Notes under the pieces: generated by a model
The model's input: only the letters and a program-made list of their open reading frames with translations
Databases searched by the model: none
What the model was told of the DNA's origin: nothing
Shown here: positions 1-64,000 of the stretch, in pieces
Numbering within the stretch: the stretch's first letter is position 1
How the letters are laid out: each line of letters starts with the position of its first letter
Translations under genes and position numbers: made by a program
Origin: Longimicrobiales bacterium
GTDB taxonomy: Bacteria > Gemmatimonadota > Gemmatimonadetes > Longimicrobiales > Gaopeijiaceae
NCBI GenBank assembly: GCA_965197725.1
Contig: CBDANQ010000060.1
Span: 111,270 to 175,269, forward strand
Length of the DNA: 64,000 nt
Reading direction: 5' to 3'

Positions 1-168
1 CAATGTCGGCTCGACGCTCCGAGCTGGAGCAGGAGGCGCCGGGTCGGTGGGGGGCGACGAGATCTGGGCCAGACCGCGAGCGGGCATGAACGCCCAGCCA
101 GCCGCGCATAGGAGCGTCGCCGCGAGGTGCGAGGGGACCCGCGCCTGGTGATTTCTGTAGGCTGGCAC
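1..168 (-). CDS. Probable 5' end of a secreted protein running off the window
   Basis: Open frame reading ...HLAATLLCAAGWAFMPARGLAQISSPP..., signal-peptide-like with an xLA-Q cleavage; start uncertain. Confidence 0.3.
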   Translation of the reverse strand, partial: MPAYRNHQARVPSHLAATLLCAAGWAFMPARGLAQISSPPTDPAPPAPARSVEPTL

Positions 169-549
169 GATTCGATGACGAGGGTGGTGTCGAAGGGGGC
201 CATGTCGGGGTTCTCGACACTGAGCTGATCGGCTACCTAGACGGTGGTAACACCACCCTCCCCGAGCTCGAGCCCGATGCGGTCGCAGCCTTGAGGGTGG
301 CGTGTCAGTGAGGTCGTTGGACATCACTATCCGGTCAGAGGCTCAGTAAGGCACAAAGGCAAGATCCAAGCGGCAGCCGGGCGGCACAAGGAAGCGGGGG
401 TGTCCGAACCCGTCCACGTACGGCGAGACGCGGCATGGGACCACGAACCCCCACGCGGCAATTTTTTGGGTTGGATTTTATACTCAGTGAGTATTCTTTG
501 GATGAGCATCACGTGAGATGGTTGTGGCCTCACACGCCTTAGACGCATT

Positions 550-633
550 TTGTCTGCCACGTTCGCTGCCGTCGCCCGCCTGAACGCGGCGCTAGAGGGC
601 CGCTACCGCGTAGATAGAGGGGTGCCCAATTGA
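550..633 (+). pseudogene. N-terminal stub of a Ser/Thr protein kinase gene
   Basis: Translates ...VARLNAALEGRYRVDRG then stops; homologous to the kinase stub at 57950-58058. Confidence 0.55.
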
Positions 634-762
634 AGGCTCAGATCCCCTGGCTGCGCGTCTTCGTGGAAGGCGTGGTGATCGTGGGCTCGATCCTGCTGGC
701 GGTTGTGTTAGAAGGAGCGGGGGGTCCGTGATTCGCCATCCTGTTGATTCAGGAAAGGCCGT

Positions 763-1086
763 TTGATGGCGTACTACTTGGTTGAAGCGGTGGCTAAGAA
801 GGACCGTCTCTCAGAGCTTGGGGAACGGCTAGGGAGAGACGAGTTCCTTCACCTGAGGCCGTTCGGTGTCTCCGTCACGTTCGCGCTGCGTGGCGCGCGC
901 CAGCGACCCGACGGAGGAGTGGTATGGGAGGAAGAAGACTACTGCTCCCCGCCGCTCGCCCAGGGACGTGCGGCAGTACTCGACGAATACTTTGAAGACC
1001 TTTGTGTGACATCCGTGCAAAAGCACGAGGGTTGGGCTCAGATCCGCGATCTGCCGCCACTCTTTCCTGAGTTGATCGACGAGTAG
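763..1086 (+). CDS. Conserved hypothetical protein (WEEEDYCSPPL motif)
   Basis: 107-aa ORF, AGGA RBS upstream, protein-like composition. Confidence 0.7.
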   Translation: MMAYYLVEAVAKKDRLSELGERLGRDEFLHLRPFGVSVTFALRGARQRPDGGVVWEEEDYCSPPLAQGRAAVLDEYFEDLCVTSVQKHEGWAQIRDLPPLFPELIDE

Positions 1087-1173
1087 CGCCTAACGCCGCT
1101 TAGCCCCCACTCATGCCTACCCGCATCCCGCACCGCAGCCTCCTGTAGCATCCACTCAGGCCAGGAGCACCGC

Positions 1174-1338
1174 ATGGAGATTCCGCAGGACACGTACCAG
1201 GCTATCGAGAACGAGATCGCCAGCGATGACAGCCCGGTTGGGATCGATGCCAAGAAGACTCACATCATGATCCTTCATCAGCTTCGCGAGATTGATGAGC
1301 GTCTGAAGAGGATCGAGGACGTGTTGGAGGCGACGTAG
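1174..1338 (+). CDS. Small hypothetical protein, 54 aa, coiled-coil C-terminus
   Basis: AGGAG RBS at 1163; MEIPQDTYQAIENEIASDDSPVGIDAKKTHIMILHQLREIDERLKRIEDVLEAT; below the ORF-track cutoff. Confidence 0.65.
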   Translation: MEIPQDTYQAIENEIASDDSPVGIDAKKTHIMILHQLREIDERLKRIEDVLEAT

Positions 1339-1390
1339 GACGGATCTCTGACGGGCCACCCGCTTCGGGCGATGCTCGTTCTCGACGGCC

Positions 1391-3630
1391 TCATCTCAGC
1401 ACATCGAATTGCCGTGAATATTTGATGATGAAGTTGCGCCGGATCGGCCCTAGGCCCTCTAGCGCCTGCGTCTCGTTGTACACGATGAACAGACCGCTCC
1501 CGGCGCCCGCCTGGTTCAACAATCCGAAGCGCAAGTTCCCGCTCCAGTTCTCGACTCGGTCGTTGTACTGGATGAGAGATTGGAAGTTGACTCGCGGCGA
1601 AAAGCTGTAGTTGAAGCGCGCCTGCACCAGATTCGTAGTGAAGTCACCCCACGGGAGACTGATGTCGCGACGGCTCCATCCGATCTCCGTGTTAAGGCTG
1701 GATCCGCCCCGTACCCTCAAGGTCGAGTCGAACGAGGTCTGGGTCCCAGCCAGGAACTCTCCGAGCGCGAAGCGTGAGCCGGCGGACAGCGTGCGACTCT
1801 GGTCCGACCTCAGCTGCAAGTCGGTCTCCCAGTATGTGTATTGCCCGGCAGGCACGACCACGCCCGGCGAAACCTCGAAGTCCTCCTGAAAACCCTCCCA
1901 CTCGATATCGATGGCGGGAGCGATAAACCACCCATTCTCGAAGTCGATGTGGTTGTCGATGTGCCAGGTCTGGCCCTCCCGAAACCCGTCGAGATCCCAG
2001 AACGTGGTCAGTTGGGTGTGTGGACGCAGCTCGCGGAGCCACGAAATGCTGGGCGTCCGATATCTCCAGAAAATGCGGTAGTCCGTCGATCGAAAAGCGC
2101 TTCGCCTTAGGAATCCAACTTCCGGGTTGAAGTCGTCCCCGACCTGTGTGTATTCGATATGGCTGTCCAGCCCTCCCCGCCCGTACCCTACACGCGCGTT
2201 GTAGGCCATTTCGTCGCCGGTTCGGCCCGGAGTCTCGGTGCGCGCGAGGAAACCACGAACGTCCACGTTATCGCCGAGCCCCACTTTGCCGTCCACGCCG
2301 AATGTGCGGTTCAGGTCATCGGCGGCCGCCCCCCCCCCAGCCGCGTCTCGACTGACGATGATCCCCCCGAGGCTCGACCGATTGGGGAGTTCACGGCTGA
2401 CCCGTGCCACCGCGAAGTTGTTCTTGGGTAGCAAATTGGGCTCACCGAGCTCACCGGGCACCGCGTCCGTCTGCATCATCAGGAAGCCGACATTCGTCCC
2501 TCCGGCGCGGCCGCTGAGACGTGCGCCACCCGCGATGGGTACGGGCGCGCCGTCTGGGCCGATGCCGATCCGCCGGCTGAAGAAAAGATCGACGCCAGAC
2601 TTGCCCGCCGCCAACTGACCGGCGTTCTCGAGGAAGAACGGACGCTTTTCCGGAAAGCGTACGTTGAACCGAGTAAGGTTGATCACCTGCTCGTCGACTT
2701 CGACCTGGGCGAAATCGGTATTGTAGGTGAGGTCCAGGGTCAGGCTGGGAGTCACCCCGAACTTGGTGTCGAGACCGATAGACCCGTCGGCATCCGGCTC
2801 GGTTTGCGTGGGGTCGTCATACGCACGCGCGATTGAACCGATCGTATACGGGGTGGCCTTGAAGTTTCGTGGCTCATCGAGCTCCAGACCGTGCAGTTCA
2901 CCAGCCGAGGAAAGGCGATAGAGGTTGTAGAGGCGTCCGATCGGCGCCCAGAAAACCTGTTCACGCTTGCGCCGAATGCTGCGCTGGAAGTTCACGCCCC
3001 AGACCTGGGGCTTGGCCCCGTACCGAAGGCTGCGAAGGGGAATCTCGAATTCCGCGGTCCAGCCCACGTCGGTCACCCGTGTTCGGACCGTCCAACTGGC
3101 GTCCCAGTTCCTGTTGAAGCCGGATCCGGAGCCTACGGTCGCTCTTGTCCTGCCGCCGCCGCCGCCCTGACCCTCGTTGCTGACCTGACCATCGTACTCG
3201 ATACCCGCCGGGTTGGTCCCAAAGACGAGGCCGTTCTGTAGATCGTGGTAGGTGTCGAAAATGACCTGGAACGAGTCCATGTCGCCTAGCCCGGAGTCGC
3301 GACGGCTGTCGGTCACCAGGATTCTGTCCGGCTCGCTATCGTAGAGGATTGCACCGATGTAGAGCGCGCGCCCATCATACAGGATGCGAACCTCCGTTTT
3401 CTCTGACGCGGGCCGGCCCTCCACAGGCTCCTGCTGAACGAAGCCCGTGATCGGTTGGGCCCTGGCCCAAACGGCGTCATCGATCAGGCCGTCGATGGTC
3501 GGTCCGTTTTCGACGAACGTCGCGTTGCCGATCCGGCTCCCATTTTGCGCCGAAAGATTGGAAGTGGTCAGGCATGCCGCGGCCGCGATCACGATCAACA
3601 TGCGCGGCAGGTTCACTAGCAGCAGGTTCA
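1391..3630 (-). CDS. DUF5916-type protein (CBM9-like N-domain plus outer-membrane beta-barrel)
   Basis: Signal peptide; motifs IDGLIDDAVW, NTDFAQVEVD, FPEKRPFFLE, FFSRRIG; real start near 3630, the upstream ORF extension is not credible. Confidence 0.85.
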
Positions 3631-3857
3631 CTTTGGATACGATCCTTTCTGCTTCATGATGTTGGATCAGCCGCCTTGAAGGGGGGGGGCGTCGGCCCAA
3701 TTGTACCAACTGCGGCTCCCCACACAAGGCGAAAGCCCCTACGGTCGCGATGATGCTCGCGCCCGTATCAGACCCATCCGAAGCGCCTCCGAGCCGGGCC
3801 CCACGACCGCGAGGCGGATACAGCCCTGAGCTCCCGTCTGCGGCCACCCGAGGGGTG

Positions 3858-4782
3858 CTAGCAGTCCGTGGAAGAAATAGGTTCCCAGCGGATGATGGGT
3901 GGGAGAGAAGGCAGACACGCGGGGGCTGTGTTGTTGTGCAAGAAGCGGGTTTTGGGGTCTGACGAGGCGATATTCGGCCCAAGGAAGGCGAAATAGCGCC
4001 GAATACGGCGGAAAAAGCGCGAGACGCGGGTTGTAACCTGAGTTGCGAGCGCAGCTTGTACGGTAGCGAGGCCCTGTAACGCACGGGGGGTTCCAACCCC
4101 GAACCGCTTGCGCATGAGAAGGCCGAGGTTGAAGGCCGCCGCGTGGATCAACATCCGTTTTCGAATCTCCTCCTGGCCCCGTATGTGGACGCGACGCAGC
4201 CCTCCGGTCACAAGCAAGTGCGCAAACCCCCGCTCCACCTTCTCGCCGCGCTGGCGCAGCAGCCGCATCCCCCGGTTGCCGCGGATCCGGCGGCGGTTGT
4301 CGTAGGTCGGCGTCTGCGCGTCCCGGTTGTTCTTCCATTTCCGGCGCCCGCGGTTGGGCTCGCTCACATAGCTGCGCAGCTCCCGCTCCTTCACGCCCGT
4401 CATGGTCTTGTTCGAGTGGTAGCCTTTGTCGGCCACCACTTCCTCGGGCTCTACCTGCACTACTTCCAGCTGCCGCTCTGCCTCGTCCAGCGTGTTGGGC
4501 AGCGACGCCACATCTCCCCCGTCCATCGTCTGCACCGTCACCGCCACAAGCGCACCGGTCTCCATGTCGACCGCCTGCTCCAACTTGTGCGCCAGGCGCG
4601 TCCTGCCGTCCTTCATCTTCGTGATCCGCGCCTCCGGGTCGTGCGGATGCACCCAGTCCTTGTTCCGACCCCTTCAGCAGCTCCAGCACCCGCCCGAACA
4701 CCGCCGCGTGCGCTTCCCGAATCTCGCTCGCCACCACGAACATCTCGCCCTGCCGAGCCTCGGGCCGCTTGCCTACCGCCAT
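3858..4782 (-). pseudogene. DDE transposase with internal deletions and a frameshift
   Basis: C-terminal part has HPHDPEARITKMKDG, VADKGYHS and VERGFAH; N-terminal MAVGKR... part is very short and in another frame. Confidence 0.8.
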
Positions 4783-4859
4783 CGCCGTCCTCGCTGCAAA
4801 AACCCTCGTGTCCTCCTGATTTAACACAACAGCGATGACCGGACTTTATCCACGGTCTG
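3862..4859 (-). mobile_element. IS5/IS1182-like insertion sequence, internally deleted
   Basis: Terminal IRs CAGTCCGTGGA / CAGACCGTGGA, CTAG duplicated at 3858-3861 and 4860-4863. Confidence 0.8.
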
Positions 4860-4974
4860 CTAGGCCAGAAACGGCAGTTTGTGTCCCCGCGCCTCGGATC
4901 CGCTCGCGTGGTCGCGCAGGCGAGGATTTCGAGATTCAACGCCGCACGTACGGCTGTCCCAGCTACCGCCGACC

Positions 4975-5889
4975 CTAGCTCTCGATCGGGCTTTCCGGGT
5001 TGTTCCCGTACTCCTCCCACGAACCGTCGTAGTTGCGCACGGACGGGTATCCCAGGAGCTCGCTCAGGACGAACCAGGTGTGGGCGCCTCGAATGCCGCT
5101 CTGGCAATACGTGATGATCTCTTTGTCCGAAGCGAACCCGGCGCCACCGTACAACTCGGCCAGCGCGTCGGCAGACTTGAACGTGCCGTCTGGGGCGACC
5201 GCGGCGGTCCACTCCACGTTGATCGATCCTGGGATGTGGCCGCCTCTTGCGGATCTGACGCTGCGGCCCAGGTGCTCATCGGGACCTCTCGCGTCGCAGA
5301 ACAGCGTCGACGGGTCGTCGGTGTGGTCCACCACGTACTGCCAGGTCGTCCGTATCGCCGGGTCCGCCGGCCCGGCCTGGTAACTGGACGCTTCGGACTC
5401 CGGCGTCTCCGTGCTCAGCACGCGTCCGTCCGCGACCCACCTCGGCTCCCCTCCGTTGTAGATGCGGACTTGCGCATGCTGGTAGTACTTCAACACCCAG
5501 TAGGCCCTTGCGGAAGGAAGATTGTTCCGATCGTCGTATAGGACGACCGTTTGGTCCCGCTCGATACCCAGCGAGGACAGCGCCGCCGACACACCCTCTT
5601 CCGTCGCGATCTGGCCGCGGATGGGATCGTCGGGATTCGAGAGGAGGCCCATCGACAGGAAGGACGCTCCGGGAATGTGCCCCTCTTGGAATCCTTCGAG
5701 ACCCCCCCCGACGTCCACCAGGCGCACGTCGGCATCATTCATGTGCGCTTCGACCCACTCCGTGTCGACCAAGACGTCCTTGGCGTAGGAGGCCGCGACG
5801 GTCTCACCAACATCGCCCCCGCACGTGGCCGCGAGGGTTGCCAGCACCATCGCCAAGAGAGGCCTGGTCAGGGCTCGTAGATACGTCAT
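4975..5889 (-). CDS. Tandem-rhodanese sulfurtransferase with lipoprotein signal
   Basis: MTYLRALTRPLLAMVLATLAATC lipobox-like, GHIPGA/GHIPGS, active loop YCQSGIRG, YDGSWEEY; GGAGG RBS. Confidence 0.9.
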   Translation of the reverse strand: MTYLRALTRPLLAMVLATLAATCGGDVGETVAASYAKDVLVDTEWVEAHMNDADVRLVDVGGGLEGFQEGHIPGASFLSMGLLSNPDDPIRGQIATEEGVSAALSSLGIERDQTVVLYDDRNNLPSARAYWVLKYYQHAQVRIYNGGEPRWVADGRVLSTETPESEASSYQAGPADPAIRTTWQYVVDHTDDPSTLFCDARGPDEHLGRSVRSARGGHIPGSINVEWTAAVAPDGTFKSADALAELYGGAGFASDKEIITYCQSGIRGAHTWFVLSELLGYPSVRNYDGSWEEYGNNPESPIES

Positions 5890-6131
5890 GTTTCCTCCCT
5901 CGCTTTCGCGCGCGTGATGGTCAGGCGCCACTCGGAGGCGCCGGTTTCTTCGATATCGGTCTGGTATCCCAGTCGGGCCGCCTGGGTCGGAATCGTGTCC
6001 AGCGCCGGAGCATGATCCGTGACTACCTCGAGCGCGTCTTTGTGCTCGGAGAGCTTCTTCAGCGCGCTCACGGTCCGCATCATCGGGTACGGACAGATCT
6101 CCCCTCTCACATCCAGTTTCGTCGCTGGCAT
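5886..6131 (-). CDS. TusA/YedF/YeeD-family sulfur carrier
   Basis: LDVRGEICPYP motif, 81 aa, overlaps the next gene. Confidence 0.9.
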   Translation of the reverse strand: MPATKLDVRGEICPYPMMRTVSALKKLSEHKDALEVVTDHAPALDTIPTQAARLGYQTDIEETGASEWRLTITRAKAREET

Positions 6132-6152
6132 GGGTCTCCCGCTCCGTGTCGT

Positions 6153-7388
6153 CTACGCGATCCGCTGTATTGCATGAGTGCCGATCCAAGCGCCGAGACC
6201 AAGGAAGACGGCAAACACCCATCCGTTGATTGCCAGCGACGGGATCGCTGAAAAGAACGCACCAATCGTGCAGCCCATGGCGATGCCCGACCCGTATCCC
6301 ATCATCAAACCGCCGCCGAGGGACTGCGCATACCTCCTCGCACGCTTGGGCGCTCTGATTTTGAACTCTCCCGCCCCGACCGCCGCGGCGAAAGAGCCGA
6401 AGAACATGCCACACACAAGAAAGAGCATGTGGTGGAAGAAGAGTCCGTTCGAGGGCACGAGAACGCAACCCGGTAGGGATTCCACGCCAGCCAACGGTCC
6501 GGGGGAGGCGCCGAAGACGGAAGCCACTCCGGCCGACCACCGAGACACCTCGCCCGTGAAGCCCCACGGCTCCTGCGCCGTGAAGAGGAGAACGTTCAGG
6601 CCGCCCAGGGCAGCGCCCGCTGGCAGGATCGGCCAGCCGCGTACGAACACGCTCCGTGTCACGTCCTTGAGGTGGCCCCTCACGCTGTCCGTCGGCTCTC
6701 CGCCGCGCCGCACCGAAGGCACCACCATGCCGGCTCGATGCTCTACGGACACCACGAAAACGTAGACGGCCGCCAGAGCCAACAACGTCACCACTAGTGC
6801 ACCCGGATGGCCCAGCCCGTGAGGCATCCAGATCCGTGGCGCCGTGGACACGTGCACGTCCCACCACCAGTTCCACGAATACGCCGCCACCAGCAGTCCC
6901 CCCATCACCCCAGCGAAGGCGACCCACGACGCGACGTATCCCTCGCCCATGCGATACAAGCTGCCGGAGACGCATCCGCCGGCCAGGACCATGCCCACGC
7001 CGAAGAGAAGTCCGCCGAGCCCCGTGTGAATACCGAGCGGAAGCACATTGGCCGAAGGGGGATAGATCCCCAGTGAGGTGAGGGGCACCTGTTGGCCCAT
7101 CACGACACCGAAGCCCACGGAAGCCACGGCGAGGCCCAAGAGTACGCCCTTCATGTTGCGGGCGTGGCCCAGCAGGAAGATGTCGCGGAACGCCGACGCG
7201 AAGCAGAAGCGTGCCCGCTGAAGCACGAGCCCGAACGCGAGACCGAAGGCCCAGAACATCGCGAACTCGGTGTCCGCGGTCCGTGCGACGACATACACCA
7301 CTGACGCGGCAGCCCAGGCTGCCATTCCCATGGTCACTTTGTTTGGTGCGGAGCGGGCCGGGAGGCGCGCCAAGGCATCAGTCGCCAT
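6153..7388 (-). CDS. YeeE/YedE-family (thio)sulfur transporter
   Basis: Multi-TM; RARFCF, LAGGCVSG, AMGCTIG conserved Cys motifs. Confidence 0.9.
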   Translation of the reverse strand: MATDALARLPARSAPNKVTMGMAAWAAASVVYVVARTADTEFAMFWAFGLAFGLVLQRARFCFASAFRDIFLLGHARNMKGVLLGLAVASVGFGVVMGQQVPLTSLGIYPPSANVLPLGIHTGLGGLLFGVGMVLAGGCVSGSLYRMGEGYVASWVAFAGVMGGLLVAAYSWNWWWDVHVSTAPRIWMPHGLGHPGALVVTLLALAAVYVFVVSVEHRAGMVVPSVRRGGEPTDSVRGHLKDVTRSVFVRGWPILPAGAALGGLNVLLFTAQEPWGFTGEVSRWSAGVASVFGASPGPLAGVESLPGCVLVPSNGLFFHHMLFLVCGMFFGSFAAAVGAGEFKIRAPKRARRYAQSLGGGLMMGYGSGIAMGCTIGAFFSAIPSLAINGWVFAVFLGLGAWIGTHAIQRIA

Positions 7389-8193
7389 CGTTTCCGCCCC
7401 GTGAGTTCCAGTCCTGCCACGATCCGTCGTAGAGCCGCACGCGGGGAAACCCAGCGTGGCGCAGCACCATGTACGTGTGCGCCGCGCGCATGCCCGACCG
7501 ACAGTAGGTGACGATCTCCCGGTCCGGCGTGACCCCTAGCTTCGCCCACTCCGAGCGGAGCTCGCCGCTGTCTCGAGAGCACTCCCATGACCCAACCGGG
7601 ACAGCGCGGAACCAGTCCCAACAAATCGCCCCCGGAAGGTGGCCCTGATCGAACTCCGTTTGAGCGCGCGTGTCGAGCAGGACGACGTCGTCGGGGATCC
7701 CGTGCTCATGGAGCCAGTCGTAGTCGGCGCTGACGTCCGCGGTCAAGCGCGATTCGAAAGCGGGCGCGCCTTCCGGTCGGGCACGCTCAGCGCGGCGGAC
7801 CGTGGGTAGTCGCTCCTCCTGCCATCGGTCCCACCCACCGTTCAACACCGCGACGGACCTGTGTCCGTAGCGGTGGAGGGCCCAAACCAGCCTCGCCGAG
7901 GCCAAGCCCCAGTGAGCGTCGTAGCAGACGACAGCGTCATTGTTGGAAAGCGTGACTCGGTCCATGAGTGCGTCGAATTCATGAGGAGGCAGCAACACGT
8001 TCTCACACCCCTCCCGCGTCCGTCCGAGCTCGGCCAGTTCCACATGGATCGCGCCGGGGATATGCTCGTCTTCGTAGGCCCGCGCGTCGCGGAGGTCGAC
8101 GATGCACACCTGAGGATCGTTCGCCTGCTTCTGTAGCCAGGCCGGATCGACGAGTAGACCTGGAAGTACCATTTCTCGGCGCAGTCCCGACAC
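7378..8193 (-). CDS. Cytoplasmic tandem-rhodanese sulfurtransferase
   Basis: HIPGAI, LNGGW, YCRSGMRA, YDGSWQDW. Confidence 0.9.
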   Translation of the reverse strand: MSGLRREMVLPGLLVDPAWLQKQANDPQVCIVDLRDARAYEDEHIPGAIHVELAELGRTREGCENVLLPPHEFDALMDRVTLSNNDAVVCYDAHWGLASARLVWALHRYGHRSVAVLNGGWDRWQEERLPTVRRAERARPEGAPAFESRLTADVSADYDWLHEHGIPDDVVLLDTRAQTEFDQGHLPGAICWDWFRAVPVGSWECSRDSGELRSEWAKLGVTPDREIVTYCRSGMRAAHTYMVLRHAGFPRVRLYDGSWQDWNSRGGNDGD

Positions 8194-8306
8194 TTCGGTA
8201 TCGAAGCTCCTAACAGCCTGGAGTGACCCGGGCTCCCGGGCTCCCCAGCCCGTCCCGTAAATTTATCGCTTGGCGACGGGCGAGAACACCCGCCGCCCAG
8301 GCCGAC

Positions 8307-10592
8307 TCAGAGCAGAGCGTCTAGGTACAGATCGATCCGGAACTGCTTCGCGAAGCCGTTGAGCCCGTGGGACAAGTCCATACGGATCAGGCCGTCGAGA
8401 ACGCCTCGGCCCACGCCGATGCCATAGAGGAAGTCGCCTGTGTCGAAGTCCGAGCGCAGTCCGGCCCAGCCGACGTCCCCGAACACGCTCACCGAGCCGA
8501 CGTCGAGGGTCCGTGCCAACTCCAGCCGACCCCGCGCGAAGGACGACCCCATGAAGGTTGAACCAGCGTATCCGCGGAGCGTCTTGGCTCCGCCCAAGAA
8601 CCATGCGCGTTGGACCGGCGCGTCGCCCCAGGTGGTTCCGCCACCGGCCTCGACGCCCAAGCGCCAGGTCGGATAGACCACCGGAACGGCCGCACGCAGA
8701 ATCGCGCTGGCCCGCGCGTAGTCCGTTTCGGCTCTCGTGAACGTGGTCCTCCAGCGGGCCCCCTGTCCGTACAGTTCGAGCCCGAACTGTGCCCGAAAGG
8801 GCTCGCCACCCCACCACGGAGAGAGTCGCAGTTCGGCGCCGACCTCCTCCACCTCGTCGGCGTCGATGTTGGGTCGGAAGTCCCAACTCGAATCAAGCGC
8901 GTGGTATAGCGCGAAGCCGATCTCGGAGGAGACCGACTCCTGACGCTCCGCATAGGCCCTGAACTCGAAGGACGCGCGGGCACCGATCGGGGGACGCCAT
9001 GTGAAGTCGGCACCCGTGGCCCGGTAGTATTCTCCCTCGTCCCGTCCGAAGAGGAGTGCGTGCACCGAGTTGCCCAGCTCCAGATAGCCTCCCCGGGGGT
9101 CGGTGGTGGTGAGCTCGTGGAAGATGCCCAGGCGCAGCCGACGCCGAACAGAACTCCGCTCGAAGTCCAGGCGCACTTTCGCATCGAGATCCGCGAGTCC
9201 GAAGAATCCCTGGGCCTCGAAGGTGTAAGGCCCACCCAGGCTCGCCTCGAAGCGACCACCCGCGGCCGGTCCCTCCACGCGGTTGTACCGGACCAGGTCC
9301 TGGCGGGCCCAGCCCCAGTTCGCCGACCAGGGAATTCCCTGGATGCTCGGCGCTGGCAAGTCGGCCAGGCTGTTGACGTAGTCCTCGAGCTGGTCGTCCG
9401 ACGGGAAACCCACCGCGTCTTCCCAGATCGGAGGCGGAAGACGGGGACTGGTGGCGACCAAGCTCCGTTCCTGGGGCACGATCATCAAAGACTCGCGTTC
9501 GCGCGCGAACTCTTCGTCGGCGGCTTCGTATTCGATCCCGTCCTGCTCGGACAACAGTTGGGCGATGAAGGTCATGGCCTCGGCGCGGCTCTCGAAGTGC
9601 CGCTCTACGAGTCCCAACCGTGCGGCCGTTTCCGGCTCAGCCAGGTCTGCCTCGCTGGTTACCGACTCCATCGTATAGGAGAGGTCCATCGACACCGGCA
9701 TCTTCAGGATGCCCGCGCTGACCTCCCCCTCCATGCGCATGCTGCGCGGGAGCCAGACCTCGAAGTCCCACAGGGCATAGTCGACGGCCACCATCGTCAG
9801 GTCGAACGTCCACGGCTTGAACAGGCCTGGCACGTACTTGAACGATCCCTTGTCCTCCTCTTCCTGGAGCTCGGCGATGTCGCGCATGGCATCGAACTGC
9901 CGGCTCAGCCGGTAGACCGCCCGCACGAGCGCCCCGGACTCGGGCTCGATCCACAGGCTCCCCGTGATGCGGTGGACATCGGCCTCCCGAGGGAGTACGT
10001 CCAGCTGAACGATGAGGAGCCGACGCCCATCCGGGAGGGATAGCGTAAGCGTGTCCCCGCTTTCGTAGCGGTACAGGGAGTCGGCCCCGTTCACCAACGG
10101 GTGCGCGACCCAGTAGCCGTCCTCCTCGTTCGACTCGAAGGCGCTGTCGTCCTCGTGCGAAATGCCAAGGAGGAGGCGTTCGCCGCCCGGCTCGAAAGGC
10201 TCGTCGAACGGGAGGTCGTCCAGCCAGTCCATGTCACCCTCTCTCACCGCGATCGACCGGCCCGGATACTGCGAGCGCGTGCCCAGGACCTGGACCACCG
10301 CGTCATGATCCCGGTCCCAGAAAGCCCGGACGGCGGTCTCGTTGCGGTAGATGATGCGATCCTTGAGCGGGGTCCGAATCGCCGCCGCGATTCGCTGCTT
10401 GATGAGCGCCGTGTACCGCACCACCGACGCGTCGACGGATCGCCAGTTCGTCTGTGCCGCCTCGAAGAGCGTGCGCGCTCCGGAATCGACGAACGTGTCC
10501 GGCGCGACTTGTCCGGCGGCGAATTCAACTGAAAGGCCGAGCGAGGAGAGGACGCACGCTCCGAAGCGAACCAGCGCTCGCGTTCGTGTCAT
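8307..10592 (-). CDS. Secreted/outer-membrane protein with probable C-terminal beta-barrel
   Basis: 761 aa, signal peptide, RYNRVEG and LRGY motifs, amphipathic C-terminal strands. Confidence 0.7.
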   Translation of the reverse strand: MTRTRALVRFGACVLSSLGLSVEFAAGQVAPDTFVDSGARTLFEAAQTNWRSVDASVVRYTALIKQRIAAAIRTPLKDRIIYRNETAVRAFWDRDHDAVVQVLGTRSQYPGRSIAVREGDMDWLDDLPFDEPFEPGGERLLLGISHEDDSAFESNEEDGYWVAHPLVNGADSLYRYESGDTLTLSLPDGRRLLIVQLDVLPREADVHRITGSLWIEPESGALVRAVYRLSRQFDAMRDIAELQEEEDKGSFKYVPGLFKPWTFDLTMVAVDYALWDFEVWLPRSMRMEGEVSAGILKMPVSMDLSYTMESVTSEADLAEPETAARLGLVERHFESRAEAMTFIAQLLSEQDGIEYEAADEEFARERESLMIVPQERSLVATSPRLPPPIWEDAVGFPSDDQLEDYVNSLADLPAPSIQGIPWSANWGWARQDLVRYNRVEGPAAGGRFEASLGGPYTFEAQGFFGLADLDAKVRLDFERSSVRRRLRLGIFHELTTTDPRGGYLELGNSVHALLFGRDEGEYYRATGADFTWRPPIGARASFEFRAYAERQESVSSEIGFALYHALDSSWDFRPNIDADEVEEVGAELRLSPWWGGEPFRAQFGLELYGQGARWRTTFTRAETDYARASAILRAAVPVVYPTWRLGVEAGGGTTWGDAPVQRAWFLGGAKTLRGYAGSTFMGSSFARGRLELARTLDVGSVSVFGDVGWAGLRSDFDTGDFLYGIGVGRGVLDGLIRMDLSHGLNGFAKQFRIDLYLDALL

Positions 10593-11897
10593 GAGCCCTG
10601 CCTTCGACTGTCGTCCGTCGCATCGTGCCTGAAGCGGACCTCACGGAAGTCGTCCCAGGGAACCACCCGCCACCGGGACCCGTCGGGGTCGCTCGGGCGG
10701 TTCGCACCGATCGGGGCGATGAGGATGCCCTTGTTGTCCCAGTCGACGTCGTTGGAGTCGTCGAGCTCGAAGCTCCGTCCCGTCCAGGAGTGTCACCTTG
10801 GCCCCGAACGCGTCCCCTCGCTCGATCCGGCTCACGTAGCCGAGCTCGATCGTGAAGACCACATCGTCCGCACGACCGTTCAGAAATTCCCACGACCCGG
10901 CCTCGTCCGCGTCCCACCGAATCACGCCTTCGATCTGCTCACCCGACTGCGTGACCACGGTGCCCCGCAAGAGGTGGCCTCCATCGAAGGCGTCGTAACC
11001 AACGACCGCGTCCGCCTCATGGAAGCGCAGAATCTGGAAGTCCCGCCACGCGACCTCCACCATGCCGAGGCTCGGATCCGAGATCTGAATCCCGCGGTTT
11101 CCGCGGTCGACGTCGTTCGAGCCTGTGAGGTCCAGCTCGTCCCCGTTGACCAGCACGACCCGAGCCCCACCAGGGATACGCGCAATCGAGGTGATCTCGC
11201 CGAATCGAATGTCCAGCTCGTCACCCCCCTGCATCTCTTCGCCGTCCAGCACATCGGACTTGAGGATCTCGTCCAGATCCCACGAGACGTAGCCCGTGAA
11301 GCGATTGCCGTCACGGTCTTCGACGGTTCCGTAGAGTCGGCTAGCGGAGGCCCGGGCTCCAGAGGGCGCCGCGGAGAACACGACTCGATCGAGATCACCC
11401 CAGTCGAGCTCGACTCCACGCCGCCCGGGCACGTCCACCACCAGCTCACGGATGGAAGGTCCCAGATCCGTAGAGCCGCCCTCCAGCTCCACTAGCTCGC
11501 CAGAACGCAGGGTCAGCTCGACCCGGTCCGCACCGATGACGCGGAGAGACGCGAGGTGCCCGAAGCGAATGCCCGACGCCGCGGCGGATGGGAAGTCGGG
11601 GTCGTCCTCCTCCCAGGAAATCCGATACCCCCGCAGGTCGATGGTGCGCACCGGCGGTCCTTCTTCACCGCTCGATTCGACCCACGCCCGGTAGTTCTCC
11701 TCGGGGATCTCTTTGGATCCGTCCAGAATGTCCACCCAGCTGCCCTCGTTCCGGTCCCAGCGGATGAACCCCTCATGGACGTCGCCGGAGGTCGTGTACA
11801 CCTCGCCCCAGATCCGGTGGCCGTCCTGCGCCCACAGCGGACCGGCGAGCCACGTCGTACACAACAATGAGCAAGCAACCGTACGAGACAGCCCCAT
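10589..11897 (-). CDS. Secreted hypothetical protein with three internal repeats (frameshift near 10780)
   Basis: Signal peptide; the corrected frame ends in an ATGA overlap with the gene at 10592. Confidence 0.7.
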
Positions 11898-11934
11898 GTA
11901 GTTCCTTGCTGAAGCGAAGGCCTGAACCTGCTTG

Positions 11935-13524
11935 TCAATAGATACGACGGCCGTCCAAGTCCGCGGGAATCGGAATGCCCGCGAGCCCAGCGAGGGTGGG
12001 CGCGAAGTCCACGGTGTAGACGGGCGCGTCCGAAGTGCCGGACTCGACGCCCGCGCCCATGAAGATCATCTCCACGTGACGGTCGTACCAATACGTCGTT
12101 TCGTGGTTCGTGCCCGTGCGATATCCCACGAGGTCTCCCTCTCCGAATCGGACTTCGACGCCCCAGCGCGATAGCGGCCCCCACGCGCGCCCCGGGTAAT
12201 GCGAGTTGCGAAAGAGGACCGCGAAGGAGTCGGCGGGCTCACCGCGCGTCAGTTCCGAATGCGTGTACGCCTTCGCTACGAGTCCCCGCTTCTCGACGAG
12301 CCGGGCGAGCCGCTCCGCGAACTCCTCCGGCGAGCCACCGTCGCGCGTCGTTTCGTTGAGCGCCTCGGCGAGCCGTGCGTTCCTCTCCGTGTCCGGGATT
12401 CGTACGGCGTCCGGGTTCGTGCCCATCTCCACCTGAGCCTCGGGGATCGTGACGACGCCGTGGTCTCCGGCGAGGCCGATCAACCACTCTCCTTCGCCGA
12501 CCTCCTCGTCCAGGTACTCGAAGAACTCGCCGAGAAGCCGATCGACGTGGATCAGGTTCGAGAGCTGCTCCTGACTGAAGGGGCCGTAGGCGTGCCCGAT
12601 GCGGTCCGTGGCGGAGAGTGAGATCGCCAGATAGTCCTGATTACGGCGCTGGCCGAGCTTCAGCTCGTCGATCACCTCATGCGCCAGCGCCATGACCGCG
12701 GCATCGACGCGCGACTGCTCGAAGCCCCACACGTTGTGGACCTGTGGGTGGTCTTCGGCGTTCTCCTCCGAGCTCACATGCGGGAACGTCGAGTGAACGC
12801 CATCGAACTCGTAGGTCGCGGAGTCGGGACGCGCGAGACTCCGAAGCCGCGCTGGTACGTCCGTGTTCCACACCGTGTCTTGCGCGATCGCTGGCATGAA
12901 GCTGCCGTTGAAGCGCATGAGCCACTCCGGATAGCTGTTCAGGTAGTGCGTAGAGGTGATGAAGCGACCGAGCTCAGGCAGCAGCCAGTACACCTGTTCG
13001 CTCGTCTTGCCACCCATCGGGATCGCGGCGCGATCCTTCTTCGAGATCGATACCCGGCGCGACTCGTCGTTTGCGGCGCGGAGCCAGTCGGGAAGGCCTT
13101 CGCGGATCATCGCTTTCGGAGACCGCCCTTCGAGGACCTGCACGGTCTCGAAGCCGAGGATTCTGCGTGGGGGGTCGGCGACGGCGTATGAGCTCTCCCA
13201 CTCACCACCGACCTGCTGGAACCAGGAGTTCGCGACGACGGCGTGGCGGGAGGGAAAGACCCCGGTGGTGAGCGTCGCGTGACCCGGAGCCGTGCTCGTG
13301 CGCGCGTGCGCGTGCGACGCCTGCGTGAAGCGGAACCCCTCGTCGAGCAGACGGCGGAAGCCGGCGGTGAAGGCCGGCTCATAGCGGTCGAGGAGATCCC
13401 CCCGAAGCTGATCGACGACCAGCATGATCACCAGCCTCGGACCACCGTCCTGCGCCGAAAGGCTGGGCGCGACTATAGCACCGAGCGTCAGCGCCAGAAA
13501 CTGTATGCGGAGGAAGCCTGTCAT
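11935..13524 (-). CDS. Alkaline phosphatase superfamily protein (PafA-like)
   Basis: VVDQLR, TSTAPGHATL (Thr nucleophile), ISKKDRAAI, DRIGHAYGP, GDHG. Confidence 0.85.
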   Translation of the reverse strand: MTGFLRIQFLALTLGAIVAPSLSAQDGGPRLVIMLVVDQLRGDLLDRYEPAFTAGFRRLLDEGFRFTQASHAHARTSTAPGHATLTTGVFPSRHAVVANSWFQQVGGEWESSYAVADPPRRILGFETVQVLEGRSPKAMIREGLPDWLRAANDESRRVSISKKDRAAIPMGGKTSEQVYWLLPELGRFITSTHYLNSYPEWLMRFNGSFMPAIAQDTVWNTDVPARLRSLARPDSATYEFDGVHSTFPHVSSEENAEDHPQVHNVWGFEQSRVDAAVMALAHEVIDELKLGQRRNQDYLAISLSATDRIGHAYGPFSQEQLSNLIHVDRLLGEFFEYLDEEVGEGEWLIGLAGDHGVVTIPEAQVEMGTNPDAVRIPDTERNARLAEALNETTRDGGSPEEFAERLARLVEKRGLVAKAYTHSELTRGEPADSFAVLFRNSHYPGRAWGPLSRWGVEVRFGEGDLVGYRTGTNHETTYWYDRHVEMIFMGAGVESGTSDAPVYTVDFAPTLAGLAGIPIPADLDGRRIY

Positions 13525-13587
13525 GCTTCGGTTCTCTGAAGAGTTCTGCCACCTGGCGGACAACTAGATTATCACGTAACCGGAGTT

Positions 13588-14004
13588 GTGCGTACCATGA
13601 TGGACCACATCGAGATCCATACTCGGGGCAAGGGCCTCCTCGAGATCACCGACACGGTGCAAGGCGTCGTCCGTGCCAGCGGCCTGGATCAAGGGCTGTG
13701 CACGGTGATGGTCCAGCACACGTCAGCGAGCCTCACGATCCAGGAGAACGTGGACCCGTCCGCCCGTCGCGACCTCGAGCTTTGGCTGGAGCGGCTCGTG
13801 CCGGAGGACGACCCCAACTTCACGCACGTGCACGAAGGTCCGGATGACATGCCGTCCCACATTAAGGCGGCGCTGACGTCGACCACGCTGTCGATCCCCA
13901 TCGAGCGAGGCGCGCTGGCGCTTGGTACGTGGCAGGGGATTTACCTCTGGGAGCACCGTCGGCGTGGGTCGGTGCGGCGGTGTGTGGTGCATGTTGGGGA
14001 GTGA
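13588..14004 (+). CDS. yjbQ: YjbQ/UPF0047 family protein
   Basis: [35 protein letters not shown]. Confidence 0.9.
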
Positions 14005-15008
14005 GGGGTCCCTGGCTCGGCCCGTCGCCGGCGATGCCGCCTCGATACTCGTCGCCGTCCTCGTCGCGACAGGCTGCGGCGACCCCGTGCAGCGCCCTGG
14101 CGCGTCCACGAGTGACACCGCGAGGGCCGCTCTTCGCATCGTCGCCGTCACGCACGGCGTCTCGGCGAACCCATTCTGGTCGGTGGTGATCAACGGCCTC
14201 GACGACGCGGCACATGACATGGGCGTAAGGGTCGAGTACCAGGCGCCGAGCACGTTCGACATGGTCACGATGAGCGAGCTCATCGACGCAGCCGTCGCCT
14301 CCCGCCCGGACGGCCTCGTAGTGTCGGTGCCCGACCCCGACGCGCTGGGTGCCTCCATCCGGATGGCCGTCGAGGTCGGCATCCCGGTGATCACCATCAA
14401 CTCGGGGGAGGACGCGTCAGCCTCCCTAAGGCGCCCTGGCTCACGTGGGCCAGGCCGAGTACGACGCGGGCTTCGGCGGGGGCGAGCGGCTCGCGGAGGC
14501 CGGTGTGCAGCGCGTCCTGTGCGTGAACCAGGAGGTCGGCAACGCCGCGCTCGATACCAGGTGTCAGGGCCTCACGGACGCGCTGGCGGAGCATGGTGTG
14601 CCGGTGTCGGTGCTGGCCGTGGAGCTCGCGGATCCCGAAGACACGCGCCAGCGGGTCGCCGGGGCGCTCTTGGCGGATTCCACGATCGATGGCATGCTCG
14701 CGCTCGGGACCACCGGCGCGGAGCCCGCGCTCGCGGCGCTTCACGACCTCGGTCGCGTCGGCGCAGTGCGCCTCGGCACGTTCGACCTTTCGACGCTGGT
14801 GCTCGAGGCGATCCGAGACGGTGAGATCGACTTCGCCATCGACCAGCAGCAGTATCTCCAGGGCTACCTGCCCGTCGTCCTGCTCACGCTGTACATCGAG
14901 ACCGGCACCGTGCCGGGCGGAGGGCACGCGATTCCGACCGGACCGGGCTTCGTGACCATCGAGACCGCGCAGCAAGTCATGGACCTCACGCGCCGCGGCG
15001 TGCGGTGA
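14001..15008 (+). CDS. Sugar (inositol-type) ABC substrate-binding lipoprotein, frameshifted near 14430
   Basis: VATGC lipobox, [32 protein letters not shown] split over two frames; start approximate. Confidence 0.8.
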
Positions 15009-15195
15009 GCCGGCGCGCGGCTGGCGTCCTCGCCCGCCCCTTCAACCGCCCTGGGGCCGCGGCGGCGGTAGGCGCCGTCCTCATCTGGCTCCTCTTTGCG
15101 GGTGCGGCCGGACCGGCGTTCCGGAGCATGACGGGCACCGCATCGTACCTGAACGCCGCGGCGCCGCTCGGAATCCTGGCGGTGGGCGTTGCGCT
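15005..15195 (+). pseudogene. Truncated sugar ABC permease (N-terminal ~64 aa only)
   Basis: Two hydrophobic segments ending [10 protein letters not shown], then an abrupt join to the ATPase gene. Confidence 0.7.
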
Positions 15196-15947
15196 CCGTC
15201 GCGCAGCCGCGCCTCGAGGCGCGCGACGTATCGATGCGCTTCGGCGGGGTCGTGGCGCTCGAGCACGCGTCCCTGTCCGCGCGCGCTGGCGAGGTGACGT
15301 GCCTGCTCGGGGACAACGGCGCCGGCAAGTCGACACTCATCAAGGTTCTGGCTGGCGTGCACCCACCGACCGGGGGCGCATGCCTACTGGACGGGGAGAC
15401 GGTTCGATTCCGCTCTCCCAGGGAGGCGCTGAGCCGCGGGATCGCGACGGTCTACCAAGACCTCGCGATGGTGCCGCTGATGAGCGTGTGGCGAAACTTT
15501 TTTCTTGGCTCCGAGCCGACGAGTGGCCGGGGACCGTTCCGCCGAATCGACGCGGACCGCTGCAGAGAGGAAACACGCGCCGAGCTCGCGGCGATGGGGA
15601 TCGAGCTTCGGGATCCGGAGCAGCCGGTCGGAAGCCTGTCAGGCGGGGAGCGCCAGGCCGTCGCGATCGCCAGGGCGCTCCACTTCGGCGCCCGCGTCCT
15701 GATCTTGGACGAGCCCACCGCCGCACTCGGGCTTCGGCAGTCCGAGCGTGTCCTGGAGCACGTCCGCACGGCGGCCGACCGAGGCGTCGCCGTGGTGTTC
15801 GTCACGCATACGCCGCACCACGCTCACCCCGTTGGGGACCGCTTCGTCGTGCTGCGCAGAGGACGGGTCGTCGCGGACGAGCTGCGGGAGGCGCTGCCCG
15901 TCGAGGAGCTGGCGGCATTGATGGCAGGCGGGGCGTTCCCGGACTGA
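15189..15947 (+). CDS. Sugar ABC transporter ATP-binding protein
   Basis: [22 protein letters not shown]. Confidence 0.9.
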
Positions 15948-15953
15948 CCCGCG

Positions 15954-16805
15954 TCAGAACGGCCGCCTCTTCACCATGAAGTCCCAATAGGCCTTCACGT
16001 CTTCGACGCTCAGCAAATCCACGCCGGCATCCAGTAGTTGACTCCACACTGCCTCGGTGCGTTGCCTGCCGGGGGAGGGGATGTTCGAAAACCGAAGGCG
16101 GTAGCCTCCTCGGTGAGCCTCCTCGATTCTTTGCGCCAGCCGGCGAGAGTCACGCTCAGAGAGGTTTCCCAAACCGCGCCAGCTGAAATGGTCTTCCCAA
16201 TCGTCGCTGATTACGGAAATGAAGTTTGCGGGAACACGCGCCGCCGAGTTCTCAATGTCCTCGAGGCGGCCATCATAGCTGGCGATTCGCACGGCCTCGC
16301 TCGTCATCAACCTGCGCGGCCGATTCCCCGACACGATCACTGAGATCGCTCTCGTCTGAACCTGGGTCTCGGAGTAAGTAGTGAGCATGTCCGAATACTG
16401 CGCGAGTACGCCACGCAGTTCCTCGTACGTCGACCTCGCATCCGATTTGATGTCGATGAGGAGATCGAGCGAGTGTGCGCTCGCATAGACCCAGCCGTTG
16501 TGCGCTCGCACATGATCTCTAAGCGGATCCAGGTAGAGCGCCTGAAGCGTTTTGGTCGATTCCAGATCCTCCTCGTCGTGGCCGACCAGGAGCGCTCCCT
16601 CAACGAGGTGGATGTCCACTTCGATGCTGATGAACCCGAGCGATAGAGCGTCCCACAACGGCGTTTGGCGCAGGTAGTCGTTGTGCGAATGGCCGGAGAG
16701 GATCGGCTCATTCGGGATCGCGACGGCGGTGCCCGGATCAACTTGCGCCCAAGCGCCGGTACCGCCGCAAACGAAGAGCGTCAGAAGGGTTAGCACATGC
16801 TTCAT
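15954..16805 (-). CDS. Secreted PLC-like/glycerophosphodiester phosphodiesterase family protein
   Basis: Signal peptide, HSHNDY, IEVDI, LVGHD, LLIDIK. Confidence 0.75.
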   Translation of the reverse strand: MKHVLTLLTLFVCGGTGAWAQVDPGTAVAIPNEPILSGHSHNDYLRQTPLWDALSLGFISIEVDIHLVEGALLVGHDEEDLESTKTLQALYLDPLRDHVRAHNGWVYASAHSLDLLIDIKSDARSTYEELRGVLAQYSDMLTTYSETQVQTRAISVIVSGNRPRRLMTSEAVRIASYDGRLEDIENSAARVPANFISVISDDWEDHFSWRGLGNLSERDSRRLAQRIEEAHRGGYRLRFSNIPSPGRQRTEAVWSQLLDAGVDLLSVEDVKAYWDFMVKRRPF

Positions 16806-16810
16806 GTCAG

Positions 16811-17966
16811 TCAGCGCCGATTCAGGTTCAGGCCCGTCCCGAGCCCCAGGGTCGAGCGTGACGACAGCCCGAAGCTGAACTCCCTGCTCTGGGTGACCGT
16901 GGCCCACAGGCCCAGTGCTGCGAGGGGCCCGGGCAAGACGCCTGGATAGACGTTCACCCCGATGAAGTTATGTGCATCGTACCCCAGCACCATGCTCGCC
17001 AGCAGCGAGTCGTCCCGATCGAGGTAGAACGCCCCCGCGGGTCGCGGCTCGATGCTCTCCTGGCCGGTCTCAGGGTCGACGATACGGAGGTTGCCGTCGA
17101 TTCCCCCTGCCACACCGAGGCTCAACCCGCTGTCGAAGCGGTAGGTGAGCCCGCCCAGCCCCTGCTGCCCGAGCGTTAGCAGCAATCGTGTCCGCTCGAG
17201 GAAGGGGAGGCGGACCTTGTACGCCAGGATCTGGCCCACGTTCTGTACCCGCGTCCCCGGAAGCGCCACCGCCGCCTGTGGGGACCAGTCGGTGGCGTGC
17301 AGCTCCTCCTTAAAAAAATCGCGCCAATCCATCTATTCGGAAGAGGATGATGCCGAGTGGGTCGAAGATCAGCAGATCGGCCACTCCAGACCCGGACCCC
17401 GTCCCGTCCGGATGCTCGATGATCTCATTGACCATCATGGTCCCCATCAAGTAGACGGCCGATGAGAGGGCGGGCATGGGAACTCCGTTGGCCACGAACC
17501 ACTCCTCCAAGTACCGGGAAGTGATGCCGCCCCCGAGGATGTGGCCTCCGTAGTTCGCCGCCCACGCCCACTCCCACACCTTGGCCGTGGGAAGGAACTC
17601 CCGCTTCAACCAAGTACCCCAACCGCCCGCTCGGTCGATGGCTGTCCGCGGGTGAGTCAGCCCGTCGACGACGGCGCTGAAACCGTTTCCCCACTGGACT
17701 TCGCGGATGTCCCTGGGCTGGTCTCGAAAGTGGAGGAGTGAGAATCCCCGATTGAACAGGACGTTGAGGGGCCCCATGACCGAAACGCTGCCGAAATTCA
17801 GGTCCGGTCGGTAGAAGATTGGGCTCGGGCCGGAGGTCGAAGCGGCGGACGAGTCCGCCGACGCATCGCCCACTCGCGGAGCGTGCGCTTTCCCCCCCGG
17901 GATGAGGATCGGCAGCGCCGCGACCAGGACGGCGCGTCGAAGGAGGGTACGATTGGCGGTGGTCAT
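16811..17966 (-). CDS. Hypothetical envelope protein split by a frameshift in a T7 run at ~17312-17318
   Basis: The two ORFs join (ARFF-KEEL) if one T is removed. Confidence 0.65.
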
Positions 17967-18049
17967 AGCGCTTGCCCCATACGCCCCGCGGTGATCTACT
18001 ACGAAACCCGAGACGGCCCGGACCTCAACTGAATGGAGGGGAATTGCCC

Positions 18050-18199
18050 GTGTCCAACACTGACCTCGACAAACTCGACATCGGTGATCCCACGCTCGAA
18101 GCGGACAATAGGCTGAGCGCCACGCTTATCAAGTATCTCCTGTGGATTGGGGGAGGTCTCTTCGCGATATGGATTGGGGCGATCGGGCTCTTCCTCTGA
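18050..18199 (+). CDS. Small single-TM membrane protein, 49 aa
   Basis: GGAGG RBS then GTG; acidic N-terminus and hydrophobic C-terminus. Confidence 0.5.
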   Translation: MSNTDLDKLDIGDPTLEADNRLSATLIKYLLWIGGGLFAIWIGAIGLFL

Positions 18200-18369
18200 T
18201 CGGTGTAAGGTAGGTCGACCTCGTTCTCGACACGGGACCGGAGCGACGCGCGGGTGGTGCCCTGGAATCGGATGCTGGAACTCGACTGGACCTGACCCAG
18301 CCCCTTGGCGGGGGCGCGAGCCATGCACCAACACCTTTCGAGGGCGCGCGTTCGCGCTCCGCCATCTTT

Positions 18370-19461
18370 TTAGCGCGAGCAGTCAGGCTGTGGCCGACCA
18401 ATCTTGGTGAGGGCAATCTGGTACAACTGCTGGTAGCGCGCGCGCATTGCCCCCGCGACCGTGAGCAGGTAGAAACGCCACATCCTGCGGAAGCGTTCTC
18501 CATAGCTCGCCTCGAGCGTCGGCCAGGCTCGTTCGAAGTTCTCGTACCACGCCAGAAGGGTCCTGTCGTAGTCCGGGCCGAAGTTATGTACGTCTTCGAC
18601 ACTGAACAGCTCTTCCGCTGCCCTCGCCACCTGCGCCAGGGATGGAACCAGCGCGTTGGGAAATATGTATTTTCCGAACCAGGGGTCGATGGCTCTGGTG
18701 CTGCGGTTTCCAGCGATCGTGTGGAGGAGGGCGATTCCGTCGTCTCGTAGGCAACGATGAACGACCTCCATGAAGGCGCGGTGGTTCTTGTAGCCGACGT
18801 GTTCGAACATCCCTATGGAGACAACGGCATCGTAGGAACCGGTGGCCTCGCGGTAATCGGCAAGACGAATGTCTATGGGAAGCCCCTCGCATGCTTGTCT
18901 ACCGAGCTGGACTTGGTCCCGAGAAACCGTGAAGCCGGTAACCTCGACACCGTAGCGCTCGGCCGCATACTTGGCGAAGCCGCCCCAGCCACAACCGATG
19001 TCGAGCACCTTCATTCCCGGCCGAAGACCGACTTTTCGACAGACCAGGTCGAGCTTCGCGGTCTGCGCCTCTTCGAGGTCGTTCGCTTGACGCCAATACG
19101 CGCACGAATAGACCATTCGAGGGTCGAGCATGGCCTGGTAGAGGTCGTTGCCCAGGTCGTAGTGCTGCTCACCGATCTCAAACGCCCGGTCTGTGGCCTG
19201 CAGGTTCAGCGTCTTGGCCCGCAACACGTGAAAAACGCTGCTCCAGTTGGCGCGGACCTTTTTGTCGATCTCGGCACGGATGAGTTTTACCGTCAGATCG
19301 TCTAGGGCGTCGCAATCCCACTGCCCGTCCATATACGACTCGCCGAAGCCAAGCAAACCGTTGCTAAGGATACGGGTGTAGAGTCTCCTGTCGTGAACTT
19401 GCATGTCCTGAGGACGGGCACCGTCGACGCGGATATCCGCGTCTTCGAACAAGCGCACCAT
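18370..19461 (-). CDS. cfa: Cyclopropane-fatty-acyl-phospholipid synthase
   Basis: HYDLGN, YSCAYW, LDIGCGWGG, SIGMFEHVG. Confidence 0.95.
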   Translation of the reverse strand: MVRLFEDADIRVDGARPQDMQVHDRRLYTRILSNGLLGFGESYMDGQWDCDALDDLTVKLIRAEIDKKVRANWSSVFHVLRAKTLNLQATDRAFEIGEQHYDLGNDLYQAMLDPRMVYSCAYWRQANDLEEAQTAKLDLVCRKVGLRPGMKVLDIGCGWGGFAKYAAERYGVEVTGFTVSRDQVQLGRQACEGLPIDIRLADYREATGSYDAVVSIGMFEHVGYKNHRAFMEVVHRCLRDDGIALLHTIAGNRSTRAIDPWFGKYIFPNALVPSLAQVARAAEELFSVEDVHNFGPDYDRTLLAWYENFERAWPTLEASYGERFRRMWRFYLLTVAGAMRARYQQLYQIALTKIGRPQPDCSR

Positions 19462-19749
19462 AATTCGTTCCGATTGCGCGTCCAGGGAACGCAGGAGAGC
19501 GTTGCGGGGGGGGGGCCGGCGATCGTGTCGCGTTCACTTGCATGGTTACTCATTCCGTTGGTCCGACCGGTCACGACTCGGCAAGAACGAGCAGAATTCG
19601 TACTGCGATCTCGATTGCGCCGCCAGTGGGAATGCTTGCGCGAGCTGAGGCGCGCGCTCCCGAATTCGTGCGATTCGGCTGCGACTCCGCGTCCTAGTCG
19701 GGAAAGGGTCGCATTGCCGGCCCGACGCCCAAAAAGCGACGGAGGTCCC

Positions 19750-21630
19750 ATGCCCGCACTCATGCTCGTGATACTCAGCTTGGCCTCGATCCTCGGAGCG
19801 CACGCCTCGCCGAAGGCGGTGGCGCCGCTCGGCGGTGGGGTCGCGGTCTTCGTCACGGGCTCGGTCGTCGATGCGTCCTCGAACCAAGCGCTGGCGGGAG
19901 CACAGGTCTACGTCCCCGTCGCCTCGTCCGGAACTCTCACGAATTCCGGTGGCCGGTTCATGGTCTCGCTGGACGACGGCTACGTCGGCCAGGAGGTCGA
20001 CGTGGTCGCGCAGCTCATCGGGTACGCGAGCCAGCGAATTACCATTCGGTTGACGGCAGGGGAGAACGCGCTCGACTTCCGGCTGCGGGCGGTGGCCGTG
20101 GAGCTCGACGAACTCGTGGTGGCCGCCGGGCGCGAGACGCGCACGTTGGCCCTTTCCGGCGGCCTCTCCCTGAGCGTAGCGTCTGACCGCGGACTGCCGC
20201 ACGATACTGAGGCGTACGCCCACATCGAGGAGAGCGGATTCCGCCCGGTGGCTACGGCGCCGCTGTCCACCTTTTCTATCGATGTCGATCGGGCCTCCTA
20301 CGCGAACGTGCGCCGGTTCATCCAAGACGGTCGGAGGCCTCCCCTCGATGCCGTCCGGATCGAGGAACTCGTCAACTACTTCCCCTACGGGGGCGCGGAG
20401 CCGCAAGGAGATGCGCCCTTCGCGGTGACGACAGAAGTCACGCGGGCCCCCTGGGCACCGGATCATCACCTCGTGCGCATCGGTGTGCGGGCGCAGTCGA
20501 TCCCAATGGATGATCTGTCCGCCAGCAACCTGGTCTTCCTGATCGACGTATCGGGTTCGATGTCCGCACAGGACAAGCTGCCTCTGCTGCGGCGTTCCTT
20601 CCGGCTGCTCGTGGATCAGCTGCGACCTCAGGACCGAGTGGCCATCGTCGTATACGCCGGCGCGGCCGGACTGGTGTTGCCGTCGACCCCCGGGTATCGG
20701 AAGCAGGAGATCGTGGCCGCGATCGACCGCCTGCGGGCCGGCGGCTCGACAGCTGGCGGCGCCGGGCTGCACCTCGCCTATCGGGTCGCTCAGGACAACT
20801 TCATCGAAGGCGGCAACAACCGTGTGATCCTCGCCACCGACGGCGACTTCAACGTCGGCCCCTCAAGCGACGGGGACATGGTGCGCCTCATCGAGGAGAA
20901 GCGCGAGCAGGGAGCCTTCCTCACAGTGCTCGGCTTCGGTCAGGGCAACTTGAAGGACTCCAAGATGGAGCAGCTCGCCGACCACGGGAACGGAAACTTC
21001 GAGTACATCGACTCCGAGCTCGAGGCGAAAAAGGTCCTGGTGAGCGAGATGTCCGGCACGCTCTTCACGATCGCCAAGGACGTGAAGATCCAGGTCGAGT
21101 TCAATCCGGCCCGGGTCGCGGAGTACCGCCTCATCGGGTACGAGAACCGTCTGCTGGCCGACGAAGACTTCAACGACGACACCAAAGACGCGGGGGAGCT
21201 CGGCGCCGGCCACACAGTGACCGCCCTCTACGAACTTATGCCCACGAAGGCGGGGGTCGAGCGCGCACGCGTCGATCCGCTCCGCTTCCAGTCCTCAACG
21301 GCGACGGAGGCCGCCGATTCTCGGGAGTTGATGTACGTGAAGCTCCGCTACAAGGAGCCGAACGGTGAGCAGAGCCGGCTCATGGAAGTGCCCGTATTCG
21401 CTGGGGACGAGGTCGATGTGGCCTCGCCCGACCTACGCTTCGCCGCAGCGGTCGCGGCCTGGGGAATGATCCTCCGTGACTCCAGGTACACCGACGGGTT
21501 CGAGCTGTTAGAGGTACTCGATCTGGCCCGCGGAGCACTCGGTGAGGACGTGGGCGGCTACCGGGCCGAGTTCCTACGGTTGGTCGAACGCACGCGCGTC
21601 ATGGAGCTGACGGCGAGCCGGCGCGACTGA
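19750..21630 (+). CDS. YfbK-like von Willebrand factor A protein with N-terminal carboxypeptidase-regulatory-like domain
   Basis: GGAGG RBS; STFSIDVDRASY, MIDAS DVSGSM, ATDGDFNVG, YRLIGYENR. Confidence 0.9.
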   Translation: MPALMLVILSLASILGAHASPKAVAPLGGGVAVFVTGSVVDASSNQALAGAQVYVPVASSGTLTNSGGRFMVSLDDGYVGQEVDVVAQLIGYASQRITIRLTAGENALDFRLRAVAVELDELVVAAGRETRTLALSGGLSLSVASDRGLPHDTEAYAHIEESGFRPVATAPLSTFSIDVDRASYANVRRFIQDGRRPPLDAVRIEELVNYFPYGGAEPQGDAPFAVTTEVTRAPWAPDHHLVRIGVRAQSIPMDDLSASNLVFLIDVSGSMSAQDKLPLLRRSFRLLVDQLRPQDRVAIVVYAGAAGLVLPSTPGYRKQEIVAAIDRLRAGGSTAGGAGLHLAYRVAQDNFIEGGNNRVILATDGDFNVGPSSDGDMVRLIEEKREQGAFLTVLGFGQGNLKDSKMEQLADHGNGNFEYIDSELEAKKVLVSEMSGTLFTIAKDVKIQVEFNPARVAEYRLIGYENRLLADEDFNDDTKDAGELGAGHTVTALYELMPTKAGVERARVDPLRFQSSTATEAADSRELMYVKLRYKEPNGEQSRLMEVPVFAGDEVDVASPDLRFAAAVAAWGMILRDSRYTDGFELLEVLDLARGALGEDVGGYRAEFLRLVERTRVMELTASRRD

Positions 21631-21674
21631 CGCATCCCGTCATTCCGCTATATTTTGGGACTCCCGGAGGCTTC

Positions 21675-21845
21675 ATGAAACGAGTGATTCGCAAGGCGTC
21701 GAGCCACGACGATGCCCATCGCTGGGATATCGAACAGCAGCTGTCGATGACGCCGGAAGAGCGCTTGCGAGCAGCCCGTGCGATCAAGGACCGGGCATAC
21801 CCCGACCAGGCAAAGGACGTGCGCGCTTGTCATCGGTCCGGATAG
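21675..21845 (+). CDS. Small 56-aa protein (MTPEERL motif), partner of the nucleotidyltransferase
   Basis: GGAGG RBS; MKRVIRKASSHDDAHRWDIEQQLSMTPEERLRAAR...; overlaps the next gene. Confidence 0.7.
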   Translation: MKRVIRKASSHDDAHRWDIEQQLSMTPEERLRAARAIKDRAYPDQAKDVRACHRSG

Positions 21846-22321
21846 ACGCGAGCCACTTTTCGCCCGACACGTCCGCGTTCATCGAGCTCCTCCACGCGCA
21901 TCGGGTCCGATATCTCATCATCGGGGGGGAGGCGGCGATCTTCCACGGCCACGTACGGCTGACGGGCGACGTCGACTTCTTCTTCGACCGGGATGCCGGG
22001 AACGTGGAGCGTCTCTACGCCGCCATCGACGAGTTCTGGGAGGGAGACGTTCCCGGCCTCCTGGGGATGGAGGATCTCGAGCCCGACGGTATCATCATCC
22101 AGTTCGGGCTGCCGCCGAACCGGATCGACCTGATCAATGCGATCGCGGGGGTCGGATTCGACGAGGCGTGGGCAGGACGCGTGGATGCCGTTCTCGCGAC
22201 CGTGGATGGTGGCGTGCCGCTCCCCTTTATCGGGCTGGAAGCACTCGTGAAGAACAAGCGAGCCGCCGGCCGAGCGAAAGACCTGGACGACCTGAGCTAC
22301 CTGACGAGGAATCGGCGATAG
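21827..22321 (+). CDS. Nucleotidyltransferase-fold protein (DUF6036-like)
   Basis: IIGGEAAIFHGHVRLTGDVD and NKRAAGRAKDLDDL motifs. Confidence 0.8.
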   Translation: MSSVRIDASHFSPDTSAFIELLHAHRVRYLIIGGEAAIFHGHVRLTGDVDFFFDRDAGNVERLYAAIDEFWEGDVPGLLGMEDLEPDGIIIQFGLPPNRIDLINAIAGVGFDEAWAGRVDAVLATVDGGVPLPFIGLEALVKNKRAAGRAKDLDDLSYLTRNRR

Positions 22322-22379
22322 CGTAACGCCGGACGCACGACGACGCGCCACACCTTCGGGGAGAGCGTTATCAGGCCAT

Positions 22380-22706
22380 CTACTCGCCCAGCCGTTCCGT
22401 CAACGCCGCCTGCGCCCACTGGTTGATCGATTGCCCGGATGCAGCCGCCGAAGCCTCGACCCGGCGGTGAGTATCCGGGTCAGTCCGTATGAAGATCGTT
22501 CCCGAGTAGGCGCGGTCGGGCTCGCGGCTGGCCTTTTCGCATGCCTTCAGGTATTCGTCGATCGCACGGTGGAACGAGGCCTCCAGTTCATCGACGCTGC
22601 GTCCTTCGAAGCCGATCGTGTCTCTCGTGCCGAGCACGTGGCCGTAGAAGAAGCGCGAGCCGTCATCATATTCTATTGCCGCGGGGTAGCCGCGGTACGT
22701 CATCAT
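22380..22706 (-). CDS. hicB: HicB-family antitoxin
   Basis: MMTYRGY, FHRAIDEYL, YSG..RT, SINQW. Confidence 0.9.
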   Translation of the reverse strand: MMTYRGYPAAIEYDDGSRFFYGHVLGTRDTIGFEGRSVDELEASFHRAIDEYLKACEKASREPDRAYSGTIFIRTDPDTHRRVEASAAASGQSINQWAQAALTERLGE

Positions 22707-22858
22707 CGGTCGATCGCTCCCGCTTCCGTAAGGAAGTTTCTGAGCCTCTTCGCCAGGCCTCGTCCGATCTCCGGACTAGGGCGCGGCCGGTCGTAGATCA
22801 GCCACACGTCGTTCAGAACCGCACTGCCGCTAGCGTCTTGGCATGCCTACGCCCTCAT
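22703..22858 (-). pseudogene. hicA: HicA toxin remnant with internal deletion
   Basis: N-terminal RRHAKTLAAV joined to C-terminal LNDVWLIYDRPRPSPEIGRGLAKRLRNFLTEAG; ATGA overlap with hicB. Confidence 0.7.
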
Positions 22859-22863
22859 AGTGT

Positions 22864-22882
22864 GCTAGCGAATAACTCTAGC
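22864..22882. promoter_or_regulatory. Probable HicB operator
   Basis: GCTAG-N9-CTAGC inverted repeat just upstream of the hicA start. Confidence 0.4.
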
Positions 22883-23200
22883 GTAAACCTTCGTCTAGGG
22901 CTCCGTTCCATGGATTGAACGGTGACCACCCCCAGGGCGCTGCCATGATCCGATGGGCTAATCGCCCGTGGATGGCGCTCTCGCGATGGTCGGGGCGGTG
23001 GTCGAGGTGATCTACGAGGGGCAGATGCTGTTGAAGGGGGGGTATGGATGGGGAGACCTCGAGTCACGATTCCGGGACCGCGATCGTTCCTTCGGTGTCG
23101 AAACACACGGAACGGAGCCACCGGAGGAGAGAGATGCGAGACCGTAGTCGATGTGGAGCTTAGGCCTGCTCCTGCCATCCTCCTCCTGCTCACCGCGTGC

Positions 23201-24657
23201 GAAGCTGACCCAGCCGTAGTTGAAGGTCCCTGAAGAGGGAAAAGAAAAGTGGTGGCTCCGAGGGTGCCCGATCCGATAGGATCGGGTGCGCTAAAAACCC
23301 AAAAACGGAGCCACCACGATGAAGAGAACGTACGAAGTAGCGAGTGACACGGACAGGCGTGCGATGGCTGAGTTCGTGAAGCGAGAAGGCCAGTTCCTGC
23401 TGCCGATGGTCGAGCTCGTAGAGCACACGGAGCTCGCGATCGACGAAGTCGTCCAGGTGATGGGCCGAGCGACGATCGAGGCGGTACTCGAGATGAGCGC
23501 CGAAGGTGTGGCGGGCCCGAAGCAATCGGGCAAGGCACGCGAGGAGGGGGCGACGGTCTGGTACGGCCGCCAGGGCGGTCAGGTCTACCTGTCGGACCGA
23601 AAGGTCCGTATCCAGCGGCCTCGGCTGCGTGAGCGGACTGGCGGCCAGGGCGGCGAGGTCGAGGTGCCAGCGTACGAGGCGATGCGCAGGCCGGGCGCCA
23701 TGGCGGACCGAATGTTGGAGATCCTGATGGCAGGTGTGAGCACCCGGAAATACGGCCAGGTGATCGGCGAGATGGCCGACACGGTGGGGGTGAGCAAGTC
23801 GTCGGTGAGCCGCGAGACGATCGAAGCGTCGGAGCGCGTGCTGAAGGAGCTGATGGAGCGGCGGCTGGACGCATGGGATCTGTTGGTGATCTACCTGGAC
23901 GGTATCCAACTCGGTGCGCACCATGTACTTGCGGCTGTGGGCGTGGACACGGACGGCAAGAAGCACGTGCTGGGGATGCGGCAGGGAGCGAGTGAGAACA
24001 CCGAAGTGACGACGGCCCTGCTGCAGGATCTGGTCGAGCGGGGTCTGGACCCCGAGCGTCGACGCCTGTTCGTGATCGATGGCTCGAAGGCGTTACGGAA
24101 GGCGATTGTTCAGGTGTTCGGCGCGGGCCACTCGGTCCAGAGATGCCGAAATCACAAGCTCAGAAACGTGCTCGCTCACCTACCGAAGGATCAGCACCCG
24201 CAGGTGAAGGCCGCGATCCGCGCAGCATGGAAGCTCGATGCGAGGGACGGCGTGCAGAAACTCGAGCAGCTCGCGCGGTGGCTTGAACGAGATCAGCCGT
24301 CGGCCGCAGCGAGCCTGAGGGAGGGGCTGGGTGAGATGTTCACAATCAACCGGCTTGGGCTACCGCCTCGGCTGAGGAAGTGCCTCGGCACCACGAACCT
24401 GATCGACAGCACCCACGCAGGCGTGAGGCAGAAGACCTATAGGGTGACGAACTGGAAGAACAGAGCGATGGCACTGAGATGGGCCGCTGCCTCCTTCGTC
24501 GAGACCGAGAAGAACTACCGACGCATCGTCGGCTTCGACCAACTCTGGATGCTCAAAGCTCACCTCGATGACCGCGAGCCGGTTGCCGAAATGAAGATGG
24601 CAGGTTAATCACGAAAGCCTCGGAGTCACCACCTTCAACTGAGCCGGGGACACCTTC
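23201..24657 (+). mobile_element. IS256-family element type A, complete (1457 bp)
   Basis: Imperfect IRs GAAGCTGACCCAGCCGTAGTTGAAGGT / GAAGGTGTCCCCGGCTCAGTTGAAGGT; 8-bp duplication CCGCGTGC. Confidence 0.95.
23319..24608 (+). CDS. IS256-family transposase
   Basis: GVSTRK, IYLDG, VIDGSKAL, QRCRNHK, TTNLID. Confidence 0.95.
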   Translation: MKRTYEVASDTDRRAMAEFVKREGQFLLPMVELVEHTELAIDEVVQVMGRATIEAVLEMSAEGVAGPKQSGKAREEGATVWYGRQGGQVYLSDRKVRIQRPRLRERTGGQGGEVEVPAYEAMRRPGAMADRMLEILMAGVSTRKYGQVIGEMADTVGVSKSSVSRETIEASERVLKELMERRLDAWDLLVIYLDGIQLGAHHVLAAVGVDTDGKKHVLGMRQGASENTEVTTALLQDLVERGLDPERRRLFVIDGSKALRKAIVQVFGAGHSVQRCRNHKLRNVLAHLPKDQHPQVKAAIRAAWKLDARDGVQKLEQLARWLERDQPSAAASLREGLGEMFTINRLGLPPRLRKCLGTTNLIDSTHAGVRQKTYRVTNWKNRAMALRWAAASFVETEKNYRRIVGFDQLWMLKAHLDDREPVAEMKMAG

Positions 24658-25074
24658 CCGCGTGCGGCTCGGCCGACCTACTCGGACCCGACGCCCCCCA
24701 GGGTATCGATGGGATCGTCCTCTTGGGACCGCAGTGTCCGGTACAAAGGCCCGGAAACGCCTGTCCTGACCTCCCTCACCAGGCGTGGATCGACGTTCGC
24801 CGCTCTATCGGCGGGTCCGTCACGTGCATCCGGTCAGGGGAAGACGGGCGATTCCGCGTCGGCCTGCGGCCCGGTAGGTACGTTCTCGATCCGGAGTCGG
24901 GGAACCCGTTTCCGACCGCGAGCGAGCAGGAAGTGGACGTCGAGGACGGTGTGTATGCGGAGGTGATCGTCAGCTTCGACACGGGAATCCGGTAGGGGAG
25001 GCGGAGGTGGCGGCGGCCCCCGGCGCGTTCGTCGATTCCGCCTTCAGCGGCGGGAACGAGCTCGGTCCGATGTC

Positions 25075-26304
25075 CTAGAGAACACTGCTCAACGGCACCG
25101 CGAGGACCCGTTCCGTAAGCCAATACGTGTCGGATCCCGTGTAAATTAGAATCCCTGCCGACGCCTTGTCGGCGTACTCGTCGAGAAAGGTGCTCAGGTG
25201 ACGCGCATCGTCTGTCCGGACGCTAGCCGCTGCCTTCACCTCGATGGGTAGCAGGCCGGTCGGCGTCTCGATTACGAGGTCGACCTCGGCGCCCTTGCTG
25301 GTGCGCCAAAACAGGATGTTGGGTCGTTTTGCCCTGGTCTCACGCCAGGTGAAGAGATCGTTCACCAAGAGATTCTCCAGGTGAGCGCCGCGAGGTCGAC
25401 GCTCCGCGCTGAGATGCAGGGCCAGACCGGTATCACTCCAGTAGAGCTTTGGACTCTTCACCAGGCGCTTGGTCCGGTTCACCGAGTAAGATTCAACCGG
25501 TAGCAGCTGATAGGACGCCTCGAGGAGATGCAGGTACCTCTGCGCCGTCGTGGGCGGTAGCCCGACATCTCTCGCCAGATCGGCCTGATTCATCACATTC
25601 CCGACACGCAGGGCCGCCGCCCGCGTGAGCCGCTGGAACCCCACGAGGTTGTCGATGGAGGCCAACTGCCGCAGATCTCGCTCCAGGTACGTCCGTAGGT
25701 ATCCCTCAAACCATGCTGTGCGCGCTTCTTCGGACGTCAGGGTCAAGGCGGGGTCCGGGTAGCCTCCTCGCAGGGCTAGGTCCATCCACGAGGTGGCGCC
25801 CGGGCTGTCGACTGACTCGAGCGGGCTCACCCACTGCTCGGTGGGTTGGTCTACCAACGTATCCCACGTACCTGCCGCGCCTCCGCCGGCGACCTCGTTG
25901 TGCGTCATGGGCCACAGCGTCACGTACACGGCTCGACCTGCCAGCGTCTCTGAGACGCCCTTCAATAGCTCCAGGTTGGCCGAGCCCGTAAGTAGGAACT
26001 GTCCAGGTATCCGCTCGGCGTCCACGGCTCGCTTGATGGCGAGAAGGAGATCTGGAGCACGCTGCACTTCATCGAGGGTGAGACGTGGGCCGCGCGAGAC
26101 GAGTTGGTCAGGAGCGCGCTGGGCTTGATCCAGAACGCTCAGGTCATCGAGGGTCAGGTAGAGCCGATCTGACCCGCCGAGCTCTTTCGCAAGCGTGCTC
26201 TTTCCGGTCTGCCTTGCGCCAGTGACCACAACGACCGGAAACGTCGCCAACCGCGCCTGCAGGACGGAGTGCACCGCCCGCCGCACATACGGGGGCCGGG
26301 TCAT
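25075..26304 (-). CDS. AAA_14 ATPase with DUF4143 domain
   Basis: GARQTGKST, LDEVQ, LTGSA, GGYP, PKLYWSDTG, EVDLV..PIEVK. Confidence 0.9.
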   Translation of the reverse strand: MTRPPYVRRAVHSVLQARLATFPVVVVTGARQTGKSTLAKELGGSDRLYLTLDDLSVLDQAQRAPDQLVSRGPRLTLDEVQRAPDLLLAIKRAVDAERIPGQFLLTGSANLELLKGVSETLAGRAVYVTLWPMTHNEVAGGGAAGTWDTLVDQPTEQWVSPLESVDSPGATSWMDLALRGGYPDPALTLTSEEARTAWFEGYLRTYLERDLRQLASIDNLVGFQRLTRAAALRVGNVMNQADLARDVGLPPTTAQRYLHLLEASYQLLPVESYSVNRTKRLVKSPKLYWSDTGLALHLSAERRPRGAHLENLLVNDLFTWRETRAKRPNILFWRTSKGAEVDLVIETPTGLLPIEVKAAASVRTDDARHLSTFLDEYADKASAGILIYTGSDTYWLTERVLAVPLSSVL

Positions 26305-26399
26305 TTATCATCCATTGTGTGGGTGATATACACCCATATAATGGGGGATTTGGAAGTGGGGTGCAAGCACCATGGCAGCCGTGCCGTCCTGGAGATTAT

Positions 26400-26590
26400 G
26401 CCACCCCGACTTCCAGGGAAGCTTCAGCATCGGGTACATTCTCAAACCGCTCGTTCCGGAGCTGAGCTACAACGATCTGGTCATTGTCGACGGGCTCCTG
26501 GCGAGCGTGGAGATCGCCCGTCTACTATTTGTCGCGGGCAGGATCCCCCCGGATGAGCGGGATAGAATTCGCCAAGACCTGCTCGACTAC
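26400..26590 (+). pseudogene. C-terminal fragment of a DUF2779-like protein
   Basis: HPDFQGSFSI..L..LVPELSY.DL...LLDY; no N-terminus. Confidence 0.5.
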
Positions 26591-27367
26591 TCCGGCCTCA
26601 GGCCACCAGATCGCACCTTCGAGAAGGACCTGGGGGTCCGTTGCTCGCTCGAGAGCCTCCAACTCCGACGTGTGGCGAGACATAACCATCGCCGAGACGG
26701 CGGCGTCGAACGCGTCCTCGCTCGAAGCCGCCAGGTCGACCATCGCCCGCGGGAGCTCCGGGAACGCGCGCCGAAGATAAGCCAACCGGCTGTCGTGGCT
26801 CGACTTCACGACCGCTCCGGTGAGCAGTCTCGGATAGATCTCGATCACCGTTGGCCGCGTCGGCTCGTGGAACGGCCAGATCGAGAAACCCGCTGCGTGC
26901 AGCATGCCGAGACAAGGCATACCGCGAAGCGATCCCGTACCGACGGCGCCCGCGCCCCCGATCTGGAAGACGCTCTTGGGCGATGATCCGCCCATCCGGG
27001 GCGATTCCATTTCCGTGCGCCTGAAGTGCTCGCGCGACTCCGGCTTCTTCCTTCCAGGTCTGCCCCAGAACGGTGCCTCACATTCCGCGAGCCACGCCTC
27101 GCCCTCCTCCGCCACGAGCCCCCATAGATCTTCGACCCGCTTCAACCCGCTGTGGCGGAAGAACCACAGGGGCACCGAGAACGCGAAGTCGAAGCCGACG
27201 AGCAGATCGAAGTCGCGCTCGGCTTCCGCGAGGAGCTCGTCGACGATCTGCTCGCGAGATCGTCCAGACTCGAGACGTGTAAGTCGGCCGTCGCGCACCT
27301 GGGCCAGCCAGATCTTCGATCTGGCGCCCTGCTTTGCGCCGGACCAGTCGATGGCGATGTGCCTCAT
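26525..27367 (-). CDS. RNase H-like fold hypothetical protein (DUF429-like)
   Basis: IAIDWSG, VGFDFAF, IEIYP, DAFDA acidic motifs. Confidence 0.65.
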   Translation of the reverse strand: MRHIAIDWSGAKQGARSKIWLAQVRDGRLTRLESGRSREQIVDELLAEAERDFDLLVGFDFAFSVPLWFFRHSGLKRVEDLWGLVAEEGEAWLAECEAPFWGRPGRKKPESREHFRRTEMESPRMGGSSPKSVFQIGGAGAVGTGSLRGMPCLGMLHAAGFSIWPFHEPTRPTVIEIYPRLLTGAVVKSSHDSRLAYLRRAFPELPRAMVDLAASSEDAFDAAVSAMVMSRHTSELEALERATDPQVLLEGAIWWPEAGVVEQVLANSIPLIRGDPARDK

Positions 27368-27427
27368 TCGGTGAGGGTGGGTTGGGGCGGCGAAGGCGGC
27401 ATTCGGAGAGCGACGCGACTCCGGGCG

Positions 27428-28096
27428 TTATTCGGAGGACTCCGTCGACCTACGTCCTCTCATCCACCAGCGCAGCGCCACGAAAAGGGCCGCAGACTCT
27501 CCTGCGATCCATCCCCACCACGGGTAGCTCATCGCCGGTAGCGGGACCTCCTCCCCCAATCGTGTCACCCCGGCCAGCGCGGAGGGCACGATGAACGTCG
27601 CGAGCAACACGCAGCCCGCCGCTGCCATGAGTGACCATTCCCACGCACGAGGCGCGATGGCTCTGTAATCCATCGGCCACAGCGCCCAGGCCGCCGCCGA
27701 CATGGAGAGGGCGATCAGCGACGGGGCCCACACCGGTCCGATCCAGACGACGGGGATGAGGAAGAGCACATCCGGCTCGACGAGAGACGCCGGCCAGCCC
27801 AGCAGGATCCACAGTCCGACGTAGTACACGATGTCCCACACCCCGAAGACGAGCGCGAAGCCGGTCAGTGTCTGCCAGCTGGAGCGGGCCGCCGCCCACG
27901 CGATGGCGAAGATCATGACGAGGGTCGCGGCTTCCCGGCCGATCTCCACGGCCAGGTTGCCGGCGTCCATGGGCTTCAGCGGAAAGGAGAATCCCTCGGG
28001 ATAGTAGATGGCGCGAAGATAGACGACGACCGCGGCTTCGAGATAGCCCATCGCGACGGCGTAGAGAAGCAGAGCTGCCCGAGGGCGGTTGAACAT
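27428..28096 (-). CDS. Conserved integral membrane protein
   Basis: AMGYLEAAVVVYLR, EIGREAATL, WDIVYY, DVLFLIP; multi-TM. Confidence 0.75.
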   Translation of the reverse strand: MFNRPRAALLLYAVAMGYLEAAVVVYLRAIYYPEGFSFPLKPMDAGNLAVEIGREAATLVMIFAIAWAAARSSWQTLTGFALVFGVWDIVYYVGLWILLGWPASLVEPDVLFLIPVVWIGPVWAPSLIALSMSAAAWALWPMDYRAIAPRAWEWSLMAAAGCVLLATFIVPSALAGVTRLGEEVPLPAMSYPWWGWIAGESAALFVALRWWMRGRRSTESSE

Positions 28097-28175
28097 CCGG
28101 GATGCCTCCGGGCACGGAGCACGCGTTGGCAGTGGGGCGCCCAATGTGGCAACACCCCTCGGGAAAGTCTAGCAC

Positions 28176-28215
28176 TTGACAACGCCTCCCCGTTCGTACA
28201 TACTAATCGGTATGT
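28176..28215 (+). promoter_or_regulatory. sigma70-type promoter overlapped by a TetR operator
   Basis: TTGACA (28176), 17-bp spacer, CATACT (28199); palindrome ACATAC-N6-GTATGT at 28198-28215. Confidence 0.65.
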
Positions 28216-28847
28216 TAACGAAAGAGACCATCGCGACCCCGATACTGAGCCGCACCCGTGATCCCGAGGGCACGCGAGCGCGAATCGTGGAAAACGCGTT
28301 CAGCGAGATCCACGCCCACGGGTACGCGGGAGCGAGCCTCGAGCGCATTCTGGCCAACTCTGGGGTCACGAAGGGTGCGCTGTATCACCACTTCAAGAGC
28401 AAGGCCGACCTACTGCACGCGGTCATGGACCACGCGATCCGGCCGATGGTCATGGAGCTATGGTTGGCGCCTCTCGAGCAGTCCGACGATCCGATCCGCG
28501 GGCTGGCCGAGTCGATCCGCGCGGTGTTGGGAGCCTCCACACCGGAAGGGCAGCGGTGCGGGTGCCCGCTGAACAACCTCACGCAGGAGCTCGCGGGTGA
28601 GGACGAGGCCTTCAGGAAACACCTCGACCGAATCGCGGATGACTGGAGGGCAGGCATCGAGGCGGCGTTCGAACGCGGTCAGGAAGCCGGGAAAGTCCGC
28701 AAGGATGTGGACCCCGCCGCCGTGGCGAGCCTGGTGTTCGCCACCTACCAGGGTCTTATCGGTTCGGTGAAGACCTCGCGGGACCTCGAGGCCGTGATGG
28801 CCGGAAGCGCGATGTTCCTGGACCTTCTCGAACGACTAAGACCGTAG
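28212..28847 (+). CDS. TetR/AcrR-family regulator
   Basis: HTH GVTKGALYHHFKSKADL; GCPLNNL. Confidence 0.92.
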   Translation: MLTKETIATPILSRTRDPEGTRARIVENAFSEIHAHGYAGASLERILANSGVTKGALYHHFKSKADLLHAVMDHAIRPMVMELWLAPLEQSDDPIRGLAESIRAVLGASTPEGQRCGCPLNNLTQELAGEDEAFRKHLDRIADDWRAGIEAAFERGQEAGKVRKDVDPAAVASLVFATYQGLIGSVKTSRDLEAVMAGSAMFLDLLERLRP

Positions 28848-28852
28848 CACGT

Positions 28853-28882
28853 GCCCCGCGAACTTCGTCGCGGGGTGCTTTT
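28853..28882 (+). terminator. Rho-independent terminator
   Basis: CCCCGCGA-loop-TCGCGGGG stem followed by TTTT. Confidence 0.6.
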
Positions 28883-28892
28883 GTATTATGTA

Positions 28893-28910
28893 ACATACCG
28901 ACTAGTCGGT
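28893..28910. promoter_or_regulatory. Second TetR operator
   Basis: ACATACCGACTAGTCGGT matches the reverse complement of site 1 at 15/18 positions. Confidence 0.55.
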
Positions 28911-28928
28911 TTCTAAGGAGACAATAGG

Positions 28929-31293
28929 ATGAATGAGATGACGAACGGCTCTCCCGGACGCGCAGACCGCTACACGCGCTGGATCATCCGGAACCGGTGG
29001 TGGGTCGTGCTGAGCGCCTTGCTTGTGACGATGCCTTTGGGAACAGGCATGTCCAAGCTGGGGCTGGCGAACGACTACCGCGTCTTCTTCAGCGAAGACA
29101 ACCCCGATCTGAACGCCTTCGAGGCGGTCGAGAACATCTACACGAAGAACGACAACGTGCTGTTCATCGTGAAGCCCAGGGCGGGCGAGGTATTCACGGC
29201 GGCGAATCTCGAGGTGATCCGATCACTCACCGAAGACGCATGGCAGATCCCGTTTTCGACGCGCGTCGACGCCATCACGAACTTCCAACACACCTGGGCG
29301 GACGGCGACGAGCTGATCGTCGAAGACCTCGTGGGGCGTGGGGAGATCACGCCGGAGATAGTGGCGCGCGCCCGGCGCGTCTCGCTCGCGGAACCACTGC
29401 TGACGGGACGGCTCATCGCGCCTGACGCGCGCACGACCGGTGTGAACGTACGCATCTCGTTGCGGGGTGAGGCTGTCGACTAACTGGCCCAGACCGTGGC
29501 GTACGCTCGCGGCCTGGTCGCCGAGTACAGCGAGGCGCATTCGGAGTTGGAGATCCAGGTGGGGGGCCTGTCCATGCTCAACTGGGCCTTCGCCGAGGCG
29601 CCCATGCGGGATATGCCCGTCGTGATGCCACTGATGTTCCTGATGTTCACTATCACGATGGGGCTTTTCCTGCGTTCCGTCACCGGGCTGGTGGCGACGC
29701 TTGCTGTGATTGGATTCTCCACGGCGGCCGTGTTGGGAATCGCGGGGCACATGGGTGTGTTTCTGGATCCGACCAGCCGCGTCGGCGCCCACGATCATCT
29801 TGACGCTCGCCGTGGCGGACTCAGTGCACATCTTGGTATCGCTGCTCCAGTCGATGCGCGCGGGCAACCCGAAGCTGGACGCTCTGGTCGAGGCGATACG
29901 TGTCAACGCGCAGCCGGTCTTTTTCACCAGCCTTACCACGGTCGTCGGCTTCCTGACACTCAACTTCAGCGACTCGCCGCCGTTCCGGCTGCTCGGCAAC
30001 CTGACCGCATCAGGCGTGATCTTCGCCTGGATCTTCTCGATGACGGTGCTGCCTGCGCTGGTCGCCATCCTGCCGGTCAAGCAGCCCCGCGAGAGCGGCA
30101 GCCGCGTGAACGCGTGGCTCGACCGCCTCAGCGAGATGATGGTGGTCCGTCACCGGACGGTCCTGGCGGGCATGGCCGTGGCCACGGTGGGTCTGTCCTT
30201 CGCGGTGACCACGCTGGAAGTGAACGACCACTTCATCGAGTACTTCTCCCCCAAACTCGAAATCCGTAGGGCCAGCGACTTCGGGATCGAAAACCTGACG
30301 GGCTTCTACGGCGCAACGTTCTCACTCGAGGCCGGTGGCTCGCAGGAGGTGAGTGATCCCGAGTATCTGGCGACGGTCGACGAGTTCGCGGACTGGCTCG
30401 ACGCCCGTCCGAACGTGGTGCACGTGAACAGTTTCACGCGAACCATGAAGCGTCTGAACATGAACATGCATGCCGACGATCCGGCCGAGTACGGGCTGCC
30501 GACCGAACAGGAGCTGGGTGCCCAATATCTGCTTCTGTATGAGCTGTCGCTCCCCTACGGCCTGGATGTCAACGACCAGATCGACCTGGACAAGAGCTCG
30601 CTCCGGGTGGACGTCACCTACGGCGACGTGGACGTGAAGATCGTCGAGCAGGAAGTGGCGTTGGCCGAAGCGTGGCTGGCCCGAAACGGAACGGCGACCA
30701 TGCGGTCGGCGCGGGCTACGGGCACGCCGTTGATGTTCGCCAAGATCACGCGGCGCAACATCGCCTCCATGCTGCTGGGCACGGGCCTCGGGTTCGTTCT
30801 GATCGCGGGCATTCTGGTGATCGCGCTGAAGAGTGTGCGGCTGGGCGTGATCAGCCTGATGCCCAACGTGCTTCCGGCGGCGATGGCCTTCGGCGTGTGG
30901 GCGATGCTCGTAGGCCAAGTCGGCTTCGCGGTATCGATCGTCTCGGGCTTGTCCATCGGAATCGTCGTGGACGACACGGTGCACTTCCTCAGCAAGTACC
31001 AATACGCCCGCCTCACGATGGACGCGGCTAATGCGGTGCGGTACGCCTTCCGGATGGTCGGGCCCGCCATCCTCGGCACCACGCTGATCGTGGCCGTCGG
31101 TTTCGCGATGCTCGGACTGAGCACATTCCGCGTGACCTCCTACATGGGCCTGCTCACCTCGCTCACCGTAGTGTGCGCCCTGGTGGTCGATTTCTTACTC
31201 CTCCCGGCGATCCTGCTCACGTTCGACCGGCGTGCAGTGAAGTACCCCCTTCCGAACGCCGTCCTCGTGGGCGTCGCGTCCGGCGCGGACTGA
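28929..31293 (+). CDS. MMPL/RND-family transporter (in-frame TAA at 29481 and frameshift near 29775)
   Basis: AVADSVH, FTSLTTVVGF, GIVVDDTVHF motifs spread over three ORF pieces. Confidence 0.85.
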
Positions 31294-31337
31294 TCCCCCT
31301 GATGACAACGAAACCCCAATTGAGAGGATGACGAACG

Positions 31338-32165
31338 ATGAATGCGACGATAAAGACGAAAATGATGCGGACGGCGATGTCGACCGTTCTGATGGCTGCG
31401 GCCATGATCACCTTCGCGGACGACGCGCGAGCTCAGGATTCCGCAGAGGTACGAGGCCGAGCGATCGCGGAGGAAGCGGACAAGCGCGACTACGGCTGGG
31501 GCGACAATTCCACCACGATGCGCATGGTGCTGCGGAACCGGAACGGCGACGAGAGCGTGCGTGAGATGCGTAGGCGGGCTCTCGAGACCAACGAGTCCGG
31601 CGCTGGCGACAAGAGCGTGATCACGTTCGACGCGCCGCGTGACGTGGCCGGAACGTCGCTCCTGTCGCACACGAAGATTCTGGATCCGGACGACCAGTGG
31701 CTCTTCCTACCGGCTCTGAAGCGCGTGAAGCGCATCTCCTCGGCCAACAAGTCCGGGCCGTTCGTGGGCAGCGAGTTCGCCTATGAGGACCTCGTCTCCC
31801 AGGAGGTCGACAAGTACGACTATCGCTTCGTGGGCGAGGAGGCATGCGGCGATCTGGAGTGTTACGTGGTTGAGCGCCTGCCGCTGTACGAGAACTCGGG
31901 TTACACGAAGCAGATCGTGTGGTGGGACAAGGACGAGTACCGCGTGCAGCGCATCGATTTCTACGATCGCAAGGATGCCTTGCTGAAGACGCTCATCTAC
32001 CACGGCTATGAGCAGTACCTCGGCCAGTATTGGCGCCCGAACCTGATGGCGATGGAGAACCACCAGAACGGCAAGAGCACCGACCTGGTGTTCAGCGAGT
32101 GGACGTTCGGTAATGGGTTCGCCGACGGCGAGTTCACGCCATCGCGTCTCCGCCGCGGGAGGTAG
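31338..32165 (+). CDS. LolA-like outer-membrane lipoprotein-sorting protein
   Basis: PRDVAGT, DDQWLFLPALKRVKRI, FVGSEFAYED. Confidence 0.88.
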   Translation: MNATIKTKMMRTAMSTVLMAAAMITFADDARAQDSAEVRGRAIAEEADKRDYGWGDNSTTMRMVLRNRNGDESVREMRRRALETNESGAGDKSVITFDAPRDVAGTSLLSHTKILDPDDQWLFLPALKRVKRISSANKSGPFVGSEFAYEDLVSQEVDKYDYRFVGEEACGDLECYVVERLPLYENSGYTKQIVWWDKDEYRVQRIDFYDRKDALLKTLIYHGYEQYLGQYWRPNLMAMENHQNGKSTDLVFSEWTFGNGFADGEFTPSRLRRGR

Positions 32166-32177
32166 GGGGCTGTATTC

Positions 32178-33401
32178 ATGAAGACCCCGCGGAAGCGCGC
32201 CCGAATATGGGCACTGATCGCGGTCTTCGCCGGGGGCGTCGCGCCCCCGGCGGCGGACGCTGTGGCCGGGCAGGAAATCAGGGGCTCGGTCTTCATTGAG
32301 ACCCGGATCTTCCCCAACGACCCGCTGTTCGCCGAGCAGAGCGACGCGGCCTTCTCTCCGTCGATCGGGCTTGCGCCAGAATTCATCTGGTGGATGGACG
32401 GGGACGGGCCGGAGCTGCGCCTGTCCCCCATGCTGCGCCTGGACGCCCACGACGCGAGTCGTACGCACTTCGACTTGCGCGAGGCCAGCGCCCTGTGGCT
32501 GCGCGACGGATGGACGCTCATGGCAGGCGTCGGCAAGGTGTTCTGGGGCACCACCGAATCGGTGCACCTGGTGGACATCGTGAATCAGAACGACGGCGTG
32601 GAGGACATCGATGGCGAGGACAAGCTCGGCCAGCCGATGGTGAACTTCACGCTGGAGCGGGACTGGGGCGCTCTGGACCTGTTCCTGATGCCGTTCTTCC
32701 GCGAGCGCACATTTCCCGGCAGCGAGGGCCGCCTGCGTGGCCTCGCCTCGGTGCTGGGCGATGCCGTCTACGAGTCCGATGCGGGGCGGTGGCGCCCGGA
32801 CGTTGCAGCGCGCTGGTCCCAAAGCCTGGGCGACATTGACCTCGGCGTAGCTGGGTTCTACGGCACGAGCCGTGAACCGAACCTGTTGCCCACCGGGGCC
32901 GGGGGCGACTTCGCGCTGCAGCCGCACTACAGGATCATCGACCAGTTCAGCGTGGACGCCCAATACACGCGGGGAGCCACGTTGTGGAAGCTCGAGGCCA
33001 TGATGCGCGGCGGGCATGGAGACCGTTTCGCCGCGGGTGTCCTGGGGGTGGAGCACACGCTCTTCGGCGTGGGGCCCGGGGCGGCCGATCTGGGCCTGCT
33101 GGCCGAGGTGATGTTCGACGGGCGCGGGCCGAACGCGCCCTACACGGCGTTCGACAACGACGTGTTTGTGGGATTTCGGTGGGCCTTCAATGACGTCCAG
33201 GGCACGTCCATCCTGGGCGGGCCGATCGTGGATCTCAAGCACGGCGAAACGATCGCGTTTATCGAGGCCGAGCGTCGCCTCGGCGAGCGCTGGGTCGGCG
33301 CGGTGGAGATGCGCCTGTTCCTCAATACCGACGTCACGGCACCGCTGCACACGCTGCGACAGGACGACTTCCTGACGTTCAGCCTGAGCCGTTTCTTCTA
33401 G
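32178..33401 (+). CDS. Outer-membrane beta-barrel hypothetical protein
   Basis: Signal peptide, VFWG..E..HLVDIVNQ, C-terminal Phe. Confidence 0.75.
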   Translation: MKTPRKRARIWALIAVFAGGVAPPAADAVAGQEIRGSVFIETRIFPNDPLFAEQSDAAFSPSIGLAPEFIWWMDGDGPELRLSPMLRLDAHDASRTHFDLREASALWLRDGWTLMAGVGKVFWGTTESVHLVDIVNQNDGVEDIDGEDKLGQPMVNFTLERDWGALDLFLMPFFRERTFPGSEGRLRGLASVLGDAVYESDAGRWRPDVAARWSQSLGDIDLGVAGFYGTSREPNLLPTGAGGDFALQPHYRIIDQFSVDAQYTRGATLWKLEAMMRGGHGDRFAAGVLGVEHTLFGVGPGAADLGLLAEVMFDGRGPNAPYTAFDNDVFVGFRWAFNDVQGTSILGGPIVDLKHGETIAFIEAERRLGERWVGAVEMRLFLNTDVTAPLHTLRQDDFLTFSLSRFF

Positions 33402-33443
33402 CGCTCATCGGCCGTCCTCAGCGTGCCCACACCTTACGCAAGG

Positions 33444-33764
33444 CTATGAGAGGGTGCGAGGATATCGGAGTGAGGGAAAGCACGTGCGGTACCGGCCTCC
33501 ATCTCTCGTGAGCAGCGTCATCCGTGCCACCGCCGCGTGCGCGCCGATGTAGAAGTCGGGCAACGGCGAGTGCTTAGCCCCGCCGCGCCTACGGTACTGC
33601 ACCAAGCACTTGCCCGCGAGAAATGCTGCATCCCAGGGCAACGCATCTCTCCGGAACATGGCCGGCGGCAACGCTTCTTCGGGTTCCTCGATGCGCTCGA
33701 ACCGAATGGAGACCTCAGCATATATGAGCGGATACCTTTCGGACGACATGGACAACTCGGTCAT
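33444..33764 (-). pseudogene. PIN/VapC toxin fragment
   Basis: IYAEVS, SPLPDFYIGAHA, LLTRD; N-terminal acidic motif and antitoxin absent. Confidence 0.75.
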
Positions 33765-33814
33765 GGATCACGGTTGAAGGACGCGTTCGTCCATTCGTTT
33801 TAGCTTCTTCCCCC

Positions 33815-35779
33815 ATGATCTCCGTTTCAAACCTCGAAAAGTCGTTCGGCGACCGCACGCTGTTCACCGGCGCCTCCTTCCAGCTCAACCCGGGGGAGCG
33901 CTACGGGCTGGTGGGCGCCAACGGGTCGGGCAAGACCACGCTTCTCAACATCCTGTGCGGCGACCTGGAGTCCAGTGACGGCACGGTCTCCGTGCCGAAG
34001 CATCTGCGGATGGGAGTCCTGCGCCAGGACCAGTTCGTGTATGAGAATGAGGAGATTCTCAGGGTCACCCTCATGGGGAACCCGGAGCTGTGGCACGCGA
34101 TGGTGGAAAAGGAGGCGCTGTTGGCGCGGGCCGAGCAGCACTTCGACGCCAACCGGTTTTCGGAGCTGGAGGCGACTTTTCAGCGGCACGACGGATATAC
34201 CGCCGAAGCCCGTGCCGCCACGATTCTGGAGGGTCTGGGTCTCCCGACGGAGGTCCATCGCTCTCCCGTGTCCACGCTGTCGGGCGGATTCAAGCTTCGG
34301 GTCCTGCTCGCTCAGGTACTGGCAAGCGCCCCCGACATCCTTCTTCTCGACGAGCCGACCAACCACCTCGACATCATCTCCATCCGCTGGCTCGAGATGT
34401 TCCTGCGTGCTTTCAAGGGGCCGGTGGTGGTCATCTCACACGACCACCGATTCCTGGACAACGTGATGACGCATGTCCTGGATGTGGACTACGAGACGGT
34501 GCTGCTCTATCACGGGAACTACAGCGACTCTCTGAAGGCGAAGCAGCTGGAGCGCGAGCGCAGGGAGAAGGACATCGCGGCCCGAGAGCGGGACATCGCG
34601 CATCACCAGAAGTTCGTGGACCGGTTCCGGGCGAAGGCGAGCAAGGCTCGGCAGGCACAGAGCAAGGTGCGCATGATCGAGAAGAAGGCGACGGCGCTCA
34701 CGGGGCTGCCCATGAGCTCGCGGCGCTACCCCACCATCCGATTCGAGCAGAAGCGCAACAGCGGAAAGGAAGTGCTCAGCGTCAAGGGCATCAAAAAGGC
34801 GTTCGGTGACAACGAGGTGCTGCACGGCGTGGACCTCACCGTGAACCGGGGTGACCGGCTGGCCATCATGGGCCCCAATGGCATCGGCAAGTCCACGCTG
34901 CTCAAGGTCATCGTGGGCGAGTTGCAGCCCGACGCTGGAGAGGTCGAGTGGGGCTACGAGACCCATCGCGGCTACTTCGCCCAGGACCACCACGAGCAGT
35001 TCGAGTCGCCGAAGCGCACGGCCGAGGGCTGGGTATGGGATTTCTGCCCGGACAAGGACATCGGCTATGTGCGGGGTCGGATGGGGCTGATGCTGTTCTC
35101 CGGCGACGACGGCAAGAAGCGGCTGAGTGCGCTGTCCGGTGGAGAGGCCGCACGCCTGGTCTTCACCAGGTTGGCGATGGAGCGCCCGAACGTCCTGGTG
35201 CTGGACGAGCCGACCAATCACCTGGATCTCGAGTCGATTGAGTCGCTCGTCGAGGGACTCAGGACCTTCGAGGGCACGCTTCTGTTGGTCTCGCACGATC
35301 GCTGGTTCGTGAGCCAGCTCGCCACCCGCGTCGTGGAGATCAAGCGCGACGACATCGTCGACTACCTGGGCACCTACGAGGAGTACGTGCACTTCTGCGG
35401 CGACGACCATCTGGACGCCGACCGCGTGATCCTCAAGGCCAAGCGGGAGAAGAAGAAAGACAAAGGGGACAAGACGGATCGGTCCGGCGGGTCCGTCGAC
35501 GGGAGCGGGCCCGCGCCGACGGAGGGCCGGCGCGGTGCTTCGAAGACGCACAGGAATCGCATGCGCGAGAGCCTCGACGCCCTGATGGCTCGCATCGACA
35601 CGGCCGAAGCACGTGTCGAGGAAATCGATGAGCTATTCTGCCAACCCGGCTACTACGAGCAGACTCCGCCCGACGACGTCAGGGCGCTGGAAGATGAGCG
35701 TTCGCGCCTGAAGAGTGAGGTGGCCGACCTCACCCGCGATTGGGACCGGACCGAAGAGGAGTTGAGCGCCTTGCGGTAG
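33815..35779 (+). CDS. ABC-F family ATPase
   Basis: Two NBDs (GANGSGKT, GPNGIGKS, LDEPTNHLD x2), no TM, C-terminal coiled coil. Confidence 0.93.
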   Translation: MISVSNLEKSFGDRTLFTGASFQLNPGERYGLVGANGSGKTTLLNILCGDLESSDGTVSVPKHLRMGVLRQDQFVYENEEILRVTLMGNPELWHAMVEKEALLARAEQHFDANRFSELEATFQRHDGYTAEARAATILEGLGLPTEVHRSPVSTLSGGFKLRVLLAQVLASAPDILLLDEPTNHLDIISIRWLEMFLRAFKGPVVVISHDHRFLDNVMTHVLDVDYETVLLYHGNYSDSLKAKQLERERREKDIAARERDIAHHQKFVDRFRAKASKARQAQSKVRMIEKKATALTGLPMSSRRYPTIRFEQKRNSGKEVLSVKGIKKAFGDNEVLHGVDLTVNRGDRLAIMGPNGIGKSTLLKVIVGELQPDAGEVEWGYETHRGYFAQDHHEQFESPKRTAEGWVWDFCPDKDIGYVRGRMGLMLFSGDDGKKRLSALSGGEAARLVFTRLAMERPNVLVLDEPTNHLDLESIESLVEGLRTFEGTLLLVSHDRWFVSQLATRVVEIKRDDIVDYLGTYEEYVHFCGDDHLDADRVILKAKREKKKDKGDKTDRSGGSVDGSGPAPTEGRRGASKTHRNRMRESLDALMARIDTAEARVEEIDELFCQPGYYEQTPPDDVRALEDERSRLKSEVADLTRDWDRTEEELSALR

Positions 35780-35859
35780 TACGTCCAGGAAGGCTACCAG
35801 TCCCCATTCCCTGCCGCCGGTCAAAGGATCAACAACTGCACAGTCGATATCGGGTAGAC

Positions 35860-36498
35860 AACGTCCCTCCCATACTCCGAATTCCGTTCCTGGTCTACGG
35901 GTATGTTCTTGGCGGGATCTGGTTCGCCTACATGTTGCTGCTTCGACTGACCCTGAGGGTCCGAGTTACGGGTACCGCCAACGTGCCGAACGGCTCGAAC
36001 TTCATCCTTTGCCAGTGGCATGAGTCCGGCCCGTTGACGGTTGAAGCATGGATGCCGCGTCTTCCAGCCTACTTGCGGCAGCGGCCGCACGCCTGGATCG
36101 TGTATTCGGACTGGTATACGAAGCCGGTTTGGGTGCTCTTGGGTTTGGTCGGCGTCCAGCAACTCGTTCCTTCATCGACGGGGAATGGCCGACGCGCGGC
36201 CGCGGAGGAGATCGTGAGCTACCTCAAGAAAGGGTACTCGACGTTCGTCACTCCGGACGGTCCGAAGGGGCCGCCGCGAACTCTGAAGAAAGGCGTGCTT
36301 CACATGGCCGTTCAGAGTGGCGTGCCGATCCTTCCCGTGCGCATTTCGGCCAACCGCTGCTACCGAACCGGCTCGTGGGATCGAAAGATGCAGCCGCTGC
36401 CCTTTTCCACGATCCATGTGGCCCTCGGAGCTCCGATCGCCGTGACGACGAGCACCTTCGACGAGAGCATTGAAGCACTTACCGCCGCCCTAGGGTAG
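35860..36498 (+). CDS. DUF374/lysophospholipid acyltransferase family protein
   Basis: WH, TPDGPKGP, SWDR..PLPF; start uncertain. Confidence 0.75.
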   Translation, partial: NVPPILRIPFLVYGYVLGGIWFAYMLLLRLTLRVRVTGTANVPNGSNFILCQWHESGPLTVEAWMPRLPAYLRQRPHAWIVYSDWYTKPVWVLLGLVGVQQLVPSSTGNGRRAAAEEIVSYLKKGYSTFVTPDGPKGPPRTLKKGVLHMAVQSGVPILPVRISANRCYRTGSWDRKMQPLPFSTIHVALGAPIAVTTSTFDESIEALTAALG

Positions 36499-36522
36499 AG
36501 GAAGAGCCCCGCAGATCGCTAA

Positions 36523-37263
36523 TTGGCCTACATGACGAGCAGACACCTCTTCAAGTCACTGACCGGTGCACTTCTGGTCCTCTCCGGTTGCTCGCCACCG
36601 CCCCCGGAGGGGGCGGAGTCCGTCATCGTCCTGCATGGCCTGCGCCGTACCTCTACCTCGATGGTGATTCTCGTGGCGCGCCTCGAGGATGCCGGTTACG
36701 GCGTTACCAGTTTTGGGTATGCATCGACGGCGGAGCCCATGGAATCCCTCGTCGACCAGCTCGAAGCCGCGGTGGCGCTGTGCTGTGCGGACCATGCGGA
36801 CGCCGTGCATTTCGTCACGCACTCGATGGGAGGGGTGTTGGTCCGGAGCTATCTCTCCGAGCAACCCGAGCCGCACGAGGGGCGCGTCGTGATGCTGAGT
36901 CCCCCGAGCCAGGGTAGCGAGATCATCGACGCCTTCGCGGACTCGCCACGACTTCGAGCCCTATTCGTGGGCCCTGCCGCATCGCAACTGGGGACCGACT
37001 CCGCGGGCATCGCGACGCAACTGGGACCGGCACGATTCGACCTGGGCATCATCACCGGTGACCGAAGCTTGAGCCCGATAGGGTCGTGGCTCATTCCAGG
37101 GCCAGATGACGGCAAGGTCGCTGTGGGCCGTGCCAACGTCGAGGGTTCGGCAGACTTTCTGGTCATGTCCGCGACGCACACGTTCATCATGAACCGCAGA
37201 GATGTGGCTAGACAGGTCGTGCACTTTCTACGAAACGGTCGGTTCAGTCGGACGGACCCGTAG
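36523..37263 (+). CDS. Alpha/beta hydrolase lipoprotein (lipase-like)
   Basis: LSGC lipobox, LHGL, THSMGG, DDGKV, HTF. Confidence 0.88.
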   Translation: MAYMTSRHLFKSLTGALLVLSGCSPPPPEGAESVIVLHGLRRTSTSMVILVARLEDAGYGVTSFGYASTAEPMESLVDQLEAAVALCCADHADAVHFVTHSMGGVLVRSYLSEQPEPHEGRVVMLSPPSQGSEIIDAFADSPRLRALFVGPAASQLGTDSAGIATQLGPARFDLGIITGDRSLSPIGSWLIPGPDDGKVAVGRANVEGSADFLVMSATHTFIMNRRDVARQVVHFLRNGRFSRTDP

Positions 37264-37281
37264 TCCCTAGGCCGGAGGAGC

Positions 37282-37467
37282 GTCGAGGTCGTGCAGGCGT
37301 TTCGACGCTTGGCGCGGTCGGGCACGGTCTCGGACGCGAGGGCGACCGGGGCAGTCGAGCTACTCGACGCCCTGCCCGTCGAAAGACGCCCCGCTGGGAT
37401 TCTCGTGCCGCGCGTGTGGACGCTGCGCGACAACCTGAGCGCTTACGACGGACCCAGCTTGGAGTGA
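37282..37467 (+). pseudogene. Internal fragment of a second PIN/VapC toxin
   Basis: EVVQAFRRL...RVWTLRDNLSAYD; no start or end. Confidence 0.65.
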
Positions 37468-37550
37468 ATGTCTTATGGTACGCGAGGGGGTCGTGTACGT
37501 GACGGACAGCGAGAATCCTGGGGTTCGAGCTCTCGAAGGAGCCGTTTAGC

Positions 37551-38640
37551 ATGCGTATCGCTCGTCCCTGGACTGTCGGCGGTCTCATCGTCCTGGGGGC
37601 TGACGCGGGCCCAGACGTACACGCTCAGCATGCCGCCAGCGTGACCGTCGAGGAGACGGCTGGTATCCGGCGCACCCGGTTCCCGACCCGTGCACTGGCG
37701 AGCTCGTCTACGGTCCCGATACATCCGGACAGGCCCGACCTCGCCGGGGCCTGTCCGTCACCGAAGACGCGAAGGCCGTGCAAGTCGGCAGGCTACGATT
37801 CAGCAAGCGTGGCTCCCCGCTCCTTCTCTCGGCCGACTACCGAGGAGAGCTCATCGTAGTGGGTCGGGACGGCATCGTGGTCATCGACGGGGCAGGGGCC
37901 CGGCACGACGCGTCGGAGATCGAGTGGCAATCAGTGGAGCTCCTCAAGCGGGGTCCGCTGACGGTGCACCTGCGCTACGAAGGAACACTGGAGTTCAGCC
38001 GGGGAGGCCGTGCCGATGTAGTGATCGACGTGGAAATACCGAACAGCAAATCGTGGGTGAAGATCTCCACGGTCGTGCGCGATCTGGACCGGAGCGTGCG
38101 GGAAGTCGCCATCGAGACGCCGCTGAAGCTGGGCGAATATCCGTGGACGTGGGACTTCGGCACACCGAACGGTACGTGTGGCGCGTTCAGGGACTCGTCC
38201 GGCTCCGTCGTGCTGACACAGACGATCGCCCAAGACCGCGACGGGTCCTGGATGGTCCACGCCGGCCCGGCCGGGGCAGAGCAACCCTTCGAGAAGAGCG
38301 CGCCCAACCGGCCCGAGATCGTGCGCGGCTGGACCCACTTCCAGAACCAGTCGCAGGCTGTGGCGTTCGCGATCGAGGGGCTCGGCGACGTCCCCGGCAG
38401 GTTCACGGCAACCCTGAATGGCGAGGGCCAGACCTCGTTCGCCTTCGCGCCCGTGGAGTCAGTCGCCGAGCACTCACTCACCGTCTACGAGCACTTCGTC
38501 GTGACGCCGGTGCCTATCGGAGCCGCCACGAGTCCTGCTTCCATCTTGAGCCCGCTCCGCGCGCGGGTGGAGCTCCGTCCGAACCTACCTACCCGTGACC
38601 ACTCGGATGATACCGCCCGTGTAACCCGTACCGTATTGGA
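37551..38640 (+). CDS. Secreted hypothetical protein, frameshifted or deleted
   Basis: Signal-like N-terminus (VTVEETAGIRR) in one frame, beta-rich body in another; 3' end unclear. Confidence 0.45.
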
Positions 38641-38748
38641 TCGCGGCGTCTCTCAGGTCGAGGAACTCGATCCGTTCTCCCAGCGAGTCCTTTTCGTGTC
38701 GAGGGGCACGCCCGGGCGCTTCGGGGTGGGGCGGGAGCGTCCATGGGA

Positions 38749-41097
38749 TCACATCCGGAGGAGCCGGTTCACCTTGATCACGAACCCCCGGTTCTCCAGC
38801 TTGGAGAATCGGTCGAATACGTCCGTGTCACGCTCTTCCGTGTACACGATGAAGATCTCGCTTCCGGGGGCATACTCCCAACGCAGTCGAAAGTTGGCGC
38901 TGAAGGAATCGGTACCGGCACTGTACTGAACCAGTCCGCTCAGGAAGGTCCGGGGCGAGAAGCTGTAGCTGACGCGCGTCGAAGCCACGTGCTGGGTGAA
39001 GTCGCCCTGGGGCAGATCGACCCAGTTGAACGAGACATTGGGCTCGACGGAGAGTTGGGGCAGGACTTCGATTCTGGCCCTCTCAAACCCTACCGACGTG
39101 CGGTCGCCACCGAAGAAGCTGCCCCTTTGCAACGACAGATTTCCCGCAAATGGGCGCTGGAGACCGAAGCTGTAGCTGAACTGGACGTTTCGAAAGCTGT
39201 ATCGGCCCACCGGGATCGTCACGCCGGGTGCGATCGGAAACAGTTCGCTCAGGTTCTCGTAGCTGTCGGTGAAGTCCACGCTGAACTCATCGCTGGTCTC
39301 GAACTCGATCTGGAAATTGCCCTGTCGCTCCCGGGTCTCGACGAACCCCGCCTCGGCGTTCTCCAGGTAATTGATTCGCGCCTCGAGCGTCACCTGCCGG
39401 ATGGACTCGATGGACGCCGGTCGCGGGCTGTACCGCCCCGAGAGGAAGCTTTGTCGGATTCCTTTCCGCTGCACGAACCCGAGCTCCGGGTTGAAGTCTT
39501 CGCCAACCAGGAGGTGATCGATCTGGAGTCCCCACGCGTCCCCCGAGTAGCTGAATCGGCTACGGTAGCTCTCGTCTGTCCCGGTGAGCCCCTCGGTATC
39601 GGTCTTGGCGTAGTAGCCGAGGAGGTCGACGTTGTCCAAGACCGAGAATGTGGCGTCGATTCCATACGCCTGGTTGGATCCCGGCGCCAGGGTGGACTCC
39701 GACCGGCTCTCGAACAGCACCCCGATGCTGCTCCGCTGAAGGATGTCCCGGCGCAGCCGTAACACCGTGAAGTTGGTCGACTCGGCTCCTGCGCTCTGGA
39801 GGTCGTCCGTCCGGATGCTCAGGGCCCCGACATCGAAGGGACCCACCTTCCCGGTCACTCGACCACCGCCGAGGATGGGCACCGGCTCACCGCTCTGGAG
39901 ACCGATTCTGCGGCTGAAGAACAGCGTGGGCGCGCTCACGCCGCCGCGGCCGAAGCCCGCGCCTACACCGGCCGTCGCGAAACCGAAGATGCCCCGTCCC
40001 TCGAGAAAGAACTCCCTCCTTTCGGGAAAGAAGAGACTGAACCGCGTGAGGTTCACCTGCTGTTCGTCAGCCTCGACCTGGGCGAAGTCGGTGTTGTAGG
40101 TGAAGTCGGCTGTCAGGTTGTCGGTGATCCCGATCTTGAGGTCCAATCCCGCGTCGGCGCTCAGGTCGTTCCGGGATTCGGGATCGGTGGTCAGGTCGGT
40201 CGCGAGCCCCGAAATGCCATACGGCTTGAGCTCGATCACCCTGCTCGACGGTGGTGCCTCGAGCCCGACCAGCGTAGCGTACCTCGAGACGCGCATCGAG
40301 AGTGCCGGCCCCACTGGAGCTGCCGACCTGGGAATCAGCGTGAGATGGCTCCATTCGTTCCTCCGACGGATGGCGCGCCTCATCTGGACGCCCCAGACCT
40401 GCTCGGAGCCCCCTCGGTACCGGAGCGACTTGAAGGGGATCTGCATCTCGACTGTCCAACCGCCGTCGAAGCGACCCGTTCTTACGTCCCAGACCGGGTT
40501 CCAGTCGCTGTTCGCGTTACCCTCGTTCGTGATCGCGAAGTCGGAGAGGGCGCCGAGCGGGTTCGTGTAGAACATCACCCCGTTTCGGCGATCGTAGAAC
40601 GTGTCGAACATGACCCCGAACGTGTCGTTCTGCCGGAGCTGACCGTTGTCTCGCCGCAGCTCGTTTGCCATCCATTCGCTCTCCGGCGCGGAGTCCCACA
40701 TGCGCGCGGACACATAGATGTCCGTGTTGTCGAAGGTGAGCCAAACCTCCGTCCGCTCGGTAGCGGCTGCACCCTCATCGGGTACGCTCTGTATGAAGCC
40801 CGAGAAAGAGCGGGTCACCTCGTAGAAGGTCTCGTCCAGTCTGCCGTCGAGCTGGATCGGTCGCCTCAACCGGACCGCCCGGACGGTGGCGTCGCCGCGG
40901 TCGTCGCGGGTGATGACTTCGGGCGGCGTGGGCGGAAGGGGACCTTCGGCCCGGACCCGGTCGCTCCCCTTGGCACCTCCTGCCTGGGCAGCGAGCCCTT
41001 GGGGGCGCTCGAGCATTGCGGACACAGTGACCAGCGCCACGACGGTAATCCAGACCTTCGAGGGTCCAAGGCGAGCCATCATAGCCATTCTCTGCAT
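38749..41097 (-). CDS. DUF5916-type protein, paralogue of 1391-3630
   Basis: LDGRLDE, NTDFAQVEAD, FPERREFFLE, FFSRRIG. Confidence 0.88.
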   Translation of the reverse strand: MQRMAMMARLGPSKVWITVVALVTVSAMLERPQGLAAQAGGAKGSDRVRAEGPLPPTPPEVITRDDRGDATVRAVRLRRPIQLDGRLDETFYEVTRSFSGFIQSVPDEGAAATERTEVWLTFDNTDIYVSARMWDSAPESEWMANELRRDNGQLRQNDTFGVMFDTFYDRRNGVMFYTNPLGALSDFAITNEGNANSDWNPVWDVRTGRFDGGWTVEMQIPFKSLRYRGGSEQVWGVQMRRAIRRRNEWSHLTLIPRSAAPVGPALSMRVSRYATLVGLEAPPSSRVIELKPYGISGLATDLTTDPESRNDLSADAGLDLKIGITDNLTADFTYNTDFAQVEADEQQVNLTRFSLFFPERREFFLEGRGIFGFATAGVGAGFGRGGVSAPTLFFSRRIGLQSGEPVPILGGGRVTGKVGPFDVGALSIRTDDLQSAGAESTNFTVLRLRRDILQRSSIGVLFESRSESTLAPGSNQAYGIDATFSVLDNVDLLGYYAKTDTEGLTGTDESYRSRFSYSGDAWGLQIDHLLVGEDFNPELGFVQRKGIRQSFLSGRYSPRPASIESIRQVTLEARINYLENAEAGFVETRERQGNFQIEFETSDEFSVDFTDSYENLSELFPIAPGVTIPVGRYSFRNVQFSYSFGLQRPFAGNLSLQRGSFFGGDRTSVGFERARIEVLPQLSVEPNVSFNWVDLPQGDFTQHVASTRVSYSFSPRTFLSGLVQYSAGTDSFSANFRLRWEYAPGSEIFIVYTEERDTDVFDRFSKLENRGFVIKVNRLLRM

Positions 41098-41490
41098 CCT
41101 GATCGGCCCCCAGGTGTGCAGAAGAGTCAGAGGGTGCTACGTGAACTCGACACTGTTCAGAACGGTTTCGTTGTGGATCCCCAGCGCTTGACCGTCACCC
41201 GCTCGGCCTCACATGCGGAATAGTAGCTGATCGTCACGAAAAGGCCGTCCGCTCGAGGTCGCACATCTGGAAGTCGAATGCACCCGAGTCGTTGAACTCG
41301 CGGGTGAATTGATCCCGTTCGGCCACTGTGGCGCGAATCTCTTCCGGGAATCCCTCGTGGGCCCGGATCCCGAACTAAATGGCGTTTCCTTTGACGACGG
41401 ACTACCACGCACAGCTTGGTGGGAGAGCCGAGCGGCCTCGGAAAGGCGCCGCGCCCTCCGGAGGACCTCGATCCTTGAGCCGAAACGCCT

Positions 41491-41595
41491 GTCCTGATGC
41501 GGGAGCATGATGTCCGCCGCATCTGCACGCGCGACACGGATTTCCATCGCTTCCCGTTTGTGGAGCCCATCGACGCGTTCGTCTCAGACCGGTAG
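41491..41595 (+). pseudogene. C-terminal fragment of a third PIN/VapC toxin
   Basis: VLMREHDVRRICTRDTDFHRFPFVEPID. Confidence 0.6.
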
Positions 41596-41748
41596 GCCTC
41601 CGCCCGACATCTGATCGAGCCGTCCCATCCAGCCATCCCCTCATGGAGTGGCCGGCCGCATCGTTGGTTCAGCCGTATCTCGCTCGAGCAGGATGTGATA
41701 TGGGCTTGGCGATTCGCGATGCGGGGCTTTATCCAAAGGAGGTAAGAA

Positions 41749-41946
41749 ATGCGCAAATTGACGGGGCAAGAGTTGTCGGCGGTTCGCGGTGGTAGGCCCG
41801 GCCTGGGCACGGCTTGCGGATCCGCTGCTGGCGCGGCGTGGTCGGCGTGGCGTTGGTTTGGGAAGGTGCCGATGTGGGGCTCCTCCATCGTCGCCTATTC
41901 GGTCCTGATCGCGGGGACGACGTGCCTACTCGACGCGTTCTTCTAG
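41749..41946 (+). CDS. Double-glycine-leader peptide precursor 1 (bacteriocin-like), 65 aa
   Basis: AAGGAGGT RBS; leader MRKLTGQELSAVRGG; hydrophobic Gly/Ala-rich core with 2 Cys. Confidence 0.8.
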   Translation: MRKLTGQELSAVRGGRPGLGTACGSAAGAAWSAWRWFGKVPMWGSSIVAYSVLIAGTTCLLDAFF

Positions 41947-41981
41947 GCCTTTCTGACACTCTTCGATACAAGGAGTTGGTT

Positions 41982-42173
41982 ATGACGCGTATGACAACAG
42001 AGCAGCTGGTATCGGTGCAAGGCGGCGGCTTCTTCGATGGCTTCCTCTGCGGTGCGGGCATCGTCGCGTTGATCGCCGTCGCGACGGGCTCGGGTGGAGC
42101 GGCGCTTGGCCCCGCTTCACTCTTCTTCGCCCAGGCTGGCGTGCTAGGAGCCTGCCTAAGCGCTTTTAGGTAG
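41982..42173 (+). CDS. Double-glycine-leader peptide precursor 2 (bacteriocin-like), 63 aa
   Basis: AAGGAG RBS; leader MTRMTTEQLVSVQGG; hydrophobic core with 2 Cys. Confidence 0.8.
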   Translation: MTRMTTEQLVSVQGGGFFDGFLCGAGIVALIAVATGSGGAALGPASLFFAQAGVLGACLSAFR

Positions 42174-42234
42174 GGCACGCGTAGTCCAAGACCGGAGGAG
42201 CCATGGTCCTGAGAGCGTTCGGACCGACCAGCCA

Positions 42235-42260
42235 CCACGGCGGGGCATGCCCCGCCGTGG
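42235..42260. repeat. Perfect 26-bp palindrome
   Basis: CCACGGCGGGGCATGCCCCGCCGTGG. Confidence 0.85.
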
Positions 42261-43022
42261 CATCCTCCGCTGTGGTGATCTTCCGCGCCAAATGGACCAT
42301 GGAGGCTCGGAGATGAAGGTGTCCCCGGCTCAGTTGAAGGTGGTGACTCCGAGGCTTTCGTGATTAACCTGCCATCTTCATTTCGGCAACCGGCTCGCGG
42401 TCATCGAGGTGAGCTTTGAGCATCCAGAGTTGGTCGAAGCCGACGATGCGTCGGTAGTTCTTCTCGGTCTCGACGAAGGAGGCAGCGGCCCATCTCAGTG
42501 CCATCGCTCCGTTCTTCCAGTTCGTCACCCTATAGGTCTTCTGCCTCACGCCTGCGTGGGTGCTGTCGATCAGGTTCGTGGTGCCGAGGCACTTCCTCAG
42601 CCGAGGCGGTAGCCCAAGCCGGTTGATTGTGAACATCTCACCCAGCCCCTCCCTCAGGCTCGCTGCGGCCGACGGCTGATCTCGTTCAAGCCACCGCGCG
42701 AGCTGCTCGAGTTTCTGCACGCCGTCCCTCGCATCGAGCTTCCATGCTGCGAGGATCGCGGCCTTCACCTGCGGGTGCTGATCCTTCGGTAGGTGAGCGA
42801 GCACGTTTCTGAGCTTGTGATTTCGGCATCTCTGGACCGAGTGGCCCGCGCCGAACACCTGAACAATCGCCTTCCGTAACGCCTTCGAGCCATCGATCAC
42901 GAACAGGCGTCGACGCTCGGGGTCCAGACCCCGCTCGACCAGATCCTGCAGCAGGGCCGTCGTCACTTCGGTGTTCTCACTCGCTCCCTGCCGCATCCCC
43001 AGCACGTGCTTCTTGCCGTCCG

Positions 43023-44479
43023 GATGGTGTCCCGCTGACAGTTGAAGGTGGTGGCGCCGGAGAGTCTCTTGGTTAGCCTGTCTTTCTCATTTCGGCAACC
43101 GGTTCATGGTCGTCGAGGTGGGCCCTGAGCATCCAGAGCTGGTCGTAGCCGATGATCCTCCGGTAGCTCTTCTCGGTTTCCACGAACGAGGCCGCAGCCC
43201 AGCGCAAGGCCATCGCTCCGTTCTTCCAGTTAGTCACCCTGCGGGTCTTCCGTCTTACGCCCGAGTGGGTGCTGTCGATCAGGTTGGTCGAGCCCAGGCA
43301 CTTCCTCAGCCGCGGTGGGAGGCCGAGCCGGTTTATGGTGAACATCTCGCTGAGGCCTTCGCGCAGGCTGGCTGCGGCCGAGGGGTGGTCGCGCTCGAGC
43401 CATCGGGCGAGCTGCTCGAGCTTCTGCTCGCCCTGCTTCGCGTCCAGCTTCATCGCCGCCCGGAACGCCGCCTTCACCTGAGGATGCTGATCCTTCGGCA
43501 GATGACCCAGCACGTTGCGGAGCTTGTGGTTGCGGCAGCGCTGGATGGGGTGACGTTGGCCGAACACCTTCTCGATCGCCTTCCTGAGCGCTTTCGAGCC
43601 ATCGATCACGAACAGCCGCCGCCTGCCCGGGTCCAGGCCGCGCTCGACCAGATCCTCTAGGAGCGCGCTGGTCACCTCGGCGTTCTCACTCGCTCCTTCC
43701 CTCACGCCCAGCACGTGCTTCTTTCCGTCTGAGTCCACGCCTACCGCAGCAAGCACGTGGTGCGAGCCCATCTGGATCCCGTCCAGGTAGATCACCAGGA
43801 GGTCCCACGCATCCAGCCGGCGCTCCATCAGCTCCTTCAGCACGCGCTCCGAGGCCTCGACCGTCTCACGGCTCACCGCCGACTTGCTCACCCCGACCGT
43901 GTCGGCCATCTCACCGATCACACGGCCGTACTTTCGCGTGCTCACCCCCGCCATCAGGACCTCGAGCATCCGATCCGCCACGGCGCCCGGTCTCCGCATC
44001 GCTGCGTACGCCGGCACCTCGACCTCGCCACCCTCCCCGGCGCCCCGGCGCCTGAGCCGTGGCCGCTCCACACGCACCTTCCGGTCCGACAGGTAAACCA
44101 CACCACCCTGCCGGCCATACCACACCGTGTCGTCTTCCGCTCGTGACCGACCTGCCTGCTTCACGCCTGCCACACCCTCTGCGCTCATCTCCAGCACCGC
44201 TTCGATCGTCGCTTGTCCCATCACCTGGATGACTTCGTCGATCGCGACCTCCGTCTGCTCCACGAGCTCAAGCATCGGAAGCAGAAACTGCCCCTCCCGC
44301 TTCAGGAACTCCCTGATCGCGCGCTTGTCCGCCCGATCCCTTACCTCGTACGTTCTCTTCATCGTGGTGGCTCCGTGTTGGGGTTTTTGCCTACCCGAGC
44401 CTATCGGCCCGGGACCCCCGGAGCCACCACTTTTCTTTCTCCCCTATCAGGGACCTTCAACTACGGTTGGGACAGCTTC
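43023..44479 (-). mobile_element. IS256 type B, complete (1457 bp), nested in type A
   Basis: Terminal IRs; 8-bp duplication GCCGTCCG at 43015-43022 and 44480-44487. Confidence 0.93.
43073..44362 (-). CDS. IS256-family transposase (type B)
   Basis: 429 aa, same motifs as type A with many substitutions. Confidence 0.95.
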   Translation of the reverse strand: MKRTYEVRDRADKRAIREFLKREGQFLLPMLELVEQTEVAIDEVIQVMGQATIEAVLEMSAEGVAGVKQAGRSRAEDDTVWYGRQGGVVYLSDRKVRVERPRLRRRGAGEGGEVEVPAYAAMRRPGAVADRMLEVLMAGVSTRKYGRVIGEMADTVGVSKSAVSRETVEASERVLKELMERRLDAWDLLVIYLDGIQMGSHHVLAAVGVDSDGKKHVLGVREGASENAEVTSALLEDLVERGLDPGRRRLFVIDGSKALRKAIEKVFGQRHPIQRCRNHKLRNVLGHLPKDQHPQVKAAFRAAMKLDAKQGEQKLEQLARWLERDHPSAAASLREGLSEMFTINRLGLPPRLRKCLGSTNLIDSTHSGVRRKTRRVTNWKNGAMALRWAAASFVETEKSYRRIIGYDQLWMLRAHLDDHEPVAEMRKTG

Positions 44480-45105
44480 GCCGTCCGTGTCCACGCCCAC
44501 AGCCGCAAGTACGTGGTGCGCACTGAGTTGGATACCGTCCAGGTAGATCACCAACAGATCCCATGCGTCCAGCCGCCGCTCCATCAGCTCCTTCAGCACG
44601 CGCTCCGACGCTTCGATCGTCTCGCGGCTCACCGACGACTTGCTCACCCCCACCGTGTCGGCCATCTCGCCGATCACCTGGCCGTATTTCCGGGTGCTCA
44701 CACCTGCCATCAGGATCTCCAACATTCGGTCCGCCATGGCGCCCGGCCTGCGCATCGCCTCGTACGCTGGCACCTCGACCTCGCCGCCCTGGCCGCCAGT
44801 CCGCTCACGCAGCCGAGGCCGCTGGATACGGACCTTTCGGTCCGACAGGTAGACCTGACCGCCCTGGCGGCCGTACCAGACCGTCGCCCCCTCCTCGCGT
44901 GCCTTGCCCGATTGCTTCGGGCCCGCCACACCTTCGGCGCTCATCTCGAGTACCGCCTCGATCGTCGCTCGGCCCATCACCTGGACGACTTCGTCGATCG
45001 CGAGCTCCGTGTGCTCTACGAGCTCGACCATCGGCAGCAGGAACTGGCCTTCTCGCTTCACGAACTCAGCCATCGCACGCCTGTCCGTGTCACTCGCTAC
45101 TTCGT

Positions 45106-45854
45106 ATGGGCTCGCACCACGTGCTTGCTGCGGTAGGCGTGGACTCAGACGGAAAGAAGCACGTGCTGGGCGTGAGGGAAGGAGCGAGTGAGAACGCCGA
45201 GGTGACCAGCGCGCTCCTAGAGGATCTGGTCGAGCGCGGCCTGGACCCGGGCAGGCGGCGGCTGTTCGTGATCGATGGCTCGAAAGCGCTCAGGAAGGCG
45301 ATCGAGAAGGTGTTCGGCCAACGTCACCCCATCCAGCGCTGCCGCAACCACAAGCTCCGCAACGTGCTGGGTCATCTGCCGAAGGATCAGCATCCTCAGG
45401 TGAAGGCGGCGTTCCGGGCGGCGATGAAGCTGGACGCGAAGCAGGGCGAGCAGAAGCTCGAGCAGCTCGCCCGATGGCTCGAGCGCGACCACCCCTCGGC
45501 CGCAGCCAGCCTGCGCGAAGGCCTCAGCGAGATGTTCACCATAAACCGGCTCGGCCTCCCACCGCGGCTGAGGAAGTGCCTGGGCTCGACCAACCTGATC
45601 GACAGCACCCACTCGGGCGTAAGACGGAAGACCCGCAGGGTGACTAACTGGAAGAACGGAGCGATGGCCTTGCGCTGGGCTGCGGCCTCGTTCGTGGAAA
45701 CCGAGAAGAGCTACCGGAGGATCATCGGCTACGACCAGCTCTGGATGCTCAGGGCCCACCTCGACGACCATGAACCGGTTGCCGAAATGAGAAAGACAGG
45801 CTAACCAAGAGACTCTCCGGCGCCACCACCTTCAACTGTCAGCGGGACACCATC
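45106..45854 (+). mobile_element. IS256 type B, 3' half, inverted
   Basis: 749-bp inverted copy of 43023-43771, ending in the IR ...GGGACACCATC. Confidence 0.88.
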
Positions 45855-46127
45855 CCTCCAGAAGCCTGAAGAGCTTCTTGACGCTGGGGGGAAGCGACTC
45901 AGCGAGGTCGAAGGCATGCCGGGGCGATGCGTGAGGGACTAGGGAGGCGGGGCGGTGCTTGCCGGAGATGATAACAGAGGAGGCGCCCCCCGGCCGCGCC
46001 GTCTCACTCTTGCCCACGTCGGTTGCAGGGCGCACCCTACCCGTCCGCGACCCTGTCGACCCATGAATCCGCCGGCGCCCTGGCCCGCTCGCGCCCTCGA
46101 CGTGGAGATTACGATGACCAGTGGGCG

Positions 46128-47165
46128 ATGAGCACCCTCGATCGTCGCGACTTTGTCCGCGGCTCGTTAGGAGCGGCTGCATGGGCCATGCTCCCCTCCC
46201 GGCCGCCCCCCGCCCCGCGCATCTCGGCCACGGGCTTCCTCTACGACGAGATCTACCTCGAGCACGACAGCGGCGAGACTCACCCCGAACGGCCAGAACG
46301 GCTGACCTCGATCGTCGACCGGCTCCAAAGGGCGGAGTGGTACTCCTCGCTCCTACCCATCGCCTCGAGGGCAGCGGAGGTCGCTGAGCTGGAACTGGTT
46401 CACGACCCCTTCTACGTGACGCTGGTGCGGGCGGAGATCGAAGCCGGGAAGCGGCGGCTCTCCACGGGCGACACCAACGTGTCCCCCGCCAGCTACCGCG
46501 TCGCTCTCCGGGCTGCCGGCGGCATTCTCGCGGCTGTGGACGCCGTGATGGGGGGAGAGGCCCAGCACGTGTTCTGCGCGGTGCGCCCCCCCGGGCATCA
46601 TGCGACCTTCGATCGAGGGATGGGCTTCTGCGTCTTCAACAACGTCGCGATCGCAGCTCGTTATGCACAGCAGAAGTTCGGAATCGAACGGGTGCTGATC
46701 GCGGACTGGGACGTGCACCATGGCAACGGCACGCAGGACGTCTTTTATGCGGACGGTAGTGTGTTCTACATGAGCACCCATCAGGCTCCCTTCTATCCGC
46801 GGACGGGCGCGATCGACGAAACGGGCGAAGGGGAAGGCGAGGGACTCAACATGAACCGGCCGTTCGCAGAGGGAGCGGGGGATACGGAAATCGTGGGGGC
46901 GTTTCGCGATGATCTACTTCCCGCCGGCCTGGAGTTCGCCCCCGAGCTCACGCTCATCTCGGCGGGCTTCGATTCCCGCGTGGACGACCTATTGGGCGGC
47001 TTCCAGGTCAGCGACGACGGGTACCGCGAGATGACACGCATCATGATCGAAATCGCCTATGCGGCCGGGGGAGGACGGCTGGTCTCGGTACTCGAGGGAG
47101 GGTACAACCTCGAGGGCCTCGCCTCGGGAGTCTTCACGCACATGGACGAGTTGGTCAGGGCCTGA
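46128..47165 (+). CDS. Histone deacetylase family protein with Tat-like signal
   Basis: DRRDFVR; HPERPERL, RPPGHHA, GFCVFNN, DWDVHHGNGTQ, SAGFD, LEGGY. Confidence 0.92.
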   Translation: MSTLDRRDFVRGSLGAAAWAMLPSRPPPAPRISATGFLYDEIYLEHDSGETHPERPERLTSIVDRLQRAEWYSSLLPIASRAAEVAELELVHDPFYVTLVRAEIEAGKRRLSTGDTNVSPASYRVALRAAGGILAAVDAVMGGEAQHVFCAVRPPGHHATFDRGMGFCVFNNVAIAARYAQQKFGIERVLIADWDVHHGNGTQDVFYADGSVFYMSTHQAPFYPRTGAIDETGEGEGEGLNMNRPFAEGAGDTEIVGAFRDDLLPAGLEFAPELTLISAGFDSRVDDLLGGFQVSDDGYREMTRIMIEIAYAAGGGRLVSVLEGGYNLEGLASGVFTHMDELVRA

Positions 47166-47846
47166 GAAACAGGGGGACCCCTGTTCGGGTCGACCCCGGG
47201 AGAGACGATCATTGAAGAACACCCTCAACGCGTCGGCGGCTGCCTTCCTCACCACAGGTCTCGTCACCGTGGGCCTCCTTGTCGGCACAGCCGACCTGGC
47301 CTACGCACAGGGCGCCCCTGAGTCCAGGCGACCGTCGGCTCCACTCTTCCAGCTCCATCCCCGCCCATCCTCGCATCCCATCGGCGCATTCGACTTCCAA
47401 GCTTCCCTCCTCCGTTCCTTCCACCTCACAGCCCGCAGCGCGTCCCGACGGCCACGCCACAGCTCACCGCCCCTTCCCTTCTTGCCTCACCTCTCGCCAT
47501 GGAAGCCCGTTTGAAGTTCCTATCCGTACCGCTCGGAAGCACGGTCTTTTGCTACCGATGGACTCGTAAATTGTGAGGTGACCACAGGTTGTGGACGGAC
47601 GGGCCTCCAAGGCACACAACGCAAACAGGAGAGCCCATGGCTGAGTATCCTTCCAGGGTTGTCCTTCCGCTCAGCATTTCCCTGTTTCGCCCAGTTTGGC
47701 TGAGTTGGCACACTGGTGGCACACAAGATCGGCAGTGATTTGGCGAGGGGGCGATGCCCGAACTGTCAACTAAGCTGTCAACGGCCATCGAAAGCTGCAC
47801 AGGTCTGGCCATCGAAAATTGCACACTTGGCGGAGGTGACGAGCCT

Positions 47847-48689
47847 CTAGTTCGTCGTTTTCTCCTTTGCTCTTGCTCTCTTTCTCTTCGGGGGTGAAGG
47901 GCTCGACTCCGCAGGAGGCGAGTGGAGGATCTTGGAGAGGTCGGTGTGCTTGCGCATCCGGTAGCTGCTGCCGCGGATGTTGACGATGTGGCAGTGATGC
48001 AGCAGGCGATCGATGAGCGCAGCGGCCATGACCTCGTCGCCCAAGATCTGGCCCCACTCCTCGAAGCCTTTATTGGAGGTCAGCACAGTGGATGCGCGCT
48101 CATAGCGCCGGTTGATGAGTTGGAAGAAGAGCATTGCGCCGGTCTGGCTGACCGGCAGGTAGCCGATCTCGTCGATGACCAGGAGCGAAGGATAGGTGAG
48201 GATCTTGAGGCGGCGTCCCAGCTGGCCGGTGGTCTTGGCTTCTTCGAGCGAGGTGATGAGGTCGGCCAGAGCGCCGTAGTAGACTCTGCGCCCGCTCTGA
48301 GCCGCGGCAATGGCGAGGCTGATCGCGAGATGCGTCTTGCCGACGCCCGGAGGGCCGAGGAAGATCACGTTCTCCTTACGCTCCAAGAAGCCGAGCTCGT
48401 GGAGCGAGTCGATCTGCTCGCGCTTGATCGAGGGCTGGAAGCTGAAGTCGAAGTCGTCGAGGGTCTTGATGCCCGGTAGCCGGCTCGAGCGCATCGCAGC
48501 CTGAAGGCGGCGGTTGTTGCGCAGCGTGATCTGGGCACCGAGGAGTTGCTCGATGGCCTCCGAGGCCGTCACGCCTCCGCCATCGACCCCGGTGAGGACG
48601 TCGTCGATGGCCTCCAGCGCACCGGGCATCTTGAGATCGGCGAGCTGGGCTCGGATCCGGTCACGGCGAGAGCGAGCGGCAGCCTTCAT
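47847..48689 (-). CDS. istB: IS21 helper ATPase IstB
   Basis: GPPGVGKTHLA, IDEIGY, TSNK, DRLLHH. Confidence 0.95.
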   Translation of the reverse strand: MKAAARSRRDRIRAQLADLKMPGALEAIDDVLTGVDGGGVTASEAIEQLLGAQITLRNNRRLQAAMRSSRLPGIKTLDDFDFSFQPSIKREQIDSLHELGFLERKENVIFLGPPGVGKTHLAISLAIAAAQSGRRVYYGALADLITSLEEAKTTGQLGRRLKILTYPSLLVIDEIGYLPVSQTGAMLFFQLINRRYERASTVLTSNKGFEEWGQILGDEVMAAALIDRLLHHCHIVNIRGSSYRMRKHTDLSKILHSPPAESSPSPPKRKRARAKEKTTN

Positions 48690-49714
48690 CGGTCCCCTCC
48701 CGCGATCTGGGCATAGGCCGTGAGGGGACGTCGCTCGACGTGGATGGCCGGCAAGGACGTCGTGCCGGGTGAGGAGCGATCCGGAGGCAGGACGAGGGGG
48801 TGATACGGGCGAGTCGCCAAGGGCTCGAGGAGCAGTCGTTCACGCTCGAAGCGATCGAGGGGCCGCTCCTTCAGCGTTCCGTGGCTGCGCACCTTGGCTT
48901 CCGTCTCAAGCCAATGAAGGGCCTGCGCGTTGAGATCGTCGTCCGACGTGAAGGTGCGCCCGTAGAAGAAGCTCTCCCTGAGGTAGCGGATCGGCCGCTC
49001 CACCTTGCCCTTGGTCTGAGCCCGATAGGGTCGGCACGCGCGGATCCTGAAGTTCCAGTGGTAGGCGTAGCGCATGAACTCCGGGTTCTCGACGAGGGCA
49101 CCATCGTCGTATCGACCGTCCTCGATGACGACCGCCTTCATTTGGTCGAACAGAAGCTCTGAGGGCACGCCGCCGAAGTAGGAAAACGAAGACTCCAGGC
49201 CATGCATCAGGGCCTTCATGGTCTGCCGGGTGTAGAACTGAACCCACAGCAGCCTCGAGTAGCCCAGCACGACGATTAGTGCGTAACGCTTGCCCCACGG
49301 TAGCCGGAAGTGGGCGAAGTCCACCTGGCCCTGACGCCCAGGCGCCGTCTCGAAGCGCACGACCGGCTCCTCTGGGGGTCGAGGCCGGACCTTGCGTACA
49401 TAGCGCTTCACTTGGTTGTAACTGCCCGGGTAGCCAGCGGCCCGGACCTCCTTGAAGAGCCGTACAGCCGTGAGCTTCGGGTACTCCTTGAGACGCGTGT
49501 CGATCAACGGCTTGTACGGATCCAGCTTCGACGGCATCAGACATCTCGGACCGTACCCGACACGCTCTTCGTCCAACTCCCGGTCCAGTTGACCGGTCTC
49601 TATCCAGTGGTACACGGTACGGCGACTGACCCCCAGATCCCGGGCGATCACCGCCTTGTTCATCCCCTGCTCGAGGTAATGACGGAGCAGCACGCGCTTC
49701 TCCCTTCCGATCAT
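48686..49714 (-). CDS. istA: IS21 transposase IstA
   Basis: N-terminal HTH, RFETAPG.QGQVDF, DQMK, KGKVER. Confidence 0.95.
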   Translation of the reverse strand: MIGREKRVLLRHYLEQGMNKAVIARDLGVSRRTVYHWIETGQLDRELDEERVGYGPRCLMPSKLDPYKPLIDTRLKEYPKLTAVRLFKEVRAAGYPGSYNQVKRYVRKVRPRPPEEPVVRFETAPGRQGQVDFAHFRLPWGKRYALIVVLGYSRLLWVQFYTRQTMKALMHGLESSFSYFGGVPSELLFDQMKAVVIEDGRYDDGALVENPEFMRYAYHWNFRIRACRPYRAQTKGKVERPIRYLRESFFYGRTFTSDDDLNAQALHWLETEAKVRSHGTLKERPLDRFERERLLLEPLATRPYHPLVLPPDRSSPGTTSLPAIHVERRPLTAYAQIAGGDR

Positions 49715-50035
49715 TGCACCTCCACGTTCTCGGTGGAGGCGCCAAGTGAGTGGATCGGCCGGAAGATCGCTCGGGGTGGTGCCTACATCCCCACTCTCCC
49801 GCCCGCTAGGTCAAAGCGCCAAGTGTGCAATTTTCGATGGCCACATGTGTGCAATATTGGAAGGCCGCTAACACTAAGCGGTTAGTTAGCGTCGGACTCA
49901 GTCGCCCGATAGGCGGCCGCCTCAACCGCTCTTGCATCCCCACTCCTTTGAAAAACCCTCCTCAAGGCCGTAGTGTGGACATCCGTTTGATCCACGCCAC
50001 TCCCAAACCATGGACCTTACGGAGGAGTTGGCCTC

Positions 50036-50704
50036 TTGGACGTTCGCAGACTTGCAGGCGCACTCTTTGTCCTTGCGTGGGCTCCCGCCGTGGGCATCGC
50101 ACCCCCCCTCGTCGGCCAAGAGGCCGGAGTCATCGAGGGCACCCTTTCGTTGCGCCTCGGACCCCAAAGGCGCTGGGCCTCGCGTTATCCGGGTGCCGGC
50201 GCCACCTCCGCAAAGGTCCATCCGGTCCCGGCCGTGGTGTATCTCGTTGGTGATTTTCCTGAGGAGGGGCCCGTCACGGCCGTTCGCGACATCGTTCAAC
50301 GAGAGGGCGTGTTCACGCCCGCGGCCCTGGCCGTACGAGCCGGCACTGTCGTGAGCGTTCCCAACGAAGACTCCTACTTCCATAACGTCTTTTCCTACGC
50401 GGATCCCCGCTTCGACCTGGGCCGCTACCCGGAGGGGCAGACGAGGGAGGTCTCCTTCGCCGAACCGGGCATTGTCAGGATCTACTGTGAGATCCACGAA
50501 TTCATGAGGGCTGTGGTCCTGGTGACCGAGCACTCCTTCCACGACGTCGTCTCTGAGGACGGCACGTTCCAATTGACGGGCGCTCCTCCCGGCGAGTACA
50601 CGTTGGTGGCCTATCACCCGGACGTCGGTTCTCTAGAGGAGCGGGTCGTGGTACCGGCGAGTGGCACAGTCCGCGTCACGTTGGAGCTGGGCGCACAGGA
50701 ATGA
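50036..50704 (+). CDS. Secreted cupredoxin-like protein with carboxypeptidase-regulatory-like tail
   Basis: Signal peptide, HNVFS and YCEIHEFM (His/Cys/His/Met type-1 Cu ligand pattern). Confidence 0.75.
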   Translation: MDVRRLAGALFVLAWAPAVGIAPPLVGQEAGVIEGTLSLRLGPQRRWASRYPGAGATSAKVHPVPAVVYLVGDFPEEGPVTAVRDIVQREGVFTPAALAVRAGTVVSVPNEDSYFHNVFSYADPRFDLGRYPEGQTREVSFAEPGIVRIYCEIHEFMRAVVLVTEHSFHDVVSEDGTFQLTGAPPGEYTLVAYHPDVGSLEERVVVPASGTVRVTLELGAQE

Positions 50705-50714
50705 TCCGTAGGAA

Positions 50715-52061
50715 ATGATCCGCACCAAGTGGCTCCTCGCAGCTCTCCCATTGGTTCCAACAGCCTTGGTGGCCCAGGGCGGGGAGTGGCCTACGCTGAC
50801 GGGCGCCGGGATCGAATATCTTGCGCAGTCGGGCTTCATTCAGATCAGCCTTTCGGGCCAATTGGATCTGGAGACCGTACACATAGGGGAGTCCTGGGCG
50901 GGCCTCGCCTTGCGCGAAGCGGGCGAGGAGCCGCTACCCACCGACCGCGTGCCCTGCGCGGTCTGCCACGTGGGAATGGGGCCCAGGGGCGAGGGAGGCG
51001 CCCTGCAGACGTTTCGTCTTCGAATGTTCGCGGACATCTTCCTCGGCGATCACATCTACGCGCTCGTCGAGGGACGGGGCGACCGCGGGCACGTGCCCTC
51101 GGACGGCGGTGCGGTCGCTCGCGTGGAGCAGGCCTACCTTCGAACCGCCACCCAACAGGGATCCGCTGGCGTACAAGCCGGCAGGTTCGTCAGCCCCTTC
51201 GGCTCGTATCCCCTTCGTCACCTGACCACGGTGGACCCGTTTCTTCGTCCTCCGCTCATGTACGACTTTCGCACGGTGATGAGCCGTGGGGTGGTGCCTG
51301 CCGACGCAGCCCTGCTCCTGGAATGGAAGCACTCGACCGAGTTTTTCCGAAAGCCCGGCGCCCCGCCCGTGTGGGACATCCCATATCAGTGGGGCGGGAT
51401 GCTTTTCGGGGCGCTCGGGCCCGTCGACCTTCGTGTGGCGGCGATGAACAGTGCGCCATCGAGCACGCCCGACGCTTGGGGCTTCGACATGGAAAGGCTT
51501 AAAGACCCTTCCTGGGTCTTCTCGGCGAGGACACAACCTTCACCCGATTTCGACGTGGGCTTCTCGTACAGCAAGGGTCCCTGGATGGAGGAACTCACGG
51601 CCGGAACCATCCAGCCGCTCCCGGGCGCGCCCCCGGAAGCCGAGCTCCCTACCTTCCGAGATTTCGATCAGGAGCTTTTTGATATAGACATCACCTTCGC
51701 GCGAGGACCCATCATGCTACGCGCCGAGGCCATGCTCGATCGTTGGGCCGTACCGAACATCACGGACCAACCGACCGAACGGGCGTACAGCTTGGAGCTT
51801 CTGTGGGACCTGATGCCCGGACTTTTCATGGGGGGACGCCTGGGGTACATCGACTTCCGCCCTCTGGACGATGGCCTCGGTGACGCCTCGCCCACCGGGC
51901 CCGTCGACTGGGACAACGACGTCACGCGGTACGAAGCGTCCTTGGGATACCGGCTCGTCCGCAACGCCGGTGTCCTTCTTTCGGCCTTCAAGCAGGTCCA
52001 GAGCAACGAGGTCGATGCCGACAGTCGCTTTGTGGGGCTTCGCTTGTGGTGGGCGTTCTGA
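50715..52061 (+). CDS. Probable outer-membrane beta-barrel with a CxxCH motif
   Basis: Signal peptide, EQAYL, GRFVSPFG, terminal LRLWWAF; CAVCH near residue 80. Confidence 0.7.
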   Translation: MIRTKWLLAALPLVPTALVAQGGEWPTLTGAGIEYLAQSGFIQISLSGQLDLETVHIGESWAGLALREAGEEPLPTDRVPCAVCHVGMGPRGEGGALQTFRLRMFADIFLGDHIYALVEGRGDRGHVPSDGGAVARVEQAYLRTATQQGSAGVQAGRFVSPFGSYPLRHLTTVDPFLRPPLMYDFRTVMSRGVVPADAALLLEWKHSTEFFRKPGAPPVWDIPYQWGGMLFGALGPVDLRVAAMNSAPSSTPDAWGFDMERLKDPSWVFSARTQPSPDFDVGFSYSKGPWMEELTAGTIQPLPGAPPEAELPTFRDFDQELFDIDITFARGPIMLRAEAMLDRWAVPNITDQPTERAYSLELLWDLMPGLFMGGRLGYIDFRPLDDGLGDASPTGPVDWDNDVTRYEASLGYRLVRNAGVLLSAFKQVQSNEVDADSRFVGLRLWWAF

Positions 52062-52228
52062 CGTGGGTGGGCCGCGAGTCGTTCTAGAATTGGCGTGCCG
52101 GGCGCCCTATGTTCAAGTGACGTCGAGCCACGACTCTGAGCCTTCAGGGGTCGAACTTGTCCGCGTATACTCCGCCGGCGCGGTAGACCGCTGGTGGATT
52201 TAGCGGTGTCGACGCCACGGAGTGTCTC

Positions 52229-53097
52229 GATGAAGCCACCGAAGCCGGAGCGGCCTTCACAGGAGTGGCAGGTCCACAGCGCCAACGACGAGTTGAAGGC
52301 GCAGTGGAACACCCGGTTGGCTTGGTCGATGGTGGCCGCGGTGGCCGTACACGTGGCGGTCTTCGCCGTTGGGCCCACCTGGGAGACTCCCTCTCCGCCG
52401 TTGGATCTCGAGCTGGGGCCGTTCGGGATGGCGTGGATCTCCCTCTTCGAGACTCCCTCCGATGGCAGAGGCGCGTCACCGGGGGCGCCGCCGGTCGCCG
52501 AGCTCTCGGCCTCGATGCCGGCGGAGCCCGATGTCGGTGAATTGGGCGACGGCGCCGAAGTGGCGATGTCGGACTTTTCCGAGGCCTTTCGCGAGCGCCT
52601 TCTTCGCAGGGGGCGGACCCTGCCCACCATCGCCGAGCCCGAGCCCCTGCCCGAGAGTCCTCCGGCCAACGTTCTGGACGGTACAGGTGAGGAGTCCACC
52701 TCGATGGGGGGGATGCCTCAACTGCGGATCTTTCGACCTTGCCGGAAGCGACCTCGATGGACCTCTCACGCCTGTCGGCTCTTCGCCCTGACATCGTTCT
52801 GGCGGGGGTGTCGGTCTGGTGGGGCTGCTGAACCCTGCCGAGGTCGTCCGGTTCATGCGCGAGAGCTTCACTCGGCAGGAGCTGAGCCCCGGAGTGAGCG
52901 GATCGGTGAGCGTGGTCCTTTTCATCGACGAGAAGGGCTCGGTCGAATGGGCCGAGATCAGCCAGTCCAGCGGGATCTCGGGTGTGGACGACATCTTCCT
53001 GACGTTGTTCAACGAGGTCGTGGCCTTCAGGCCGGCCCGGAATCAGGGCGTTCTCGTCCCGAGGTCCGCGATCTTTTCGGTGCGCTTCCCTTGGTAG
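52229..53097 (+). CDS. TonB-like energy transducer (frameshifted)
   Basis: TM with S....AVAVH, Pro-rich linker, C-domain IDEKGSV...SSG...FRPARNQG; split over frames. Confidence 0.7.
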
Positions 53098-54463
53098 GCT
53101 GGACGCTGCGCCTCTTCACGGCGAGCATGGCGGTCGGGGGCTGTGCGACGGCGGTCAGGGGTCCCCCTGAGCCGCTCGTTTCGCCGACAGGGATCGTCTA
53201 CGAGGTCGGTCCGGCCCCGGTCAACACTCGATTTTCACAAACCGCGGCGCTCTACCTCAGTCGAGGGCGGACTAGCCGAGCGCTGGAGCTGGCGAAGGAG
53301 GGCGTCGCGTCCGATCCGGGGAATCCGATCCACTATTTCCTGGTGGGTCAGGCTCACGCCCGACTCGGGGAGTACGAGGAGAGGCGGACGAGATGTTCGC
53401 CGAGGCGCAGCGGATCTACCCTGCCTACGAGCTCGATGTGGAGCCCGAGCGCGAGGCGGCGTGGGCCGAGGTGTTCAACGCGGGAGGCGAGGCTTACGCC
53501 GCGGGCGACCTGGAGCGCACGATCGAGGCCTGGGGGCAGGCGGTGGTCATCTACGACCTCCGGCCGGAAGCGCACCGGAATCTCGCGAGCCTGCTCACCC
53601 AGGAGGGGCGGTATGAGGGGGCCATTCGAGCCTACCAGGGAGGTCTCGCGGGTCTCGAGAAGCTGCCCGCCACCCGGGTGCTCGAGGCGGAGGAGCTCGA
53701 GCGCCGTGAGGAGCAGAAGATCGGGATGGAAGAGAGCCTGGCCCCGCTTCTTCTCATCACGGAGCGGTTCGCCGAGGCGGAGGTGTTGCTTCGGCGCCAG
53801 CTCGAGCGGGATCCCGCGAACACGCGGGTACAGGGCGATCTGGCCGCCGCGCTCAGGAGCCAGGGACGGGCCGAGGAGGCCGCGGCGATCTATACGGCCC
53901 TCCTCTCCGAGGCGGAGCTGGAGGCCTCCGAGCTCTTCAACCTGGGTATCGCGCTCTTTCGCTCTTCCGACTTCCCGGCTGCGGGCGAGGCGTTCGAGCG
54001 GTTGACGCGGCTCCAGCCCCAGTCACGCGACGCCTGGTTCAACTACGCCAACTCCCTGTTCGCCGCTGAGGCATGGGAATCGTTGGCTCGGGTCGGCGAT
54101 CGGCTGATCGAGTTGGATCCCTTGGGCGAGAACGCCGGCCTGATCACGGCGCGCGCACATCTGGAGAGCGGCGACCGAGAGGCCGCCCTCCGGGCCCTGG
54201 AGCGGACCGAGTCGGCTCTGGTGTATCTGGAAGGACTACTGATGAGGCCTTCCGACGCAGAGACGACGGTTCAGGGTCGCGTGATCGGGAACGTGGCAGA
54301 GGCCGGGACTCCTGTGCGTCTCCGCTTCACGTTCTACGGTGACGACGGAGAGTTGGGAGCGGAAGCTGTCACGGTTTCCGCCCCACCCTCGGAGGAGAGT
54401 GCCACGTTCGAGGTCTCGTTCGGGTCTCGAGCCACGGCCTATCGATACGAGCTGATCCCCTGA
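53097..54463 (+). CDS. TPR-repeat lipoprotein (frameshift near 53385)
   Basis: VGGC lipobox, repeats AHRNLA, LFNLG, AWFNYA; start approximate. Confidence 0.7.
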
Positions 54464-54779
54464 CGTCGACCTCGCGACCTGGCTCGAAGTGAACAGGCTC
54501 CGCCGGAGTCGATCGGCCCCTGATCGAGGTCAACGTCCGAGAGCGGGCCGGGAGGTGCAAGCACAAGTTCGGAGAAGCGCCTCCGACGAACGTGGGGATG
54601 ACACGCCCTACAGCAACACCAACGGCAGCACCAGCGCGCGACAGCGGATGCCCGAACCAGAGACGATTGAGCGTCGTATCCGTGGCGAGGATGTCAACAT
54701 GCTTTGGCATGGACATGGCGCCTGAGACGGCTGATCCACGAGATCGACCGTACGTCGAGGCTGTTATGCATCGAGGCGT

Positions 54780-55257
54780 TCACTCCTGCTCGAGTCTGCG
54801 ATACGTGCACTGCCAGTAGAGCAGAGGACGGTCCCCGTCTCCCAGCGCGAGCTCGTCGACGCGGCACACGACCAGCTTGCTGCCTCCACGGGTCGGATGG
54901 ATTGCCTCGACGGTGCAGGCCAGCGTGGCCACGGCCCCAGGTATCAGCGGCACGCCCTCCTCGGGCCACGGCTGGGCACCCACCGGGTAGGACTCGGCAA
55001 ACCTCGAGGCCCACTTCGACTGCCCCTCGGCTAAGGAGGCTGATGCCCACGGTGGCTCCCACCTGGACGAACGCAAACGACGTCGCCGTGGTGGCGTGCA
55101 CGGGACCCCGGTCACGGCCGCGGACGGCGAACACGGTCACAGTGGCGGCCCAGCGTGCTAGCGCCCCCTTGAAGCCCTCGGCAACCACCTCGGCTTCACC
55201 GGGCCGTTCGTTCCCTGTCCTGATGCGGGCCTGGATGGGGCGTCGCTTGTCCACCAT
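54780..55257 (-). pseudogene. Flavin reductase-like gene, disrupted
   Basis: FKGALARWAATVTV, TATSF, PLIPGAVATLAC, PLLYW..YR in two frames. Confidence 0.7.
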
Positions 55258-55566
55258 GCCTCAAAAGAACACCGCAGCACGGCCGATGATTCGTGACGCC
55301 GAGGCCAGGCGCGCAAACGGGTCTCGATGTGGAGAGCGATCCATGTTGCCGAGGACTTCAGACGAAAGATGTCGAAAACCCCAGCGGTGGATCTAGCTGA
55401 GTTGGCCAGTCCAGTCTTCCACGTCGACCGCACTGATCCGCCACTGCTCCTCACATAGGAGGCGGCGGGAGAGCGGGACGGAGGCGGCGTAGAGGTGAAG
55501 AACCTCGATAGAAGTAAACACCAACCGACATCCCCGCGCCGCCATCTTCGATAAGGGCGGCGTTGG

Positions 55567-57221
55567 TCAGAAAGCCGGTCGGTCGTCACCAACCTTCTCT
55601 CGCGCCTCGAGAACGCTGTCGACGATGAGACGGACGTGCTCTTCGTCGGAGAAGGGGGAGACGATGTACGATTTGAGCGCGACGATGGGCTCGCCGTACT
55701 CCGTGTGGCGGTAGCAGTCCGTCATCGAGAGGAGGACGCCCCTGCCGCGCATAGCTTGTCGTAGAGGTGGCGGTAGATCTCGCGGTTGTACTCGTTGTGC
55801 GCCAGGAGGTCTTCCCGAAGTGAGGCGTCGGTGCGCTCGCGTTCCGTGATCATCCAGGTGTCGACCCCCTCCGGGTACGCGCGGAAGAGGGTGACCGTGC
55901 CGAAGTTGTCGCGGTTGAGGACGGTCGTGGCGGCGTGCCCCTCCAGGTGCTCGCGCAGGAGCTCCGCCATCTCGACCACATGCCCGAGGAGGGCGCGGAG
56001 GCCGTCCTTGCCGAGGAAGAGGAGGCTAGCGAGCGCGGAGAGAATGCCGCTTCCGCTGCGTGACGTCTCGAGCGTGAAGATCCCCGGATGCCGCTCGCCG
56101 CTCTGAAAGAGGTACGGCATCTCCTCGCGTCCGCGCGCTAGGTGCCGCAGGTCGTCGCGGTCGCGCACGAGAAAGAGGCTCGAGGTGTACGGCGCGAAGC
56201 CTGTCTTGTGGAAGTCGATGCCGATCGAGTCGGCCAGGCCGAGCGTCTCGATGCGGCGGCCCGCGCCCGCGAGCGCCCGCACCGTGCGCGGGCGGAAGCT
56301 GAGGCGGTTCTCTTCGAAGTCGTAGTCGTTGAAGACCGACCAGGCCCAGCCGATGACCGCGTCGGCGTGCACGTGCGGCCGGTAGTCGAGCTTGCACTCG
56401 TCGACGAGGCGGTCGCGGATGGCGACGATCGCCTTGAGGTCGTCGACGCCGAAGGCGTCCGTCGTTCCCAGCGTCGCGATGATGGCGGCGATGTGCTTGC
56501 CTTCGCCGATGGCCTTTCGCACCTCCTCCTCGAGGACCTCGACCATCATGTCGTTCGTCAGGTGGGTTGGGATCTGGATGGCGTTGTCCTCGCCAATGCC
56601 GAGCCAGCCCGCGACGTTGAGGCGCGCGTGGTGGCTCTGGCCGGATGAGAACATCACGGCGTCGCCATGGAGGCCTTGCTCCATGGCACCGGGCATCGCC
56701 TTTTCGAGGCCGATCTTGACGCCGTAGAGGGTCGTGCCCGTGCCGCCGAAGGTGAAGACGCCGGCCGAGGCCTCGGGATCATAACCGAGGAGAAGCGCCA
56801 TCATGGCCGCGACGCGCTCCTCGGCGACGGCTATGCCATGGCTGGTGTCGTCGGAGACGAGGTTCGGGTTGTAGATCGTCGGCAGGAGGGCGCCGATGAT
56901 GCTCGCGATCGAGGGCGACGGTACCACGTTCACCTGCGTCCTCGGATGGGAGAAGATCGGCAGGCCCTCGAAGTGTGCGACGAGCTCGAGCGCGACGTCC
57001 TCGACCGTCGAGTGCGAGAGCGCCAGCTCGTCGCGGCGCGCCGCGTCGTAGTCGAGCGGGGTCGGCTCGCCGAGGAGCGGCAGCTCCGATTTCATGTCGT
57101 CGACCTTCTCGAGCGCCTGCATGATCGAGAAGACGAAGTACGCGTCGTGGACCCGGTTAGAAACCGGCTGCGGAAAGCCCTGGCGCAGGGTTTCGAGGAT
57201 GACGCGGTACGGTGCGGGCAT
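55567..57221 (-). CDS. Group II PLP-dependent decarboxylase (frameshift near 55745)
   Basis: FTFGGT, GTTDAFGVD, HADAVIG, IDFHKTG (PLP Lys), LETSRSG. Confidence 0.85.
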
Positions 57222-57643
57222 GGGAGGTGAGTCTACGGCTGCCCGTACTTGCTTGCCAGCGCTCGGTGCACAGCGAGGCGCAGAGCTGCAGGTGTAAGCT
57301 GCCCTCACTTCCCTCACGGCCTTGCCCGACATAGATCCCCTCCTGAGTTCCATCGCGAGGCAGAAAGCCTAGCCGCGCGCTCGAAGGCAATAACTCAGGA
57401 GCTCAAGTCAATCTTCGCCCGGGTAGCGGCGCTCAGGAAGCGGGTACGACGACACCCTTGAGCTCAACGCAGCGTTGGAGCGCGGCTGGCGCAGGAGCGA
57501 CCGAGCCCGTAGGTCGAGGTGGCGGGTCTCCGCGGCGATCAAAGAGAAGGGTTCACGTACCACTGGCCCGGAGCGCATCAACGACATGCTCGCCCGGCGT
57601 TCGTAGGGGGCGCGCAATCGAGCTCGAACCATCGAGAGGCCCA

Positions 57644-57955
57644 ATGGGTGACAGCGACTACGAAGTGCGTTTGAAGACCACAGGGCGAAACGACCGCTGT
57701 CTTTGTGGCTCCGGCAAGAAGTACAAGAAGTGTCACTTGGCCGAGGACGAGGGCACGCGCGCCGCAACGCTCAAAGTCCTCGAAGCAGCAGCCATGGCAA
57801 AGCCAAAAGCGGCTAAAGACGCCCAGGGCGAGGCCGACACGAGGGGCTCGGACAAGCGCACGCGGTCGACGAAGCGCCAAGAGAAACAGTCCGGGTCCCA
57901 AGGGCGCGCCTCGGACGGCAAACCGAAGAACCTCCCGCGGCGGGGCGCCGTTTGA
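57644..57955 (+). CDS. SEC-C motif protein
   Basis: GRNDRCLCGSGKKYKKCH. Confidence 0.8.
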   Translation: MGDSDYEVRLKTTGRNDRCLCGSGKKYKKCHLAEDEGTRAATLKVLEAAAMAKPKAAKDAQGEADTRGSDKRTRSTKRQEKQSGSQGRASDGKPKNLPRRGAV

Positions 57956-58058
57956 TGTCGTCGGCCAGGTAGACGGTCGCCATGCCACCCTCACCTAGTT
58001 CTCGCTCGATGCGGTAGCGGCCCTCCAGGTCTGCGTTCAGGCGGGTGACTGGGTCCAT
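57950..58058 (-). pseudogene. N-terminal stub of a Ser/Thr protein kinase gene
   Basis: MDPVTRLNADLEGRYRIERELGEGGMATVYLADDIK (Gly-rich loop), then homology ends. Confidence 0.8.
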
Positions 58059-58312
58059 GCGCTCAAGATGCGGCGCAGGTCAGCAAGCTCGGTGACATGG
58101 GGCTATGGCCGGAGGAGGACTCCGCGCGTCTATCTGCTCAGTTTGAGCAGCGCTGTTAGCGGCCTTCCAATATTGCACACATGTGGCCATCGAAAATTGC
58201 ACACTTGGCGCTTTGACCTAGCGGGCGGGAGAGTGGGGATGTAGGCACCACCCCGAGCGATCTTCCGGCCGATCCACTCACTTGGCGCCTCCACCGAGAA
58301 CGTGGAGGTGCA

Positions 58313-59341
58313 ATGATCGGAAGGGAGAAGCGCGTGCTGCTCCGTCATTACCTCGAGCAGGGGATGAACAAGGCGGTGATCGCCCGGGATCTGGGGGTCA
58401 GTCGCCGTACCGTGTACCACTGGATAGAGACCGGTCAACTGGACCGGGAGTTGGACGAAGAGCGTGTCGGGTACGGTCCGAGATGTCTGATGCCGTCGAA
58501 GCTGGATCCGTACAAGCCGTTGATCGACACGCGTCTCAAGGAGTACCCGAAGCTCACGGCTGTACGGCTCTTCAAGGAGGTCCGGGCCGCTGGCTACCCG
58601 GGCAGTTACAACCAAGTGAAGCGCTATGTACGCAAGGTCCGGCCTCGACCCCCAGAGGAGCCGGTCGTGCGCTTCGAGACGGCGCCTGGGCGTCAGGGCC
58701 AGGTGGACTTCGCCCACTTCCGGCTACCGTGGGGCAAGCGTTACGCACTAATCGTCGTGCTGGGCTACTCGAGGCTGCTGTGGGTTCAGTTCTACACCCG
58801 GCAGACCATGAAGGCCCTGATGCATGGCCTGGAGTCTTCGTTTTCCTACTTCGGCGGCGTGCCCTCAGAGCTTCTGTTCGACCAAATGAAGGCGGTCGTC
58901 ATCGAGGACGGTCGATACGACGATGGTGCCCTCGTCGAGAACCCGGAGTTCATGCGCTACGCCTACCACTGGAACTTCAGGATCCGAGCGTGCCGACCCT
59001 ATCGGGCTCAGACCAAGGGCAAGGTGGAGCGGCCGATCCGCTACCTCAGGGAGAGCTTCTTCTACGGGCGCACCTTCACGTCGGACGACGATCTCAACGC
59101 GCAGGCCCTTCATTGGCTTGAGACGGAAGCCAATGTGCGCAGCCACGGAACGCTGAAGGAGCGGCCCCTCGATCGCTTCGAGCGTGAACGACTGCTCCTC
59201 GAGCCCTTGGCGACTCGCCCGTATCACCCCCTCGTCCTGCCTCCGGATCGCTCCTCACCCGGCACGACGTCCTTGCCGGCCATCCACGTCGAGCGACGTC
59301 CCCTCACGGCCTATGCCCAGATCGCGGGAGGGGACCGATGA
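58313..59341 (+). CDS. istA: IS21 transposase IstA
   Basis: Differs from copy 1 by one visible residue (K/N). Confidence 0.95.
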   Translation: MIGREKRVLLRHYLEQGMNKAVIARDLGVSRRTVYHWIETGQLDRELDEERVGYGPRCLMPSKLDPYKPLIDTRLKEYPKLTAVRLFKEVRAAGYPGSYNQVKRYVRKVRPRPPEEPVVRFETAPGRQGQVDFAHFRLPWGKRYALIVVLGYSRLLWVQFYTRQTMKALMHGLESSFSYFGGVPSELLFDQMKAVVIEDGRYDDGALVENPEFMRYAYHWNFRIRACRPYRAQTKGKVERPIRYLRESFFYGRTFTSDDDLNAQALHWLETEANVRSHGTLKERPLDRFERERLLLEPLATRPYHPLVLPPDRSSPGTTSLPAIHVERRPLTAYAQIAGGDR

Positions 59342-59976
59342 AGGCTGCCGCTCGCTCTCGCCGTGACCGGATCCGAGCCCAGCTCGCCGATCTCAAGATG
59401 CCCGGTGCGCTGGAGGCCATCGACGACGTCCTCACCGGGGTCGATGGCGGAGGCGTGACGGCCTCGGAGGCCATCGAGCAACTCCTCGGTGCCCAGATCA
59501 CGCTGCGCAACAACCGCCGCCTTCAGGCTGCGATGCGCTCGAGCCGGCTACCGGGCATCAAGACCCTCGACGACTTCGACTTCAGCTTCCAGCCCTCGAT
59601 CAAGCGCGAGCAGATCGACTCGCTCCACGAGCTCGGCTTCTTGGAGCGTAAGGAGAACGTGATCTTCCTCGGCCCTCCGGGCGTCGGCAAGACGCATCTC
59701 GCGATCAGCCTCGCCATTGCCGCGGCTCAGAGCGGGCGCAGAGTCTACTACGGCGCTCTGGCCGACCTCATCACCTCGCTCGAAGAAGCCAAGACCACCG
59801 GCCAGCTGGGACGCCGCCTCAAGATCCTCACCTATCCTTCGCTCCTGGTCATCGACGAGATCGGCTACCTGCCGGTCAGCCAGACCGGCGCCATGCTCTT
59901 CTTCCAACTCATCAACCGGCGCTGGAGTTAGCCCCTGACGGTGGACACCTATTCTCTTTAGAGAGAGGAGTCCACG

Positions 59977-60291
59977 ATGCCAAGAACGAGACCGCCGTAT
60001 TCGTTGGAGTTCCGCCAGCAGATGGTGGAGCTGGTCAAAGCAGGTCGCACGCCTGAGGAGCTGAGTCGGGAGTTTGAGCCCACAGCGCAGACGATCCACA
60101 ATTGGGTGAAGCAGACGGACCTCGACACGGGAGTCAGAAGCGACGGCCTGACGTCGTCAGAGCGCGAGGAGCTCCGCGAGCTTCGGCGTGAGAACAAGCG
60201 GCTTCGTGTCGAGCGGGAGATCCTAAAAAAAGCCGCGGCCTGGTTCCCTCAGGAGTCCGACTCGGTGCCCCCGAAGCGTTCGAGTTCGTGA
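59977..60291 (+). CDS. IS3 OrfA
   Basis: YSLEFRQQMV HTH, ELRRENKRLRVEREILKKA; A7G slippery site at 60225-60232. Confidence 0.9.
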   Translation: MPRTRPPYSLEFRQQMVELVKAGRTPEELSREFEPTAQTIHNWVKQTDLDTGVRSDGLTSSEREELRELRRENKRLRVEREILKKAAAWFPQESDSVPPKRSSS

Positions 60292-60861
60292 GGGCCAACC
60301 AGGCCGAGTTCAGCGTGCAGATGATGTGCGAAGTCCTGAGCGTCTCGCCCAGCGGGTACTACGCATGGAGAAAGCGTCCTCCATCGCATCGCGCGGTCGA
60401 GAACGAGCGACTGCTAGGTCGGATGCGTGAGATCCACACGTTCAGCCGTGAGACGTATGGCCAGCCACGGATGTACGCCGAGCTCAGGGACGACGGCTGG
60501 CAGGTCAACCACAAGCGGGTGCGTCGTCTGATGAGGCTGGCAGGACTACAAGGCGCTACGCGGCGAAGGAAGTGGCGCACGACGAAGCGAAACAGAGATG
60601 CTCGACCTGCCCCCGATCTCGTCGCGCGCGACTTCAGTGTGCACGGCCCGGACCAGCTCTGGGTTGCCGACATCACCTACGTGCCGACCCGGGAGCGGCT
60701 TCTTGTACCTGTCAGTCGTCGTCGATGCGTGGAGCCGCCATGTGGTCGGATGGTCGATGAAGACGCATCTCAAGACCGATCTCGTGCTCGACGCGCTGAA
60801 CATGGCGCTGCAGCAACGACGACCGAACGGTGTCATCCATCATAGCGATCAGGGTACCCAG

Positions 60862-62488
60862 CCTAGGTTCAAGCGGTCGTCGCAACAGTACCGTGTTGAA
60901 GGGTTTTCATGCGCCCCGATGTTGCTGGACACTAGGCTGGCGAGGGCGATGGGGTCCAGACAGAAAGAAGTCAGTTCTTGATGTCTCCCAACCCGAGGGA
61001 GTCAGAAGCGACCGAAGGTCGTTGAAGGCTGGAGATACGGGAGCGGTAGAGCATTTCAACGCAAGGTTGAGGTCTGGTCCTTTGATGACAACAGATTTTC
61101 CAAGGTTTCCGCCGGAGTTCTCCAACCGAGGGTCTTGCGGGGGCGGCTGTTGAGAGCGGCTGCGACGGCGGCGAGATCGTCAGCGGTATGTCTGCTGAGG
61201 TCGGTGCCCTTCGGGAAGTACTGTCTCAACAGGCCGTTCGTGTTTTCGTTCGTGCCGCGCTGCCACGGGCTCTGCGGGTCGCAGAAGTAGACGGCCAGGC
61301 CAGTATCGATGCGAAGCCGTTCGTGCTGAGCCATCTCTGTTCCCTGGTCCCATGTCAGAGACCGGCGGAGTTGCTCGGGCAGGGTCGTGATCGACGAAGC
61401 AATCGCGTCCCGGACGGCTTCGGCACCGTGTCCAGCCAACGCTGGACCGTTCTTGGTCCTGGGCTCGCCGTGTTTGTCAAGGCGGGGGAGGTGGAGCAGC
61501 ATCGTAAACCGGGAGGCCCGCTCGACCAGCGTTCCGATCGCCGAACTGCCCAGTCCCAGGATCAGGTCGCCTTCCCAGTGCCCGGGAACGGCGCGGTCGT
61601 CTGCCTCGGCCGGTCGCTCACTGAGCATGATCTCGGGGTGAACGAACGTCTTGCCCCGTCCGCGGGTGCGAGCTCGAGGCACCCGTAGCGCGCGTCCCGT
61701 CCGAAGGCACGCTGTCAGCTCCCGTCGCAGCGCACCACGGCCCTGAACGTAGAGCGCCTGGTAGATGGCTTCGTGCGATATACGCATGGACTCATCGTCG
61801 GGGAAGTCGACCCGTAGCCTGTTGGCGATCTGCTCGGGACTCCACGAGACCGCCCACCGCCGGTCTTGTCGGCGACCGCGACGCCGTCCGATCCAGCGCA
61901 CATCGGGGCCCGCCACGGCCGTACCATCTGAAGCCGCGATCAGGCCTCCGAGGCGATCCTGTACATACTGCCTCAGTTCACCGTTCGTAGCGAGCTTCGC
62001 AAGCTTGGGACGTTTCGCTCGCCGATCGGCGTGCCATTGAGCGGTCGTGGCCCGATACTCGAGATTGCCTCCCCGTGTAGCTGCGTTTCGCCCCAGTTCT
62101 CGCGAGATCGTCGAGGGTGAGCGGCCCAACTGCCGGGCGATCTCGCGCACGCCACGACCACGGGCTCGAAGAACGGCGATCTCTTCTCGCTCAACGAACG
62201 AAAGATAGCGCCGTGACTGGGGACGAAGATTGAGGGGTGCCATGCCACCACATTCGCGAAACCAGCGCACCCCGACAGCGGGGGACACACCCGCTGCCAC
62301 GGCGGCCTCCTCGCTCGACAGACCTCGAGCGACCTCTTCCCAGAACCTCTGCCGATGCTCGCGGCGTCCCACCGGCGGACGGCCTGGTGAACGCATCTGT
62401 GGACGTAGAGCTCGATCCGCTCGTCGGCGCTTGCTTGCCTCCATCGCAACTCCTCCTCGAGGTGTTGCGACGACCGCTTGAATTCACC
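60862..62488 (-). mobile_element. IS30-family element
   Basis: IR core TTCAAGCGGTCGTCGCAACA at both ends; CAG (or ACCCAG) duplicated. Confidence 0.88.
61056..62444 (-). CDS. IS30-family transposase
   Basis: WSPEQIA, GHWEGDL, TWDQGTE, PWQRGTNENTNGLLRQYFPKG. Confidence 0.95.
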   Translation of the reverse strand: MEASKRRRADRALRPQMRSPGRPPVGRREHRQRFWEEVARGLSSEEAAVAAGVSPAVGVRWFRECGGMAPLNLRPQSRRYLSFVEREEIAVLRARGRGVREIARQLGRSPSTISRELGRNAATRGGNLEYRATTAQWHADRRAKRPKLAKLATNGELRQYVQDRLGGLIAASDGTAVAGPDVRWIGRRRGRRQDRRWAVSWSPEQIANRLRVDFPDDESMRISHEAIYQALYVQGRGALRRELTACLRTGRALRVPRARTRGRGKTFVHPEIMLSERPAEADDRAVPGHWEGDLILGLGSSAIGTLVERASRFTMLLHLPRLDKHGEPRTKNGPALAGHGAEAVRDAIASSITTLPEQLRRSLTWDQGTEMAQHERLRIDTGLAVYFCDPQSPWQRGTNENTNGLLRQYFPKGTDLSRHTADDLAAVAAALNSRPRKTLGWRTPAETLENLLSSKDQTSTLR

Positions 62489-63487
62489 CAGTACACCTCG
62501 ATCGCCTTCGGCCTACGCTGCAAAGAGGCCAGCGTCCGACCCTCGATGGGCTCGGTCGGCGACGCGTACGATAACGCGATGTGCGAGAGCTTCTTCGCCA
62601 CGCTCGAGACCGAACTCATCGAACGAAAGAGCTTCCGCAATCAGGCCGAGGCCAGGATGGCCGTGTTCGACTTCATCGAAGCCTGGTACAATCCCCACCG
62701 ACGGCACTCTGCCCTCGGCCAATTGTCTCCTCTTAACTACGAAAAGGAACACGCCCCCGCCGCGTGAATCTCTAGTCCAAAACCGTCCACCGTGCGGGGC
62801 CAACTCCAAACCGGCGCTATGAGCGCGCATCCACTGTGCTGACCTCCAATAAAGGCTTCGAGGAGTGGGGCCAGATCTTGGGCGACGAGGTCATGGCCGC
62901 TGCGCTCATCGATCGCCTGCTGCATCACTGCCATATCGTCAACATCCGCGGCAGCAGCTACCGGATGCGCAAGCACACCGACCTCTCCAAGATCCTCCAC
63001 TCGCCTCCTGCGGAGTCGAGCCCTTCACCCCCGAAGAGAAAGAGAGCAAGAGCAAAGGAGAAAACGACGAACTAGAGGCTCGTCACCTCCGCCAAGTGTG
63101 CAATTTTCGATGGCCAGACCTGTGCAGCTTTCGATGGCCGTTGACACCTTAGAGGGGTGATCGGAAAGGGGGGCGGGCCGCCACCCGTGCTCTCGCACGG
63201 TGAAGAGCGACTTCACGTCCGACCAATCTAGGTCCGATGGCGGACGGTGCGGCGCGCCGGTAGCTTGGTGGGCTTCATCAATCAGAGACGGCCCAAGGGG
63301 GCTAGCCCATGAAGTCGAAGCTGGTTCTGATCGCCTGCTGCCTGACGCTGACCGTCAAGCCCCAAAGAGACGTGTCTGGACGAGCAGGGCGAGCGCCATT
63401 GGGTGTTCCGTCGCCAGAGCAGATTCCACCTGGTTTGGTAGGCCCAAGCTGAGCTTTCCAAACTCATGAGCGCGGCATGAGTTCGGC

Positions 63488-64000
63488 ATGAGCGTACCGA
63501 AGACGGGAAAGGCGTTCGACCGCTCCATCGTCGAAGGACCGATCCGGGGCGCCGTGTGGAAGCTCGCGTGGCCCACGATGCTCCAGAACATCATCGGTGG
63601 TCTGCAGGGCATCGTCGATCACGTGATGGTCGGCAACTACGTCGGATACGCCGGCAACGCCGCGATCGGCGTGTCCTGGCAGATCTTTCTCGTCGTCATC
63701 GTCTTCATCAGCTCGCTCTTCACGGGCATGGGCGTGCTCGTCGCGCGCTTCACGGGTGCGAACGAACCCGACAAGGTGAACCGCACGGTCTACCAGGCCT
63801 TCCTGACCTCTCTCATGCTCGTCTTCGTGATCATGGCGCCGATCGGGTACCTCTCGTCACCCATGCTGCTCGACCTGGTCAACGCGGCTCCCGAGGTGCA
63901 AGCAGAAGCGCTGCCCTACCTGCGCATCATGTTCGTCTTCTCGTTCGGTATGCTGCTCTTCTTCATGCTCGGAGGCGCGCTGCGTTCGGCGGGTGACGCC
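63488..64000 (+). CDS. MATE-family efflux transporter, 5' part
   Basis: VWKLAWPTML..VDHVMVG..NAAIG; multi-TM; runs off the window. Confidence 0.85.
   Translation, partial: MSVPKTGKAFDRSIVEGPIRGAVWKLAWPTMLQNIIGGLQGIVDHVMVGNYVGYAGNAAIGVSWQIFLVVIVFISSLFTGMGVLVARFTGANEPDKVNRTVYQAFLTSLMLVFVIMAPIGYLSSPMLLDLVNAAPEVQAEALPYLRIMFVFSFGMLLFFMLGGALRSAGDA

Follow-up and report, generated by a model that had tools for sequence, protein, structure and literature searches.

Leaders of PCAT/AMS substrates are described as stretches of ~15–30 residues whose last two are Gly-Gly, Gly-Ala, or Gly-Ser (PMC6363468, PMC2850506), with Leu-12, Glu-8, Leu-7, and Val-4 ahead of that Gly-Gly/Ala/Ser end (PMC6363468). 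The hydrophobic residues at -4, -7, and -12 fit into the groove of the peptidase. In class IIb bacteriocins, such as lactococcin G and plantaricin EF/JK, a single operon carries neighboring genes for two different peptides, both helical, membrane-seeking, and endowed with GxxxG motifs, and the locus also includes protective genes (PMC2850506), among them one for a small immunity protein. Class II microcins are made by Gram-negative producers as small, unmodified, disulfide-bearing peptides that act singly, are mostly soluble, and are processed and exported by a PCAT. The microcin MccV has a 15-aa GG signal with hydrophobic spacing (MRTLTLNELDSVSGG), and class II microcin loci also encode a membrane fusion protein that joins the PCAT to TolC (PMC12219008).

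We analyzed a stretch of 64,000 nucleotides (the window) from a metagenome-assembled genome that was predicted from its sequence to belong to Gemmatimonadota and whose lineage is indeed Gemmatimonadota, order Longimicrobiales. The window holds two adjacent genes, pepA and pepB, which we read, with a probability of roughly 0.65, as the structural genes of an unmodified class II-type two-peptide (microcin-like) bacteriocin specific to Gemmatimonadota. The locus has the features of class IIb systems listed above, from the paired peptides in one operon to GxxxG motifs, predicted helices, and putative protective genes. In contrast to class IIb peptides, pepA and pepB have no sequence relationship to the known members, are predicted to form two-helix hairpins with a conserved Cys pair, and have longer cores (48–50 aa) that are far less cationic than those of the characterized examples (PMC2850506). 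In place of the small immunity protein of class IIb loci, the candidates for protection here are an ABC-2 exporter and a Yip1-like protein, and the producer is a diderm. The likeness to class II microcins lies in the producer, the 15-aa GG signal with its hydrophobic spacing, a small peptide with a disulfide (predicted here), and PCAT processing and export; the differences are two very hydrophobic peptides in place of one, and a cassette that lacks the membrane fusion protein.

Two adjacent genes encode precursors with double-glycine leaders

The original prediction had placed two adjacent small genes here, each behind a ribosome-binding site, and both are real genes (Table 1). They lie on the same strand, separated by 35 nt, and each has a Shine–Dalgarno motif 6 nt before its ATG (for pepA, GGAGG at 41738–41742). 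Of the 53,795 stop-to-stop frames in the 3.0-Mb genome, exactly two matched the family HMM, pepA (E 8.8e-25) and pepB (E 9.4e-21), with the next best frame at E 0.45. Both genes are under purifying selection, with dN/dS values between orthologue pairs among three genomes of 0.20–0.33 for pepA and 0.12–0.24 for pepB. The pepA orthologues are 89% identical in relative G123 and 83% in relative G140; those of pepB are 89% and 94% identical, respectively, and G140 has an extra copy at 68%. The suspicion that the mechanical ORF list starts the second peptide wrongly proved correct: it opens the pepB frame at TTG 41814 (119 aa), and homologues begin at the internal ATG. Two opposite-strand ORFs (41157–41888 and 41729–42238) were dismissed as by-products of the high GC content, because conservation tracks the plus-strand frames.

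Table 1. Features of the peptide operon and its disruption, in window coordinates
Feature	Position	Strand	Description
Conserved upstream region of peptide operon	41511-41748	+	92% identity to relative G123 from 41511
Shine-Dalgarno of pepA	41735-41742	+	AAAGGAGG, read from sequence
pepA	41749-41946	+	ATG start, 65-aa precursor, Z type
pepA leader	41749-41793		15 aa; followed by 50-aa core with Cys8 and Cys44
Shine-Dalgarno of pepB	41970-41975	+	AAGGAG, 6 nt before ATG, read from sequence
pepB	41982-42173	+	ATG start, 63-aa precursor, X type
pepB leader	41982-42026		15 aa; followed by 48-aa core with Cys8 and Cys43
Permease 5' stump, 37 codons	42203-42316	+	cut by the IS256 insertion; translates to MVLRAFGPTSHHGG..., which matches the N-terminus of the 554-aa G123 protein
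Target-site duplication of IS256	42307-42314	.	TCGGAGAT; second copy G000:C57 (L002 6886-6893)
IS256-family (Transposase_mut) nest	42315-45804	.	parts peptide genes from rest of cassette

The conserved region upstream of pepA is probably where the operon has its promoter and 5' UTR. A consensus scan returned 0 sigma-70-like promoters and 0 intrinsic terminators, and Rfam had 0 matches in the window. Two RNA libraries from marine sediment, made in separate studies, yielded contigs (779 and 710 nt) that cover just the peptide genes of a ~89% identical three-peptide relative and begin at 41614 and 41650; we take them as a weak hint that the peptide genes are expressed, short of proof of transcription, and attach no meaning to the stretches outside them.

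The anatomy of the precursors was as predicted, with 15-aa leaders ending in GG (pepA, MRKLTGQELSAVRGG; pepB, MTRMTTEQLVSVQGG) followed by hydrophobic, Gly/Ala-rich cores. Ahead of the GG, the pepA leader has L-12, E-8, L-7, and V-4, and the pepB leader has M-12, E at -9, L-7, and V-4. Judged by sequence, the pair thus shows what defines PCAT/AMS substrates: leader length, GG end, hydrophobic residues at -4, -7, and -12, and a transporter with C39 motifs. The pepA core has a GRAVY of 0.70, seven Gly, nine Ala, and a net charge of about +2; the pepB core is more hydrophobic (GRAVY 1.37), with 10 Gly, 11 Ala, and a net charge of about 0. The matched Cys pairs also held up: in both cores the first Cys is followed by Gly and the second opens a related C-terminal tail (C-L-L-D-A-F-F in pepA, C-L-S-A-F-R in pepB), the peptides being otherwise divergent at 22% identity. 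GxxxG motifs occur in both, as G5xxxG9 and G9xxxG13 in the pepA core and as G1xxxG5, G5xxxG9, and G24xxxG28 in the pepB core. An AF2 model of pepB, of low confidence (pLDDT 61), places helices at 16–34 and 44–62. A complex prediction for the two cores, made with subtype alignments, scored 0.02 against a mark of 0.32 and is evidence neither for nor against an association.

A peptide family with heterotypic tandem pairs in Gemmatimonadota

Pfam and NCBIfam scans of both peptides gave nothing significant, and profile searches of PDB sequences with the X-type and Z-type alignments returned nonsignificant rows only. Likeness to known bacteriocins was likewise not significant: against TIGR03949 (lactobin A/cerein 7B), pepB scored 9.3 bits (cutoff 21.5; E 0.97) and pepA had no match, and the carnobacteriocin B2 precursor was hit at E 0.37. 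All named sources of the peptide family are Gemmatimonadota MAGs, in records named Gemmatimonadetes or Longimicrobiales, and its distribution is patchy, with members in three of 400 other genomes in a sample of the phylum. Weak matches to pepA in nine genomes (best E 0.0022, in L008) and a match to pepB in G116 were not counted as family members.

Residues around the predicted cleavage site and the two Cys are strongly conserved, as the original prediction had anticipated for true homologues. In the 76 sequences of the X type, G20 and G24 never vary, and 75 retain each of C23, C58, and G14 (the -2 Gly); exactly two Cys occur in 73 of the 76 cores. Position 4 is L or M in 73/76, and 62/76 have one of L, V, I, and M at position 12. 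The Z-type alignment (A4, 11 sequences) is invariant at M1, L4, G14, G20, C23, G24, G28, V40, A49, C59, and D62, and precursor positions G20 and G24 are invariant across alignments A1, A4, A5, and A7. In G123 the second Cys of pepB is replaced by Arg. The -1 position is looser: it is G, A, or S in 45 of the 75 X-type relatives that retain the -2 Gly, and R (11), E (seven), M (five), T (five), V (one), or L (one) in the other 30. Canonical cleavage across the family is therefore not assured, and these noncanonical residues suggest either that the S1 pocket is more permissive or that processing is altered.

Every one of the 17 genomes examined has a tandem of two or more family genes. An X-type gene lies beside a gene of a different type in 16 of them, as Z+X in eleven and X+Y in five, with one genome not typed; because the kin are not independent, the count of 16/17 overstates the support it gives. 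Copy number varies, and G140 and G327 each have three family genes. These data bear on whether the tandem genes might instead be paralogues whose PCAT-exported products are bacteriocins each active alone, as in multi-bacteriocin loci. The homology of pepA and pepB (22% identity, with the leader, GxxCG, and the C-terminal Cys in common) and the variable copy number would fit such an arrangement. It is nevertheless unlikely, in that X is accompanied by a different type (Z or Y) in 16/17 genomes, with never two X alone, and this heterotypic pairing persists at X-type divergence down to about 30% identity.

The peptide genes precede a conserved exporter cassette

The original prediction had sought a PCAT and an HlyD adaptor in the genome. 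The former is present as the sole PCAT, the one match to PF03412 (E 7.8e-31): a full-length open frame of 705 aa with C39, ABC_membrane, and ABC_tran domains. It aligns to PCAT1 of Clostridium thermocellum (4RY2; E 1.5e-79) over residues 3–683, with the peptidase motifs Q...DCG, HF, and DP aligned; the Cys, His, and Asp residues and the Walker motifs of PCAT1/ComA are present, whereas the substrates are unrelated. As for the adaptor, HlyD_3 matches occur at five places in the genome, together with TolC-like (OEP) genes, the nearest 59 kb from the peptides on contig C60, and none falls within the cassette. Since all of these genes lie outside it, the cassette gives no account of release beyond the outer membrane. 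A VKOR gene with an adjoining Thioredoxin_4 gene was found on contig C51.

Further family genes turned up in relatives, and their neighborhoods agree. In all six relatives whose context extends to 8 kb or more (G123, G140, G103, G058, G035, and G109), the peptide genes stand directly upstream of a cassette that encodes, in order after the peptides, a ~420–550-aa membrane protein, an ABC ATPase, the PCAT, and a ~226-aa membrane protein (Yip1-like). Flanking genes vary between loci, so the conserved part is the five-gene cassette only. The PCAT is full length in three of the six and frameshifted or truncated in the other three. The ORFs scanned in the six loci included no modification enzyme, kinase, or response regulator, and the cassette ORFs had no HlyD-family Pfam match.

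This gene content speaks to a further possibility, that the precursors are those of a RiPP whose cores are enzymatically modified before export. The Cys residues could serve as modification sites, and GG leaders are also found on lanthipeptide and Nif11/NHLP precursors (PMC6363468). Because a modification enzyme family is absent from the ORFs scanned in the six loci, the RiPP alternative is not supported; the peptides also match neither Nif11/NHLP nor another precursor family, and we consider modification very improbable. Of the two options originally offered, a two-peptide bacteriocin or a RiPP, the computational checks proposed with them all favored the putative bacteriocin pair.

Within the cassette, the ABC-2 permease (together with its ATPase) and the Yip1-like protein are candidates for immunity; none belongs to a family with known immunity function. 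Neither the permease nor the Yip1-like protein had a Pfam match at E ≤ 1, and Pfam gave no hit to any of 39 permease homologues. Searches with the permease alignment returned few relatives (two loci in a scan of genome contigs, three proteins in a word-indexed search), and a CPBP (Rce1-like) fusion is confined to the G000/G123 lineage, G000 being the present genome. Foldseek gave no match at E ≤ 0.001 to an AF2 model of the permease (pLDDT 81.4, pTM 0.77). VIA-align, by comparison, matched residues 320–549 of the model to ABC-2-type transmembrane domains (NosY, Z 17.0; CcmB, Z 16.4; ABCG2, Z 16.1; PmtCD, Z 14.9) and the whole chain to the 12-TM mycobacterial efflux pump 8K1N (Z 13.6, 418 residues). 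The model therefore places the predicted fold in the 12-TM ABC-2-type class. PmtCD exports phenol-soluble modulins. We take 8K1N to be Rv1217c–1218c (PMC11406275). The resemblance to PmtCD and to fused 12-TM ABC-2 (type V) exporters (8K1M/8K1N) extends to the ~550-aa permease model and a separate ATPase gene next to it; in contrast to them, the permease family has no Pfam model. From the position of its gene, the permease may have a protective role.

The exported peptides might, on the other hand, not be antibiotics at all, serving as a signal or acting on the producer's own envelope, for example by remaining in the periplasm or inner membrane for want of an encoded outer-membrane conduit. Such a role would suit peptides that lack likeness to known bacteriocins and a cassette that, in six loci, contains no HlyD-type adaptor, with the five HlyD_3 places lying elsewhere. 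A pheromone was rejected because a kinase or regulator is absent from the ORFs scanned. Nor does the wider idea sit well with hydrophobic, predicted two-helix cores of 48–50 aa, unlike short pheromones, with the lack of a sensor kinase or response regulator beside the cassette, or with a dedicated ABC-2 exporter adjoining the peptides, which looks like self-protection and has PmtCD among its fold matches. Patchy distribution and frequent decay fit an accessory competition locus, and we regard a nonantibiotic role as improbable.

Insertion sequences divide the cassette in this genome

In the present genome an IS256 insertion lies 142 bp after pepB, is flanked by an 8-bp duplication, and splits the cassette (Table 1). 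Homology to G123 stops at 42314, and blastn showed that the genome carries the same cassette as its relatives, divided between window position 42314 and contig C57, with the overlap at the target site seen at L031 10549–10557. Matches to PF00872 in the nest lie at 42364–43005(-), 43073–44362(-), 44447–45073(-), and 44563–45804(+). An independent DNA contig with 100% identity ends at 42309 and does not bridge the IS junction. On C57 the permease gene is a pseudogene with a +1 frameshift and a ~0.73-kb deletion, an IS5-like element interrupts the ATPase gene within its final ~13 codons, and the Yip1-like gene has an in-frame deletion of 30 aa. Given the IS256 split, the permease pseudogene, and the IS at the 3' end of the ATPase gene, this genome's copy of the cassette may be decaying.

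The pair could accordingly be a nonfunctional relic in this genome, its operon severed from the exporter and protective genes, as the IS256 insertion and the damage to the permease, ATPase, and Yip1-like genes would indicate. This is a serious possibility, somewhat short of an even chance. Weighing against it, nothing has disrupted the two peptide ORFs, their ribosome sites, or the 238 bp upstream, the PCAT is full length with its catalytic motifs, and the contig split could in part be an effect of assembly at repeats (a MAG in 61 contigs).

Discussion

If pepA and pepB encode a two-peptide bacteriocin, as we prefer, both precursors would come from one short operon, and their 15-residue leaders would bind in helical form to the C39 peptidase domain of the dedicated PCAT, which would cleave after Gly-Gly and move the cores out of the cytoplasm. 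Each core would fold as a hydrophobic helix–loop–helix hairpin, helix 1 beginning with the invariant GxxCG (GxxxG) and helix 2 having the conserved Cys near its end. The Cys pair would be oxidized outside the cytoplasm, possibly by the VKOR/DsbA-like pair present in the genome, and the resulting disulfide would staple the hairpin at its open end. In target membranes, the X-type pepB would then act together with a partner peptide of another type (Z in this genome), and the producer would be protected by the fused 12-TM ABC-2-type exporter, possibly also by the Yip1-like membrane protein.

A bolder version, which we hold only tentatively and think will probably prove wrong in some part, takes these peptides as obligate heterotypic two-peptide bacteriocins restricted to Gemmatimonadota. 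They would form disulfide-stapled transmembrane hairpins, their PCAT would work without a dedicated outer-membrane conduit and tolerate R, E, M, or T at -1, and the ABC-2 exporter (no Pfam model) and the Yip1-like protein would counter the peptides in the producer. Were this so, Gemmatimonadota would, to our knowledge, gain their first characterized bacteriocin, and class IIb-type two-peptide systems their first example beyond Gram-positive bacteria.

Gemmatimonadota abound in soils and marine sediments, and we know of nothing established experimentally on how they compete. A genome-mining study of the phylum counts only generic 'bacteriocin' clusters of the Nif11 type (PMC11316326). The family described here offers a concrete, easily synthesized, unmodified pair whose exporter is defined and whose protective genes have candidates. 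It raises the questions of how very hydrophobic cargo of a PCAT leaves a diderm when no dedicated adaptor is encoded with it, whether C39 peptidases accept R, E, M, and T at -1, and whether a conserved Cys pair staples a two-helix membrane hairpin. The locus also illustrates how competition cassettes are dismantled by insertion sequences.

A tandem pair of double-glycine peptide genes

The precursors encoded by pepA and pepB consist of the leaders MRKLTGQELSAVRGG and MTRMTTEQLVSVQGG, respectively, followed by Gly- and Ala-rich cores of 50 and 48 residues. Both cores are hydrophobic (GRAVY 0.70 for pepA and 1.37 for pepB), contain several GxxxG motifs, and carry one Cys at position 8 and a second at position 44 (pepA) or 43 (pepB). 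The original prediction was right that the ORF track mis-starts the second peptide: The mechanical list takes the pepB frame from a TTG at 41814, giving 119 aa. A scan of the 3.0-Mb assembly with the family HMM, covering all 53,795 stop-to-stop frames, returned two matches (E 8.8e-25 and 9.4e-21), with the third-best frame reaching only E 0.45. Comparison with the orthologues in two related genomes, G123 (same genus) and G140, revealed chiefly synonymous changes (dN/dS of 0.20–0.33 for pepA and 0.12–0.24 for pepB), and this mainly synonymous divergence also led us to dismiss the long ORFs that run across the pair on the opposite strand. Both results mark pepA and pepB as real genes.

Features of the peptide locus and of the DNA preceding it (window coordinates)
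Feature	Position	Strand	Remarks
pepA	41749-41946	+	65 residues, ATG start
pepB	41982-42173	+	63 residues, ATG start
Shine-Dalgarno of pepA, GGAGG	41738-41742	+	6 nt before ATG
Shine-Dalgarno of pepB, AAGGAG	41970-41975	+	6 nt before ATG
DUF5916 protein gene, 782 aa	38749-41097	-	within extra DNA before pepA

A patchy family with three subtypes

Neither peptide was recognised by Pfam or NCBIfam (top match TIGR03949, E 0.97). Using a profile of 17 pepB-like sequences, we retrieved 124 protein clusters (E ≤ 0.001) from a 5.8-billion-protein collection; none had a Pfam domain, and organism names, where there were any, were solely Gemmatimonadota or Gemmatimonadetes MAGs. The distribution of the family is patchy, with 13 carriers among 200 other genomes of the same taxonomic family (pepB query, HMM-confirmed), one further carrier (G069) from a profile scan, and matches in 3/400 other genomes of a phylum sample. 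Weak pepA matches in nine genomes and a pepB match in G116 were placed outside the family.

We recognised three subtypes: Z (pepA-like; ...EGxxCGxMVGAL...FTPxxCxLDYG), X (pepB-like; GFWxGFLCGAG...PDP...ACxxAF), and Y (...WCG...LTVNKAxxAC). All 17 genomes examined had at least two tandem family genes, pairing Z with X in 11 and X with Y in five (G265 was untypable); the genomes are kin and not independent, so this count carries no statistic and is suggestive. Because heterotypic pairing is conserved, the sequences suggest that an X peptide acts with a partner.

Among 76 X-type sequences, G20 and G24 were invariant, forming a GxxCG that is itself a GxxxG, and C23, C58, and the −2 Gly (G14) were each kept in 75; exactly two Cys followed G14 in 73. 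In the Z type (n = 11), both Cys, G14, G20, G24, and G28 were invariant. The pepB of G123 has its second conserved Cys replaced by Arg (locus L031, 10225–10416).

The −1 residue, canonical in the leaders of this window, varies among relatives. The motif is given as Gly-Gly, Gly-Ala, or Gly-Ser in PMC6363468. Out of 75 X-type sequences with a −2 Gly (alignment A7), 42 had G, two S, and one A, and the remaining 30 were non-canonical (R 11, E 7, M 5, T 5, V 1, L 1). Either this clade of C39-peptidase ABC transporters (PCATs) accepts a range of residues at −1, or the non-canonical members are processed differently.

A conserved export cassette

There was no PCAT within the 64-kb window, and exactly one Peptidase_C39 match in the genome, on another contig (C57). 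This protein (705 aa; C39, ABC_membrane, and ABC_tran domains) matched PCAT1 (4RY2) with E 1.5e-79. Its Walker motifs line up with those of PCAT1, as do the catalytic residues of the peptidase (Gln, the DCG-motif Cys, His, and Asp).

In G123 and G140, pepA and pepB lie immediately upstream of four genes, encoding in order a ~550-aa protein without a Pfam match, an ABC ATPase, a PCAT of 710–729 aa, and a ~226-aa protein without a Pfam match; G140 has a third peptide gene, which is pepB-like. Gene order was identical in the more distant G103, G058, G035, and G109, and peptide genes adjoined a PCAT in 6/6 loci for which 8 kb or more of context was available. In three of these six, the PCAT was a single full-length frame; G058 and G109 have frameshifted or split versions, and in G035 the C-terminal half is missing. 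Assembly errors could be the source of the frameshifts. The G123 PCAT (L031, 12876–15065) has a 24-aa duplication inside its ATPase domain (729 vs. 705 aa), and the G123 cassette may be decaying too.

The cassette looks mobile by sequence, because its flanking genes differ between lineages and because the cassette of G140, a genome assigned to another genus, shares 92% DNA identity with that of this genome (93% for the same-genus relative). The G140 cassette, on an 8.7-kb contig (L032), sits in a different neighbourhood beside an OmpA-family gene, and its likeness suggests either that the cassette was transferred horizontally not long ago or that the contig was misbinned.

The ~550-aa protein had 71 representatives (E ≤ 0.001) among 1.84 billion proteins, and Pfam domains were found in 0/39 aligned homologues at E ≤ 0.01 (alignment A6; query L031, 10431–12095). 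Its AF2 model (pLDDT 81.4, pTM 0.77) is all-helical and polytopic. Residues 320–549 of the model resemble ABC-2-type TMDs (NosY, Z 17.0; CcmB, 16.4; ABCG2, 16.1; PmtCD, 14.9), and the whole chain matches the 12-TM mycobacterial efflux pump 8K1N (Z 13.6, 418 residues). A language-model search independently led to clusters labelled "putative ABC transporter membrane protein" (score 0.97). Together with the ATPase encoded by the next gene, the protein forms a fused exporter of the ABC-2 type. Only the language-model search (score 0.93) links the ~226-aa protein to Yip1-domain membrane proteins. A divergent ABC-2/CPBP (Rce1-like) fusion and its ATPase adjoin the cassette solely in the lineage of this genome and G123.

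We saw no sign of a modification enzyme, a sensor kinase, a response regulator, or an HlyD-type adaptor in the cassettes examined; elsewhere in the genome, HlyD_3 occurs at five places, and there are TolC-like genes. VKOR and DsbA-like Thioredoxin_4 genes neighbour each other (contig C51, 49802–50807), and no DsbB was found in the genome (89% complete); disulfide formation here appears to rely on a VKOR-type system. The window itself contains a sulfur-handling group (4975–8193, minus strand) of two proteins with rhodanese domains plus a membrane protein of the Sulf_transp (YeeE/YedE-like) family.

Disruption by insertion sequences

Aligned by blastn, the G123 cluster matches the window at 41511–42314 and resumes on C57 (stretch L002, 6886 onward). 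The two junctions have TCGGAGAT in common, an 8-bp target duplication, and imperfect inverted ends and consistently oriented Transposase_mut genes flank them. An IS256-family element has thus inserted after codon 37 of the ~550-aa permease gene, 142 bp past pepB. The remainder of that gene on C57 has a +1 frameshift and ~0.73 kb deleted, an IS5-like element (DDE_Tnp_1; CTAG duplication) sits within the final ~13 codons of the ATPase gene, and the ~226-aa gene has lost 30 aa in frame; the PCAT, pepA, and pepB are intact. Either the separation onto two contigs (C60 and C57) is genuine, or the assembly was broken and rejoined at IS copies. An independent DNA run yielded a 100%-identical contig that ends at 42309, which is what a repeat boundary would be expected to produce.

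Insertion sequences crowd the window. A nest at 42315–45804 holds four IS256-type Transposase_mut ORFs, including an inverted pair, and one more IS256-type copy lies at 23319–24608. There are also two IS21 copies (rve and IstB) in opposite orientations and further HTH/rve transposase genes; other IS stretches are 47847–49714, 58313–59931, and 60288–62444. The alpha/beta hydrolase gene lies 4.2 kb from pepA here (37280–41510) versus 139 bp in G123. The extra DNA includes a 383-aa ORF without a family and the DUF5916 gene (see table), which resembles a 901-aa DUF5916/CBM9 gene at 1391–4096.

Expression

In RNA data from two marine-sediment studies, two libraries yielded contigs of 779 and 710 nt that cover only 41614/41650–42155 at ~89% identity and run on into a third peptide gene, with the spacing of 319 nt found in G140. 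A short, abundant transcript in a relative would give this pattern, but contigs do not reveal the strand and may stem from carried-over DNA.

Proposed mechanism and relation to known systems

Leader positions L-12, E-8, L-7, and V-4 of pepA and M-12, L-7, and V-4 of pepB fit the leader docking rule described in PMC6363468. The PCAT would cut after G15 and export the core by ATP. The predicted core fold is helix 16–34, a loop, and helix 44–62 (pLDDT 61, low confidence), a hairpin whose modelled open end would hold core Cys8 and Cys43/44. A disulfide made outside the cytoplasm, with the VKOR/DsbA-like pair available, would close it. GxxxG motifs are a class IIb hallmark, thought to mediate helix–helix packing (PMC2850506). 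Removing peptide from the membrane of the producer would fall to the ABC-2 exporter. We infer this whole mechanism from anatomy.

The system would work like a class IIb two-peptide bacteriocin and like a class II microcin. Its sequence places it in neither class, and the cassette has no microcin adaptor gene. Our literature search found no characterised double-glycine or two-peptide bacteriocin from Gemmatimonadota. For marine Gemmatimonadota MAGs, the accessible part of PMC11316326 has only annotated Nif11-type "bacteriocin" and "microcin" genes, and the phylum is unmentioned in the main text of PMC12219008, whose supplements may list more taxa. The pepA/pepB system is real and unannotated, no surprise in principle, and worth a bench test.
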